DNA of 64,000 nt from Podarcis bocagei (Eukaryota), in assembly GCA_964188305.1 (NCBI GenBank), contig OZ076890.1; one strand, written 5' to 3'. Position 1 is the first letter of the stretch. Every line of letters begins with the position of its first letter. Below are positions 1 through 64,000 of the stretch, in pieces. A program made the position numbers and the translations under genes. The notes beneath the pieces are model-generated. The model had not been told where the DNA came from, ran no database searches, and was given only the letters and a program-made list of their open reading frames with translations.

Positions 1-2867
1 ATAAATATTATTATATGAAAAAAAACCAAAGTAACTTGAAGTTAATCACATTACATGGAAGTTAAGAACCGAGCTATATAGGACAGTCACTGTGGGGATC
101 AGCAACCCTATGGCACCTTTGCCTCCCTGCAAGGATAACATTTGATAGTATTTACTATGTGCATCAAGATAATCAGGTAGTGAGCTATCCTGCCCCTCCC
201 CCTTCAATGGCCACCAATTACGTGGAGCAGAAGCAGGAAGATTCTCCTGATGGCCCTGGTTGATGCAGTGAGTACAGCTGAATCTAATAGCCACAGGAAA
301 TGAAAACCTTGCCACAGGATGCCAATCCCCTGGCAACAGCAATGTGTAATCTGGCTCCAAGACATAGTGTAATCCATTTTATCAACTATTTGCTTCTTGC
401 ACACAGGTGTTCTAAATACTGCAGATTTTAAAGAACCGATAAAATCCTCTTAGTTCACAGCAAACCTAAAAGTGCAGATACTCCACCCCTCTCACCTTTT
501 GCAAAAGCAAATGAAAATAACAGAAAACATACAATGCCCATTTTCATTTTCAGGGACCCTGTTGTATGTTCCATCCTCAAGAGAGATTGGTGCGTCCTAT
601 TTGTGGCACTCGCTCCCTAGTTTTAGGCAGGCTGTAAAAACTGTTTATACTGCCTGGTGTTCATTGGGTTTGAATTCCACTCTGATTTTGTTTTGGCCGC
701 TCCGTTTTTTAAAAAACAAACAAACCACCCAATAATAAATAATAATAGTAATAGCAACAACTGAAATCTTTGAGATGTTGTTGGTGTTGTCAATAATAAT
801 AAATAATTTTAGTAACAACAACATCCCAAAGATTTCAGTGCCTTTGAAACAATGGAGCCTTGAAGAATGAGGCATCATAGCAAGGAGTAAATGTCAACTT
901 GGAAGAAAAAAATACCGCTGCTGGATAACGTAAAGTGTCAAGTTATGGTCAATCTTACACTTGCGCATGCGTAGAAGAACAGTTGCAGTGGAGTAAATAA
1001 CCTGAATCGTGTCCCTAGATAACCCATTCCAACAGAATTCGTCCTCACATCCGCACCAGCAGGATCACAGCAACATGGTGCTCCCTTCACAAAACTTATG
1101 TTTGCCTCCCTGCAGCATGCTATGCACCCAATCAACCTCCATGCTGAGAGACCTTTTTGTCTCCTTCCTTCTTTTATTCAAACCCTGATTTGTCCTTCCC
1201 TTCCTTCCTCACACCATTAGTTTCTTGGGCTCCAGCTGCCTCTGAAAAAGACAGCTCTTCCCTTCACCCTATTGCTTGATGAGGATGTGTATGAATCACC
1301 CCTCCACCCACCGTATCAGCTGGGGGAATAGACACAGACTGCAACTGCTTTCCGTTTAACTGAACAGCACTTTTGAGTTTTCAGGGCTCATGGGAAGCGC
1401 ACTGAAACACAAGCAGTTACTGAAACTGAAGGAAGCCACAAAAAGGAGGAGGAGGAGCAAGCAGAATGGGGCATCAGGTCTCCAGGTTCAGAAGGAAGCC
1501 TAGGATGCATTCTTCAACTACCTGAACTCTGCTGAGCATAGCTGAGAAGAAAAGACCTTCTTCAAGAGTCTTAGCCTAGCCAAGCGCTCCCCAACCTTGT
1601 TCTATGCTGGATTAACAGTGTTTATCAAATACAGGCAACAACAGGGGTTACGTTCCTGCCTGCCCCCACACACATTGCTGAAGCGCACATAAGCCTGCTC
1701 CACTCTGTTATGCCCCCACCCTGCCCCCTTTTCCCAGGCACGCATGCGCAGTTGCGCGTCAATTGGAAGCGCACAAATCGTTGCCTGTAGATCTGGATTT
1801 TATAGATGAATATATGAATTTGTGGCCAACCCATTATGAGATGGCAACGTAGCAACTTGTAACTAACATCTCTTATTGACTCAGTTTACCAGCCACGGCA
1901 GACCAGCCCCCACAAAGTTACACACACTCTAAAGAACACCCATTTTTCTATTAGCAAGTTTGTGGGAAGGGAGAAGTAATAGGTTATCACATCTAAAGAG
2001 GTTTGGATACACTGAGGCGACAAACCCTCCAATCTTTTTGTTCATTGCACACTTACTGCTGCTGAAATCACTAGAAATTAGCAGGTACTTCTTCCATTCT
2101 AATGGTGGGAAGAATACAGCCAAAATCAAGAACAAATCACCCCCAATTTTAAAAGGTAATGGGCAGCTGTTGGGGCACTAGATTGGCTCCACCAGTATGG
2201 CCAGGCTGCGTTGGCGTCACCACTGCCCAGCTCCCACATCACCCTGGTAAGCAGCAAGCAGCAGTGCTGGCAGGAGTTCAGAACTACGGTGCTGCCACAC
2301 CAGCTGGCCCTGTTGATTCATGGCATAGTTTTATTCTTTACTGGTCTGATGGAAGTTGACAAGCCTATGAATGGAAAATTTGTGCACAGAACAGTTTGCT
2401 GATATGGAGGGAGAGGGCAGGCTTCTACTACACAATACAGATCACCACATTGCAGTGGCTTTCTGCAAAAAAAGCAACAACACACACACAATGTTAACGT
2501 TCACACTCTTCAAATAACTAAATGGAAGGTTTTCTGATTATATGACTTAGCTCAACCCTCCCATTACCTGTCTTCCTTTCTCCCTGCTTAAGACAACAGA
2601 GAAGCCACACTAAGACCGACGCAACTTTTAAGCTACACAAACGACGAGCTGCAGTTGACAAATGTTTACATGAAAGAAACTTGTTTTCACTTCTTGTCAA
2701 GGGAAACTTAGTGGGCGATATGCAACATTAGTCATATTCAGAGAAGACCCACTGACATCTACTGTTATCAAATGGTCTACTCTATGACTAATGTTGTATA
2801 TCACCCAGTAGGTATTGCTATGACTGTGCAGCAGCTTTTTGGAGCTGAATGCTTTAACATCTACGTA

Positions 2868-3092
2868 CAGTGGTACCTCGGATTAAGTACTTAATTCGTT
2901 CCGGAGGTCCGTTCTTAACCTGAAACTGTTCTTAACCTGAAGCACCACTTTAGCTAATGGGGCCTCCTGCTGCTGCCACACCACCGCCACAGTGTTCTGT
3001 TCTCATCCTGAAGCAAAGTTCTTAACCCGAGGTAATATTTCTGGGTTAGCGGAGCCTGTAACCAGAAGCGTATGTAACCCGAGGTACCACTG
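2868..3092. mobile_element. Tc1/mariner (Tigger/pogo-like) MITE, 225 bp
   Basis: TIRs cagtggtacctcgg...ccgaggtaccactg flanked by TA on both sides. Two further copies in the window. Confidence 0.9.
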
Positions 3093-3174
3093 TAATGGCA
3101 TCGCCATGTTTTGCTCTAAATGACTACAGGAGGCACACAGAAATTTCAAAAAGGCATATAAAAACTTTGCTTAC

Positions 3175-3358
3175 ATCTGTCATTGTCATTTTGCCCAGCA
3201 ATGGCATCTTCCAAAGTGACAGACTTAGGTTTCTTTTCATTATTTCCTTTCAAGTTTTCCCAGTCTGCTTGGTTGAATCTGCAGACCTCCGGGTCTTTGG
3301 TTGCTACGTGGCCTTCTCTCTCTTTCATCTCCAACTCTGAGAAGCGCATCATTGCACG
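3175..3358 (-). CDS. BCOR: BCOR coding exon 6 (184 nt; [28 protein letters not shown]...QNDNDR)
   Basis: Acceptor ttctctttctag|CGT and donor AGAT|gtaagc. The peptide matches [19 protein letters not shown] and overlaps ORF 3146..3352. Confidence 0.95.
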
Positions 3359-3741
3359 CTAGAAAGAGAATTGATATGGGGAAGAAAGACACCTCACAAT
3401 AAGAGCTACTTCATTTACCTTACCTTCTATGAAAAGTATTTCCAAAAGAAAATATCTGCTCAAACCCAAAGTTTTGAGATACACACAATTCTATATAAAG
3501 TTTTAAAATGCCATGCAAGGCATGTAGTATCTATGCACAAATGATATACAGTTCTTCCATATATAAAAGTAAATAACATTATATATATATATATATTTAT
3601 TTATTTATTTATATATGTGTATTAAAAAGCATTGTCTTTTGAGAGGTATAACAAAGAAACAAAACATAAACTGTACAATGAATAAAGACGACCATGGCCC
3701 ACAACTTCCCTTTGTGTACTTGGAAATGAAATTTTAACTCA

Positions 3742-3889
3742 NNNNNNNNNNNNNNNNNNNNNNNNNNNNNNNNNNNNNNNNNNNNNNNNNNNNNNNNNNN
3801 NNNNNNNNNNNNNNNNNNNNNNNNNNNNNNNNNNNNNNNNNNNNNNNNNNNNNNNNNNNNNNNNNNNNNNNNNNNNNNNNNNNNNNNNN
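3742..3889. other. Assembly gap (148 N)
   Basis: Run of n characters. Confidence 1.
3743..3796 (-). CDS. BCOR: Inferred position of BCOR exon 5 (54 nt in mammals), hidden in the assembly gap; sequence not observable
   Basis: Inference only. No match to the exon-5 peptide (MEGLQEDSILCLPAAYCE) was found in the readable part of 3359-4474. The minus strand leaving the gap reads nTGAGTT, a GTGAGT donor with its G masked. Confidence 0.5.
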
Positions 3890-4474
3890 TCATCCATTTT
3901 TATAAGCATCAACTAATTCTTTCTTTTTTTAACAACGCAAAACAATTTGGCTTAACTCATTCTTTCACAAATCTAAAAAATAACCTACAATACTTGCCAT
4001 CATTCAACGTCAAATTCACTACAGCTTCTATTCCTTTAAGCTACATTTCTGCTTGGTAAAGAAGTTGCATTAAACCGGCTAACATATGGCTGCTACTCCT
4101 TTTTAATCAAATGTCCTGTATGAAATAATCATCAGAACTTCTGCCTTTCCTTTGGTATTTCATAGTGCTAGCCAAACACAGGCAAGCTATAGCAAACTAC
4201 CTTTAAAAACAAACATGTCATGCATTCTTCAGCTTCCTTTCACTACTACATGTTATGCTTATGAGATTTAATTATTTGTTACACCAATTAACTACATATA
4301 TTTCTTATCTATTAACGCTCCAATACCCCTGGCTTCATAGCAGAACCCGATATACACAAGATTACCACTGCTAGTTAAGTTCAAGATAGACTTATAGAGT
4401 TGTACATATTTCATTCTCAACTGTGAACTGTGTTTTTTTAAAAACTGCTTTGGTAGTTAAGCCTCAGAACTCAC

Positions 4475-7273
4475 CTGCAGAGCCCGCTGTTCTCGACTAA
4501 GTTGGCTAGAATCTGCATACAGTTCTGTCGTAACACACTTGAATCGATCACCTACGTAACCAGCAGAGTTTGCGATTCTCTTTGCCAGGTTAGATGGCTT
4601 AGGTTTCAGGAATTTGCAATCATTAGGTTCCGTGCCCTCAGTTCCCTCTTTGGCGTATGCCTGACTGACTTCCATACTTGACTGCGTGTTTCCCATACAA
4701 AGCTGTTTAGCATCATCTGGCATTTTGCAAAAGGACATAGCTAGGCCATCGTTTCCGTGAGCAGCCTCCAAGAACACAGAGGAAGTGGGAACCGTTAACC
4801 TCTCCCTATTCTGGCTCAAGGAAAGGTCCTCTTTCCTTAAGTTGAACATCGATGGGTGTGGGCTCTGGGCTTGCTTGAAGTTATAAACTTCATGGAAATT
4901 GCTTCTCCCACAGTCTTCTCTCATCACAATGAAATCTCTGTGGGGGAAGCCTTGTTCTACCTTGTGCTTTGTGGGGTCGCTTGCTTGATTACTGCTTTCA
5001 ACAGGAAAGCTAGGTTTCGTCAGGTTCGTTTCACCTTTCACATCTTGCTCCTCTCTCGGTTCTGCAAACAGGTGCTTGTCACTTTTGGTAGTATTTTTAC
5101 CATGACTTGAACTTTGGTGCAATTTCACGTTTCTGTCTGCAGGTACTTCAAAATGTAGTTTTGTGCTGGTTTCCAGCATCTCAGGCAATCGGTTTCTCAA
5201 GGCAGGGTCTTCATAACGGAGCCGTTCATGCGATCTAGACCTCCTTTCTGATTTCTCATCTTTCAGCTCCAAAGCTGTATGGGGTAACAGCATTGGGTGT
5301 ACCATACCCATGCCCAAAGCATCCTGGTAGGTCATGAACTCACCTCGGCTGGTTGGCAGGCTGTATGGAATGGTAGGTTTGGGAGCTAGATGTCCAGGGA
5401 AAAGACTCCCATTGGGTAACAGAACAGGGTGAGGATATACAGGTCCTTTCCCATGTAGAGACAAAGGGCCTATAGCTAAGCCTTCTGGAACTGGATATGG
5501 GAGATAGCTTCTCGGATAGGGCAATGGTGGAGATCGGAACGCATCATTGGGAGGGAAAAATATGGAAGTTGGTGCAAGGGTGTTCTCATTTGCTTTGAAG
5601 ATAGGTTCTGGATTATTGCATTTAGCTGCCTTATTACTATGCTTTGAAGATGCTGCTGCTAAAGGTTGTCCTATGTGCTGTATGACAGATGCAGTGGTCT
5701 CTGCGGAGCTAGTTGTCTTAGGGCAATCGACACTGGCATTTGGAGCAGGAGAAGCAGATGCTGGGCGACCTCCGCTTGACACAGACCCTGAAATATTACT
5801 GACAACTGCTTCTGTACCCCCCATCCTAGGGCAAGAAGAACTCCGCTGCTGTGGCGTCACCCAGTCCAATGCTTTGTTTTTCAACTGCATGTTTTTACCA
5901 CCGTTATCTTCATTGGGACCAGGAACAACCCAGGAGGAAGGCGCCGTGCTGATTATTTCAGGTCTATAGACAGGGCAACCGCTTCCAGGAGAAATGGTTT
6001 CTTTTGGAAGATCACCTCCAGGTGAAACCAAGCCACTTCCGGCCCTGCTATGAACCAGCACAGTTGGCGCCATTTTCTTAACATGATCAGATTTGGTTGT
6101 CTCCATGTCAACAACTTTTGATGACAAATCCAATGGTTTGTCTATAATCTCTTTGGTAACAGTTTGTTGTTTTTCTAACAATGGAGGGGATCTGCTGTCC
6201 TTCCTGTCATGACCTGTTTTCCTTGCATGCACTGTAGGCTGCTGAGAGATTTCGCCTGTGTCGTGTGTTTTAGGAGCTTTCCCCCCGGAGACTCTTGGAG
6301 GAAACTCATTGCTTACATTCACGTATGGCTTTGGGAGTGTAACTGAAGAAGGAGACGTCGAAATCCTGGAAAAGTGTTTCTGAAACTCCGAGTAAGCGTC
6401 CCCAACCTGCGTCGGGAGGTGAACTCTAGGTGATGGTCTCGGTGAATGAGACAAGAGAACAGTGGGGTCTGTGGGCATATTACTAGCCGCTGGCTTTGCA
6501 GATGGGACTCTGGGAGGCTTGCTGTTCTGGATATGTGGATAGGCATGAGAGTCTACAGGAGTTCCAAGTCCAACTCCCATCTTCCAAGACAAGCTCTTTT
6601 CTGGACAGTGTCCTAGAGGGGGAATAGCTGGAGCTGCGGTTGCAGCAGAGATCCTCATTGGTGAAGCTAACGATGATGGAATGTGGGGAGCAACGTAATG
6701 AGAAGGTGGCAAGTATAAAAAACGTTCACCATTTGTACATACGGGCGAGTAGGTCAGATGCTGTGGCAAGCTGTAATTGGACTGCTGAGGTAGCAAGGCC
6801 TTATACATGTTCAACGAATACTTATTTGGTGATTCGAGAAAAGGATAAATAGCACCCTCCATGTAAGGATTTACCCAGGGTAGCCTTAGGTAACTAGCAC
6901 CATTGACATTGAGAGGACTCGGTTTGTCGCTTGAGCTTCTGTCCAAGCCTAAGGTCTCCCCAGTTGGAAGCGAACTTTTTTGTATTCCAGGTGGCGTTTT
7001 GTACATAGCACTGAAGCCATTTGGGGGTTTTCCAGCTGCATTTTCAATTGCTTCAGTGGGATTAGACTTGAACTGCATCTCTGGATTTCTTTCAGGAGCA
7101 AATCCAAGGCCAGCAATAGCACTTGTAGCGTCCCGGGGCTTGTCTGAGCCAAGTCCACATAAACTGGAATAGACAATACTGCTGGGGACTCTAAGCCCTT
7201 CCCGCATAAGTCCAGACCGGTCCATGCTCAGAGCTGCAAGGCTGTCAATGCGATGCACTGCCGTGGCATCCAC
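4475..7273 (-). CDS. BCOR: BCOR large coding exon 4 (2799 nt, 933 codons), containing the PLDLS motif (6122-6136) and the BCL6-binding peptide [17 protein letters not shown] (5915-5965)
   Basis: Core of the 949-aa ORF 4457..7306. Acceptor ctctctcttatttcacaaag|GTG GAT and donor CTG CAG|gtgagt, phase 0/0. Confidence 0.98.
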
Positions 7274-7790
7274 CTTTGTGAAATAAGAGAGAGGTGACTT
7301 TGGCATTTAGTCAAGTACTATTCAAGGCTACAGGTACTTAAAAAAAAACATTGCAGGAAACAAAAGGAAGCAAATACATTGTTTTCATTGTGAAAAACTA
7401 ATGTGGGCTGATTAAACTGATAAATGCAGAGGAATAAAGTAAATCAAATTTTAAAATTTTAGCCTGCTTCATTCTTCTGTCTGTGGAGTCTGAGACCTGC
7501 CAAGTTTGATTATTATTTTTTCAGTAAGATTAGTTTAATAGGTCTCTAGATCCTTTCATACTTAGCAAAACAGCTACTCAACCAACTATCCCATTAAAAA
7601 AAAACTGATTTCCAGAACCATGTGTGTACTCGCTTCCAACTAGGGACATTTCATAAGGTTTGCTTATGGAGGGGGGGGTCCCTCAGATGCAGTTATTTAT
7701 ATTCCAAAAATCATTTAAATCAAATAATGACACTGAGTCTTTTTTTACTTCTGTTACTCTGCTTATTGATAGCCAAAATAAGTGATATTT

Positions 7791-7882
7791 AGGCTGCAAT
7801 CCCATATATACTTACCTGGGAGAAAGTCCCATTGAACTCAATGGGGCTGACTTCCAAGTAGACACATATAGCATTGTGCTGT
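7791..7882. repeat. ~90-bp palindromic MITE-like repeat. Many decayed copies, e.g. near 15045, 21640, 25080, 33290, 33440, 34390, 35340, 35760, 39310, 39930, 54795, 62350
   Basis: Consensus-like ggctgcaatcc-N-cttacctgggag-aagtcccattgaactcaatggggct-acttcc(g/a)agtagac-N-ggattgc. Flanks are often TTA/TAA, which suggests PIF/Harbinger (inference). Confidence 0.75.
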
Positions 7883-8232
7883 TAATAACTTTCTCAGGCC
7901 AGCAGAGGAGCTAAACTGCTGCCTTTCCCAGCATCCTCATATGAACAAAGAGGAGCTTGCGGGAAAGGAGAAAGCAAGATCACGTCATGTAGATGTATTA
8001 CATGAGACCTCTGCGTATAGGGTGGTGTATAAGTTGGAAGAAGAAGAAGGAGGAGGAAGAGGAGGAGAAACAGAAACACTTGTCTCTCCTTTGTTCTAAA
8101 TGTTTGCTCCTACACTAGATGAGAGAAAGTAGGCTACCCAATTCTAGGAAGCAAAACACACTACAGTGAAAACAGGCAAAGGTGTAGGCTCCACAGTCCT
8201 TCTAAGCCCCAAGAAAAAACAACAGCCCTGGG

Positions 8233-8302
8233 CAGTGCTTTTTCCCGGGGGTACTCAGGGGTACGCAGCCCCAACACCTTTTTTTCTAGAATAAAAGCAT
8301 TG
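8233..8302. mobile_element. 70-bp miniature hAT element
   Basis: TIRs cagtgctttt...aaaagcattg with a perfect 8-bp TSD gccctggg (8225-8232 and 8303-8310). Confidence 0.8.
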
Positions 8303-8822
8303 GCCCTGGGGCACTTTCTCTCAAATCTCATTCCTAAGCACTCAGCCAGCCCCAAACTGCAGATTATACTAGTTCTAGTTCTTCCAATTTTATTATACTT
8401 ATATCCCACCATTCTTTCAAGGAGCCTGTGACATCCTTAGGATCATCTTTAGGTGGTTCCTCTCTAGACACTGAAACTATAGCAAAGGCTCACACACCCC
8501 ATTCTGTCCACCCAAGGCTACCAGCTGTCAGTCACTGAAATTTTCAGAAGGCTAACTGAAATATGCCAAGCGATGTTATTTAGAGCAATCATGACTTAGT
8601 GTGTTCATGATGTGCTATTAAGCATATGACAAAGTAAAAAATGCTTAAGACTCAGATACCAGAAATATATACAAAAGGATGCAACTGTAACCTGATATTT
8701 GAATGCCACCTCTGGTTATCAGCAACTTTCATTAGTCCCAAATAGTTATTTGAAACGGAAGCCATAGCACAAAAATCCAGTGAAAAACCTTTTGTCATCA
8801 AACGGAACTATCAGTTTCTTAC

Positions 8823-8901
8823 CACACTGTGGTTCAGGTGATTTTCTTCCCTTAATTCCAACCTGCTTTTCGAAGCATCTCCATCATTAACTGGGATTTT
8901 C
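8823..8901 (-). CDS. BCOR: BCOR coding exon 3 (79 nt; [R][26 protein letters not shown])
   Basis: Acceptor aaaatag|G and donor GTG|gtaaga. Phase 2/0 joins exon 2 to exon 4 in frame. Confidence 0.95.
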
Positions 8902-9180
8902 CTATTTTCAAGAGATATTTTTAAAAAGTGACTTACAGACACAACGTTAATGGTTTGACATTTTGATCTGACTGCAGTGTTTCTATTAAATTACCTTTAT
9001 CAATACATCAGTGCAGAAGAAAATTAACAGATTTGCCCTCTAATTGGGCTTTTTCTCTCTCTATAGAGTTCAGGGATGAAAAAATGTTTTTGGATTTTAT
9101 TTCCAGTTAAGGAGTTTTGCTAAAGCAATACGTGGTGGTAAATACTCTTTATTTAGAAACAAACAACCCTGTATAGTATC

Positions 9181-9183
<3 letters not shown>

Positions 9184-9262
<79 letters not shown>
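9184..9262. repeat. Compound (TA)n(CA)n microsatellite
   Basis: Direct inspection. Confidence 0.97.
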
Positions 9263-9267
<5 letters not shown>

Positions 9268-10588
9268 GAGACAGGAAAAACCCACACATTTCTAATATCA
9301 TACAAATGTCAGCTGTTCAATGCTGAAGAAGGAACCATACATCTGTGTGTTAGCAGCGTAGCAGCTCAGGGACTTGTTATCACAGAAAACACAGATAAAA
9401 GAATGCACCTCGGTGCCAACTTTCAAATCCCAGGGACACAATTGCTGACATACAGCAGAAGGGAAGTTTCATCATTACCCAGAAGGATATTTAAGTGGTG
9501 GCACTATCAATTTTTAAAGTAAAAGCAACACCCACATTTTTGCCCTGTTTCCAGCTATTATTGTTACAACCCACACCTACTAGAATAGCCACAGGATGCA
9601 ATTGGATAGAAACAGAACAATAGCATTTTGCTCATGTGCACCTCCTTCCTTTGACATTTGATAACAATATACACAGCCATGGCATTCCCCCTCAGTGTCT
9701 CGGAACTCATAATTTTCATGTGCTGTTTTCAAACTATCTGAGAAAGTTATTAAATGACCCGATGGTGTCCTGATTTTATTTTCTATAGGGCACAACTCTG
9801 ACCAAAAGTACTTGCAAACACAAGCAGTGTGCTTGCTTCATTTTAATAATTAGAAGTAAAAAATTATAGCGTTGTCCACTATTTTGTAAAGACTCTTTAA
9901 AAAACTGTATTTGGTGTGCTTTTACAAGGCCCCAATCCAGAGAAAGTTAGCCTTGCTTTGTCTCATTGCAGCGAATGTGGCTTAGATTAATCATGACTAA
10001 CTTGCCCCATTCATTTCAATGAAGAATGACGAATGGTTTCTGAACTGGGGCCAAACTCTGACCTTTGTGCTAGTTTGTGGAAAGTTATAGAAATATCTAA
10101 TTGCTGGGCAAATTATCTTAAGTTGCAGGCCACGTAATGTGCACCAATTAAAATTAAAAACCTGAATCCATGTTGTTCTTGTCTTTTTCACAAATATAAA
10201 ATAATAAACTTACAGGGACAACCTTAAGCACGCATGCCATGAAATAAGTTTCATTAAAAATCACAGATGTTTGCTTTCCGGTAAATACACTGAAGATTGG
10301 GAGAGAATGTATGTAATATATGTGAGGAAGAGGTGACTTTGGGAGCTAATCTTTTATAAGCCCCCTTCTGGTTTCCTGAGCAACACTGATTGTTAAAACA
10401 GTACACGAAGGGAGAGTCTGCGCCCATAACATCTCTCTTCTCCAACTCTTGTCTCATAAAAAAGCTCTCCATGAGTTATCTCCATGCAAGCTATTAAAAA
10501 AAGCTATACGCTAAGACAAATTAACGCTGAAACCCCCTTCTCCAGAAACACCACGTGGTTTAACTTTCCCGAAACTTAAAATATTTAC

Positions 10589-10674
10589 CTCTCTTCGTTA
10601 ATCCCACACATGCGGACTCTCTCATTGCTCATCCAGCTATGAACGTTGCCATACAGGGGAGTTGCAGAAAGCAT
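10589..10674 (-). CDS. BCOR: BCOR exon 2 coding part (86 nt, start codon; [28 protein letters not shown][R])
   Basis: gaagtcATGc start and donor GAG AG|gtaaat. Matches the BCOR N-terminus. Confidence 0.96.
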
Positions 10675-10719
10675 GACTTCACCTTAAAACAGAGGCTTTT
10701 CTTCACACGTGTGTATAAT
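10675..10719 (-). other. BCOR: BCOR exon 2 5'UTR part (45 nt with the upstream acceptor; alternative acceptor at 10682)
   Basis: Polypyrimidine tract cttcttttttttctttcccaccaattag|ATT. A second AG occurs at ctctgttttaag|GTG. Confidence 0.75.
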
Positions 10720-11299
10720 CTAATTGGTGGGAAAGAAAAAAAAGAAGTTGAGAAGATTGACCGGGGAGGAAGGGCAGACATCATAGTGGAATCACCGGTC
10801 TCCCTTGAGATAATTAACAAGGAATATAGGCTTGGTACAAGGTCGTGAGCAGCCAGAGTTAAAACACATGTAACAAAAAGTAGGAAGTTGAGGGAATGCA
10901 CTGGTCAGAAACGCTATAAATCGAACGTTGTGCGGGACGGGGGAAGAATGCTACTCCCATTGAGTTTAATTCGAAATAAAAACAATTACACACCCATCAG
11001 CAAAGCAGACCTTACTTGTAATGAAGCCAGAGATATTTGCTTGATACTCAAGCAAAATACATCTCAGGAATTCATGGTGCACACAGACAAGCAAATGAAA
11101 ACCAACTGGGACATTATAGTGTTTAGTTACCACACTACTGATTAAAATTGCTTAAGGTGGCATACAAAAAAATAAGAGACTTTTGCAAAAACAAAAACAC
11201 ACACACACAACAATATACCCATAAAACTTAGTAAGGAAACAGGACCAGCAAAAACCCACCCAAAAGAAAATGCTTTTGCATCCTATTGATTTCACAGAG

Positions 11300-11504
11300 T
11301 CTAGTGCATTGTTGTGGTGAGACTGTCTGAGTGGGAAACCTGGGTTCCAATCCCCACTTGGCCATGAAGCTCACTGAGTGACCTTGGGCACTCACTTTCT
11401 TATCTCACCCTAACCTATCTCACAGGGAGAGAGAGAACCATGCATATACCACCTTGAGCTCCTTGGGGGGAAAGGTAGGAAATAAATGCAATAAATAAAT
11501 AAAT
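11300..11504 (+). mobile_element. Decayed MIR/CORE-like tRNA-derived SINE; a minus-strand relative lies at ~17596-17756
   Basis: B-box-like ctgggttccaatcccc, core gtgaccttgggca, and an (aaat)n tail. Confidence 0.7.
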
Positions 11505-14500
11505 TCACTGGGAGTGTTGTGCATCTGCGTAACTTCTACAGGATGTAAGAGTACTCGACTTTGGCGGCATAATTCTGTCTGTGTGTGTTTAACCCTTCGT
11601 AAACAGCAATATATCATTTGCATTGATACAGACACCAGTGGATTTTCTTTTCCACGTGTAGCTCAACCAGTGTGTGTGATCCAGCGGCAATTGCGACACC
11701 CCCATCCCTCTGAAATCAATGGTACCTAGTGTCACTAAATATACTTCCTAAGCCTGATTGTCCCCATTATGTTGAAGTAACTTTTAGTGAAACTTTAAAT
11801 CCAAATAATGGGGGAAATCCAACCAAAATTAAGCAGGACAAATTCCCACAGGTTTTCATTTATTCACAAAGCAGGGCTCAACATTGGCGGGATCTTACCC
11901 AGTGCACAAAAGAACTTGGTTGTGTTTGAAGAGATAACTTTAGCAAGGAGGAAATCCAAATATGAAAACACAGCCTGGGAGTGGGAACAGGGCCAGACTG
12001 AAGGCACAGAGTGATATCCTAACATTCACTTTTTTAAAAAAGCAAAAAAGCAAGGTGTCAAATGTCAGTTTCCACTTCAAATGAAGTTTCTATCTCTGAA
12101 AACAAGCTGAAGTAGAATGCCAGAGACAAACAAGAGCTGCTATTTTTAACAGGGCAACCATTTTCCTAGAAGTTCGTCTCCCAGCCCAGAAAAGGGTTAA
12201 GGGGAAAGAGAAAAAACATTAAGTAGGTTGGTGAGATCCCCAGCCCTTGATTTGATTAAGTAACCCAACCCTGGTGGCTTCCACCATTGGAGCTGCTGCT
12301 GTTGTTGCGCCGCCGCTGCTTTGAGTGCTTTCAGTAATTCAATGACGCCTGCTCACTCCAGGGAAAGAAATCATTAGCGGGCTCACTGGAGAAGCATTAG
12401 CAGTCCGAAAGGATCGGCGCTGCGTGCAGCAGGGAAGGCAGGTGAAAGGCAACCGGATTTTCGCGTCCAGCAACAGAAGGGCCTCGCCTGCCTTTCTTCC
12501 CTCCCGAACGCGCCATCTCCGCCCGCATTAAATTCTAGTTTGCTGCATGAGTGAAGTGTCAGGACAAGCTGCGTTTTATTAACACGATTATCGCGGCGCG
12601 TGATTTATTCCAGTGCCGGATTTTAATTGCTCTTTGGAGGTTCAGTCGTTTCTTTTGACTGAGCTTCAGCCTGCATCCCGCTGTTAAATGCTGGGTTAAT
12701 AAGTAGGGGGAGCCTTTAATGCACAGGATACCCCTTCAGCTCTTCCTCTCACCAAAAAGGAGGGAGGGGAGGGGAAAGTGCGCGCAGGCACAAAATGCCT
12801 CGCCAAGGGGAGGAACGGCGAACGCGGGACGCGCTGCGCTAAATTGCTTTTCTGCAGAGAAGCGAGGCTTCCCGGGCTTTTTTGGGTTTTTAAACGGAGA
12901 CGTACTAGGGTGCAATCCTTAACGTAGCTACCACCGAGGAAGTCGCCCTGCACAAATCGGGACCCATTTCTAAGCAAAACGCGTTTAGGATCGCGCGGAA
13001 CGGATGGAGACGTTAACCTGTGTATTCCTAATAAGGGGCCATCCTACACACGGTTAATAACTTGGGGATACAGCACCACTCAAACTAATTCACTATCCAA
13101 TATAAGTACGTATGCGATTAGGATCGGGCTCTACTGCTTCAGCCCTTCAACCCCCGTGGCTCAACCAAGCCCAGTGGGATTACCCGAGAGTAAACGGTGG
13201 AGGAGCCCTGGGGTCTGGTCGGACCTATCCACGCAGAGGCCAGTGGAGAGCGCCACGCACGCACGCACGCCTCGCAGTTTAAAAGCCCCCGTGCTCCAAA
13301 ACAGACGAATTAACCCTTAAAACCGGAGCGGAGGCAAAACCTAGGTTGCGTTTGCGCACAAATGCTCCACCCACGATCAGAGGACATCCGTATAAGCGCC
13401 AAGGAAAGCCCTGTGTTCTCTCAAGCATTTCATGAGCCCTTCTTGTTCCCCCTCCCAGCTCCTTGAAGAAGCCTTTTGTGCAGATCCCCACGCGCGGAAC
13501 ATATTTTACTGAAATGGCACCGTCCCCTCCCTCCCTCCGCAGCAGCTAGCTTGCAAGAGCTGACCCCAATTGCTGTCAAGGAAGAGGAACTGGTCCCTTC
13601 TCCTCTCCTTCCTTCTCCTCGCACCCCCCCCACCGCCCCAGTAAAGGCTAGGACGAAATATCGCCCTATCATTCAAAAGTTGTTGTTCCAGGGGAAAGAC
13701 GGGTTTTGCTGACCAGATTTAGTGTTTTCCAGATGCACGGCTCGTAATGTTTTCGAATGGAACAGCCGCAGCCTGGAGAGTGATTGAGAGTTTTACATAC
13801 GGTTAGTAGCCGCCCAGAGCGCTGCCTCATCTGTAAGGAATGGAGGGGACACAAAGTCCAAAGAGATAGGGCTGTCTGCACGGAGGGAGGGGACGCCGCT
13901 CCCTCTCCCCTTTCCCCCACCCCTTTTCTGAAAAGCAGGAGACATGCCCGGGAGCCTAATCTTGCTTTTTATAGGCTGGAACTGAGCTAAGGCTCTGGGT
14001 TTCCTCGCGGGGAAATGTATCGTTGGTTGCCATCGGCTGGTGCTCCTGAGATCTGCAAAAGTCGACCCCAATAGCGCTATCTGAGTCGACCCCAGGTACT
14101 TGGGGCGCTGTGTGGGGAAGGGGAGCCGATGGCTTCCAAAGGCAGATATGCAAACGAAGCTACGCCCTGAATGCAAAGGTTTCCTAAACTGGGAAGAGAG
14201 GAAGGTCAAAGGCAAATTGCCAAATAATCGGCCCAGATTATGATAGCTCCCCAAACGCTACAGTGCATATTTAAAAATAAAACAACAAAACAAGGAGAAA
14301 AAGAAAACTATGTTGCCTTCTGCTGCAAGACAACCATCTCTCTTTGCTAGTCCACGCCGCGAAACTCGCCCCGGGCAAAGGTGTTTGCACAGAAGGGGCC
14401 CAGAGCGAGGCTGGGATTGCTTAAGGTCTGCCGCGGAGCTTTTGCAACAGAAGAAGTTGCCAAATTCCCCTTTGGAGCGTCGCCGCTGCATCCCAGCGAC

Positions 14501-17500
14501 ACGAGGCGAAAGGGAGACGGGATCCGCGGGCTGGGAGAGAAAGGCCTTTTCGGAGGCCCGAAGAAGAGTTGCAGCAGCCGGGAGCGCGCAGCGCCTGAGC
14601 CGGTTCTGTGCAAAAAGTACAACCGAGCGCGCGCGATCCCTTCCCGGGAGGTGGGCGAGATGTTTGCTCGTTTCTGCTCGTTTTCAGGGTCGCGCTTCCC
14701 AGCGCATACATACGTTGTTTATAATCACCGCCGCCCTGATGAACTTTTTGTGAACTGTTTAAAAGTGGAGGTCTGTTGAACAAACAGCGGCGCCACTGCC
14801 AGCCATAATTTCATTGCAACAAGCAACAGACTTTTAACCCTTCGGGCTCCAGGAGGAGACGTTGCTGGCAAAGCAGCAGCCCTCTCTGCTTTGTGGCTGT
14901 GAGCCTGGAAGGTTACATATAAGCAACCACTCCGCTTACGGAGCAATGGATCCACAGCTCAGTTAAACCCGAGCAATTTGGATCTACGGTCCAGAGCAGG
15001 CTTCACCCGCAAGTCCCAGTGAAATCAAAGAAATGTGCTCAAGGCTGCAGTCCTACCCACTACTCGTTTACCCGGGAGTAATCCCCAGTAACGCATTGGG
15101 ACTAGAGTAGACATGCACTGGTTTACCCTGTAACTACCCAAACCTTCCTTTACCCTCTTACCTTAAGGTAAATCCCAAGACTAAAACAAGGATGGAGGAC
15201 CGGAAGCCCACTCTCCTTAGGCCGCACCCCACTGGCCCTGCCCCCACAAACCCTTCGGAGCGCTTTTGTCTGGTTTTAATGTGTCCCGAAGATAATGCCT
15301 CTTCGCTTGCCTTGACGCACGTTATAGAGAAATAGAACACAGAAACCTTTTGACTCTTGCGCGGTTAGAATGTAGGCTACCGTAACATCCATGGAGCCAC
15401 CGCCGCCACCTTTTGCCTCTGGCCTCGCCCACTGCCGGCCCCGAAAGGCTCCTTCAGGTGGGACCCTCAGGCTGAAAAGGAGTGCCCCCCCCGCATCGAA
15501 ATCAAGACAGACCCAAGTCCCGCTTGTCTATAGCGAGGCCTAGTCCCCAGAAAGTGCGCGCAGAATCGGGGCTGTTCAGGACTGGGTGTTAGCTCTAGGT
15601 ATTAATCGCCTGCCTTGACCATGCTAATAAAAGGCGACATATATAATGCATAGTGTAAATTAAAATGCACAAGCGTCTGAGAAAGTCACGCTGAGAGACA
15701 TTGTCAAAGAAGTGGGGTTTGGGCATAACGAGGGCGGGTAGGCCGCGGCTGTTAAAGTTTGTTCGTGTTTATTGCGATTATTTCCCACCCACCCCCAAAA
15801 AAATCAGTACATTGAATTAGTGTGTATGCTTTAGCTGAGATTCCGGCTACACTAGAGAGTTGGAGTTGGACTAAAGACCGCAGTTTTAGCTAATTCGTCC
15901 TGAAAATTAAATAAACCACCTCCCTGGCTGTTTCTCCGCCTCCGTGGAGCGATTCAGGGCTTGGCACTTTGCTTTTCCGAGTCCCCGCAAGTCTCCTACC
16001 TTCGGGAATCTCCCCGTTATGTAACACTCTTTTGCTTTATACATAGAAGAGGGGGACGTAAGGAAGGAGACAACAGAAAATAACAGAACTTCATATATCT
16101 CACGATTTCCCCCCCCCCCCGCAAAAAAAAACTTGATTAAAAGCTCTCTCCTCGGTGCCTCCCCCTCCCGCATGCTACTTTGGAGAGCACCCCCCCTCCA
16201 CCTCGTTTATATACTGCTAGCTGGGCGCCAGCACCTCGGCCAGAGTTGCTAGAAGCTGCCATAGCTGCAGCTTCCGACCGTACCAGCCCGCGACGGAAAG
16301 CAAAACCTCCTCCCCGGGGTGGGGATCGCGCCGCGCCTCCTGCCGAGCGAGGCGAGCTCGCTGGCTGCGCGAGAATGTGACCTAAGGCGGCAGCAGCAGC
16401 AGCAGGCAGGCTCCGAGCGCCAAAGAGGCCACGCGGAATTTCCTCCCCGGAGGTGTCCGGCTGACAAATCCGTCAAGCTCGCCTGGGAGGAAAAGGGGGG
16501 AGCTGCATGGCGGGGGTTTCGCTGCAAAACCTGCTCGGTGTCCGCAGCCGAGAGGAGCCTCCTCTCCCCCGCCCCCCTCAAGCTGCTGCGCTCATGTTAC
16601 AGAGCAGACTCGAAAGGAAAAGAAAAAAGCGGCCCCGGCGCTCGGCGTGTCTGGCTGAACACCCAGTTCTCCGGGCACCACTGGCAGCCGCCGCAACTCC
16701 ACATCATTGGGTGGGAGGCAAATGCATTCACGCAGCGCCCTGCTTGGCTGTTGGATCCTCCTCTGCCCTCCCCGTTCTCGTTCTCTCTCTCTTCAAAAAG
16801 GGAACCGCTTGCATCGCCCTCGCAACGGCAACAGACTCTTGGCAGCCACTGGAGGCGGGCGCAGGAGCAAACTTTTGCTCGCACGCTCCTGCCTTCGCAA
16901 ACTCAACAAACCTGGTGCCCGCGGCCAGGGGAAGCAGCCGCAGCGCTTTGCGCTTCGCCTCACCGGGAAGGAGGGTCCGGAAAAACCATGCCGAGAGCGT
17001 TGATGGCCTCTCTTTCTCGCCCTCTTTCCCGCCATTCAAGGTGGCGAAGTAGCCTTTCTTGCCAACCAGGGCACGAAAAGGGGTGCAAGGAGGAAAAATA
17101 ACCAAGCGAGTAAGCCCCAGCCGGGCTCCAGCGAGCCAGGAAGGAGAGCGAATGCCGCGAGCGCACACGAGTTCCCTGTTGGCGCCTTTCCTCTTTCCAC
17201 CTCCTGCTCCTTTTGGCAGCCGGCCACTTTCCACTGCATAAACCACAGGCCCGCCGTCAGCTGCACGGCAGGCGGGTCGGAGCCGTAGAGCAAGCGGACG
17301 TGGATGGCGAATGTCAGGGGGGAATGGCGCTAACCCAGCGGGGCTTTCGCGTTAATCAGAGAAGGCCCTCCTCTGTAATCAAAACAAGACCATACATAGT
17401 TTGCCCATCTCTAGCTCCCTGCCCGTTTCAGGTCTCCCCTAAACAAGCTGCAGAGCATCTGATGGGGAGGCAGCCTTTTCTCCTATATTTCAATAACGAC

Positions 17501-18544
17501 ACGACGTACACTTAGCCTATTCATGAGCCTGCACATGTACTCAAAGCCTGAACTCGGGGGCAACTACACGCTTTCTGGCTCTACATTACTGGAAATGTAT
17601 TTATTGCATTTATATATCTTTTCCAAGGAGGTCAAGGTGGCAAACGTTCCCCAATTTTAGCCGCACATCAATCGCGCGAGGTAAGATCAAAGGAAAGGGC
17701 AGAGCGTGTCAAGGTCACTCAGGGAGCATCTTGGTCTGCACCAAGCACTACACTGTCCTGGCTTCCGTTTAAGTCAAACCACCTTTTCTTCCATTTACAA
17801 TTTCGAATTGGCCCAGCCCTTCCTATCTTATGTCTGAACCAAGCCCCGCTGTGTTAAACGGGCCTCGCCCCACGGTATTACAACTGTAACCTTAAGATAT
17901 TAGTGCAGTTTGCTATTTTAAACAAGGCTGCACACTTGTGTGCACACTTGTGCACACTTGCCTCGGAGTAAGCCCCCTTGAACACAGAAGAATTTATGAA
18001 TAAGCATGCACGGGGTCGTGCAAAATACGGTGGCATAAATTGGAACACGCCGTTGCGCAGAGGTGGCGGGAAGCTACGTTGTACCAGAGAGCTTGAAGCA
18101 CGATTGTTAAGCAAAGTAGGAAAGAGCAAACTAAGTATCCACGGCTGGGAGGAAGGCGGCTGACCTTTAGCCTGGACGTGTGGCATTTTGTCTGGCCACA
18201 AAGCTAAGCACAATGTGCCTGCGACATCTCCAACCCGATTTTCTCATGTGCGTAACGGAGGCGCGCAGAACGATGCCCAAGTTTGCCCAAGCAGCGCGCG
18301 GAAAAAGAGAAGAACGGGTCGGGTGGCTATTTCAGGGGCTTTTAAACTTCCTCTTTCTTATGTCTGCGCACGTTCCTCGGGAGGCTTCCTGCGCCGTCAC
18401 GTGCGCCTTCGCGATCCGGACTTTTTTCTCATGTAAACAAAGCGCTGTGTAGGCATTACGGGGCGGCCGCGATCGATTGGGCACAGGCAACGGCATCCGG
18501 AATGGGGGATTCCGGACTCGAGACTCAGATAAAACGGGACGGGA

Positions 18545-18549
<5 letters not shown>

Positions 18550-18603
<54 letters not shown>
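18550..18603. repeat. (AG)n microsatellite
   Basis: Direct inspection. Confidence 0.97.
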
Positions 18604-18606
<3 letters not shown>

Positions 18607-19164
18607 TCTTTCCCCATCTCCTGTTTTCCCTTGGCTTTTGTAAGGAGCAGGAGCTCCAACCCTCGGGGAAAGGAGCCGTGTGCATTGCAAAAGTGAGGGG
18701 TCGAGAGCAGGAGGAAGAGGGGAAGCGAGGACTCCACAACCCCAGCCAACTGCTGTGTAGCCGCAGGAAAGGAAAGGACTTTCCTGCCGTTTGCCAGGGA
18801 GACCCTGCTTCGAAGGGAGAGAGTGGCTTCAGACAGCCTTTGCCTTCGTTTCCCTGGAAGATCGGGGTTCAAAGGGGGCGGTGCACAGACCGGCAGCGCA
18901 TCCAAAAACCTCTGGCAGCAGCCGGTCGTTTCCTCCACCGCCGTGCGCAAGGCTTCGGACCGCAGCAGCCTCCTTTGCACATCAACCGCGAAGCAAAGCG
19001 CAGTGACTTCGACTCTTTACCGCCATTTGCCAGGAAAACTTGTGAATAAGTGATGTTTGGGGACGGGGAAGGGCGGGGAGGGGAGAGGAGGACGGCGGAA
19101 GGCCGTCAATAAGGGAAAGGTAAAATGGCTGGCGAGCCTTCAAATAACCCTGCCCGCCGTCTCT

Positions 19165-19215
19165 GTCTCTCTCTCTCTCTCTCTCTCTCACTCTCTCTCT
19201 CTCTCACACACACAC
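19165..19215. repeat. (CT)n(CA)n microsatellite
   Basis: Direct inspection. Confidence 0.93.
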
Positions 19216-22064
19216 GTCGTCTCTTGCCAACGTTTTCTGCGCGGTGGAGAAATAGCGCCCCCGCTTCTCCTAGTACGAGAGCCGGGGGAAGCTGTGGGGC
19301 CCGTTTGTTCCACCCAAATGAACTCGGAGGTGGGGGAGGTGGAGCGGCCACGCGGGGGGGGGAATATTGGGGTGTCGTCGTGCGCCTTAATAATCTGGTC
19401 CCTCGTGAAATAGCCCAGGCACACGGGACGTTGCAGGAAGCAGAAACGAAGGCAACAAAACAGAATGAAGGCGAGAGAAGTATTTCTCTCGCGACCTCGC
19501 GTCTCTCCCCCGCCCCCCGCCGTTTGATCCGAGAAAGTCCCCGAATTGACTTGTGCCATTAAGGCCCAGTTCCCGCACTACGTACACGGCGAAAAGCACC
19601 TTCGCCTCGGGCGTCGATGTGGGGGTCTCACCCCGTCCCATGGGGTCCCCTCCTCCACCCTTCGGAGAGGATTATAGACTCGGCAGCACCGAGGCGAAGG
19701 GCGCTCGCCTGGCCTGTACGGAGCGCAGGCACCTCCTCGCGCTGCCGCCTCCTGCAACTCTCCTTCGCTCTTTCAGCCAGACCGAATGAGTCATCCCAAC
19801 CCGTTTCGTCTTTGAGATCCCCGACCGGCCGCGCCATTTTAGGCGCGCGCACAGACACGGGCTCGGTTTCCGCTGCTGCTGCTGCTTGGAGAGACAACAA
19901 GCAGGCGGTGACAGAGGCGGAGGAGGGGCGGCGGCGGCGGCAGCAGCAACGGGCCACAGGAAAGGAGAAGGGCCTCCGTGGAGCCTACCCGCTTGGCACT
20001 CAATGGGTCTTTCAGGTACCTAAGCGGACGCCGCCTCCCTGGGTATCAGCCAAGCGAGAGCGGGGGAAAACGCAGGCAAGGCCCCGTCGGCGCCTGCGGC
20101 CCATTAACCCCTCGCACGCCCCCCAGCCCGGACAGCAGGCAAGCTGGCTGGCTTGCAAAGACAGAAGGAAGAGGTTCCTCCCAGCCCAGTTTTGGTCTCA
20201 CAAGGGTGTGCTAAGAATGCAGGTTAGGGAGGGAGTAAGCTGAAAGAAATTATTTTTTAAAAAAACAAAACCGTATTTGTTAATAGGAAAGTTTAAGAAG
20301 GAAAACCAACACAAGTATCCAGCTATGTGCGTGACTAGTACACATAAACAAACCAGCCCAGACCCAAGGTCGGTTGCTGTGAAGACCAGGATGAAATGGT
20401 AAACCCGCTTGGTCCACACCCTCTTGCTTTTTAAGCCCCACGGTCTACAGCAGCGCGCGTGCACGGGGGAGGCCTCGCACACCCACAGCCGAGTTTCTCC
20501 CCCCCCCCCTTCGTGATGAATGCGCTCCCCGCCCTCTCTCTTTCCCCTTGCCTGCCCCGCTTGGGCCGGCGCTGCCCTTTGTGGCTTTTTCGGCCCGGCG
20601 GCCGCGCTGCGAGAGCCCAAAGAGGTCGGCGTCGGCCCCCGTATTCACCGGGGAAACGAGCAGATATTGATCACGGGCGAGTTGATTTTGCTTAATTGTG
20701 GCTGACAGTGCCTGTGGTTTCCTCATTTACGGAGCAACAGCATCGAGGGTCTGATTGATTGGGAGCGCAGCGCCTCCCACTCCCCGCTCTCCCTCCCGGC
20801 AGACACACACACAGGGGGGGGGGGCGGAGCGAGCAGCCACCTCCGAGAGGAGCCTGTGTGAAGGCGAGTCCCTCGGGAGGGGAAGGAGCAGCTTCTCATT
20901 ATTCAGCAAATGGCCGGCGCGCCGGCAGCTAGAGATGCAGCTTGGTTGGTTCGCTGTCGAGCGCTCGGGCGAGCTTAAGTAGCCTTAAATCCTCCCGCTC
21001 CCCCCGCAGGACCGTCTGCCTGCTTTTGCCTGCGTCGTCGGCCCCTTCGCCTCCACCGCCGCCTCCTCCTCCTCTTCGCCCGCCAGCAGATTGGTCCGCG
21101 AGTTAAGCGCTCGCGAATGGAGAGCTTTTAACAGGGCGGGGGGTTGCAATCCTTGTCGCCTAAGCGCTCGCTCAGTCGAAGTCCCCACGCCGAGGTGGCG
21201 AGCTCGTCCCCCGCAAACTTAACTCAGGAGCAACCTCGCTCTCCTTTCAATGAAATGACGCCATAGCAAAGCAGCTTAAGGCGCAATCCAGCGCTCACAA
21301 GCCCCGGTTGAAATTAATTGCTAAAGAACAGCAGCCGTTCCCTGCGCAGCTTTGTCAGCCAGGCTTGCGCAGGAGACCTTCCCGTTGGCTTGCGCCCTTA
21401 GCCATCTTCCTGCGGAGAAGCAGCGAAAATCCAAACCACCAGCACCATCACACTTCGTCTGTACAACTCCTACCAGTAAGGAGTTTTGGTGCCAGCGCTT
21501 TCTGGAAAATGTGCATTAAACGTGCCTTTTAAAATAAAGATGAGCGCAGCAGACTTAAATGTCAGAAAAGGAGCTGTGTGGCAACCATCTGCAAGCCGCT
21601 TGATCCAGGATGACTTCACAATTGCCCTGCGACCCTTTTTATATCTACTCAGAAGTAAACCTCGTTGAGCTGAATGGGGCTTACTCACAGGTGAGCGCGC
21701 ATAAGATTGCCGCCTTAAATGTGAAATCTGGGCCCAGTCCCTAAACCTGCCTATCAGTTGCAGGAGGGTTTCTTCCACGAATCATGTTCTCCAATCCAGA
21801 TTTCCCTACATTAGCATTTCTAGCTAACTGTCCCATCCCAAGTGCTTTCCGCTCCTTTAACTTTTTTTAGCCCCCCCTAAAGTGCATTCCTGCACCCCCG
21901 GGGTGGGTTCCATCGTAAAGCAAATGAGCACAGGATTGCCAGCGGTCCAAGGCTCACCCAGAGGAAGACACAGAATACACAGCGACACCTTCTTCCAGGT
22001 AAACATACATAGGCTGGAGCCGAAAGACAATTTATGCGAAGACGACTAGGGCTTGGGCATCACT

Positions 22065-22241
22065 CATAGGAACAAAGGCTTATCATGAACCAGACCATGG
22101 GCCTATCTTGCTCATATTGTCTGCACTGACCGGCAGCAGCTCTCCAGGGTTTCAGGAAGGCCTACCTGGAGACGCCAGGGATTGAAGCAGGGACTTTCTG
22201 CATGCAAGGCAGATGCTCTACCACTCAGCCAGGGACTCCCC
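22065..22241 (-). mobile_element. tRNA-derived squamate SINE (Squam3-like)
   Basis: Minus strand shows TGGCTGAGTGGTAGAGC (A box), cttcaatccc (B box) and a ttcctatg tail. Homologous to the copies at 29028 and 61181. Confidence 0.8.
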
Positions 22242-24262
22242 AAGTCCAAACAGGGCCGCTGGTGGGGATAGGAAGCGCTCCTCAGTTCTAACTGTACATC
22301 GCCTAGCACCCTAAGGAAAAACCCTCCAGTCTCCCAGAGGCATCTTCAGCAGAATCTATTCCGCCTTTACTGAAAGCATCGTACGTGTCCTCAAGCAGCA
22401 AGCAGCGATCTAGACGAATCCTCCGGTTTTAATATCCCAGCAATGCGCAGGGCAAGAACCGGCCCAGGGAGCACAGAGCAGGGCCTCGCGGACAAAGTTT
22501 CACGGCGCAGCTGGGATTCCTCCTCTGGCTGCGAAGCTGCGCGCCCCCTCGGCCTTCCTCGGAAGGCTTAAGGACCCCGGCGCAGCCTGCCTTGCCATCT
22601 TGAAGTCGTCGGCTCCGAAACGGGAGGGAGGCGAGGGGGGCTGAGCGCGGAAGCAACTGCGCTGCAGATGGGCGGCTATGAATTTTTGCTGCTGCTTCGA
22701 GCCTTAATTACTGGCTCTTGATCCGTGGGACTACGACACGACACCGCCAAGGTTAAAATGCCCGGAACAGCTCTGAGCAGATGTGAGCGAGTTGGCAGAC
22801 GCGCAAATGAGGTCTGCCTCCAAGCACGATAACAAGTGACTAATACATTGCATATCGCTGAAAGAAAATTATTTTCCTCTCATTTGCATTAGCTCTCTCT
22901 CTCCCCCCTTTAAGACCAAAATAAAAAGCCAACAACAGCACCACCACTCGCGCGCCCCGCTCAGAGGCAGCAGTCTAATCCGGGGGGGGGGAGAGAAAGA
23001 TGCTGGGTGACTTTTAGAAATTTGTGGAAGCAGGAAAAGATTTGCCAGTGTTTTGGCAAGGCAGCCGTGTTTATCTTTCCGCCTTTGCTCCAAGGCAAAA
23101 GTAGTTTCGCAAGCAACATTCCTGCAGAAAATGGCAGACGTCACGTTAGAGCTCGATTTATTGCTCTGGCGCTTAATGAATGACTGCTGGGGGTATCTTC
23201 CACCCAGAGTGCCTCGTGCACAGAAACTGGAGAGTGACAGATATGCCGCATGAGAGTGACGAGGAATGAAATTCGATGTACAGTTGCCAGTTGCCCTGAA
23301 ACAAGCCGGCTTTGCCCAAAACAGAAATTCTATTCACAAACCAGAAGTGCTCGGATTGAAGACGATCGGCGCCACAATCCAAAACAAAATAGAATTATCC
23401 TTATTCCCAGGTTTTATATGACTTGCCTCTCCGCTGCATGCATGTTAATTCCGAAGCAAGTCCCACAGTGCTGAATGGAGCTCATTCGCTTCCAAGCAGG
23501 GTTAGAACTGTATCACTAATGGCTTTCCGCTGAAATCAAAATGACATATTTCTAAGCTGTTAAGGGGGGGGGACCCATTTCAGACAGGCTGACCCCTCAC
23601 TTTAGCGAGACTAATCATCTCGGTACTAAACCAGTTTATTAAACAGATCCCATTGAAATCAATTGATGTGAATCGTACTGGGATCACAGGTTCCTCAAAA
23701 AGCATTGAAAGATTTAACTGCCAAGTGTAAATCTACTTTCCTGTATACTCGCAATCAATTTGAAAACACTAGGACATTTCCACACAATATTTTACAAGTT
23801 TTCTTTTCTTTTTTCTTTTTCCCACATCTTTAATTCAAATATAAGACCTAAACAGGCTACAATGCCTGTTCATTTTAAACATGGATCTTTTTCTCTCTTT
23901 GTCACACTTTAAGTGTTTTTGCAGCCATAGTGTATCAGTAGTGCAAGAGAATACTCAGAATTATATTTCATGTTGTGTGCATGCGCCCTTATAGGTCTTT
24001 CCCAGATGCACTCAAATGGCACAAGTGAGATGGAAAAAACATATTGAAAGCTGCTTCAGCTTCGCTTTATGATGTGTGGGAATTCAGACACACTTTTGTA
24101 CTTCCAGATTAATGTGTGAAACAGGAAATTGCACGAGTGAGATGCACAGGCAACGTATGTGGGGGGGGGGGTTCATGCATTCCATGCAAGGAGAAATTGG
24201 GTGTATTCTTCACATATTACACCAAAGCATTAAAAGCCCACTTTGCCATCATGTCTCTAGCC

Positions 24263-24726
24263 CAGTGTTTCCCAACCTTTTTTGGGCAAAGGCACACTTG
24301 TTTGATGAAAAAAATCTCGAGGCACACCACCATTACAGCCCCGTGACGTCAGCGCGCAGCGTCACGCCGGGAGGGACGCACGAAAGTGTAAGTTTCAATT
24401 TTTTTCCCTCCCCCTTGCCGGGGAACCTCCAAGCTTTGGGGGTGGGGGGGGGAGGAGGCAGCAAAGCGAGGCAGGAAGGAGAGCGCGGCTTGGCTGGGTG
24501 AGCTTTGGCAGGGGCAGGGAATGAGAGCCGCGAGGCGGGCGCTGCGGACGGAGGCGCTGCCCGCCGAGCTCGCAGGCAGCCAGGCAGGCAGACGGCGAGA
24601 GCCCCGCGCTGGGCGGCCTCTCCTCGCCGCCGCCGCCCCGCCTCCCTCCAGGCAACATCTCGCGGCACACCAGGCAACATCTCGCGGCACACTAGTGTGC
24701 CGCGGAACAGTGGTTGGGAAACACTG
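24263..24726. mobile_element. Young hAT (Charlie-type) non-autonomous element, 464 bp, GC-rich interior
   Basis: Perfect 15-bp TIRs cagtgtttcccaacc/ggttgggaaacactg and a perfect 8-bp TSD ctctagcc (24255-24262, 24727-24734). Confidence 0.93.
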
Positions 24727-25182
24727 CTCTAGCCATTCTGGGTCATTAGCAATAAGGCGCTGATGCACTTTCCAAGGTGGGAAAGCTGTATAAGCTACTA
24801 ATTGGCTATATTGATATAGTTGATATACAAAGAAGTGCTCGTTCCATTACCTACATAAGGAAGCGTCAAATTTCTGTAGCAGAATGATTCCCACCTAATC
24901 TGAAAAGTTTATGAAGAGGAGTGAAGCTACCTCACTCTGCTAGGGGGACAGGAAGGCTGTGGCAAAGCAGAGTGCTTCTTGCGCATGTGTGATCAAAGAG
25001 CCACTCTGGATAACAGGTTTCACTCCCACTGAGCCAAAGCAAAGTCTAGGAACCATGTCAATGTGATGCAAGTAAAGTCCAGGCCACAGTCCCTAACTAC
25101 ATTTACCTGTAAGTAAGCCCCATTAAATTCAATAGGATTTACTGCAGAGTAGACAAGGTTAGAATTGCACATTGCTAAATTT

Positions 25183-25321
25183 CATAGAACTGTAGAGTTG
25201 GAAGGGACCACGAGGATCATCTAGTCCAACCCCCTGCAAGACAGGAATCCTTTGCCCAACCTGGGACTTGAACCCACAACCCTGAAATTAAGATTCTCAT
25301 GCTATACAACTGAGCTATCCC
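25183..25321 (-). mobile_element. tRNA-Lys-derived SINE with CR1-type 3' tail
   Basis: Minus strand GGGATAGCTCAGTTG...CTTAATTTCAGGGTTGTGGGTTCAAGTCCC fused to GGTTGGACTAGATGA...GGTCCCTTCCAACTCT..TTCTATG. Confidence 0.85.
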
Positions 25322-27024
25322 TCAGGGTTTTGTTCTGTTTACTGTTATGCAAATGTTGGTCACATTGAAATAAGCATTGTGTAACCACCATTTTTGAGGT
25401 CAGTATGCCTCAGTATATCAGTTTCTGCTATTAAACGTATAGCCTGCTTTCATGCTTCCCATAGTATCTGGTGGACCAGTCTGAGAAAAGGATGCTGTGC
25501 CACATGGGCCATGCCCCGGATTCAGCACTCATTTTCTTATTAAACCTGACTCTCAATCAAGAGAATCAGGAGCAGGATCACACAAACAGGATGTTGTTGC
25601 CCCTAACAAAATTGGTGTACCTCAGTCATTGACATTATTGTTTATGTAAAAGCAGGGAAAAACCTGCAAACAAAGCATCATGAGATAGATTCCTTTTGCT
25701 GCAAAAGTAGTTTTGCTCCACGTTTTAACACTTAGACATTGTGAGAATAGCAGCCTAGTTTTCTCAGAATAGATTCAGTTTATTTCGGAACTTGATCGTA
25801 CAATATTTAAAAACAATGGAAGGTTAACAGATTTGTTCAATAAATACAATGGAAATTTCCTCACATTACAAACTAATCTAACTCTGTTTTGAATTACCAT
25901 GCAAACCAGAACACACAAAACACACTGTGTGTAGCCCTGATCTTCTATTTCTCTCACTCACACACACATACATGCACACCAAACCTTATCTTTCTTCTCC
26001 TAGGAAAGCCAGGCAGTTTTGACTCAGTCCTCAGTAAAAAGCAGTTTTCTCCCACTATGTGCAAAAGGTATGCCTATCTTGAACTCCTCTATCACTTTTT
26101 AAATACAAATTTGATTATTTCAGAGTGATTAGAACGCAGTATATTCATGGATTTCACTTGTATGCTTAGGATCACAGCCCTAGAACTCACCCATCTTGGA
26201 CGAGCTTTCCTTGGTATTTTTTATGTTCTGGTTTCAAACAAAGCCATACTCATTTAGCAAGGGGTGTGACTGCATACTGGAGCTGGTCTTGTGTGAGGTG
26301 AAATACTCTTTAATCCTGAAAGAATGTGAAAATTTACTTCCCACTTGCCTCCCACAATTTAATTCTCCCCTTAATAAACCCATTTGGAAAGATCAAATGT
26401 GAGATCTGCCTAAAATTGTGCCGTTTATACTTGGTTTTAGTCCCGAATTATGAAAAGGGTTTCATTTGAACCAGGAATTTCCCTTTCAGTGCCTGCATAT
26501 ATAAATTGCATTGACATTGCTAATTGTGCCTGATATTGCAAATTGTGCCTTGGTATCTGCTGGTAAAGGAGAAGATCCCAGACATGCCATCTCTTATTCC
26601 GGAAGGAGATACTGGAATAGGTTGGTTCCTACCCAGGGTGGGACAAAAACAGCTTCAGTGCTTAAATTCAGATAGGACTCTCCAGGGCAGAAACCTAGTG
26701 GCATTGACATCTGGAGCCAGAATCTGGCGAGAGTCATTTTTCTTTGCATCTGCAAGCTGGCTAGGGACTACAGTTAGCATACACAGAGTGCACCTGGAAT
26801 GAAAAGTGAGGCTTTTGGATCAGAGAGTTTGGCTACTACAATTCCTGAGCATTGGCAGACTATGCACTGGAGGCATGTGAAAGCTGAAAGCATTGGGGTA
26901 TTAGTACACAAGTCACTACCTACAGTTCTGCCTTCAAACCATTTCCTCTAGAATTTTAAAGAACATTTCTATCCTGCTTTTCCATTATAGAGTGTCCAAG
27001 GCACTATATAACTTAAGATCCACA

Positions 27025-27130
27025 GTCAAAATAAAAAAATTCCTTCCAGTAGCACCTTAAAGACCAACTACTGTAAGTTAGTTCTTGGTATGAGCTTTCG
27101 TGTGCAAGCACACTTCTTCAGATACACTGG
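27025..27130 (-). mobile_element. Penelope-like element terminal-repeat fragment
   Basis: ttccttccagtagcaccttaaagaccaacta...gagctttcgtgtgcaagcacacttcttcagatac resembles reptile Penelope-like termini as I recall them and contains the diagnostic minimal hammerhead. Confidence 0.75.
27088..27125 (-). ncRNA. Minimal type I hammerhead ribozyme motif
   Basis: GUAU-CUGAAGA-A-GUGUGC UU GCACAC-GAAA-GC-UC^AUAC. Both catalytic boxes, stem I (GUAU/AUAC), stem II and the palindromic AGCU mini-stem III are present. Confidence 0.8.
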
Positions 27131-29027
27131 ATGTTAACACCTGGATTTCTTCCTAATGAACCAATATGGTTATCTATCATGCATGTATAAATGAACTTAC
27201 TCTAAAATCTATGGCTTGAGTATTGCAGCAAAAATATCAAGAAATCTGTGATCATCCAGTCCTGCTAATATGTCCCTCTCTGAATTCAGTTTGAGACACC
27301 TAGACTGCAATAGTCACAATTTGTGAGTTAGAAGGTGGAGCACAACTATTTCCACAACAGAATGAATCCTGCCTAAGTGCCAAACATGCCATGCTCACTG
27401 GCAGGAGGACAAGCAGAGCCTCCCCCAGAGATCTTAAGGCACAAGTTGGCAGGTGTTAGCGAAGGTGCTTTGGCAAGTACTTGTAATAAATCATACAAGT
27501 TTAACAAAAGCACTTAATACTGAACTATTTAGACTGTCTTGAACAACTTTCCAGTATCCTTGAAGGACAGGGGCCTTCTCTGTGGTAGCTCCCAGATTAT
27601 GAAACACTCCCTCCCTGTAAAGTTGCATATGTCTCCCGTGTTGGCATCATTTTGCTGACAGTTAAAAATATACCCTTCGGGGCTGGGTGACAAGGGTTGG
27701 CAGTCTATTATTCCTTGCCTGCTGTGTTGTGAACCTAAACTGTTTTGAGTATTTTTATATAGAAAATATATGGAGGTGGGGGGAGGGTGCCGAGCAGAAA
27801 GCAAAAACACTTCCTTTACTATGTGTATGTGTCCATGGGCTCCTATTGGAAGGAGGACAGGGTAAAAAATATAACAGATTGGGGGGGGGGGAGAGAAAAT
27901 ATTGTGGGATGCGTTATTACTAGAGCAGTCAAGTACAACATTTTCTTGTTGCCTAGAATGGACACACAGCGGAATGTGACTCCAGACAGGGAGGACTTCC
28001 TGTCATACCTTCTCTGGAGCTTCTTCCCCCTGTGTGTGACCCTAGCTGACCAGATAAAAGGGCAAGCCACGCAACCATCTCTCTCTTGCTCTCTTGGACC
28101 CTCGCTGTCCTGGCTCTTATCCAGCACGCAGCTCAACCGTCAAATAGGATGGAGCCCAAAAGCAGAAAGTCTGAGATGTAGCTCAGACTTCTTTTCACTG
28201 CAGCCACAAGATAAAACCTGCCTTCAGATTACTGCTGTGAACTGAATGTGAGTAAAACTTTATTCTTACTTTTAAAGAAGACTGTGTTGTGTTATTCTTA
28301 TTTTAAGAGGGAAATCAAGGGGAAACTTACCAGGAACAATCCAAACTGGACAAGCCAGGCTGGATTGCTTAATTAAAGGATTATAACGAATCATCAACCT
28401 GCTTCCAATAAGTTGCAAAGGAAATGTGCTCTGCTGTACTCGCTAGTGTGAGTGAGGAGGGATAATATTCAAACAATATATCCTCTCCTACCTTCCTTAA
28501 CATTCCCACAAATATGAAAGATTATGTGCCATTTTTAAACGTAGTGAAACAAACAGGGATCAACTGTATCCTCAGGACAATTATCCTGGAGAATAGCCCA
28601 ATGGGCTTCAAGGAGAGAATCCTGAACTAAGCCATTTGTAGACTGGAGATTGTATGTACAAAAGTAACTGAAGCTGTGGTCCTGAAAACACCTGCAAGAT
28701 TTTACATCTTCAGATTTTTTTCTTAGATGCAAGTGGAACGTGTCCTTTGGTAGGCCCCCTCTTCTGTCAGTGGGCCCATGTGGGTTTATCTGGCTGTGGT
28801 GGGCAAGGCACCAAGGAGAAGCACTGTGTCTAGCTCTGTCTTAATTTTCCACAATTGCCTGTAACAATGCTAGGTAGGAACTATTATCATAAAAGAATAG
28901 CTAGATCCAGCTCCCTGGCACTGCTTTGAATGCAAGGCCGGGTGTGGGTGTGTGCGTGCAAGGGGCAGGCATCAGCAGAGGACCCTGCCAGGTACTTGGA
29001 TCCTAGCAACTCCCAAGGATGTGGTTG

Positions 29028-29192
29028 GGGAAGGGCCATAGTTTAGTGATGAGATGTATGCTTTGCATACCCAGGTATGTCCAGGTAGGACTGGGAGATC
29101 CCTGACTGAAAGAGAGCAGCTGCAAATCTCTGTAGCCAGTGCAGATCTAGATTTACCCAAGGTCATATTCAGTATAAGGTAGCTTCCTATGT
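29028..29192 (+). mobile_element. Decayed Squam3-like SINE
   Basis: gggaagggccatagtttagtg head and agtataaggtagcttcctatgt tail. Confidence 0.7.
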
Positions 29193-29311
29193 GCTTGTGC
29201 CATCCACATCTGGAAGAGACTGCAATCCTTACTTCCTAAAGAACAGTGTTCCTCCCTGGCTTCAGGTAGGTGTTCCAGGACACTGTGTACTCCATGCATG
29301 ATTATCTAGCC

Positions 29312-29641
29312 CAGGGGTTCCCAAAGTGTGGTCTGCAGGTTTCATTCAGGTGAGCTGCAGCATGCCCACATTAAATATTCATAATGATTTTTTACTGATA
29401 TTTTTTATTGCTTCTTTTATTTCTTATGTTGTAATTTATTGTATTACAGTCTGAGTTCTATGGAATGTGAGTTGTAATATAATAAAATAGAGTATAAGAA
29501 ATAAAAGAAGCAATTAAAAGGCAATTAAACATCATACAGCTCCTAACATGGCACAATACAACAGCTACAAAAGGCAGAATGGTAAAGACCATTAACAATT
29601 TTCAAGAGGTCCATGGTCCAGGTGGGATTTGGGAACCAAAT
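29312..29641. mobile_element. Older hAT (Charlie-type) MITE, 330 bp, AT-rich interior
   Basis: TIRs caggggttcccaaa/tttgggaaccaaat (decayed end). TSD atctagcc/atctagtc with 1 mismatch. Confidence 0.75.
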
Positions 29642-30878
29642 ATCTAGTCTAGCGTAAGAGCAGGCCAGTTGTTGTTTTTTAGGTGAATAAACCTTTCAAA
29701 AGAGTGAATTCACAGGTGCGTGTTCTCAACTACATGACCTCAGTATCAAGTGTTGACAGCCATCACAATTAGAATCATAGAATTTTAAAACTGGAAGGTA
29801 CCCCAAGGGTCGTGTAGTCCAACCTCCTCCAATGCAGGAAGAGGACACACAGCACTTCCTTGGGGTTCCAGGATGGATGCTTTTCAAAGGCGCAGGCTCA
29901 CACATTTCAGCTGAGGCATGAGATAGGCAGAAGTGTGTGTGCATGTGTGAATCAACCCTCAGCTAAGCTGCTTACATTCTGTAACATCCTCGCCGGGCGC
30001 ATACATCCTTTCCCTACTTTCAGAGGAATATTATGCAGTTGGGGACACGTGTGCTAAATAAATATTGCAGGTCGTCCCCCTCCTCTAACTGGCCCCAAAA
30101 AGCTCATTCCTCCCAGTAGCACTGGGAGGTGTTGTTCTTTCAGCTCAGCTTTGTGGTTCCTGCAAAACCACCAGACACACTTACAAAGGAGTAAGGGCCA
30201 TTGCACCCCGCAAGACTTGGATTTCCAAACAGGCTGGTTGGGGACTGCGCCGCGAGATATTCAAAGGGGGAGGGGAGAAAGAGAGGCGGGCCTCAAACCC
30301 CCATCCCAGGAAATCGATGAGGAAGATGATGCTGGGCTGGATTTCTTGTGTTTAATATTTGTTTTGTTTTTCCCTCGGGCATGCTCGCTACTTTCTTTAC
30401 TAGGGCCCGGGGCGAAACCGTTGTCCCCTGTCGCCGCGCCGCCCCCTTTAGTTCTCTCTCCCTCGCCATAGAGAGAGCTTTGTGTAAAAGCCGAAGAGGC
30501 GCTGGCTGCTCGCGCTCCAACAGCTGTCACATTATTTGCACTAGCTGTAAACAGCCTTCGCCCCCCCCTCCGCCTTTCTCCCTCCCTCCCCACACCACAT
30601 AGTTAAATCCAGACTAACAATCCACAGTTAGAGATCAAACCAACAACAGCAGCATTGTGTCTGCCCTTCCTTGCTCTAGCATCACTCCTGCAGCTGGTTT
30701 ACTCGAAACAAGGAGCCCCCCTCTCCCCTCCCTACCCCCCGCCTCCCCCCAGGCCAGGGAACTATTTGTATCAGCCAGTCCCTCACTCTCGCGAACTCTC
30801 CTTGGGCAATAAATGGGGTCTTTTAAAAAGTAAGCTTTCCTCCGCCACCCCCGTCCTCTTTTTGCTCTTTTTTGACGC

Positions 30879-30883
<5 letters not shown>

Positions 30884-30941
<58 letters not shown>
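30884..30941. repeat. (CT)n microsatellite
   Basis: Direct inspection. Confidence 0.97.
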
Positions 30942-30945
<4 letters not shown>

Positions 30946-32026
30946 CCTCCCCAAGTCGCCCTCTCCCCGAAGGACCAGGTCAGAGCTGGAGTCCTCTTCT
31001 GCTCGCCTCGAGTCCAGCTGCAGTAGCTTAACGCGCCCCCCGCCCGCCCGTGCCTTTGCCCGGGTCTCGCTCATTGTGGCTCTTAGAAGCTTTAATGCCT
31101 CTCGTTCCGCAGGAGAAATTCCTCAGCTGGCTGCATTTGCAAGCGCGGGCGTCGGTGGGGGGGGGGGGCGCCGAGCAGAGAGCAGAGACTGTTGCTTTCT
31201 TGCCGTCCTGCTTTTAACAGTTTCTTTCCCTCGTGGTCCTTAAGAGACGCCCCCCGTCGCCGCTGCCCCCCCCCCGCCCCCAGCGCTTCTCATCAGCTCC
31301 CCAGAAGCTACAGGCCCCGGACAGTGACGTGGACCCGATTATTTGCACTGAGTGACACGAAGAGACGCCGTGTCACTCAAGCGAGAGGGACGCGGAGGGA
31401 GGGGGTGGTGGTTTGAAATCCTCTTTTTTCCAGCGCCTGCCGCACCCGGCGCCCGCTAGCTGAAGCGAGCACTTGCAGGCCGGTTTTCTGCTCCCCGCAC
31501 CAGCTGAGGCCCAAATACTCGAGTCGTAGCTGTCTGCAGAAAGAACGAGCTGCCAGAAAGGGCGCCCGGGGGGTTATTCTGATGCTGGGATTCCCAGCCT
31601 GGGAAACTTCCACCCAGTAGAAGAGATAGGGGTTACTGGGTCGGTGATTGCGGGGGCGAAGAAAGGGGTAGAACCATAGAAGTGTAGAGTTGGAAGGGAC
31701 CCTGAGGGTCATCTAGTCCAACCCCCAATGCAGGACTATGTAGCTCTCCCATATGAAGGTAGGGCATCCACATTAGCGTAGGCGCAGCTCATGGCTACCC
31801 ATGACCTTGCCTAGGTACCACCTTCTGGCTTGTCCCAGTTCAAATGAAAGGAGGCCTCGCTCATCTCTTATTCTCACGTCCCACGCCCACTAACCGCTCG
31901 ACAATATCCAAGTTGACTCGGTCCTAAATCCCTGTGTTCAGTTAGGATTTACTCTCAAGGCAAGTGCATATAATATTCCCCCTGTTAGAGCGACCTAGAC
32001 CCACTGGATATTGCTCCCGGACATAT

Positions 32027-32027
<1 letters not shown>

Positions 32028-32059
<32 letters not shown>
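32028..32059. repeat. (CTG)n trinucleotide repeat
   Basis: Direct inspection. Confidence 0.93.
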
Positions 32060-35000
32060 ATACTCCGCTATGGTTTTGGCCATGCCCCGGGCAAAATAAC
32101 GGAGGTGGGAGATCTTATGCCGCGTGACAGGAGCAGCCTCAGTGAGGCCTGCCATATTTTCTTGGACTACAATTCCCATCAACCCTAGTCATTGTATCCA
32201 GTGGCTAGGGATTATGGGAGCTGTAGTCCCTGCCGAAGGTGATGCCGGCGAGTGCCCCCCCCCCTCTCTCTCACACACACACACGTGTCCTCCTAGGCAC
32301 CCTATATGTACTCATTGAGCAATTGAACTATTTGCCTATCCTTAAAAATAAAAAACCCTGCTGCGTAAAATACAGCTCTTGTATGCCAAAGTCCTCAGGA
32401 GCCGGAGGAACAGCTGCTTAGGTGTCCTGATCTTTTGGGCAAATAGCTGAGAAGGAAGCTGCTTTGGTCTCTCTGGGCCAGCGGGCAATTTGCCACCAAC
32501 TACTTGTTCAAAGCCCAGGCGACCCTCACCGCGGAACAAACACACAGCCTTTTACATGGGAAAGAGACCCCGGTCCAGCCTGCGGCTTTCCTCCTCTCGA
32601 GTAGCTGGCCTTTAGGTTCAGCGCAATTCATCTCGATTATGACGGGGAGACCAGGTGGCTGGAGCTGTGCAGGCCGAGTCTCAGCTGCGGTCTCCAAGAG
32701 TGCAGCTTTGGGAGGCACCAACAGCCGCGAAAATTAACTCTTGACCCTAAACACATTTACATGGCAGCCGGCCCTGCTCAAGTCAAGAAGGCTGGCTGGC
32801 TCCAGCGTGCAAATGCAGTTAACTCTGCAAAGGGAGTAAATCTCGTGGTTGTACCTCCGTAGACCCCTGGCAACTGACAAACAGGCCTGTGTCATAAGCA
32901 ACCTCTCAAGACCGTTTCTTTTTGTTTTCCATTTCGCCCCCTTTTTATTACTACTGTTTTTATAAAAATAATTTTCTAAAAAAACTCCCGAAAATACAGT
33001 TGAAAAACTAGGATACGAAAGAGGCGCGGGGAAACTAAAGCGGTTGCGAAGGGAGGAAATTGGCGGTGCATTTCCTTACTTGCCAACTCCTAAATTTTAT
33101 TAAACCATTGGGGCTTACTCCTAAAGTGTGTCAGAGATGGCAGCCTAAGCGTCTTGCTTTCACCTTAGAAACTGTAACAGCCTAACCCGATGCAAGATTA
33201 CCCGCCGGAAGCAAAACGCACAAGAGTCCTTAAATGGGCTTTCCCCCCACGTTAACTGCGCATGGGGTCGCAAACGTATACCGCAAGACTTCTCTGGAAA
33301 TAAGTCCCATTTAACTTACTTCCGAGTAACCACGCATTGGATTGGGCTGCCGGCGCGGCAAAGGATTGTTTGTGCCTTCTTCGCTGCCACAGAAAAGCAG
33401 GGAACTTGCTCCACTGCAAGCCGAAACCCCAGGCGGCATCTCACCCCAACCAAGGCAAACCAGTAAGCTCGAGGGAACTTACTTCCGAGGGAGAAGACAT
33501 AGGATCGGCCTGCGCGGGTCTTTGGATCTGGGGCTCTGCCTGTGCTCGAGACAGCGGGAGGCGCAGACTCCAGCTCTAGCTACTAAAGGTTAAAAGGTTT
33601 CGCTAGCGCAGCTCCTGTGTCTCCGACAGACGAGCCGCTGCCTCCGCAGCACCCAACTTCCGAGCCAAATTCTCCCGGGCGAGCGATTCCAAGCATCCGC
33701 GTCTTTGTAGCCCTGCTGTGGTCAGTTACAACCGGTGCCTCAGCCGAGCTGGCAATTTATTTGCTTGCCGCTGTACAAAGTGGGGGGGGGGCGGGTGGAG
33801 AGAGGAGGGAGAAAGAGAAAACCATTGCTAACAAAATAATGTCAGCAAAGGCTGCAACACATTCTTGCGAGAGAGCAGCGCTTCGTGCCTACCGAGGCTC
33901 TTTCAGCACAAAGGCTTTTAGAGAGGAAGACGGGAGGGGGCGGGGGAGGGAGCGAGAGCGCTCTCGTATTTCAGGGCTGTTGTCCCCCTGGGAACCAAGA
34001 ACCAAGTGTAGCTTCAATCAAATGCTGACTTCTCCTTCGGGAACTCAGCAGGAAACCTGATCTCACAAGTTTATGCCTGCCTCCATCTACACGGGCTGGG
34101 CTCCCCCCACGCCCCCATCCGCCTTCCCTTTCATACCAGCAATTTGTATATAGAGACGAGATCCAATATTCCTGATTGAAAAGGAGATGAGGCGGGAGGG
34201 CGGGGAAATCAGGTCGGGGACTCTCCGTTCTTGCCAAAAGCAAAACAGCCTCGAAACATCCACGCAGGGCAGCCTCGCGTCGCATCCACTGGGGCGAAGC
34301 CGTTGTTCCAAGCTCGCAAGCCGTCTCCTCCTCCCACCCGTATTCTTTATGCTCTTGATTACACGTACAAGGAATCTCCGGCGCTTAAGGCTGCAGCCCT
34401 CTTGGGAAGAAGTCCCACTGAACTTAGCGGGGCTTACCTCTAAGGAAATGTGCCTGAGAGCGGACCTTTGGCTGTTTGCTTCCGCACCCAGATCATCGTT
34501 ACTCAGCAGTAAGCAAGGATGCTCAGCAGGTGGTACCGGCTTCCTGGCCATTATTAGGAGGGCTGCATCACAGCCCGAGGACCCCCTGCAGGATTTAGGC
34601 GCGCTCAACTGTTTGTAGGATAGGGCTCTTTGGTCAGATATACGAAGCCACTGGAAACATTTACGGTTCGCTCCGTTTCGACCCATTCCCCGAGACCAGA
34701 TTAGCCGAACCACTTGGTTTCACGGATCCGGTTAGTTCCACTAAAACAATGCAACCTGATCGGCGTAAAAGTTTAAGCGCTGTCTAGAATGGGAGCCCAG
34801 GCATGGGCCAGGTGGAACGCGCCCAAACAGCAACCTTGTGGCAAGAAACAATGCTCTCAGGAAGGCCACTGTCCACCCGGGCCACCCCATCTCCTCCTCC
34901 TCTCCAATCAATCATCAGAAAGGATTCTTGATGGGGAACTGCAGCTTCTTGTGCAAGACCAACTGCGAGCGTGGTTTACCCAACCCGCCCGGCCAAGAAG

Positions 35001-36235
35001 CAGCCAGGAGGAAAGGGAGATGACAGGAACCGAGACTCAGTGGGGAGGAAGGCGCACCAGTCACTTCCTGCTCTGAGGTTCCTTAACTGGGGGGAGGGGG
35101 GCGTTTCAGCCACTCCTCTCTCTCTTTTTTACAACTCTGCTTGGCTTCTGCTTGTAAAGTGTTCCTGAAACTAACAACCCATGGTTCAAGTAACATCTCA
35201 GCTTGTTCAGAGTACAGGGGACAAAAGAACTCTCCCCTGGCCTACCCGAGATAGCAGATACAGTACCACAACAAACATATCAGCCTGAAAGCACCACCAA
35301 ACCCTTTGCTTATTTTTTCTTAAACCAGAGTAGAGTCCTTATGCATGTCTACTAGAAAGTAAGCAAAATACTTACTCTCCACAAAGTGAATAGGATTATT
35401 GCCAAATACTCCTTTTTCACCACCCCATATATATTTTTTTCCAAGTGCTCCCCTTCTCTTTAATGTTGCACTTATTTAGCAAACCCGGAATTTGCTTAAT
35501 TGCTTTCTTTTGGCCTCCCCCAGCAACTTGCTCCTTTTGAAAATGCTGTAGGCACTCAAAATTATGCACACTCTACAATCTATCACTATGTCAGGAAAGG
35601 CCTTGCAGAGGTGGCATAGAACTACTGAGCAAACATAGCTCATGGATTGCAACCACACATCTTATTTTGGGTTTGGGGTTTCCTTCAAGGAAGCCAGTCA
35701 TCCTCCTGATAAGAATTTGCCTATGCCAATTATAATGTGCAAATGGGTAACCTGAAACTGCATGTGTATTCATAAGTGAGCCTCAATGAGTTCACTGGCA
35801 CTTACTCCAAAGTAAGTATAGTATTCATTGTATTGCAGCCATTACCATGTTGCCCAAGCCACAGTAAATCCAGAATCACTTGATTCATTGACTGATTGCT
35901 TTGAACTCAGTGTACCTAGAAGTACATGCGTTAAGCTCTGTTGCCACAGTGCACACCCTGATAACTGAATCCTGATCTACAGGTTAAAGTTCACATTATG
36001 GAAGATGCCGCATGGTTAAAGAGCAGTGTAAACAAAGGTATAAAAAGCTAAGAAGGTTCCCCTATTCCAAAATGAAAGTCTTGTCCTAATTAGGTGGTGG
36101 GAATTAAAAACACACAAGTTATGGCAAAACCAATGTGCTGGGTAAAAGAAGCCAGCACAGCAATTGAGAAGCAAAATTCTAAGTGCATATAACAGCTAAC
36201 ATTTATTAAAATAATATACGGCTTTATAAGGCTTT

Positions 36236-37190
36236 GTGCTGGGTGTCCACCAGTATGCAGATGATACCCAGCTATACCTCTCCTTCAAATCAGAACCAGT
36301 GAGGGCAGTGAAGGTCTTGTGTGAGTGTCTGGAGGCGGTTGGCGGGTGGATGGCGGCTAACAGATTGAGGCTGAATCCTGACAAGACAGAAGTTATTGGG
36401 GCACAGGGGGCGGGTGGGTGTGGGGGACTCCCTGGTCCTGAACAGAGTAACTGTGCCTCTGAAAGAACAGGTGTGCAGCCTGGGAGTCATTTTGGACTCA
36501 CAGCTGTCCATGGAGGCACAGGTCAATTCTGTGTCCAGGGCAGCTGTTTATCAGCTCCATCTGGTATGCAGGCTGAGACCCTACCTGCCTGCAGACTGTC
36601 TCACTAGAGTGGTGCATGCTCTAGTTATCTCCTGCTTGGACTATTGCAATGCACTCTACGTGGTGACCCAGAAACTACAACTAATCCAGAATGTGGCAGC
36701 TAGACTGCTGGCTGGGAATGGACACCGGGTCCTAAAGGATCTTTACTGGCTCCCAGTACGTTTCTGAGCACAATTCAAAGTGTTGGTGCAGACCTTTAAA
36801 GCCCTAAATGGCCTTGGCCCGGTATACCTGAAGGAGCATCTCTGCCCCCATCGCTCAGCCCGGACACTGAAGTCCTCCTCTGAGGGTCTTCTGCTGGTTC
36901 CCTCACTGCAAGTAGCGAAATTACAGGGAACCAGGCAGAGGGCCTTCTCAGTAATTGGGCCCTCAGTAGTGGTTCCCTCCCTATGGAACACCTTCCCTTC
37001 AGATGTCAGTGAAACAAACAACTATCTGACTTTTAGAATACATCTGAAGGCAGCCCTGTTTAGGGAAGTTTTTAAGGATGTTTTTATTATGTTTTTAGAT
37101 ATGTTGTAAACCGCCCAGAGTGGCTGGGGAAACCCAGCCAGATGGTAGAAGTGGTATTATTATTATTATTACTATTATTATTATTACCAT
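36236..37190 (+). mobile_element. 5'-truncated L2-clade LINE (RT C-terminal half, frameshifted) with (ATT)n tail
   Basis: HQYADDTQLYLSF, WMAANRLRLNPDKTEVI, LGVILDSQL, VHALVISCLDYCNALY, KLQLIQNVAARLL and FKALNGLGPVYL lie across three frames. Confidence 0.95.
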
Positions 37191-37627
37191 CCAGACAAGT
37201 CTTCTTAATGATTGGTAACTGATTAAAGTATGAGTAGCAGAGGGTACAAATAAAGGAACAATTTCCTACAATTGAGAGAAATAAGCAGTGGGGTAGGATC
37301 AGACTTGAGACCTGTCCCCCACCCCCATAGACAATCTGAAATCCAGGACAAGTAACGAGGTAGCCAGGTTTATGGATAACATCCAAATCCTTCAGATTGG
37401 TAAAATCCCAAGTAGACTATGAAGAACTCCAAGATGGGCAATTGGCCGACAAGATGGCCAACAGGATTCTATCTAAGTGCAAAGTGATGCCCACTGGGGC
37501 ACAAAAGCCTAACTTCGTATGATGGGAGCTGACCTAGCAGTGACCAACCAGGAAAGATCCAGGAATCATGGCAGACAAATCAATGTGGGGGAGGGACGGA
37601 CGGACCCCACTTCAGTGTGCAGAAGTA

Positions 37628-37815
37628 CAGTGGTACTTCAGGTTAAGAACTTAATTTGTTCTGGACGTCTGTTCTTAACCTGAAACTCATCTTAACCTGA
37701 GGTACCACTTTAGCTAATGGGGCCGCCCGCTGCCACTGCGCCGCCACCGCGCAATTTCTATTTCTGGGTTAGGGGAGTCTGGAACCTGAAGCGTCTGTAA
37801 CCCGAGGTACCACTG
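37628..37815. mobile_element. Tigger-like MITE, internally deleted copy (188 bp), inserted in an old CR1
   Basis: TA|cagtggtacttcaggtta...taacccgaggtaccactg|TA. Confidence 0.88.
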
Positions 37816-37900
37816 TATTGAAAGAGGCAAAGTCAGCTTGCCACTCTGGGTATTCACTGCAGTCATATGTGGACAATCATGCAAGAAGGAACAGAGACAG

Positions 37901-38172
37901 GCTTGCATGTCTTTGCCCTCTCCAGAACATCACCTTTATCCTTTTTGCAACCCTCCATGGACTTGAGGGGAAAATTCTAAAGCAGGGAACCTTCCTCCAT
38001 GCAAGAAGGCTCCCAGCTGACGTAGAAACGGCAGGGTTCTGAGCTGTACATAAAGCCTCCATGAGTAGATAGGTGAGGCTCCCTGCTTCAGACTTTTGCC
38101 TTCAAGTTTGTGGAGGGCTGTGAATAGGGTGAGATGACACACCAGCCTCTACATCACTGTTTACATGCAAGC
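37901..38172. repeat. Imperfect ~270-bp inverted (foldback) repeat
   Basis: Ends gcttgcatgt/acatgcaagc. The arm ccctccatggacttgaggggaaaattctaaagcagggaacct pairs with aggctccctgcttcagacttttgccttcaagtttgtggaggg. Confidence 0.7.
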
Positions 38173-41100
38173 GTGCCAAACAAACAGGGCTAGAAGTATA
38201 AGCCTTACAGCCTTTATAGATATTTGTGGTTGGGCCACCTTTGGAGCACTGCATGCAATTCTATTGCCCCATCCTAAATAAGGAAACTATAGAACTGGAA
38301 AAGGTACACAGAAGGGGGACAAATTCCTTACCAGGATAAAGACTTTTAAAGTTGTGAATAGTTTGAAGAGGGTGTATGATTTTTTAAAAAAGTTTCTCCA
38401 CTTCTCAAAATACTAGAGTTTAAGATTGCCCAATGAAATGAATCAGAAGTCAATTCAGACCTGACAAAAGTAAATACTGTACAAAAGTAAATTTATGGAA
38501 CTCGCTGTCACAGGATGTGGTAATGCCACTAAATAGGATGGCTTTTAATGGGCTAAACAAATGCATATAGAGGATATCGCAGCTCCTTCACATGATAGCT
38601 AAATGGAACCCCCATTTTCAAAGGCCAATGTACCAGAATATTTTCTGCTGCCAGCTGGAGACCTACTTTTTCACCCAGGCATTTGTGGGTATTAGTGCCA
38701 GTAAGAATCCTTCTATGTTATCATTTGTGCAGTGCTGCTTGTTGTGTTGATTTATTGTCTGCTCCCCTTTTTGTCTTATGGAATACTGCAATTTTTATAT
38801 ATTATTAATTGTATCTCACACTGGGTTTGTTTGTCAATGACGAGCAGGCCACATATATTAAAAAATTATTATTATTATTACATAAATACCAGAGTCTGGG
38901 GACAGCTGTGTTGCCTTGCTGCCCTGCTTGTAGATTTCCCAGAGGCATCAGTCTGGCTACTGTTGAAAGAGAATGCCGGACTAAGCGCATCTCCCCCCAC
39001 CCCCAGTCTGGTCCAGCACTGCACTTCTTAAGGTCTTATTATAGGCTGTGCATGCTCAGATCTATATATACAGACATCAGAAATGAAACCAGCACAGCCC
39101 CAAATATAGTGCCCCATCAAATAGGGCCATTACAAGCCCCCAGGAACCTGTCAATCCCTGTCAATAATCTGGGCTCCAAATCTCACTTTCTATGAATGTG
39201 GGTTTAATTTAATGTGGCTTAGATATCCCTGGTTGAATTTATGCAGGAAATTATTATAAGCTACCCTGTTTTTGTTTGTTTGTTTCTTTGTTTAATGCTT
39301 GGGTAGTTTCAATCCATCCTAAATATTTACTCTGAAGAAAGCCCCAAGGATTTTAATGGAAACTACTTCCAAGGAAGTGTGCATAGGATGGCGGATATGA
39401 CCTACTTCCAAGCAAGCAAGTTTGCTTCTCTAAGCCTGCACCCCCTCCTGCATTTAATAACACCACTGAAGTCTTCTGAAAAGCCTAAGCAAGATTGTCT
39501 TCATCTAAGCCTACAATTCACTTCCTTGATGGAAAGCACAACCTTGCAGTGCAAAAATAGACAACATCCGCTTACTTCTTACCCCCCCCACCAAAACAAG
39601 CACAAAGTAAATATAGCCTGAACTCTACCAATTCACTTTCCTTCACTTTTCAAGAGCCTCCCATCCTAAGGGCAGCCACAACTGCAATTTTGTTCAGATG
39701 TGGGAAACTGATTTTATTCCTGATCACTAGAGCTGTACCCTTTGATAGAAATATTAAGTCGGCATGCTCTCCCTTCTTAAACAAAAACAAAAAGCAGCAG
39801 AGTATTCTGTTCCTGAAGTCTGACAAGTATCCCAGTTTGTGCATTTTTAGGAATGCAGTTTGTGCATTTTTAGGAATCTGAAGTTGCAGTCCTTTGCACA
39901 CTTCTTTAAGGAGAAGGCTTAACTGAGCAAAGTGGGCCTAGCTTCTGAGTAAAACAGGATCTTTCCCTGCCGCTGCAGCCCCCTCGACTGACTAATAGCA
40001 GAATGCTTTCAAGTTAAACAACAACAGCACACAAGTGAAAGCACTGAGGTTTCAGACATCAGCCCTCCAGACCTGGATGGAAGCCCCAGTCATTTTAGCG
40101 GGCCTTCCTTCCAACTAATTTGTTTAGGATTTAGGTGTTAGAGGAGTGACCAGGTTTTCTGTTCTGTTTTTGTTTGTCTCAGTTTACGGTAGGCAGGCAT
40201 TACGCTCAAGGATCCCACCTAAAGCTAAAATCGCATATAGTCAAAACATATAGGGTGCAAGGGATGGCCAAAGTCTTTCTGTCCAGACACAGAAACTCTT
40301 TCCACCCCCTTTTAATTCCCACACACCCACCTCAAATTTTTTGCTAATCTGAATGCCCACAGGTTAAATGTGTTTAAATTGCAAGGTAACTGTACTGAGA
40401 AGCTAGTCCCATGGCCTTAATTAAAGCTTACTCCCAGAAAAATGTGCTCGGGACTGTAGCCTTAGACACTAAGTAAAGCAGGTCAAAGCTGCAATCCTAT
40501 CCATACTTATTTGAATGAACACACACACACCCCGATGAACAAGCTTGCATAGGATCCAACTGCACAGAGAACATTTGCGAAGAGAAGTGTCCCCAATATA
40601 AATGGTCAGCGCTGTTTCGTGGCTTCTTTTGCACGCGTGTTCCAGAGAGCGGCTGCAGCGCACTTTGGGAGGACGTGGGGTGCCTCCCCTCCCCCGCCCA
40701 GCTCTCCTGCTGCTACTAAATTAAGGCGATACAAAGTGCACGGAATGCTTTCCTCTAAGGAGATGTGCCGCAGAGCGGAACAGTCACCCACCCCCTTTCC
40801 TAACGGTTCGCTGACTACACTCAACTCTCCGCACAGCCAGTTTCCAGGGAAGCGACTGCTGCCGGATTCTGTATTTTTCTCCTCTAATTGCCTTATGATC
40901 AAATTAAAACCTTGTCCTTGCCTTCTGGAAGACAAGACTCACTCGCGATCCAATATATTCTTTTTACTTAATAACATATGAGAGGACACGGCCGAAATTC
41001 CATCAAGGATCGGAACTCTTCCAAGGGACTCGCGCGGGTTTCCACGGTGGGATCGCTCAGGATTCCCACTCTCGCTCTCTGGAACAGAGCCGGATAACGT

Positions 41101-42191
41101 TCAAAGCGACCCAAGCCACCTCCCTCTTCCTCCAAGTTCCACGGTTCTAAAAATAGACGCCTAGCTAAGAACCCAGGAGTTTAGCAGGTCTTTTACGTTT
41201 GTGCCTAGACATTAAATTTAGTTTAATTTAGCTTCCGGTGTTTAATTTTAGCCAGTCTTCCCCTTCCCCGCCCCCTTCTCTCCCTCTCATGCAAATCAAT
41301 ATGGCAATTACCATCTAAAAGCTTGCCCAGCCCCAGGTCAATGTAAATTGATCATTGTCCGCCTCCTACAAAATAACACCGGGAGCCTGTGGTGCATAAT
41401 GAGATTATACTGGAAAGTGTCTTGCAGATCACGAAATTATATTTCATGCAGCCAAAGGATCGTCTTCCACGCGGGCTTCCTCCTACCTGCCCTCCTCACA
41501 GCACCGCAGCGGATGAAATGGGCCAGGTGTGTGTGCATAATTTAAATGCAAGCGGAAGGGCCAGGAAATGAGCTGCCGCCGCAGCTATCACCGCTTTTCT
41601 GCCCTGGCTTTCTAATCTTTGACAGGTAACCACGAGGCAAGAACCGCGTGCATAGGTTTCTCAAGTGATGAGGAATTTTAGTTTAGCCGTCTGTGTTTTC
41701 AGGAAGCCTAAGCTGCAAAGTACTTTGGTTCCCTAGCAAATAAGGAAAATGAATACGCTTCAAGAGGACAAACTGATTTTCTACGCGGTGTGGATGGGGG
41801 GGGGGGGGTGCTGCTGCTCGCTCCTTCGACTTGGTGGCCTCCTTGCTTTCTGCCCGAAAGTCAGCTCATCCATTAAGGAAGAGTCACCGCGCACGCCAGA
41901 GGAGCCCTTGTGAAACATTCGTTAACTTTTGCCAGGAAAGCACGCCCCGGCTGCTTGCTCGCAATTCAGGGCCCGACAGTTGAACAGGGCCGAGGAAAAG
42001 GGAGGTCGCTTCAGCGTAATTCTCGTTTATCAGCCCGGCTTGGGGGAAAGGACACACAAGGATTAAACGCAGCCGGCGCTGCTCGCGGAAATGGGAACTC
42101 CCCCTGTCTGCAAACGAGGCCTCCGCTCCACGCTCGAGTCAGGGAGGGCTCTAGCGTTCTTCCTCCCTCCCACCCCACCTCCTTCGGATGT

Positions 42192-42194
<3 letters not shown>

Positions 42195-42237
<43 letters not shown>
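42195..42237. repeat. (AC)n microsatellite
   Basis: Direct inspection. Confidence 0.96.
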
Positions 42238-42241
<4 letters not shown>

Positions 42242-42607
42242 TACACGAGAACGACGTTAGTCTGGCTCTCTGGAAAGAGTCTGCTTGATCTATTTAACTG
42301 GCTAGTGCAACATTGCGCGGAGAGGAAGGAAGAGGAGGAACATACGCACCCACCCACCGCCTCCCCTCCTCCCCACCTTCTCTCTCCCACCCTCGCTACC
42401 ACTAGCATTTATTTTTAACAAGCAAGCCCAGCAGGCGAAAGCACCGGAGGCTGCGGTGCCGATCGTGTTGCATGGCTGTTTGTGAGGCCTCCCTGGAAAT
42501 GGAGGGCTAAACGCGAGATGGTGCGTTGCGCCGCGACGCCTGGTATGTAAACCGAGCAAGCAGCCGCTGAACAGAAGCCGGGACAAGCCTGCTGTGCAGG
42601 ATGAATG

Positions 42608-42625
42608 GATAGATAGCTAGATAGC

Positions 42626-42676
<51 letters not shown>
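42608..42676. repeat. (GATA)n tetranucleotide repeat with GCTA variants
   Basis: Direct inspection. Confidence 0.96.
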
Positions 42677-42978
42677 GGGCCTGATCCAAGGGGGCTTCTA
42701 AAACGCTTCAGTTCATTTCTACATTCGGTTAACACCTTCCAACCCACAGCAAAAGCCAGACAATTAAAAATAAATAAATCAGAGGGCTTATTTTAAGAAG
42801 GAGGGTTGTCTCCAGCCTAGTCCCCAACTCAGCTATAACTAAATGCCTTTGCCCCAGCTGACCATTAAAGCCTTTATCCCAGACGTAACTTCTGGTGGAG
42901 AGCTGGTGTTGTGTAGAAAGGAGTGTCAGATTGGAAATCTTCGGCTCAAATCTCAGCTCATCTAGTAGGAACTCACTA

Positions 42979-43137
42979 CTACACATATCATGCCTTAAAA
43001 GCACATATGAAGCACCCACTCCCAGGTATCCTGGGAACTGTAGTTTACCCTCTCAGAGCTACAATTCTCAGCAGTTTTAACAAACCACAGTTCCCAGGGT
43101 TCTTGGAGGTGCGTGCCTTAAATGTATATTGTGTAGG
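42979..43137. mobile_element. Palindromic MITE-like repeat; second copy at ~55749-55887
   Basis: Nested inverted arms ctacacatat/atattgtgtag and ctgggaactgt/acagttcccag. The same core tgggaactgtagtttaccc occurs near 55.8 kb. Confidence 0.65.
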
Positions 43138-43331
43138 CAGTCAAACACAACACTAGCCTACATTACAGAGGTGTTATTAAGGAATACTGAGGATGTGCTT
43201 AAAGCACTCCTGATGGTTCAAAATGGCTGCGCAAGTTGCCTCTGATAAAATGCTTTAGGAACGAGGTCTTGCGATATGAGGTATTTTGGGTTCCTCATCC
43301 TCCCTCCAGGGAGCGAATACCTAAACTACTA

Positions 43332-43557
43332 CAGTGGTACCTCAGGTTAAGAACTTAATTCGTTCTGGAGGTCTTTTCCTAACCTGAAACTGTTCTTAAC
43401 CTGAAGCACAAGTTTAACTAATGGGACCTCCTGCTGCCGCTGCGCCGCCGCTGCACGATTTCTGTTCTCATCCTGAAGCAAAGTTCTTAACCTGGGGTAA
43501 TATTTCTGGGTTAGCGGAGTCTGTAACCTGAAGCGCATGTAACCCGAGGTACCACTG
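43332..43557. mobile_element. Tigger-like MITE, 226 bp
   Basis: TA|cagtggtacctcaggtta...taacccgaggtaccactg|TA. Alignable end to end with 2868-3092. Confidence 0.9.
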
Positions 43558-46500
43558 TATGCTGATATCACCTTCTCCTCATCAGGCAGATAACCGTATA
43601 CAGAGGCGGAGGCTGCCCCGTCAAGACTAAACTGGAGAAATGAATTTTCCAAATTTACACGGGACACTCCAGCCGCTAAACCAAATGTGTTTTGAAGCCG
43701 GGGGTCTTTTGACTAGCCACAACAGAAAACAGCGTTGGCTAGCCTTGAAAACGGGCCTTGCTCTCTTATGCCTGAAGTTTGGCAAGCCACCCAAAAAAAT
43801 ACGTCCTGCATCATAGTGTCTGTGGGGAGCTCCCTTTTCAACCCTCCTGCTTACAGAACGCTGTAGGAAGCCTGTGGCGATTGCAACAAGGACTTTTAAA
43901 TTAGAAGTGCAAACTGGCCGGATGAAGGTGGGGGGAGGAGAGAGATGTAGCGGGACTCTAAGCCCCATGCCCTGAGCCCCTAAACACCTACAGTAAAGCC
44001 AGAGATTGCTCGCTGCTCCTTCAGTATTTCTGCAGCTGCTACAGTTATTTAGAGCCAAGGGCATGCGAAGCGCTGTGGAAAACACTGAAATAAAGGGGGG
44101 GGGCGGGAAATCCCATTAGAGGGAAAAGGCTAGGCTGGGAAAGGGGGAGCGAGAGGCTCCCACAGCAAGTACTTCGAAGCAGCGCCACGTTGGACTTCCC
44201 ACAGCAGGTTAGCCCTTAGATCCTAAACAGAAAGAGAAGTGAGGAAGCCATCAGATTTCCAGGAGAGAAAACTTCCACAGGCAGAACCCGAGGCCCTGAA
44301 ATGGACGGGGTTTGCTTCCATCTACTATCTTTAGAATCCAGGCGCTAGCTGCTCCGCCGTTTACGACTCCCTGGAAAGGCTTCCTGTGCCTGCGATCCAG
44401 GAGGCGCTTAAATTACGTCTGTGCAGCGAGGCCCATTAACGTCGCAAAGGGAGCTTAACCGGCTTAAGCGCAAGGGTGTGGGAAATGCAGCCGCAGGGAC
44501 TGAGGCTTGATTAGATGATCGGATTCTCACCCCCCCCACACACACACCCGCTCCTTCCCATCCCTCGCTCGCTCGCTCTCCTAGGTGTATATATTTAGCT
44601 AGCAGACACCCAGAGGGGTTTAAAAAGACTCCGAGTTCCCTCCTCCCACAATCATGCAGCAAACACGTTCAAGAAGAACTGCTTGCAGGCAGCAGGGGAG
44701 CAACCGAGACTCTCATCTGCGTGGTTGATTACAGCCCTAAAACGGACGACGTGTAATTTCAGTTCTCGCTCCAGATCGTGGGCTTGATTTCCAGGGGCCC
44801 ACTTATCCGAGGGAGGGAGGGAGCAAGTGAGAAGAGGGGAGGGGGGGGGAGAGACGCTGTAGGCTTTATTTGTCCTCGTCCCTATTAGCTATGCAGCCAA
44901 TCTATCATTTCCGGCGGTGCTTCCATCTAATTACCGATGTATTTAGATGTGACGTGCAAAGAACTGTCGAGCTGCCTGCTTGGCTCTGCGCGGACTCCTC
45001 GTCGGGAAGCTTTCCAGCGAGGGCTGGAGCGCTGCGAGCCAGGGCTCCAGACAAAGAGGGAAAGAACTGAGCCGCGTCGCGGGCAAATCCAACGCAAAGC
45101 AGCTTTCCTCCGGGGTGATAAAGGGCCAGAGAACCTCATTCGGGGGCAGCCGATGTCTGTGGGAAGGGGGGGAGGGGAGCTCCGAAGGCAGGCGCGCTTA
45201 TATTCCGCAGAGAAGGGCTTTGCTCTTCCCCTCCCACCTACCAGCCCTTCTCACAGAAAGGAGACCCCAAACAGAAGCGCGCACAGAGAGCCAGAGCCCC
45301 CGTTTGCTTCTGTCAAGTCTAATGTGTCTCAAGGCAGCCGCAGGTAAGTTTTGCCCCGGCTCTCTCCGCTTATATATTGACCAAACACAGGTGAGGCTCG
45401 CCTAGCCCCGTCGTATGGAACAAAGTCAGTCCCTACTGGGCACTCAAAAAACAAAGCACCCACACCGCCCACTCCCCATTTCTAAGAAAGGGAGAGCTGG
45501 ATTCTGCTCCTAAGGTTGTTCGCCTGGAGGTCTTTGGCCGGAGTGGCTCCGAATTCTCCGCTCTGGCTTTGTCCTTGTGAGCTATGCCTCCCTCTTCCTC
45601 CCTCCCCCCCCTCCCCAGAATGGAGAAGAGAGCGCTGAGTGGATCTCCTGCTCCAGCTCGACCCCCACCCCTTCTTCTTCCTCCTCCTCCTCCTCCACCA
45701 CCACGCCTGGCTCGCCTTGTGCTTCTCTGTGCTTGCCTGGCTCTGCCCCAACAGGACACGGGGTTAAGCGCGCTCAGCGGAGTTCCCAAACGACGAAACT
45801 TCTGGGAACGGAAGAATCTGGCACTCGGCTAGAAAAGGAGGTTCCTGGTGGTGGGAAACTGATCTTCACGGAGCATCGAGAGCAGCCCGAGGGATCGCGC
45901 CTCGGTCTCTCCCAACTTCCCCTCCCCCTGGAGACAGAAGATTTCTGCAACTGCCAGCCTCAACCCTTCACGCAGAAAAATCTACCTCGATTTCTGACTC
46001 CTGAAGGGTTAACACACACATCCACACGCACCGAATCTCGCGGTGACCTTTTCCTTTGCGACTCCCCCACTCTCCCTTTCAGGCTCCGGTTCTTCCGCTC
46101 GCAGGGAGCTTGGACGGCTGTCTAGACCGATCTATCACAGGCGAGCGAAACAATACCGGTGGGGGGGGGGAGAGAAAAGCCACCTTCCCTTTTCTCTCCT
46201 CCTCCTCCTCCAGCACCGCACCTCACCTTCGAGATGAAATGGGGTAATAAAGAACCATCACCCGCAGTACCAACAGCTGGTGGGTATGCAGAGACCCCTG
46301 AAACAGCCCACCCTCATGGCTGACAAACGGGGTTTTGTCTGTCCCTGTTTAGCGCACGCTAAATGCGCGCGGCACGTTTCGTGTCCCGCAGTTGCCCTGG
46401 GCGAAGGGCCTGGGCTCCCCTCGGAGAAAGTGTGGGGAAAGAGGGGGAGAGGCGAGATTCCAGGCCTTCCAGAGAGTGGAGAACTTAATCATTGCGTCGG

Positions 46501-48242
46501 AAGGGCTGGTTCCCAGATTCCACTCTTCTTTGCTTGTCCAAAAACTCCTTGACTCTATCTGACCTCAGCTCGAAAACGAAGCAGTTTCCGGCTTAGTAGA
46601 TGGAAAGGCCGATTCCGCAAAGAGCTGGGAAATAGCTAATGGGATGTGCGACTCACTGATCCAGAGGATACTTCCTAATTAACTCCCAGTCACCAATTCG
46701 GAGATCTCGTCTCCTGTGGCAAACCTTGCGGGATGGAGGGCGGGGAGGAAATTCCAAGTCCTGCTTTTTACGGTCCGCCGAAAAGCCATTAAGGTTGTCT
46801 TGTTCGCAAAAAGACAAAACCCACCAGCTGCCACTTAAAATACCTACATAACATCCCCACAAGGCTGGTAAAGAGGAAACAAACAAAAAGACAAAACCTT
46901 AATTGAGCCCAGTCCTCCTGGCCTGCTTTACTCCAGAGCAGTCCCACTGGCCTCAATTAAGGGAGCACAAGGCAAGGGACGGGAGCTTTTATAACCACCA
47001 GGCCCTATCGCGAGGGCACCGCATCACGCAGGCATGTCTGCCAGCGCCAACATTGCCCAGACGGAACTGTGTGTGTGTGCGTAAGAGAGAAAGAGAGCGC
47101 AAAGCTGGAAGCAGCCGCCTCCAGGAGCGGGACTCCCAAGATTAACAGCATGCAAATATGGCGGGGGGGGGGAGTGGGAGCCGATCCACTTCGGCAATGC
47201 TGAATGTAGACACCACCCCCACTCCCCGGGGACAACTTAGTTTGGCCTCGGGGCTCTGTCTCCAAGGTCCCAGGGCGATCTTGCAAGGGCGCTTCGCTTT
47301 ACTCCCCTTACAATACGGGAGGGGAGAAGTCTCGCTCTCCTTATCTCTGCTGGCAGATAGTCTTCGTGGGGCCCGTCTAAGGAGCCCTTTGGCCTAGGCC
47401 TCATGGAAAAGTTTACAAAAGCTTGACAGATCCAGCCCGCGCGACCAGAACGAGCGCAGACCGCCCTTCTGCCAAGGGAGGCGAACGCGAAGCTGCGGGG
47501 CTTCCACCGAGCAGATGGAGAGCCGAGAAGGGAATTGCTCGGGAGAATTAAATACGGAAATAAGCTCCGAGGCGATTGCCATTAAAACACCAGCACGTAT
47601 TTCCCTCGCAGCTTCTGATTCAAGGGGTTTTGGGGTTTTCCGATCTACGCTTCCCTCCACTCTCTCTCCTCCCCCCCCCCCCACCGCTTCCTTCCACCCA
47701 CATACCTCGCTTTTCTGAATCTGAGACGCAGCCGGCGAGGCAGAAACGAAAGGCGAAGGCTTCGCAAAGCTAGAGATCGCCCCCGGACTGGCTTTGCAAC
47801 AAACAAGCTACGTGCCTCAGATGCCGAGCACAAGCAACCCCGGAGTTGGCTAGGGTTTTCCAGCCAACAGCCTCCGCCATCCGCTCCTGGGAGGCAAGTT
47901 CTCAACCTCCCCGGAGCCAGAAATGAAAGGTGCAAAGGACGCCCGAAATTCCTAACGGCGGCGCTGGACCTCTTCCCACCCCCACCCCAGACTAGCAACA
48001 CAAAGTCTTTGAACTGGAACCACCAGCTCTAGAACATCGCCTCTCCGCCGCCCCCGAACCTTCTCGTTTATTCCCCCCCCCCCATAACCCGCCCAACCGA
48101 CTCCGACACCCCCCTCAAAAAGTGGCCTCGAAAACAACCGGGAAGAAAACCTCCCACAGCCTCCGCAGTCTCTTTCCAAGAGCGTTCAGAAAAGCAACAA
48201 ATACGCCCCACACACGCACCGAAAGCGAGAGCCTCTTTTTAC

Positions 48243-48411
48243 CTCAATCACGTTGGCTGTCTCTTCCCGGTACTCATCTTTGAACTTCGCTGCCGGTGGG
48301 CCAAAAGGAGAGCCAAGCAGCTCTCCGAAAACGCTCCTTTCCCCTCCACCCACTCTCCCCTTTCCCCCTGGGAGCCCAGAAGTGGCGGCTGCCAGAGGTG
48401 GGGCTTTTATA
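48243..48411 (-). promoter_or_regulatory. BCOR: Candidate alternative BCOR promoter and first exon (TATAAAAG 48411-48404, Inr CCACTTC with A at 48383, donor GAG|gtaaaa after 48243)
   Basis: TATA, initiator (28 nt downstream) and 5' splice site are co-oriented with BCOR inside a CpG island. Confidence 0.5.
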
Positions 48412-48856
48412 GCCCTTTCCAAATCCGAAAGATAAAAGAGGAGCGAGACGCCGGGAAGCCTCTTCTCTCGATCCCCCTCCGCCCGCCACCTCCTTCCTGC
48501 TGGAGCAGACAGAGCGCGACCGGCAGCTTCCCCTTTCCTCGTCGCTCGCTCGCTCCCCCCCCCCCACCACCTCGCGCCTCTCTTCACAACCCTGCAAACT
48601 TCAACAAACCCGCGCAACACACCCGCCCCTCGGAGCACTCCCCCCACCCGAGGCCTCCGCGTCCCGCCTCTCCCCGGCCAAGGCGCATTCAGGCGGTGAC
48701 CGCTGTGCTCGCGAACATCTCCCTCGCCTCCAAGCCGCCCTCCTCCTCGGAGCCCGGATCGTTTCAGGTTGAGAGACATTCTGGCAACGATCCCAACCGA
48801 GGAGAGGCAGGCTGGGACCAACGCGCGCGCTCTCTCTCTCCTACGCGCGCGCGCAC

Positions 48857-48887
<31 letters not shown>

Positions 48888-49602
48888 GAGGCGCACCCCA
48901 GCCAGGTCTGGGGGCGGGGGGTGTTGAGGAAAAAGGTCGCCTCGTCGAGGTCCCCCCTCCCCACACACGGGAGAAGTGTACCAAGACTCAAGCGTACCGC
49001 ATGCGATCGTCGCCCTTTTTGGTACTTGGCCGTCGCGGCGTTTCCGCAGAGAGAGAAAGAGAGACGAGAGAGAGAGAGAGGAGTTCAAAGGGGAGAGCGC
49101 TGACCTTAGCCTCGGCTCCGGAGATGCCGCCGTGGAGTCGCTCCGGCGTCGCTTCTAGCGTGTCCTCTCCAAAGCGAGCCACTCTCAGTCTGGCTGGGCG
49201 AGAAAAGTTTGCCAACCTCCGAGCCCAAGGGGGGGAGGAGAGACCCGGGCTGCCCCCACGTCGGACAATCCGGCCACCGGCGGACCTCGGCAGGGCAGCT
49301 GGGGCTGCGCGGGTTGGAAGGGGGGGGAGCGAGACCTACGGTCACCCCGCTTGACTATCGCTTGGGCTCAGCACCCCGCCAGCAGCAGGCTCCCTCCGGC
49401 TGCCCGACGGCTCGGCTCTGGCAGCGCCATGTTGCTGGTGTGGCTGCTCCGGGCTGGGCTCGACGGCTCCTGGCGACGGCGCCTACATGCTCTTTCTTCC
49501 CTGGCTAGAGCCCCGCGTCCTGGCGGCGGCGGCGGCGTGTGCGTGTGTGTGGCTGGGCTGGCTCTGGGGATTTAATCCACCGGGAAAGCCGCTCTTCCTC
49601 AC

Positions 49603-50370
49603 CTTGCCGCTGGGAGAGCAGGCTCCGTCTGCTGCACGCTGCCCCCCTTCGCCTCCTCCTCCTCCACCGCCTCCTCCTTCCCTTCCCCGCCCTCTCCTCT
49701 TTCCCCTCCCCTCCCCCCGGCGGGCTCAGCACTCAGGGAGCCGCCGCCAGTAGAGGCAGCGGCAGCAGCAGCACAGCCACCTCCACTCCGCTCTCCCAAG
49801 CAGCAGCAGCAGCGAGGCTTCTCTTCCCCCCCGCGCTCTCCCGGAGCTGCCTCTTTTCTTTCCTTTTTTTCCTTTCTCCAAGGCTTTTCGCTTTCTCTCC
49901 TTAATTGATTCCCCCTCCACTCCGCGGCGTTTCCTGGCTGCTCTCCCCCCCCCTTCCCCTCTCTCTCCTCCTCGCTCTGCTTGCCTTGCCCTGCCCTGCC
50001 TGAGGGCGCCCTGAGGAGACTCCGCTCTCCTTTTTGACCAGGCGAGGTGGAATAAAGGGGGGAAAGTCTCTTCCCGCCCCCTCGCCAGACTCCCTGCTCG
50101 GCTCGGCTCGCTACCCAGAAGGCCAGTGGAGAGAGAGCCGCAATTACCATAAAGCTCCTCTCCCTCCGCTTCGCCAAGCTGTCAAAGCCCCGGCAGCAGC
50201 GGCAACGGCAGTAGCAGGCGCAGCCAGACCCCCGCCAGCCAGCCAGCCAGCCCGCCCGGCTTCCTCTCCTTTTTTCGCCGGCGGCAGAAGGCTTCGCTCT
50301 CCCCCTTCCTCGACCTCCTCGCCAAGCCGAGCGAGCGCGGGCTCTTCTCCGCCTCAATATCTGCTTCTCG
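49603..50370 (-). other. BCOR: Probable main non-coding first exon of BCOR (TSS approximate, ~50.35-50.4 kb)
   Basis: Densest CpG-island segment with GC-rich triplet tracts, ending in CCCAGCGGCAAG|gtgagg. This end resembles my recollection of the mammalian exon-1 3' end, which I could not verify. Confidence 0.7.
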
Positions 50371-53300
50371 CAAGAGCACCTTCCCGCGTGTCGCGTGTGT
50401 GTTGTTCGCGACCCCTTTTCCTCAGCCCTTCATTAAGAGTCTTTTCAAACAGGGGGGTGAGAGAGAAGGAGAAGCCCTCCACCTCGTAAACGGCATCCTC
50501 ATAACCTTGTATGAGGCGGAAGGAGGACGGCGCTGCCTATTCATTCCCCCTCCCCTCACGCGCCTAATATATATATATATTTCCTCAGGTGTGGAAAACC
50601 GCGCTCTTCCTCCTTCCCCCCACGTTCATCTGCCTCTCTTTGCATTTCCCTGAGAACCCCAAATGGGCTGTTTCTTTGTTCCCCTCCCCCTCCCTCCCCT
50701 TCCCCCCACCCGCGCGCGTTCCATTGTCGCGCACAGCCTGCCCAAAGTGGAACGTCTTCTTCGTGTTCTCTCTCTCTCTCTCTCTCTCCCCGTCTTATCT
50801 GGCCACCACTCTTCCCCCGAAGGGAAAATGCCTCTCCAGCCCTCTCTTTTCTTTCCTTTTTTAAGATAACTGTGTGGTGTCCCGCTTTCATCCCAACCTG
50901 TATTTAAAGACTCCCTCCAAACGAGCAATTTCCCTTTATCTCTCCTTTCCAGAAGCACGCAAGCCACCGTTCCCCTCCAGTGTACCCCCTGCACCCACGA
51001 CTCTTCAACACCCTTCATTTTACCACTAGTCGCTGTTTTCATACTCCGACGTGGGCTTTCTTTCTTGCCCCTTTGCCCTCGAGCCTTTCTGGGTGAGGAG
51101 AACCATTCAGTTCTCAAGAAGATTTCCGGAGTGCCCCCAAAACCGATTCCCTCCCCTTGGTGTCTAAACAAGGTACCGCGTGGTTCCCACCTCTGAAACT
51201 CCCAAACACGTTTTTTGGTCACGGCGTGTGAATCGCTTGGGAAGGTGGAGCGAGAGGGGTCCCCCCCTCCTTCTCTGTAATTCTAGTACCGGCTGGAGAT
51301 TTCTCTGCCGGCCTTTTGATCTCTCGCTCGCCGGGATGGTCGTTATCTTGCGTATCTACTTACTTTGGTAGCGCTGACTCGGCAGGTCAGCTAGTAAATG
51401 TCGGGTTCAGGACGCCCATCTTGACTGATCCTCGCTTGTTCGGTTCTCCCTCGCACAGCGCGTGATTCTTTATGGCTTTCCTAGCGATTGCTGGAATTAA
51501 CAGCAAGGCGCCGGCTACAAGATTTAACCCTATAGACTTCGGGAAGTGGTGGTGTGTGTTGGGGGCGCGCGCGCTTGCGCGCGCCCCCGCTCATTCAGAG
51601 ACACTTCTTTAACCAGGATGGTGTGTGCAGCATCGGGGGGAATCACTGGCCCCCACTGCAGTCCTCCTCTCTGCACGTTTACTTTGTAGTAAGCCTCACT
51701 GTACACAGTGGAACTTGCTTCTGAGGAAACGTGCCACAGGATTGCGCTGTAGAGGTATCGGGTCCCTACTCGCGAGAGAGCAGCTTCCACTGGTAATCCG
51801 ACAGGGCTGCAACCCTAAACATGCTTGTCAGGAAAGTTTGGGGTCCGGGATTTATCTGATACGGATTAGACGTATATAGTTCCGGAGACTTATAGTTTTT
51901 AGCTATAAGAGAAGGGTGGGTGAGGGGAGCACAAACCAGCCGGGTGGAATTGAATGGAATTTTATTGTCACTGACTAGAGAGGTGATTATACCAAGCCCT
52001 CGCTCTTAATTTTCGCTCCAGCGTCCTTAAAACACTCTTATGTTGCCTGCATAAGCTGTTTATACCTAGGTAAGTATGCTAGGAGCTGCGGCATCCCGAG
52101 CGATTAGCTATTTCAACGCCGACGAACGCTCCAGCCTGTTCATCGCGAAGTCCAGGAATCTGTGGGAAAGAAGGGGAAATGTTTAAACCCGGTCCCTAGC
52201 AACATTTGCCTTGATTAAAAAAGTTGCTTACTCAGTATGCAGTTTCCTTCTTTAATTATGCGAATCTCTTGCGTTTTAATGGAAAGCAGGAGATTCTTAA
52301 AAGTAGAGTCTGCTAGAAGGATTTGGAAACCTAAACCCCAAGTTCTTATCTCATGAATAATCGCTTGATTGTTTTGATACCTATTTCTAGCCAGAAAGCT
52401 AATATTCTGTTGGATTTTATTTTTAGCTTGCATCTATACAAGAGGGAGGGAGGGGTGGAAAGCCTCCTCTTCGCTTTCAAAGCAGAAGTGAAAGATATCT
52501 ACCGTTTGTAACCCGAAACGCTGGGCACACAAGCTTTTCAGCTTCTTAAAACCAGCTGATAGAAATGGCAAAAAGGCATCGCTTTCCCAAGCTGGAGGGT
52601 AAATACTCTTAAGGGGGAGGGGAGGGGAGAGTAAAGAAACAAGTTGCCAATGAAGTGTGTGCACTGCAAATGCGTCGGGAAGGTTTTCCTCCAGAGGTGC
52701 CTGGAAGTGGAGTTTAAAATCCGAAATGGAGGGGGTGGGTTGCATATTGTTCCCAGTTTATGAGCTTTGCATCTGAAAACCATCCTACACGTTTTTTCAA
52801 TCTCCGGCAACGAGTGCAAGGACACCTGGCCCATTACATTGTAAAGCTATTTTTTATAAAGACGTTTTAGGGCTAGACATTAAAAGTTATTAGACGGAGC
52901 ACACGTGAGGTACAGACATGCAGCTGGATGGCGGTGGGGGTGGAAGGCCTCTGTTAGATACATATGCATTTCCCCCGTATCCAGAGATAAAAAAGGGAAA
53001 ACTGGGAGAAGGAAGTCCTTGTCAAAATGTCCTGCTTTTACTTTCACTTCTTTTTCTGGGCAAGCAAATGTAGATGTATGCTTGCAAAGTGGGTTGATAC
53101 TGTATTTAAAACGGTTTTAAAATCATATCCGTTTAATTTTCTGAGGAACCTTTGAATATGGTCACGACAGTATATGCGGCGACTCTAGCCCAAAAAAAAC
53201 ATTCTGAGTCTCTGAGTGTGTATGGTCGAGCCTTCAGAAAAAGAAAGGACAAATTCTTTAAAAATAAAATAAAAAATACAGTGGAAGTACTGAACCTGCT

Positions 53301-54561
53301 TGCCGAGCAACACAACTGAGTCGAAGTCCCCGGATTGTAAGACTGGTTTCATTAACGCCATTGTTTAACCAGTTTATGATGGACTGAGCTGCCTAGTCGT
53401 TCCGCGTCTCAAGGACCCGGAACATTTGCTCGCGCAGGGTCTTTCCAAGCAAGTTCTTAGCGATCACACGGGTTGTTTTTGTTTTCAGATTTTATTTTAT
53501 GCTCCTTGAGTGCCTGTCTTCCCCACCCCCACCCGGTGAGGATTCCCAGAGGTTGCAAACGCAACGCCTCCCGAGGCATTGTGTGTGTGAGGGGGGGGGT
53601 CGTCTCGGTCGCTAAGTCTACCCCCTGCCCCGCGTTCACCCCGCCTGTGTTTTGCTAAGCAGAATCGCCGAGGGAGCCTTCGCCGAAGGAACTGAGGCCG
53701 CAAATCGCCAGGCCTCTTTCCCTCCCTCCCTTCCTCCCTCGCCTCCTCGGAGAGCTGACCCTCGGGTCAGGCCGTTGTGCGTTGCGCTGGGGTGGGGGGA
53801 GAGAAGAGGAGCACTGGAGAGCGAGCGGAGCCAGCGAGCCGTAGACGCTGGCGCTCCTCGGGACCGAAAGCATCGGAGAGGGAAATCCACGCCAAAAAAA
53901 ACAGCCGCTGCGGGCACGCCGAGCGCTTAAAGACCTCCTGAAGGCAGCGCTGCTGTGGAGGACGGGCCAGAAGCGCCTCTCTGCGGAGCTGGGAGGCGAG
54001 GGGAACCGCGTAGCTGCAGCCTTTCGCCTCGCTCTGGCTGTTTGGCGCGACAATGGATTCACACGGCACCGGCCCTTCTTTTCTGAACTCCACGTGGCTC
54101 CCCGCTGGCCCCTTTTCCAGGCAGCGCTGCATCCCGAAGCAGCAGGCCGGTCTCTTGGCAAGGCACGTAATCAATCACCGGAGCCGCGCCGCGCTGGAGG
54201 CCCCGGGCCTGATCAACCTCGGCCCGTGACTCAGTCCTTTTCTCCTTCCTAAGGGTGTCGCCAGGATTAAATTCATTAGCGGTCTGCTCGGCTACGGCGG
54301 CGCACAGCGCCGAGGAAAAAGCCTATAAATAACCCGGCGCTCTCCCGAGCTCTGAATGGCCCTGCTTGAGTGTGCGTTAAATCAAGCCGTTGCCGCCGCT
54401 TCCTGGGAGCCTGCTTTAATGGGAGTGTAGAAATCTGAATAACAAAACAAGGCCACCTTGGCTTGGCCTTAGACAGAGGCTCTGACCACTCTTGCACGCC
54501 TGATTTCACCATCAGGAAAACAAAAGACATTGAAATTAAGATTTTTCCCCTCCCCCCACTT

Positions 54562-54564
<3 letters not shown>

Positions 54565-54598
<34 letters not shown>
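54565..54598. repeat. (AC)n microsatellite
   Basis: Direct inspection. Confidence 0.95.
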
Positions 54599-54600
<2 letters not shown>

Positions 54601-55748
54601 GGCGCGGCAGCAGAGGGGGGCCGGGGCTGGAAGTCCGTGCTGTTTTTCTGGGCCAATGGGTGGCGGAGCAATGCGTGGCTTTCTGCTGGCCCCAAAGTGA
54701 TCGAAATGTGTGCTCGCAGGCGAAAAACCTCTCCGGCTGCCGCTGCCAAGTTTCTAACAGGGATTGTGTTCCGTCCTGGAAAGTCACACACTTGGGCTGC
54801 AATCCTAAACAAACGGACTGGGGAGCAAGTTCCACTGAAATCAATGGGGCTTACTTCTGCGTAAACATAAGTAGGCGTGGAGGGACGACCATGTTTTCAA
54901 CTCTCAGTGGTTGCAGTTCGAGTGGAAACGTCGGCCGGCGTTGGCCCTGGCGCACACAGAGCGCCGGTGCGCGCTCGGCAGACAGGAAAGAACATGTTTC
55001 AGATTTTGTGAGGCATGTGACACAGATGCAGCGCACCGGCAACTGAGAGAGAAGCCACAAGGCCTCGACTTCTAACCCTGAAACGTTAAAAAAAGAAGCA
55101 GCCATGAAAGGCAGACGAGTCACAGATAAAGTTCTGCCTCCTCTAGCTTAGTATGCATGTAAAACACTCTCAACCCTAAAAGTATACGTATACAATTGCC
55201 AGTATTCTTTTTATTCTTCTTCTTTTATGAGGCCTAAAAAAGAGCCAGATCCATTCATACAAGCTAACGTCTTCTCTCTGGTTCAGCACCACAACCAGAT
55301 AGACTGGAGCGAACCAAGGCTCCAACCTTGGATAGCTGAGGAACAACTGTTGTTCCACCTAAGCCAGCGCGTCACAGATCTACGGGTCTGTTGCTTGCTT
55401 TTTGCGCCTGTGGTGGACGGACCCTGTTCCGCAGGTTGTTGTGAGGCTGTCCCACAATCCACTCGTGCTTCCTAGGGAGAAAGCAGCCATTCTGTCTGCA
55501 GGAGACAGAAGCAACCTCATAATGGGTGAAAGTGTCAATGAACAAAGGGTTCCGGAGTGTGTGGGAGGGGAGTATTCCTGTTTCACCTACATTTTCCAGT
55601 CTCCCCCAGTCCTACTTCTCACAAACAGCAGATTGTGTCGCTGGCAATCATTTGTCTTGATTTCAGACAGTACCTGAGGGCTCGTTTGATGGAATGCTTC
55701 GAGACACCATCACCCTGCTAATAATAATTTTTAAAAAGCCCACCTATT

Positions 55749-55887
55749 TCTATACCATGTATTTAAAGTACATACCTTCCCCCACATAGTCTTGGGAACT
55801 GTAGTTTACCCCGACAGACTGCAGTTCCCAGGAATCTCTGTGGAGACTCATGCACTTTAAATGTGCTTTAAATGTATTGTGTATAGA
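55749..55887. mobile_element. Palindromic MITE-like repeat, same family as 42979-43137
   Basis: Ends tctatac/gtataga and inner arms tgggaactgtagt/actgcagttccca. Confidence 0.6.
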
Positions 55888-57423
55888 GCCGCTGCAGGGT
55901 AGCACTTAAGGAGAAGGCTACACAGAACCGCTCTCCCTGGCATCTGGTTGCGCTGTATCGGATTGTTTTTATTTTCAAGGAGAGGGCATTCAGTCAAGCT
56001 GGGTACCAGACCTGCAGTGCTTGGTAGGGCAATTCAGGTGTCGGTTTAGCACCTGATCTGCCATTTGTAAGAAAATGTCTTAAAGCATATTAACAATTGG
56101 GTATTTTTGTTGTTGAAATCGGAATATAGGGGTTTCTGTGGACATGGCCATAAACCTGCATTGGAAACAGTGGAGTGAAACCGCCCCTTTAGCCCTATTG
56201 GAGACAGAAATTGGTCGTGCCAGGAGGCCAAAGCAAAGAGAGAGAGAGCCATTTCCAAACAGCTCACCCTCATCCTTCCCTCCGATAAGGTGGCTCTCCC
56301 ACAAAGATGCAGTATCGGATGCTTCGAGGCATATATTTTATTGAAAGAGCAGGGCCTTTCAACTACACGGGATTTTTCTTCAGGCAGATCTACCTGAGGA
56401 AGATTTCCTTGCATTGCAGAAACTGGTTCTCCGCCTCAGGCAGTGCAGCCCATCCTGCCTGGTGTGCCAGAAGAACTATCGGGGATCTTAGGTTTCCTAC
56501 TCTTGAGGTAGCGACACAGGAAACACTTTTGTTAACTGGGAAAGCTTTAGATGGCCGTCCTGTAGGAAGGAGGCTCGATTTACGCCCGCCTTTGAAACAT
56601 CAACAGCAGCACCACCATCATAACAACAACAACAACAGCACACCGTTGATCGACGGCTGAACGGCAGCCACTTGTGGCTGTTTACTACCTCGGCCATTTT
56701 GATTGTCTTGCATGCTGGGGCTGGAAATCCTGGGAGTGTTTCCAAGGGGACTCGCCAAGAGCAGCTCTTCCCAGCAGAGCGCACACCTCGGCCTCCGCCT
56801 GTCTGTCACTTCTGGGGTGCAGCCGGGAAAGGGAAGGCAGTGACATGCCTTGCAGGGGGGCGAGTGTAGGACAAGCCTCGCGCTGCTCTGACAGCCAATC
56901 ACGGAGCGCTGGTGACAGTCTGTGAAAGGGCTACTGTCTTCAACCCTGTCCAGTTCTCCTCGCAGTCAGATGCAGCTGCGACGCAGGGCCCTGCTGTGCC
57001 GTGGGGTGGGGTGGAGTGGAGGAGGCGGAGAAGTTAAACAAGGAGAGCGCAAAAGGATCACCTCCTCACACGTCTCGACCTTTGCCTCTCAGCAAAAGGC
57101 TCAGTTCCTGCAGAAACAAACACCAAAACCTCTCCCCCCCCCTTAAAACAAAAGCAAGAGGCCAAGATGCTGAACATCAAGGATGGCTGATCTGTGCCCC
57201 CCAGCTATTACTACTGGACTTCACCAGTTCCAGCCAGCACAGCCAATAGTCAGGGATGATGGAAGCTATAGTGCAAAACACGTGGAAGGTCATAGGTCCC
57301 ACAACCACCACTGTCACTGTGAGAACAGGATAGTTGACTAGATTAGCTTTCCTTGGGTTCATAAGTATTAAGTAGAAGTCCTGTTAAGCTGGATGGGTCT
57401 TGCTCTCAGGGAAGTGTGTATGG

Positions 57424-57560
57424 CAGGGCTGAGGAACCTCCTCTTCCACTTGTTGTTGGACTACAGCTTCCATCCTCCCTGACCACTGGCCATGCTGGCT
57501 AGGTTTGATGGGAGCTGGGAGTGTCACTAGATCTGGAGGATGGGAAGTTCTTCAGCCCTA
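57424..57560. mobile_element. Short palindromic hAT-like MITE; a related core lies at ~32150-32231
   Basis: Ends cagggctgaggaac/gttcttcagcccta and inner arms ggactacagcttccatc/gatgggagctgggagt. TSD not clear. Confidence 0.65.
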
Positions 57561-57765
57561 ATGAGTAGGACTGCAGCCTTTATCTCCACATCAAGTAACC
57601 TCTGACTCACAACGTCCAGCTGAAATCACTTTCGGCTTACCCTCCAGCGTTAGACTGCAGAACCATCCTAACAGTCATTACTTGGAAGCAACTCCTACTC
57701 AGACCAGCCCAATCAATTCTGTGCATGTTGAGTTGGAAAATAAGTCCTGGGGAGTTCCATGAGAT

Positions 57766-57901
57766 TTACATCTCAGTCCGTAGAGCAGAAGACTCTTAAT
57801 CTCAGGGTCATGGGTTAAGCTCCATGTTGGGCAAAAGATTCCTGCATTGCAGGGGGCTGGACCAGATGAGTCTGTGGTCCCTTCCAACTCTACGATTCTA
57901 T
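57766..57901 (+). mobile_element. tRNA-Lys(CTT)-derived SINE with CR1-type 3' tail. Tail-only fragments at ~29770-29840, ~31670-31735 and ~59672-59715 (minus)
   Basis: ctcagtccgtagagcagaagactcttaatctcagggtc followed by ggtcccttccaactctacgattctat. Confidence 0.85.
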
Positions 57902-57984
57902 ACATATCCCTCAACTTGTGCACAGACAGGGCTCCTTCGAGAAATATATTTCCAGATGTGCAAGGCAGCCCATGATCCATTAGC

Positions 57985-57985
57985 T

Positions 57986-58016
<31 letters not shown>

Positions 58017-58055
58017 TTTGGTTGGTTGGTTGGTTGGTTGGTTGGTTGGTTGGTT
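57985..58055. repeat. Compound (TTTA)n(TTGG)n repeat
   Basis: Direct inspection. Confidence 0.95.
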
Positions 58056-59124
58056 TTTACAATGCTTCCAACTTCAAAGTGATTACTTTCTAAATGCCTT
58101 ATTGTGTGAACTTTATGAAGCGGGGCTATGGAAAGTATAGGAAATTTATTTGAATCACATATTTAGTATCTGAACCTTCACTGACATGCGAGGGATCTCA
58201 AGGAAGGTAGGAGCATTTGCCAGCACAATGGACGGGACTCATTTTGAACCAGTGGTCACTTTTACCCTGCTCTCAATGTCTGCTGCAGCCCTTCACCACA
58301 ATAACTTATGGGGTGACCCTGAACCTGTGCCAAGTGTATTTTTAGCATTATTCAAGAGTGACCGAAGTTAGCACTACTTTAAGCACAGGCTGGAGTACAA
58401 AAACCTTCAATCATAAATACCCATAGAAATTGGGAAGAGGCTACAGCCAAACTCATAAATGTGCAGTCGGCTGGGAGGGTGGGTGGAGAGAGAGAGACAT
58501 CCCTCGCCCCCTCAAGACCAGAGCCTAGTTCTCACTGTGATGGTAAAATGTCTTTCTGGGCTGTGCCACTTCACTCTGGAAAATACAAAATGCTCCGCCA
58601 TGGAAGCATATCTGTGCACCTAGAAAACTAGCACACTAGGTAGAAACATAGGCTGGAATCCTTCTCTATGGCATGCTAGTCTTCTGGGTGCAGCATTTGT
58701 GTGCATGCGTATGTGTTCTGTGAAGGAGCATTCGACCGCTATCTGCTTTCTGAGGTGACACAGCCAGGCACAGGTTTATCACCTCACTGTGAAAATTAGG
58801 CCCGGAAACCAGCCATCGTGATCCCTCTACCAAATTGCGTTCTCAACTCCCGGGAAAGGGAAATGCTGTTAGTTTCCAGAGAGGGTTTCTTTCCGCCGAC
58901 ACTGGCTTTTGTTTTAATTATTGGATGCAGGCGATGAATCATTCTCTGCCACCTTCTGATTGAAAAGGAGGGGAGGAGGAAGCCATTTCTTTTCCTGGGC
59001 TGCCCTTGTGTGCAGCTGGTTCTCTGGAGCCACCATGGTGGTTGTATCTGGGCTCCTTTTTATTGAGAACTAAAGGTGGCGGCGGCAGCAGCAGCCACAG
59101 CCGCAGCAGCAAGCAGGCCGGAAC

Positions 59125-59127
<3 letters not shown>

Positions 59128-59191
<64 letters not shown>
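59128..59191. repeat. (AG)n microsatellite
   Basis: Direct inspection. Confidence 0.97.
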
Positions 59192-59195
<4 letters not shown>

Positions 59196-61180
59196 CAGTG
59201 CTGAACAGTCCTTGTGGCCAAGCTGGATTTTCCGTTCATGCTGAGGAGCTCACGCAGCAACAGCAAATTTTCTGGCCTGCCTGAGCACGAAGGAAATGAC
59301 AATGCGAATTGTTAGAGCGGGGCCGGAGAAATTGTGTGAAGTGGATAAAGCCTTCATTTCTTTAAAAAAACAAAAACAAAAAAAGTGTTTTAAATAGTGT
59401 GCTAGTTAAAATAAAACCACTGATTATTTTGAAGGCTTCTAACAAAGACACTTCCTGGCTTCTTTGTGTGTGTTTTTAAGTTAGAGAGGCAACACCAGTG
59501 TAATAGCCTATTAGCAAAATGTCCTTGGGAACTTTCTAAAGTAAGGAATGTGTCATGTGTGAATGCCATTATTTCTAGATTCAAAACATGGACATTCTTT
59601 TCAGAACCTTACAGGTCTAGGGATGCAGATGAAACAGTTGAGGTAGTCAGTGGCTACAATCTGGCCTACAATGATAGAAGGGACCCTGAGAGTCATCTAG
59701 TCCAACTCCCTGCAAAGGGAAGGACTTAAAGAAAAATCAGCACAGGACTGAAACCAAAATATATTTTGTTACAGGGAGAAATTTTTTTGCTTCCTTCCCC
59801 AGTATAAAAACAGCCCAATACACAGACAGGTTAACAAAGAATCCCATGGAAATTCAACAGAGCCACATGGACACAACCTCAGCTGCACGCTTCTTAACTA
59901 GGTTGTGAGTTTGGCTATGAATCAAGCACACTGGCTAGCCATGGAAAAACATCTGCTTACAAGCACACTCCTTAAAACCACAAGAAACACGATCTAAAAT
60001 TTCAAACTCCTTCTGCCTGATTAATCCTGGCCAAGCCAAAACGTACCCATTTCCTCTATTCCAGACCATAACTGGCCACATTAGGGAGTAATGAAATTAC
60101 AAGGATTTGTTAATCTAGCCTCTGGATCTCTGAAACACAGAGACACAATGGCCAATTTCCAGAACAACTGTGCAGAAAGTAGGGGAAGGGGCTGGTGGCT
60201 TGATCACTTTGTAGAAACTTTGTAGGTAATTCTTTGTCCGCAAGGGTCCTGTGGGAGTGTCAGCATGTGGGGACTGCTTACAGCAGAACTGAGGTCTCAG
60301 AAGCCATTATAAAGGAAACACCTTTCCTCAGGCACCTGGGTCCTTAGGTAGGCTGAGGCCCAGTAGCTTCTTCCCTCAGGGCCAGCCCAACTCAGGAGGC
60401 TTGGCAAGGCAGTCACTGCAGACAGCAGGCTGGGAAAAGCTGGTAGGGGTGGCAGATTCAGCCCCCCAAGGAACGTACTGCTTCCTGCTTCCTGTGCATT
60501 GTCACCTACCTTCTCCCCACCCCTTCTCTGGCCTCTTTTTTTTCTTCCTCCCCCACCTTCTTCAGCACACTGGGCTGCCTCCAGTCACCTCAGGTAGAGG
60601 CAGCAGGGGTGGCAGAGGAGGTTGGGGGCACATTTTCTGTAGCAAAACATATTGGGCTGGCTGATCCAGCTTTCCCTCTGCTCTCTTCATCTGAACTAGA
60701 GTTGTGAGGTAAGGCAAAGGCAGCTTCCTTCCCAGTACCAACAAAGAGCCAGAAGCGCAAATCAGAATTCCTCTGCAATTGTGGTTACCTAAAACCCTCC
60801 TCAGAAGGATAAAGGACTAAGGAAGCAGGACCATGAAAAGCCAAGCTTGGAGGTTGTCCGCAGACCTCTTACCAAGCTGAACCTAGATGCAATACTTTGA
60901 AGTAAAGCCCATTTGTTTCAAACTCCAGTGATTGTACTCAAATGGGCAACTAGGATAAAAGCACAGGTATGTGTCACTTGGTTTAAAAAGTGGGTGTAAA
61001 GGCCACCGTGTTCCACACATTAAAAAATGTAGCCTAAGCAAACTTGCTAGTGAAATGAGGTGGGTGGAAACCAATATTCACATTGATCTCACTGTCATAC
61101 GTGAGGGTGTCACTGCTGACTGTGGAGTCATAATTCCGATACTTTCCAATGTGAAACCAATGACACAGATCAAGCATACA

Positions 61181-61364
61181 GGAAGAGCCATAGCTTAGTT
61201 GTAGAGCATCTTTTTTCCATGCAGAAGATCCCTGGTTCCATCCATCACTTGATCTCCAGGTAAGACGGGAGGAGACCCTGCTATGAAATTGCCAGTCAGT
61301 GTAGGCAGTACTGAGCTAGATAGACCAAAGGTCTGGCTCAGCATAAGGCAACTTCCTATGTTCC
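61181..61364 (+). mobile_element. Squam3-like SINE
   Basis: ggaagagccatagcttagttgtagagc head, ggttccatcc B box and ataaggcaacttcctatgttcc tail. Confidence 0.8.
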
Positions 61365-62379
61365 AAATGGTTTCCTGACACCCCCTCAAAAACAATGCTT
61401 TTCAAGGGAGGCAGTGAGGTACACCTTAAGTGAATGGAATGAGCCTTCAGACCTCACACAACCACCACTCCAGTTGTTTTTAGCAACACATTTTTACTGC
61501 AACTAAACTTCCTCTCAAGGACAGGGCTGTGATAAAAATATTATTTTGAAAGCACTGCCCCATGTGCAAGAATAATAGCAGATTTTATAAATTCCATATA
61601 ATTAAGCTGATTTCCACAGTATTCCTTAATGTTGAGGTAGCAGGAATCAGGTACAAAGTGCTTACTCCAGATCAGAATCTGGAGGATTACAGTTATAACA
61701 ATTAATAAAGCAGGCCATGTAGTCTCTGAAGACATTAAAGTCAATTGAATATTTGTCGTTAGCTCCAATGTGGAGTGAAGGGGCCCTGAAGTGTCAAACT
61801 CTGACATTCAGAACCTAAAATCATAACTGTAATTCAAAACAGGTTCCACTGATGTCAATGAGACTAAATAGGAGGCAAAATAATTCTAGATAAATATGTG
61901 TTCATTAACATGCTCATAAAAATGCATCTCTCCCCATACCACATATAGAAAGAAGAAAGCCAAGCTGGCAATCAGATCTTGCTTCAACACTGGGAACAGA
62001 TAGCATCCACCACACCTGAAGGAAAGCCTTCCGTAGCACACACACATATCTGTCCCCGACATCAACACTTGCATCTATTTCCCAACACCTACCTCCCACT
62101 CCCTGCCCACCCTCTAGCATCTGCTGCCTGAGGCCGCTGCCCCTTTCTTCCTAATGGTAGTGCTGGCCCTGAACATGATAACTCGGAAGGAAATGTCAAT
62201 TACATTTTCATGAGACATCCAGCCATGCCTACTCTGTGTTGAGAAGCTAAATGAGGATGAAGTCCGCATCAGTGTACATGAGATCTAAGCCTTAGTGTAT
62301 AACACTGGTGTTTCAGAGACCTCTGATCGGCAGGTAGACCAGCGAGGCTTCCTTCCAAGTAAGTGTGAGTAGGGATTGC

Positions 62380-64000
62380 AACGTAGTATGGACGCACATC
62401 GATTCAGCTATCTTCTTTGACCGTGTTCCCGCATCGAGGATTGCAACCCTAAGCGCGCTCCTGAATAAGCCTTCCCCCGCCCCCGGAGGACAGCGGGAAT
62501 CGACTTCCCTGTAAACAGGCGTAGGATGGCACCGCATGTGTTAGCCCTGCTGCCTGAGGGCTTTTGCTGCGGCACAGCCAAGCCGCTGGCAGGCGGTGAA
62601 AGTAAACCCTATTAAACTGAGCAGGAGTTTGCGAGGAGGCAGCAGTTCCAGAGCCTCCCTCTCTAGGCTGCAGCCCTTAAAAACTTCCGAAGTGAAAGTG
62701 TGCAGGAGAGAGGGTACTGCAGAGCAACGAGCAAGACTTTGCGCCCGGGCAAAGGGCGTCCGAACAGGCTGGCAGCTTTCGCCTGAGCAGCTCCGCGCCG
62801 GAAGAGAGCCGCTCACTCCCCTCCCCCGATCTCCAGGCTCTGGCCTTGAGCTGCACCTTTCTCTCCGGGGTTGGCGAGGGAAATTCCCCGCGGCCCAGAC
62901 TCGGGCTCCTGGCTGTTCGGCCTTCTCAGAAGCCGCCTGTCGCAGCTCCTTTCTTGGAGCGAGCGGGGTCAGCAACCGCGGGTGACGAGAAAAGAAAACC
63001 CTTGTAAACCCCAGCTTGGCGTGCGATTAGTCATCCCCAGAGTTCCCCTAAGTCAAAGAAAACTTGGCAATCCCCCAAAGCCGGAACCGTTAGGAGGGGC
63101 TACGCCTCCTGTTTCCCCATCACCACCAGCACCCGCCCCCCCTGCTAGGAAGGGCACGGTAGGGGCTGGGGAGCTGGGGGGGGGCAGTGTGCGTTTCTGC
63201 CGCCGCCGCCGCCGCGTGTGTCAAAGCTCCTGCAGTCTTTCAAACGTTCGCGAAAGGTTTTCATCTTGGCAGCCAGATTAGCAACTAACGAAGTTCGGCG
63301 GCTGCAGCCCACACGACTTTAGTTGCCTGCGTTTATCCTTCAATAAAAGCCGATTCCTTTATTAGAAACAGGAGGCGCGTCTCCTACCGCCCCTCTCAAA
63401 TCCCAACTGGCGAGGCGCAGCCCGACACCTCTCTACCCGCCCTCCTCGCCCCATCGATTCCCCTCTGGCAAAGCCACCGCCAAGCCCTCCCGACGCTGCT
63501 TCCACACCGGGGCCGGCCAGCAAGGCACACGGAGCCCCTGCCAGCCTCTCCTCCCTGGTGCAGGGAGTTAGAAACCCACAGCACACCCTCGATCGCGAGG
63601 AAGGGGGAGCAGCCAACGTCTCCCTTGAAATCTCCCCTCCGGGGAGGCAGCCAGCCCGAATCTGCAAACTATTAATACCTTTCTCACCAGGGGCAGCCAA
63701 ACTACCAGTAGCAAATCCCCCGCTTCCCTGGGGCAAAGGTTTGAAATCCGTCGCTCCCCCCCCCCGCAAAAAAACCAAAAAAACAAACAAACCCCCACAC
63801 TCAAATCCTCTTCCCTTTCCCCATTCTCTCCCCATAGGTTTAACCAATCTATTCATTTCTAAGACCATACAAACACACACCGTTCCCTAGCACGGCATCC
63901 AACACCTCCATCATCCTAACCAGCCCCCCCCCCTCCGGAGCACCTTCGTTCTTCCTTCGAGAAAAGTCGCTTCCTTTATTAGAAACAGAAGGCACGCCTT
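62380..64000. promoter_or_regulatory. Upstream CpG island, running off the right edge
   Basis: Abrupt rise in CpG density from ~62.4 kb. Confidence 0.75.

Follow-up and report, generated by a model that had tools for sequence, protein, structure and literature searches.

A complete hammerhead ribozyme motif lies on the minus strand of a 64,000-nt stretch of contig OZ076890.1 from Podarcis bocagei (assembly GCA_964188305.1), which was analysed at its full length and is referred to below as the window. The motif is genuine and not a product of chance, is found once, and is located in the sense orientation upstream of the coding exons of BCOR. It is best viewed as a solitary remnant of an insertion related to Penelope-like elements (PLEs), which would be catalytically silent and would evolve neutrally (probability of about 85%).

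The motif is 38 bases long and is composed of the following parts:

27088–27125, minus strand: complete minimal type I hammerhead (min-HHR), from direct reading and as the sole descriptor match in the window
27125–27122, minus strand: 5' strand of stem I, GUAU (direct reading)
27115–27121, minus strand: catalytic box CUGAAGA, C3 to A9 (direct reading)
27114, minus strand: unpaired A after A9 (direct reading), a trait of PLE hammerheads according to PMC4209133
27100–27113, minus strand: stem II, GUGUG-CUUG-CACAC, with the pair G10.1-C11.1 (direct reading and folding)
27099–27096, minus strand: GAAA box, G12 to A15.1 (direct reading)
27095–27094, minus strand: GC, positions 15.2/16.2 (direct reading)
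27093–27092, minus strand: UC, U16.1 and C17 (direct reading)
27096–27093, minus strand: palindrome AGCU in the place of stem III (direct reading)
27091–27088, minus strand: 3' strand of stem I, AUAC (direct reading)

All the invariant hammerhead positions are kept (C3, U4, G5, A6, G8, A9, G12, A13, A14, A15.1 and U16.1, with a C at position 17) and the core is intact at 13 positions out of 13. The elements that define a min-HHR core, i.e. CUGANGA, G12 A13 A14, A15.1-U16.1 and a residue other than G at H17, are therefore all present. Pairing is of the Watson-Crick type throughout stems I and II. Stem I consists of 4 bp (GUAU/AUAC) and stem II of 5 bp, with CUUG as its tetraloop, the G at 27113 pairing with the C at 27100. 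Cleavage is predicted 3' of C17, i.e. between 27092 and 27091.

The first-pass annotation of this DNA gave the same letters for the minus strand from 27125 to 27088, together with the same complete core and the same self-complementary AGCU instead of stem III, and the bond at which it placed the cut is the one obtained here from the position of C17. It also recognized the stem II hairpin, which is indeed present, but drew it as GUGUGC-UU-GCACAC with a 2-nt loop. Since a 6-bp hairpin closed by a loop of 2 nt is sterically impossible, stem II is described here as 5 bp and a CUUG loop.

The window was searched with a purpose-written, relaxed min-HHR descriptor modelled on the published one, which asks for at least 4 pairs in stems I and II (G-U allowed) and accepts an optional bulge and 0–6 palindromic bases in helix III. 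It matches 27088–27125 only, and this motif is still alone in the window when one core mismatch is permitted. Neither a second nor a degenerate hammerhead occurs on either strand of the 64 kb, even with relaxed stems and one core mismatch, in keeping with the single copy noticed previously. The Rfam hammerhead families (Hammerhead_1, Hammerhead_II, Hammerhead_3, HH9 and HH10) give no match at the gathering threshold in the whole window, nor any in the region 26800–27400 with E values up to 10. Thus, of the Infernal/RNAMotif-type search that had been proposed as a check, the descriptor part recovers the motif (one match) whereas the covariance models of Rfam do not. This non-match is expected, as the motif does not carry the helix III hairpin that these models expect. 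An Rfam match to the OppA thermometer (14 bits) was judged meaningless.

PLEs scatter hammerhead motifs of this kind through the genomes of fish, amphibians and reptiles. The min-HHR class was defined in the terminal repeats of PLEs by Cervera and de la Pena (2014, PMC4209133), and several of its traits emerged outside the search terms, namely an extra base separating A9 from 10.1, the pairing of G10.1 with C11.1, palindromic bases at 15.2/16.2, a short helix I of 4–5 bp and a long helix II. All these emergent traits are found at 27088–27125. Taken together, the Podarcis motif shares with the PLE min-HHRs described in that work the type I topology, the CUGANGA/GAAA/UH core, the unpaired nucleotide after A9, the pair G10.1-C11.1, a helix I of 4–5 bp, an extended helix II, the lack of a real helix III, the palindromic 15.2/16.2 and the single, dispersed occurrence. 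Most min-HHR copies are indeed single dispersed motifs, found in reptiles and absent from mammals (PMC4209133). Two differences are noted. Helix II has 5 bp here versus 7–8 bp in the min-HHR families of Schistosoma (PMC4209133). Furthermore, whereas PLE min-HHRs sit in PLE terminal repeats, the copy described here is known from its motif architecture, without any RT or GIY-YIG remnant alongside.

The green anole PLE Poseidon_Ac (PAc) carries a hammerhead at the pLTR-ORF junction, which is made of a 3-bp stem I, CUGAGGA, an extra U, a G...C stem II, GAAA, CG and UC (Frangieh et al. 2024, PMC11167929). Both hammerheads are from squamates and the order of their parts is identical, but their stems have unrelated sequences and PAc has the palindrome ACGU where AGCU is found here. 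The extra base of PAc creates the ATG that opens the ORF; the Podarcis motif has AAG at the corresponding place, in a frame that ends in a stop after 15 codons. In addition, PAc is found in tandem elements whereas the copy described here is alone. As its stems are unrelated to those of PAc, this copy would come from a different PLE lineage or from a derivative that is not autonomous.

The hammerheads of non-LTR retrozymes and satellites (newt satellite 2, axolotl, Xenopus; PMC7229834, bioRxiv 10.64898/2026.07.22.740005) are likewise of type I with an unstable palindromic helix III, likewise require a second copy and are likewise related to PLE terminal repeats. They form tandem arrays that yield circular RNAs, whereas there is one unit here and no tandem repeat: self-BLAST and unit-by-unit alignment found no head-to-tail units of the retrozyme kind in the window. 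A possible decayed tandem unit located 101 nt downstream (a 23-nt direct repeat, 74%) was rejected, being no better than those of shuffled sequences (p about 0.4). The architecture of the motif, compared with those of PLE min-HHRs (PMC4209133) and of the anole Poseidon (PMC11167929), supports its initial identification as a Penelope-type minimal type I hammerhead, and a PLE is the most likely origin of this copy.

The sequence that follows the cut site may belong to the same insertion:

27040–27087, minus strand: sequence from the cut site to a T-rich run, possible 3' 'tail' of the element, with provisional boundaries

The insertion may end at the T-rich run, which is met about 50 nt beyond the cut site on its 3' side. 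The motif and its 3' flank presumably resemble a very abundant repeat of turtles and crocodilians that has the same hammerhead layout. Self-BLAST and alignment revealed no repeat of the motif or of its flanks, 27040–27087 included, elsewhere in the window. The candidate target-site duplications beside the motif are at chance level and none is convincing; an adjoining 14-nt inverted repeat is at chance level as well. There is no long ORF from 23.0 to 31.5 kb, and the comparison of ten ORFs of 27.4–29.3 kb with Pfam did not detect any RT or GIY-YIG match that would betray a PLE ORF remnant. A protein-database search with a neighbouring 152-aa ORF gave no match and an exact look-up of two neighbouring ORFs gave no record. 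A full-text literature search for strings of the motif sequence, a first metagenome pattern scan and a scan of viral contigs for related copies did not return any match either. Five exact metagenome matches (L001–L005) to a 20-nt degenerate pattern of the 3' flank were dismissed as chance matches, as they look microbial and have no hammerhead upstream; two of these contigs, L001 and L004, are identical in sequence.

The CpG at 27099–27100 (C11.1-G12) is the only one between 26728 and 27460 (730 bp), in DNA whose CpG observed/expected ratio is about 0.1. Its retention weakly suggests that the insertion is more recent than the DNA around it. Together, the 13 intact core positions and this sole CpG fit a young insertion; they would also fit constraint.

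Two coding exons of BCOR were recognized in the window:

4457–7306, minus strand: large coding exon of BCOR, 949-aa open frame (six-frame search and Atlas cluster)
10588–10674 (approximate ends), minus strand: first coding (ATG) exon of BCOR (six-frame search; peptide presumed to be the BCOR N-terminus)

The 949-aa frame shares 209 of 256 features with its closest named Atlas cluster, 'BCL-6 corepressor', for a score of 0.95. The frame that opens at about 10674 on the minus strand begins with 15 residues that we take to be the N-terminus of BCOR. The hammerhead lies 16 kb upstream of this ATG exon. Like the BCOR coding exons, it is on the minus strand, so that the sense orientation initially attributed to it holds. 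Just 3' of the large exon on the strand of the gene, positions 3742–3889 are a run of 148 N.

Three CpG-rich blocks (observed/expected >0.6, GC >0.5) are located at 12000–24800, 30500–34500 and 40500–54500, all upstream of the BCOR coding start. The block at 12.0–24.8 kb lies between the motif and the ATG exon, those at 30.5–34.5 and 40.5–54.5 kb lie upstream of the motif, and the hammerhead itself falls in a CpG-poor stretch that separates CpG-rich blocks. BCOR transcription could start in any of the three. As CpG islands are found on both sides of the motif, this start could be downstream of it, and the motif could thus be either in intron 1 or outside it. In the CpG-rich DNA that separates the hammerhead from the ATG exon, a tRNA-Ala is predicted by ARAGORN (anticodon UGC, 22167–22239, minus strand; Rfam tRNA score of 30.9 bits for a gathering threshold of 29), which is either a real tRNA gene or the head of a SINE. 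A GA/CT dinucleotide microsatellite is present at about 30870–30950 and is visible in the ORF list as SLSLSL and RERERE runs.

The ability of the motif to adopt an active fold was evaluated from nearest-neighbour energies (ViennaRNA), which ignore tertiary contacts, proteins and co-transcriptional folding. A monomer cannot build helix III because the pair A15.1-U16.1 would close a 2-nt loop. In a double hammerhead, helix I would be intermolecular like helix III, due to strand continuity at the three-way junction. As both helices are intermolecular, a partner needs to have the same stem I (GUAU/AUAC) and the same AGCU palindrome, i.e. to be in practice a copy of the same family. The helix III made by two copies is calculated at about -3.9 kcal/mol, with a millimolar Kd, a concentration that RNA could not plausibly approach in the nucleus. 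The double hammerhead is calculated at -11.1 kcal/mol versus -12.0 kcal/mol for two hammerhead-like monomers and -13.6 kcal/mol for two minimum-energy monomers. On these energies, the net gain of the trans dimer over two monomers is predicted to be nil to unfavourable, with no thermodynamic drive towards it. The calculation favours a different dimer, in which the near-palindromic stem II forms an extended and inactive duplex (-25.7 kcal/mol). The pair probability of stem II falls from 0.69 in the isolated motif to 0.21 in its native context, and that of stem I is near 0 with at least 100 nt of native flank on each side. The active fold is thus predicted to be disfavoured in the native context.

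These calculations can be set beside what has been published on related ribozymes. For single min-HHRs, cleavage was undetectable, while dimers or trimers were cleaved weakly (PMC4209133), which agrees with the statement of the first-pass annotation that such hammerheads cleave poorly as monomers and better as dimers. The same dependence on tandem copies and slow rates are reported in a review (PMC6765202). The anole PLE hammerhead was cleaved only on addition of the protein of the element, and its cut site coincided with neither the start nor the end of any RNA-seq read (PMC11167929). The monomeric PLE derivatives of Xenopus that bear hammerheads are evenly distributed over the chromosomes and, for non-LTR retrozymes, about 43% of the copies overlap introns (bioRxiv 10.64898/2026.07.22.740005); an intronic copy would therefore not be unusual.

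It is very improbable that the motif is a working ribozyme that cuts the nascent RNA of a BCOR 5' intron, weakly in cis or through a double hammerhead formed with RNA of the same family. In such a scheme, which develops the link between retroelement expression and BCOR proposed in the first-pass annotation, a PLE protein may help and retroelement activity would lower or re-route BCOR transcripts. The intact core, the palindromic AGCU and the strand shared with BCOR speak for it, as does the ability of PLE hammerheads to cleave when dimeric or when the protein of their element is present (PMC4209133, PMC11167929). However, no partner sharing GUAU/AUAC and AGCU is found on either strand of the 64 kb, the trans dimer would bring the net gain of a 4-bp helix with an energy gain over two monomers predicted to be nil to unfavourable, and the active fold would be out-competed in its native context. 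The PLE hammerheads described in the literature have almost no activity unless they are in tandem or are given the protein of the element (PMC4209133, PMC11167929), and even the active anole element shows no cleavage ends in RNA-seq (PMC11167929). Moreover, a cut made in the intron after transcription of the 5' splice site need not alter the mRNA, and the co-transcription of the site with BCOR is only putative. Retroelement-driven cutting of the BCOR transcript is therefore not supported, while a PLE-type hammerhead on the BCOR strand is. The possibility of a neutral remnant, which had been mentioned as a caveat, is judged to be the best reading given the solitude of the motif, the folding energies and the published behaviour of PLE hammerheads.

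Conserved intronic hammerheads, such as HH9 and HH10, exist in amniotes (cited in PMC4209133). The Podarcis motif resembles these two (Rfam RF02275 and RF02277) in being of type I and possibly in the sense orientation in an intron of a vertebrate gene. It might accordingly be imagined as a domesticated hammerhead conserved at this locus and selected in the 5' region of BCOR, an explanation to which the precedents, the perfect core and the CpG kept amid CpG-depleted DNA lend some appeal, but which seems very improbable. The motif does not match the models of HH9, HH10, Hammerhead_1, Hammerhead_II or Hammerhead_3 with E values up to 10. It has neither the helix III hairpin of HH9 and HH10, or any stable helix III, nor loops suited to the tertiary contacts found in them, and its architecture is that of mobile PLE copies. 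There is equally little reason to expect that selection keeps the motif in a BCOR 5' intron across lacertids with cleavage occurring only when RNA or protein from a PLE of the same family is expressed. If this were true, a Polycomb co-repressor gene would be sensitive to retroelement activity.

The expected count of the pattern used in the first-pass annotation is 0.01 per window. The relaxed descriptor has one match in the 64-kb window (27088–27125) versus 0 in 300 dinucleotide shuffles, and 0 in 22 Mb of first-order Markov sequence searched on both strands; with one core mismatch permitted, there is still no match in 60 shuffles. The copy also has traits that go beyond the demands of the descriptor, namely the bulged A, G10.1-C11.1, stems that are entirely Watson-Crick and the C at position 17. 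In view of these empty shuffled and simulated sequences and of these descriptor-independent traits, it is hardly credible that hammerhead boxes came together by chance in unrelated DNA, whether intronic or intergenic. The flanks devoid of demonstrable repeat homology in the searches made would agree with chance, as would the few chance matches to the relaxed descriptor that a 1.5-Gb genome should contain (tens at most, by a rough analytic estimate).

The history of the PLE-type remnant can be sketched as follows. Its source would most likely be a PLE-type insertion, short and 5'-truncated or non-autonomous, that entered CpG-poor DNA in the orientation of BCOR. Owing to the intact core, RNA carrying the motif could in principle supply half of a double hammerhead. 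As the motif is a lone monomer without helix III, with a stem I of 4 bp, no loop-loop contacts and no partner nearby, it is expected to show no catalysis in whichever BCOR transcript contains it and to evolve neutrally; both the absence of cleavage in vivo and neutrality are most likely.

The motif is of a kind already known and adds one more dispersed copy to the ribozyme motifs scattered by PLEs. As matters stand, it is of little importance. It would become important only if conservation of this copy at its locus, or ends produced by its cleavage in vivo, were demonstrated. A developmental repressor gene would then have incorporated a ribozyme from a retroelement, which would be a rare event.
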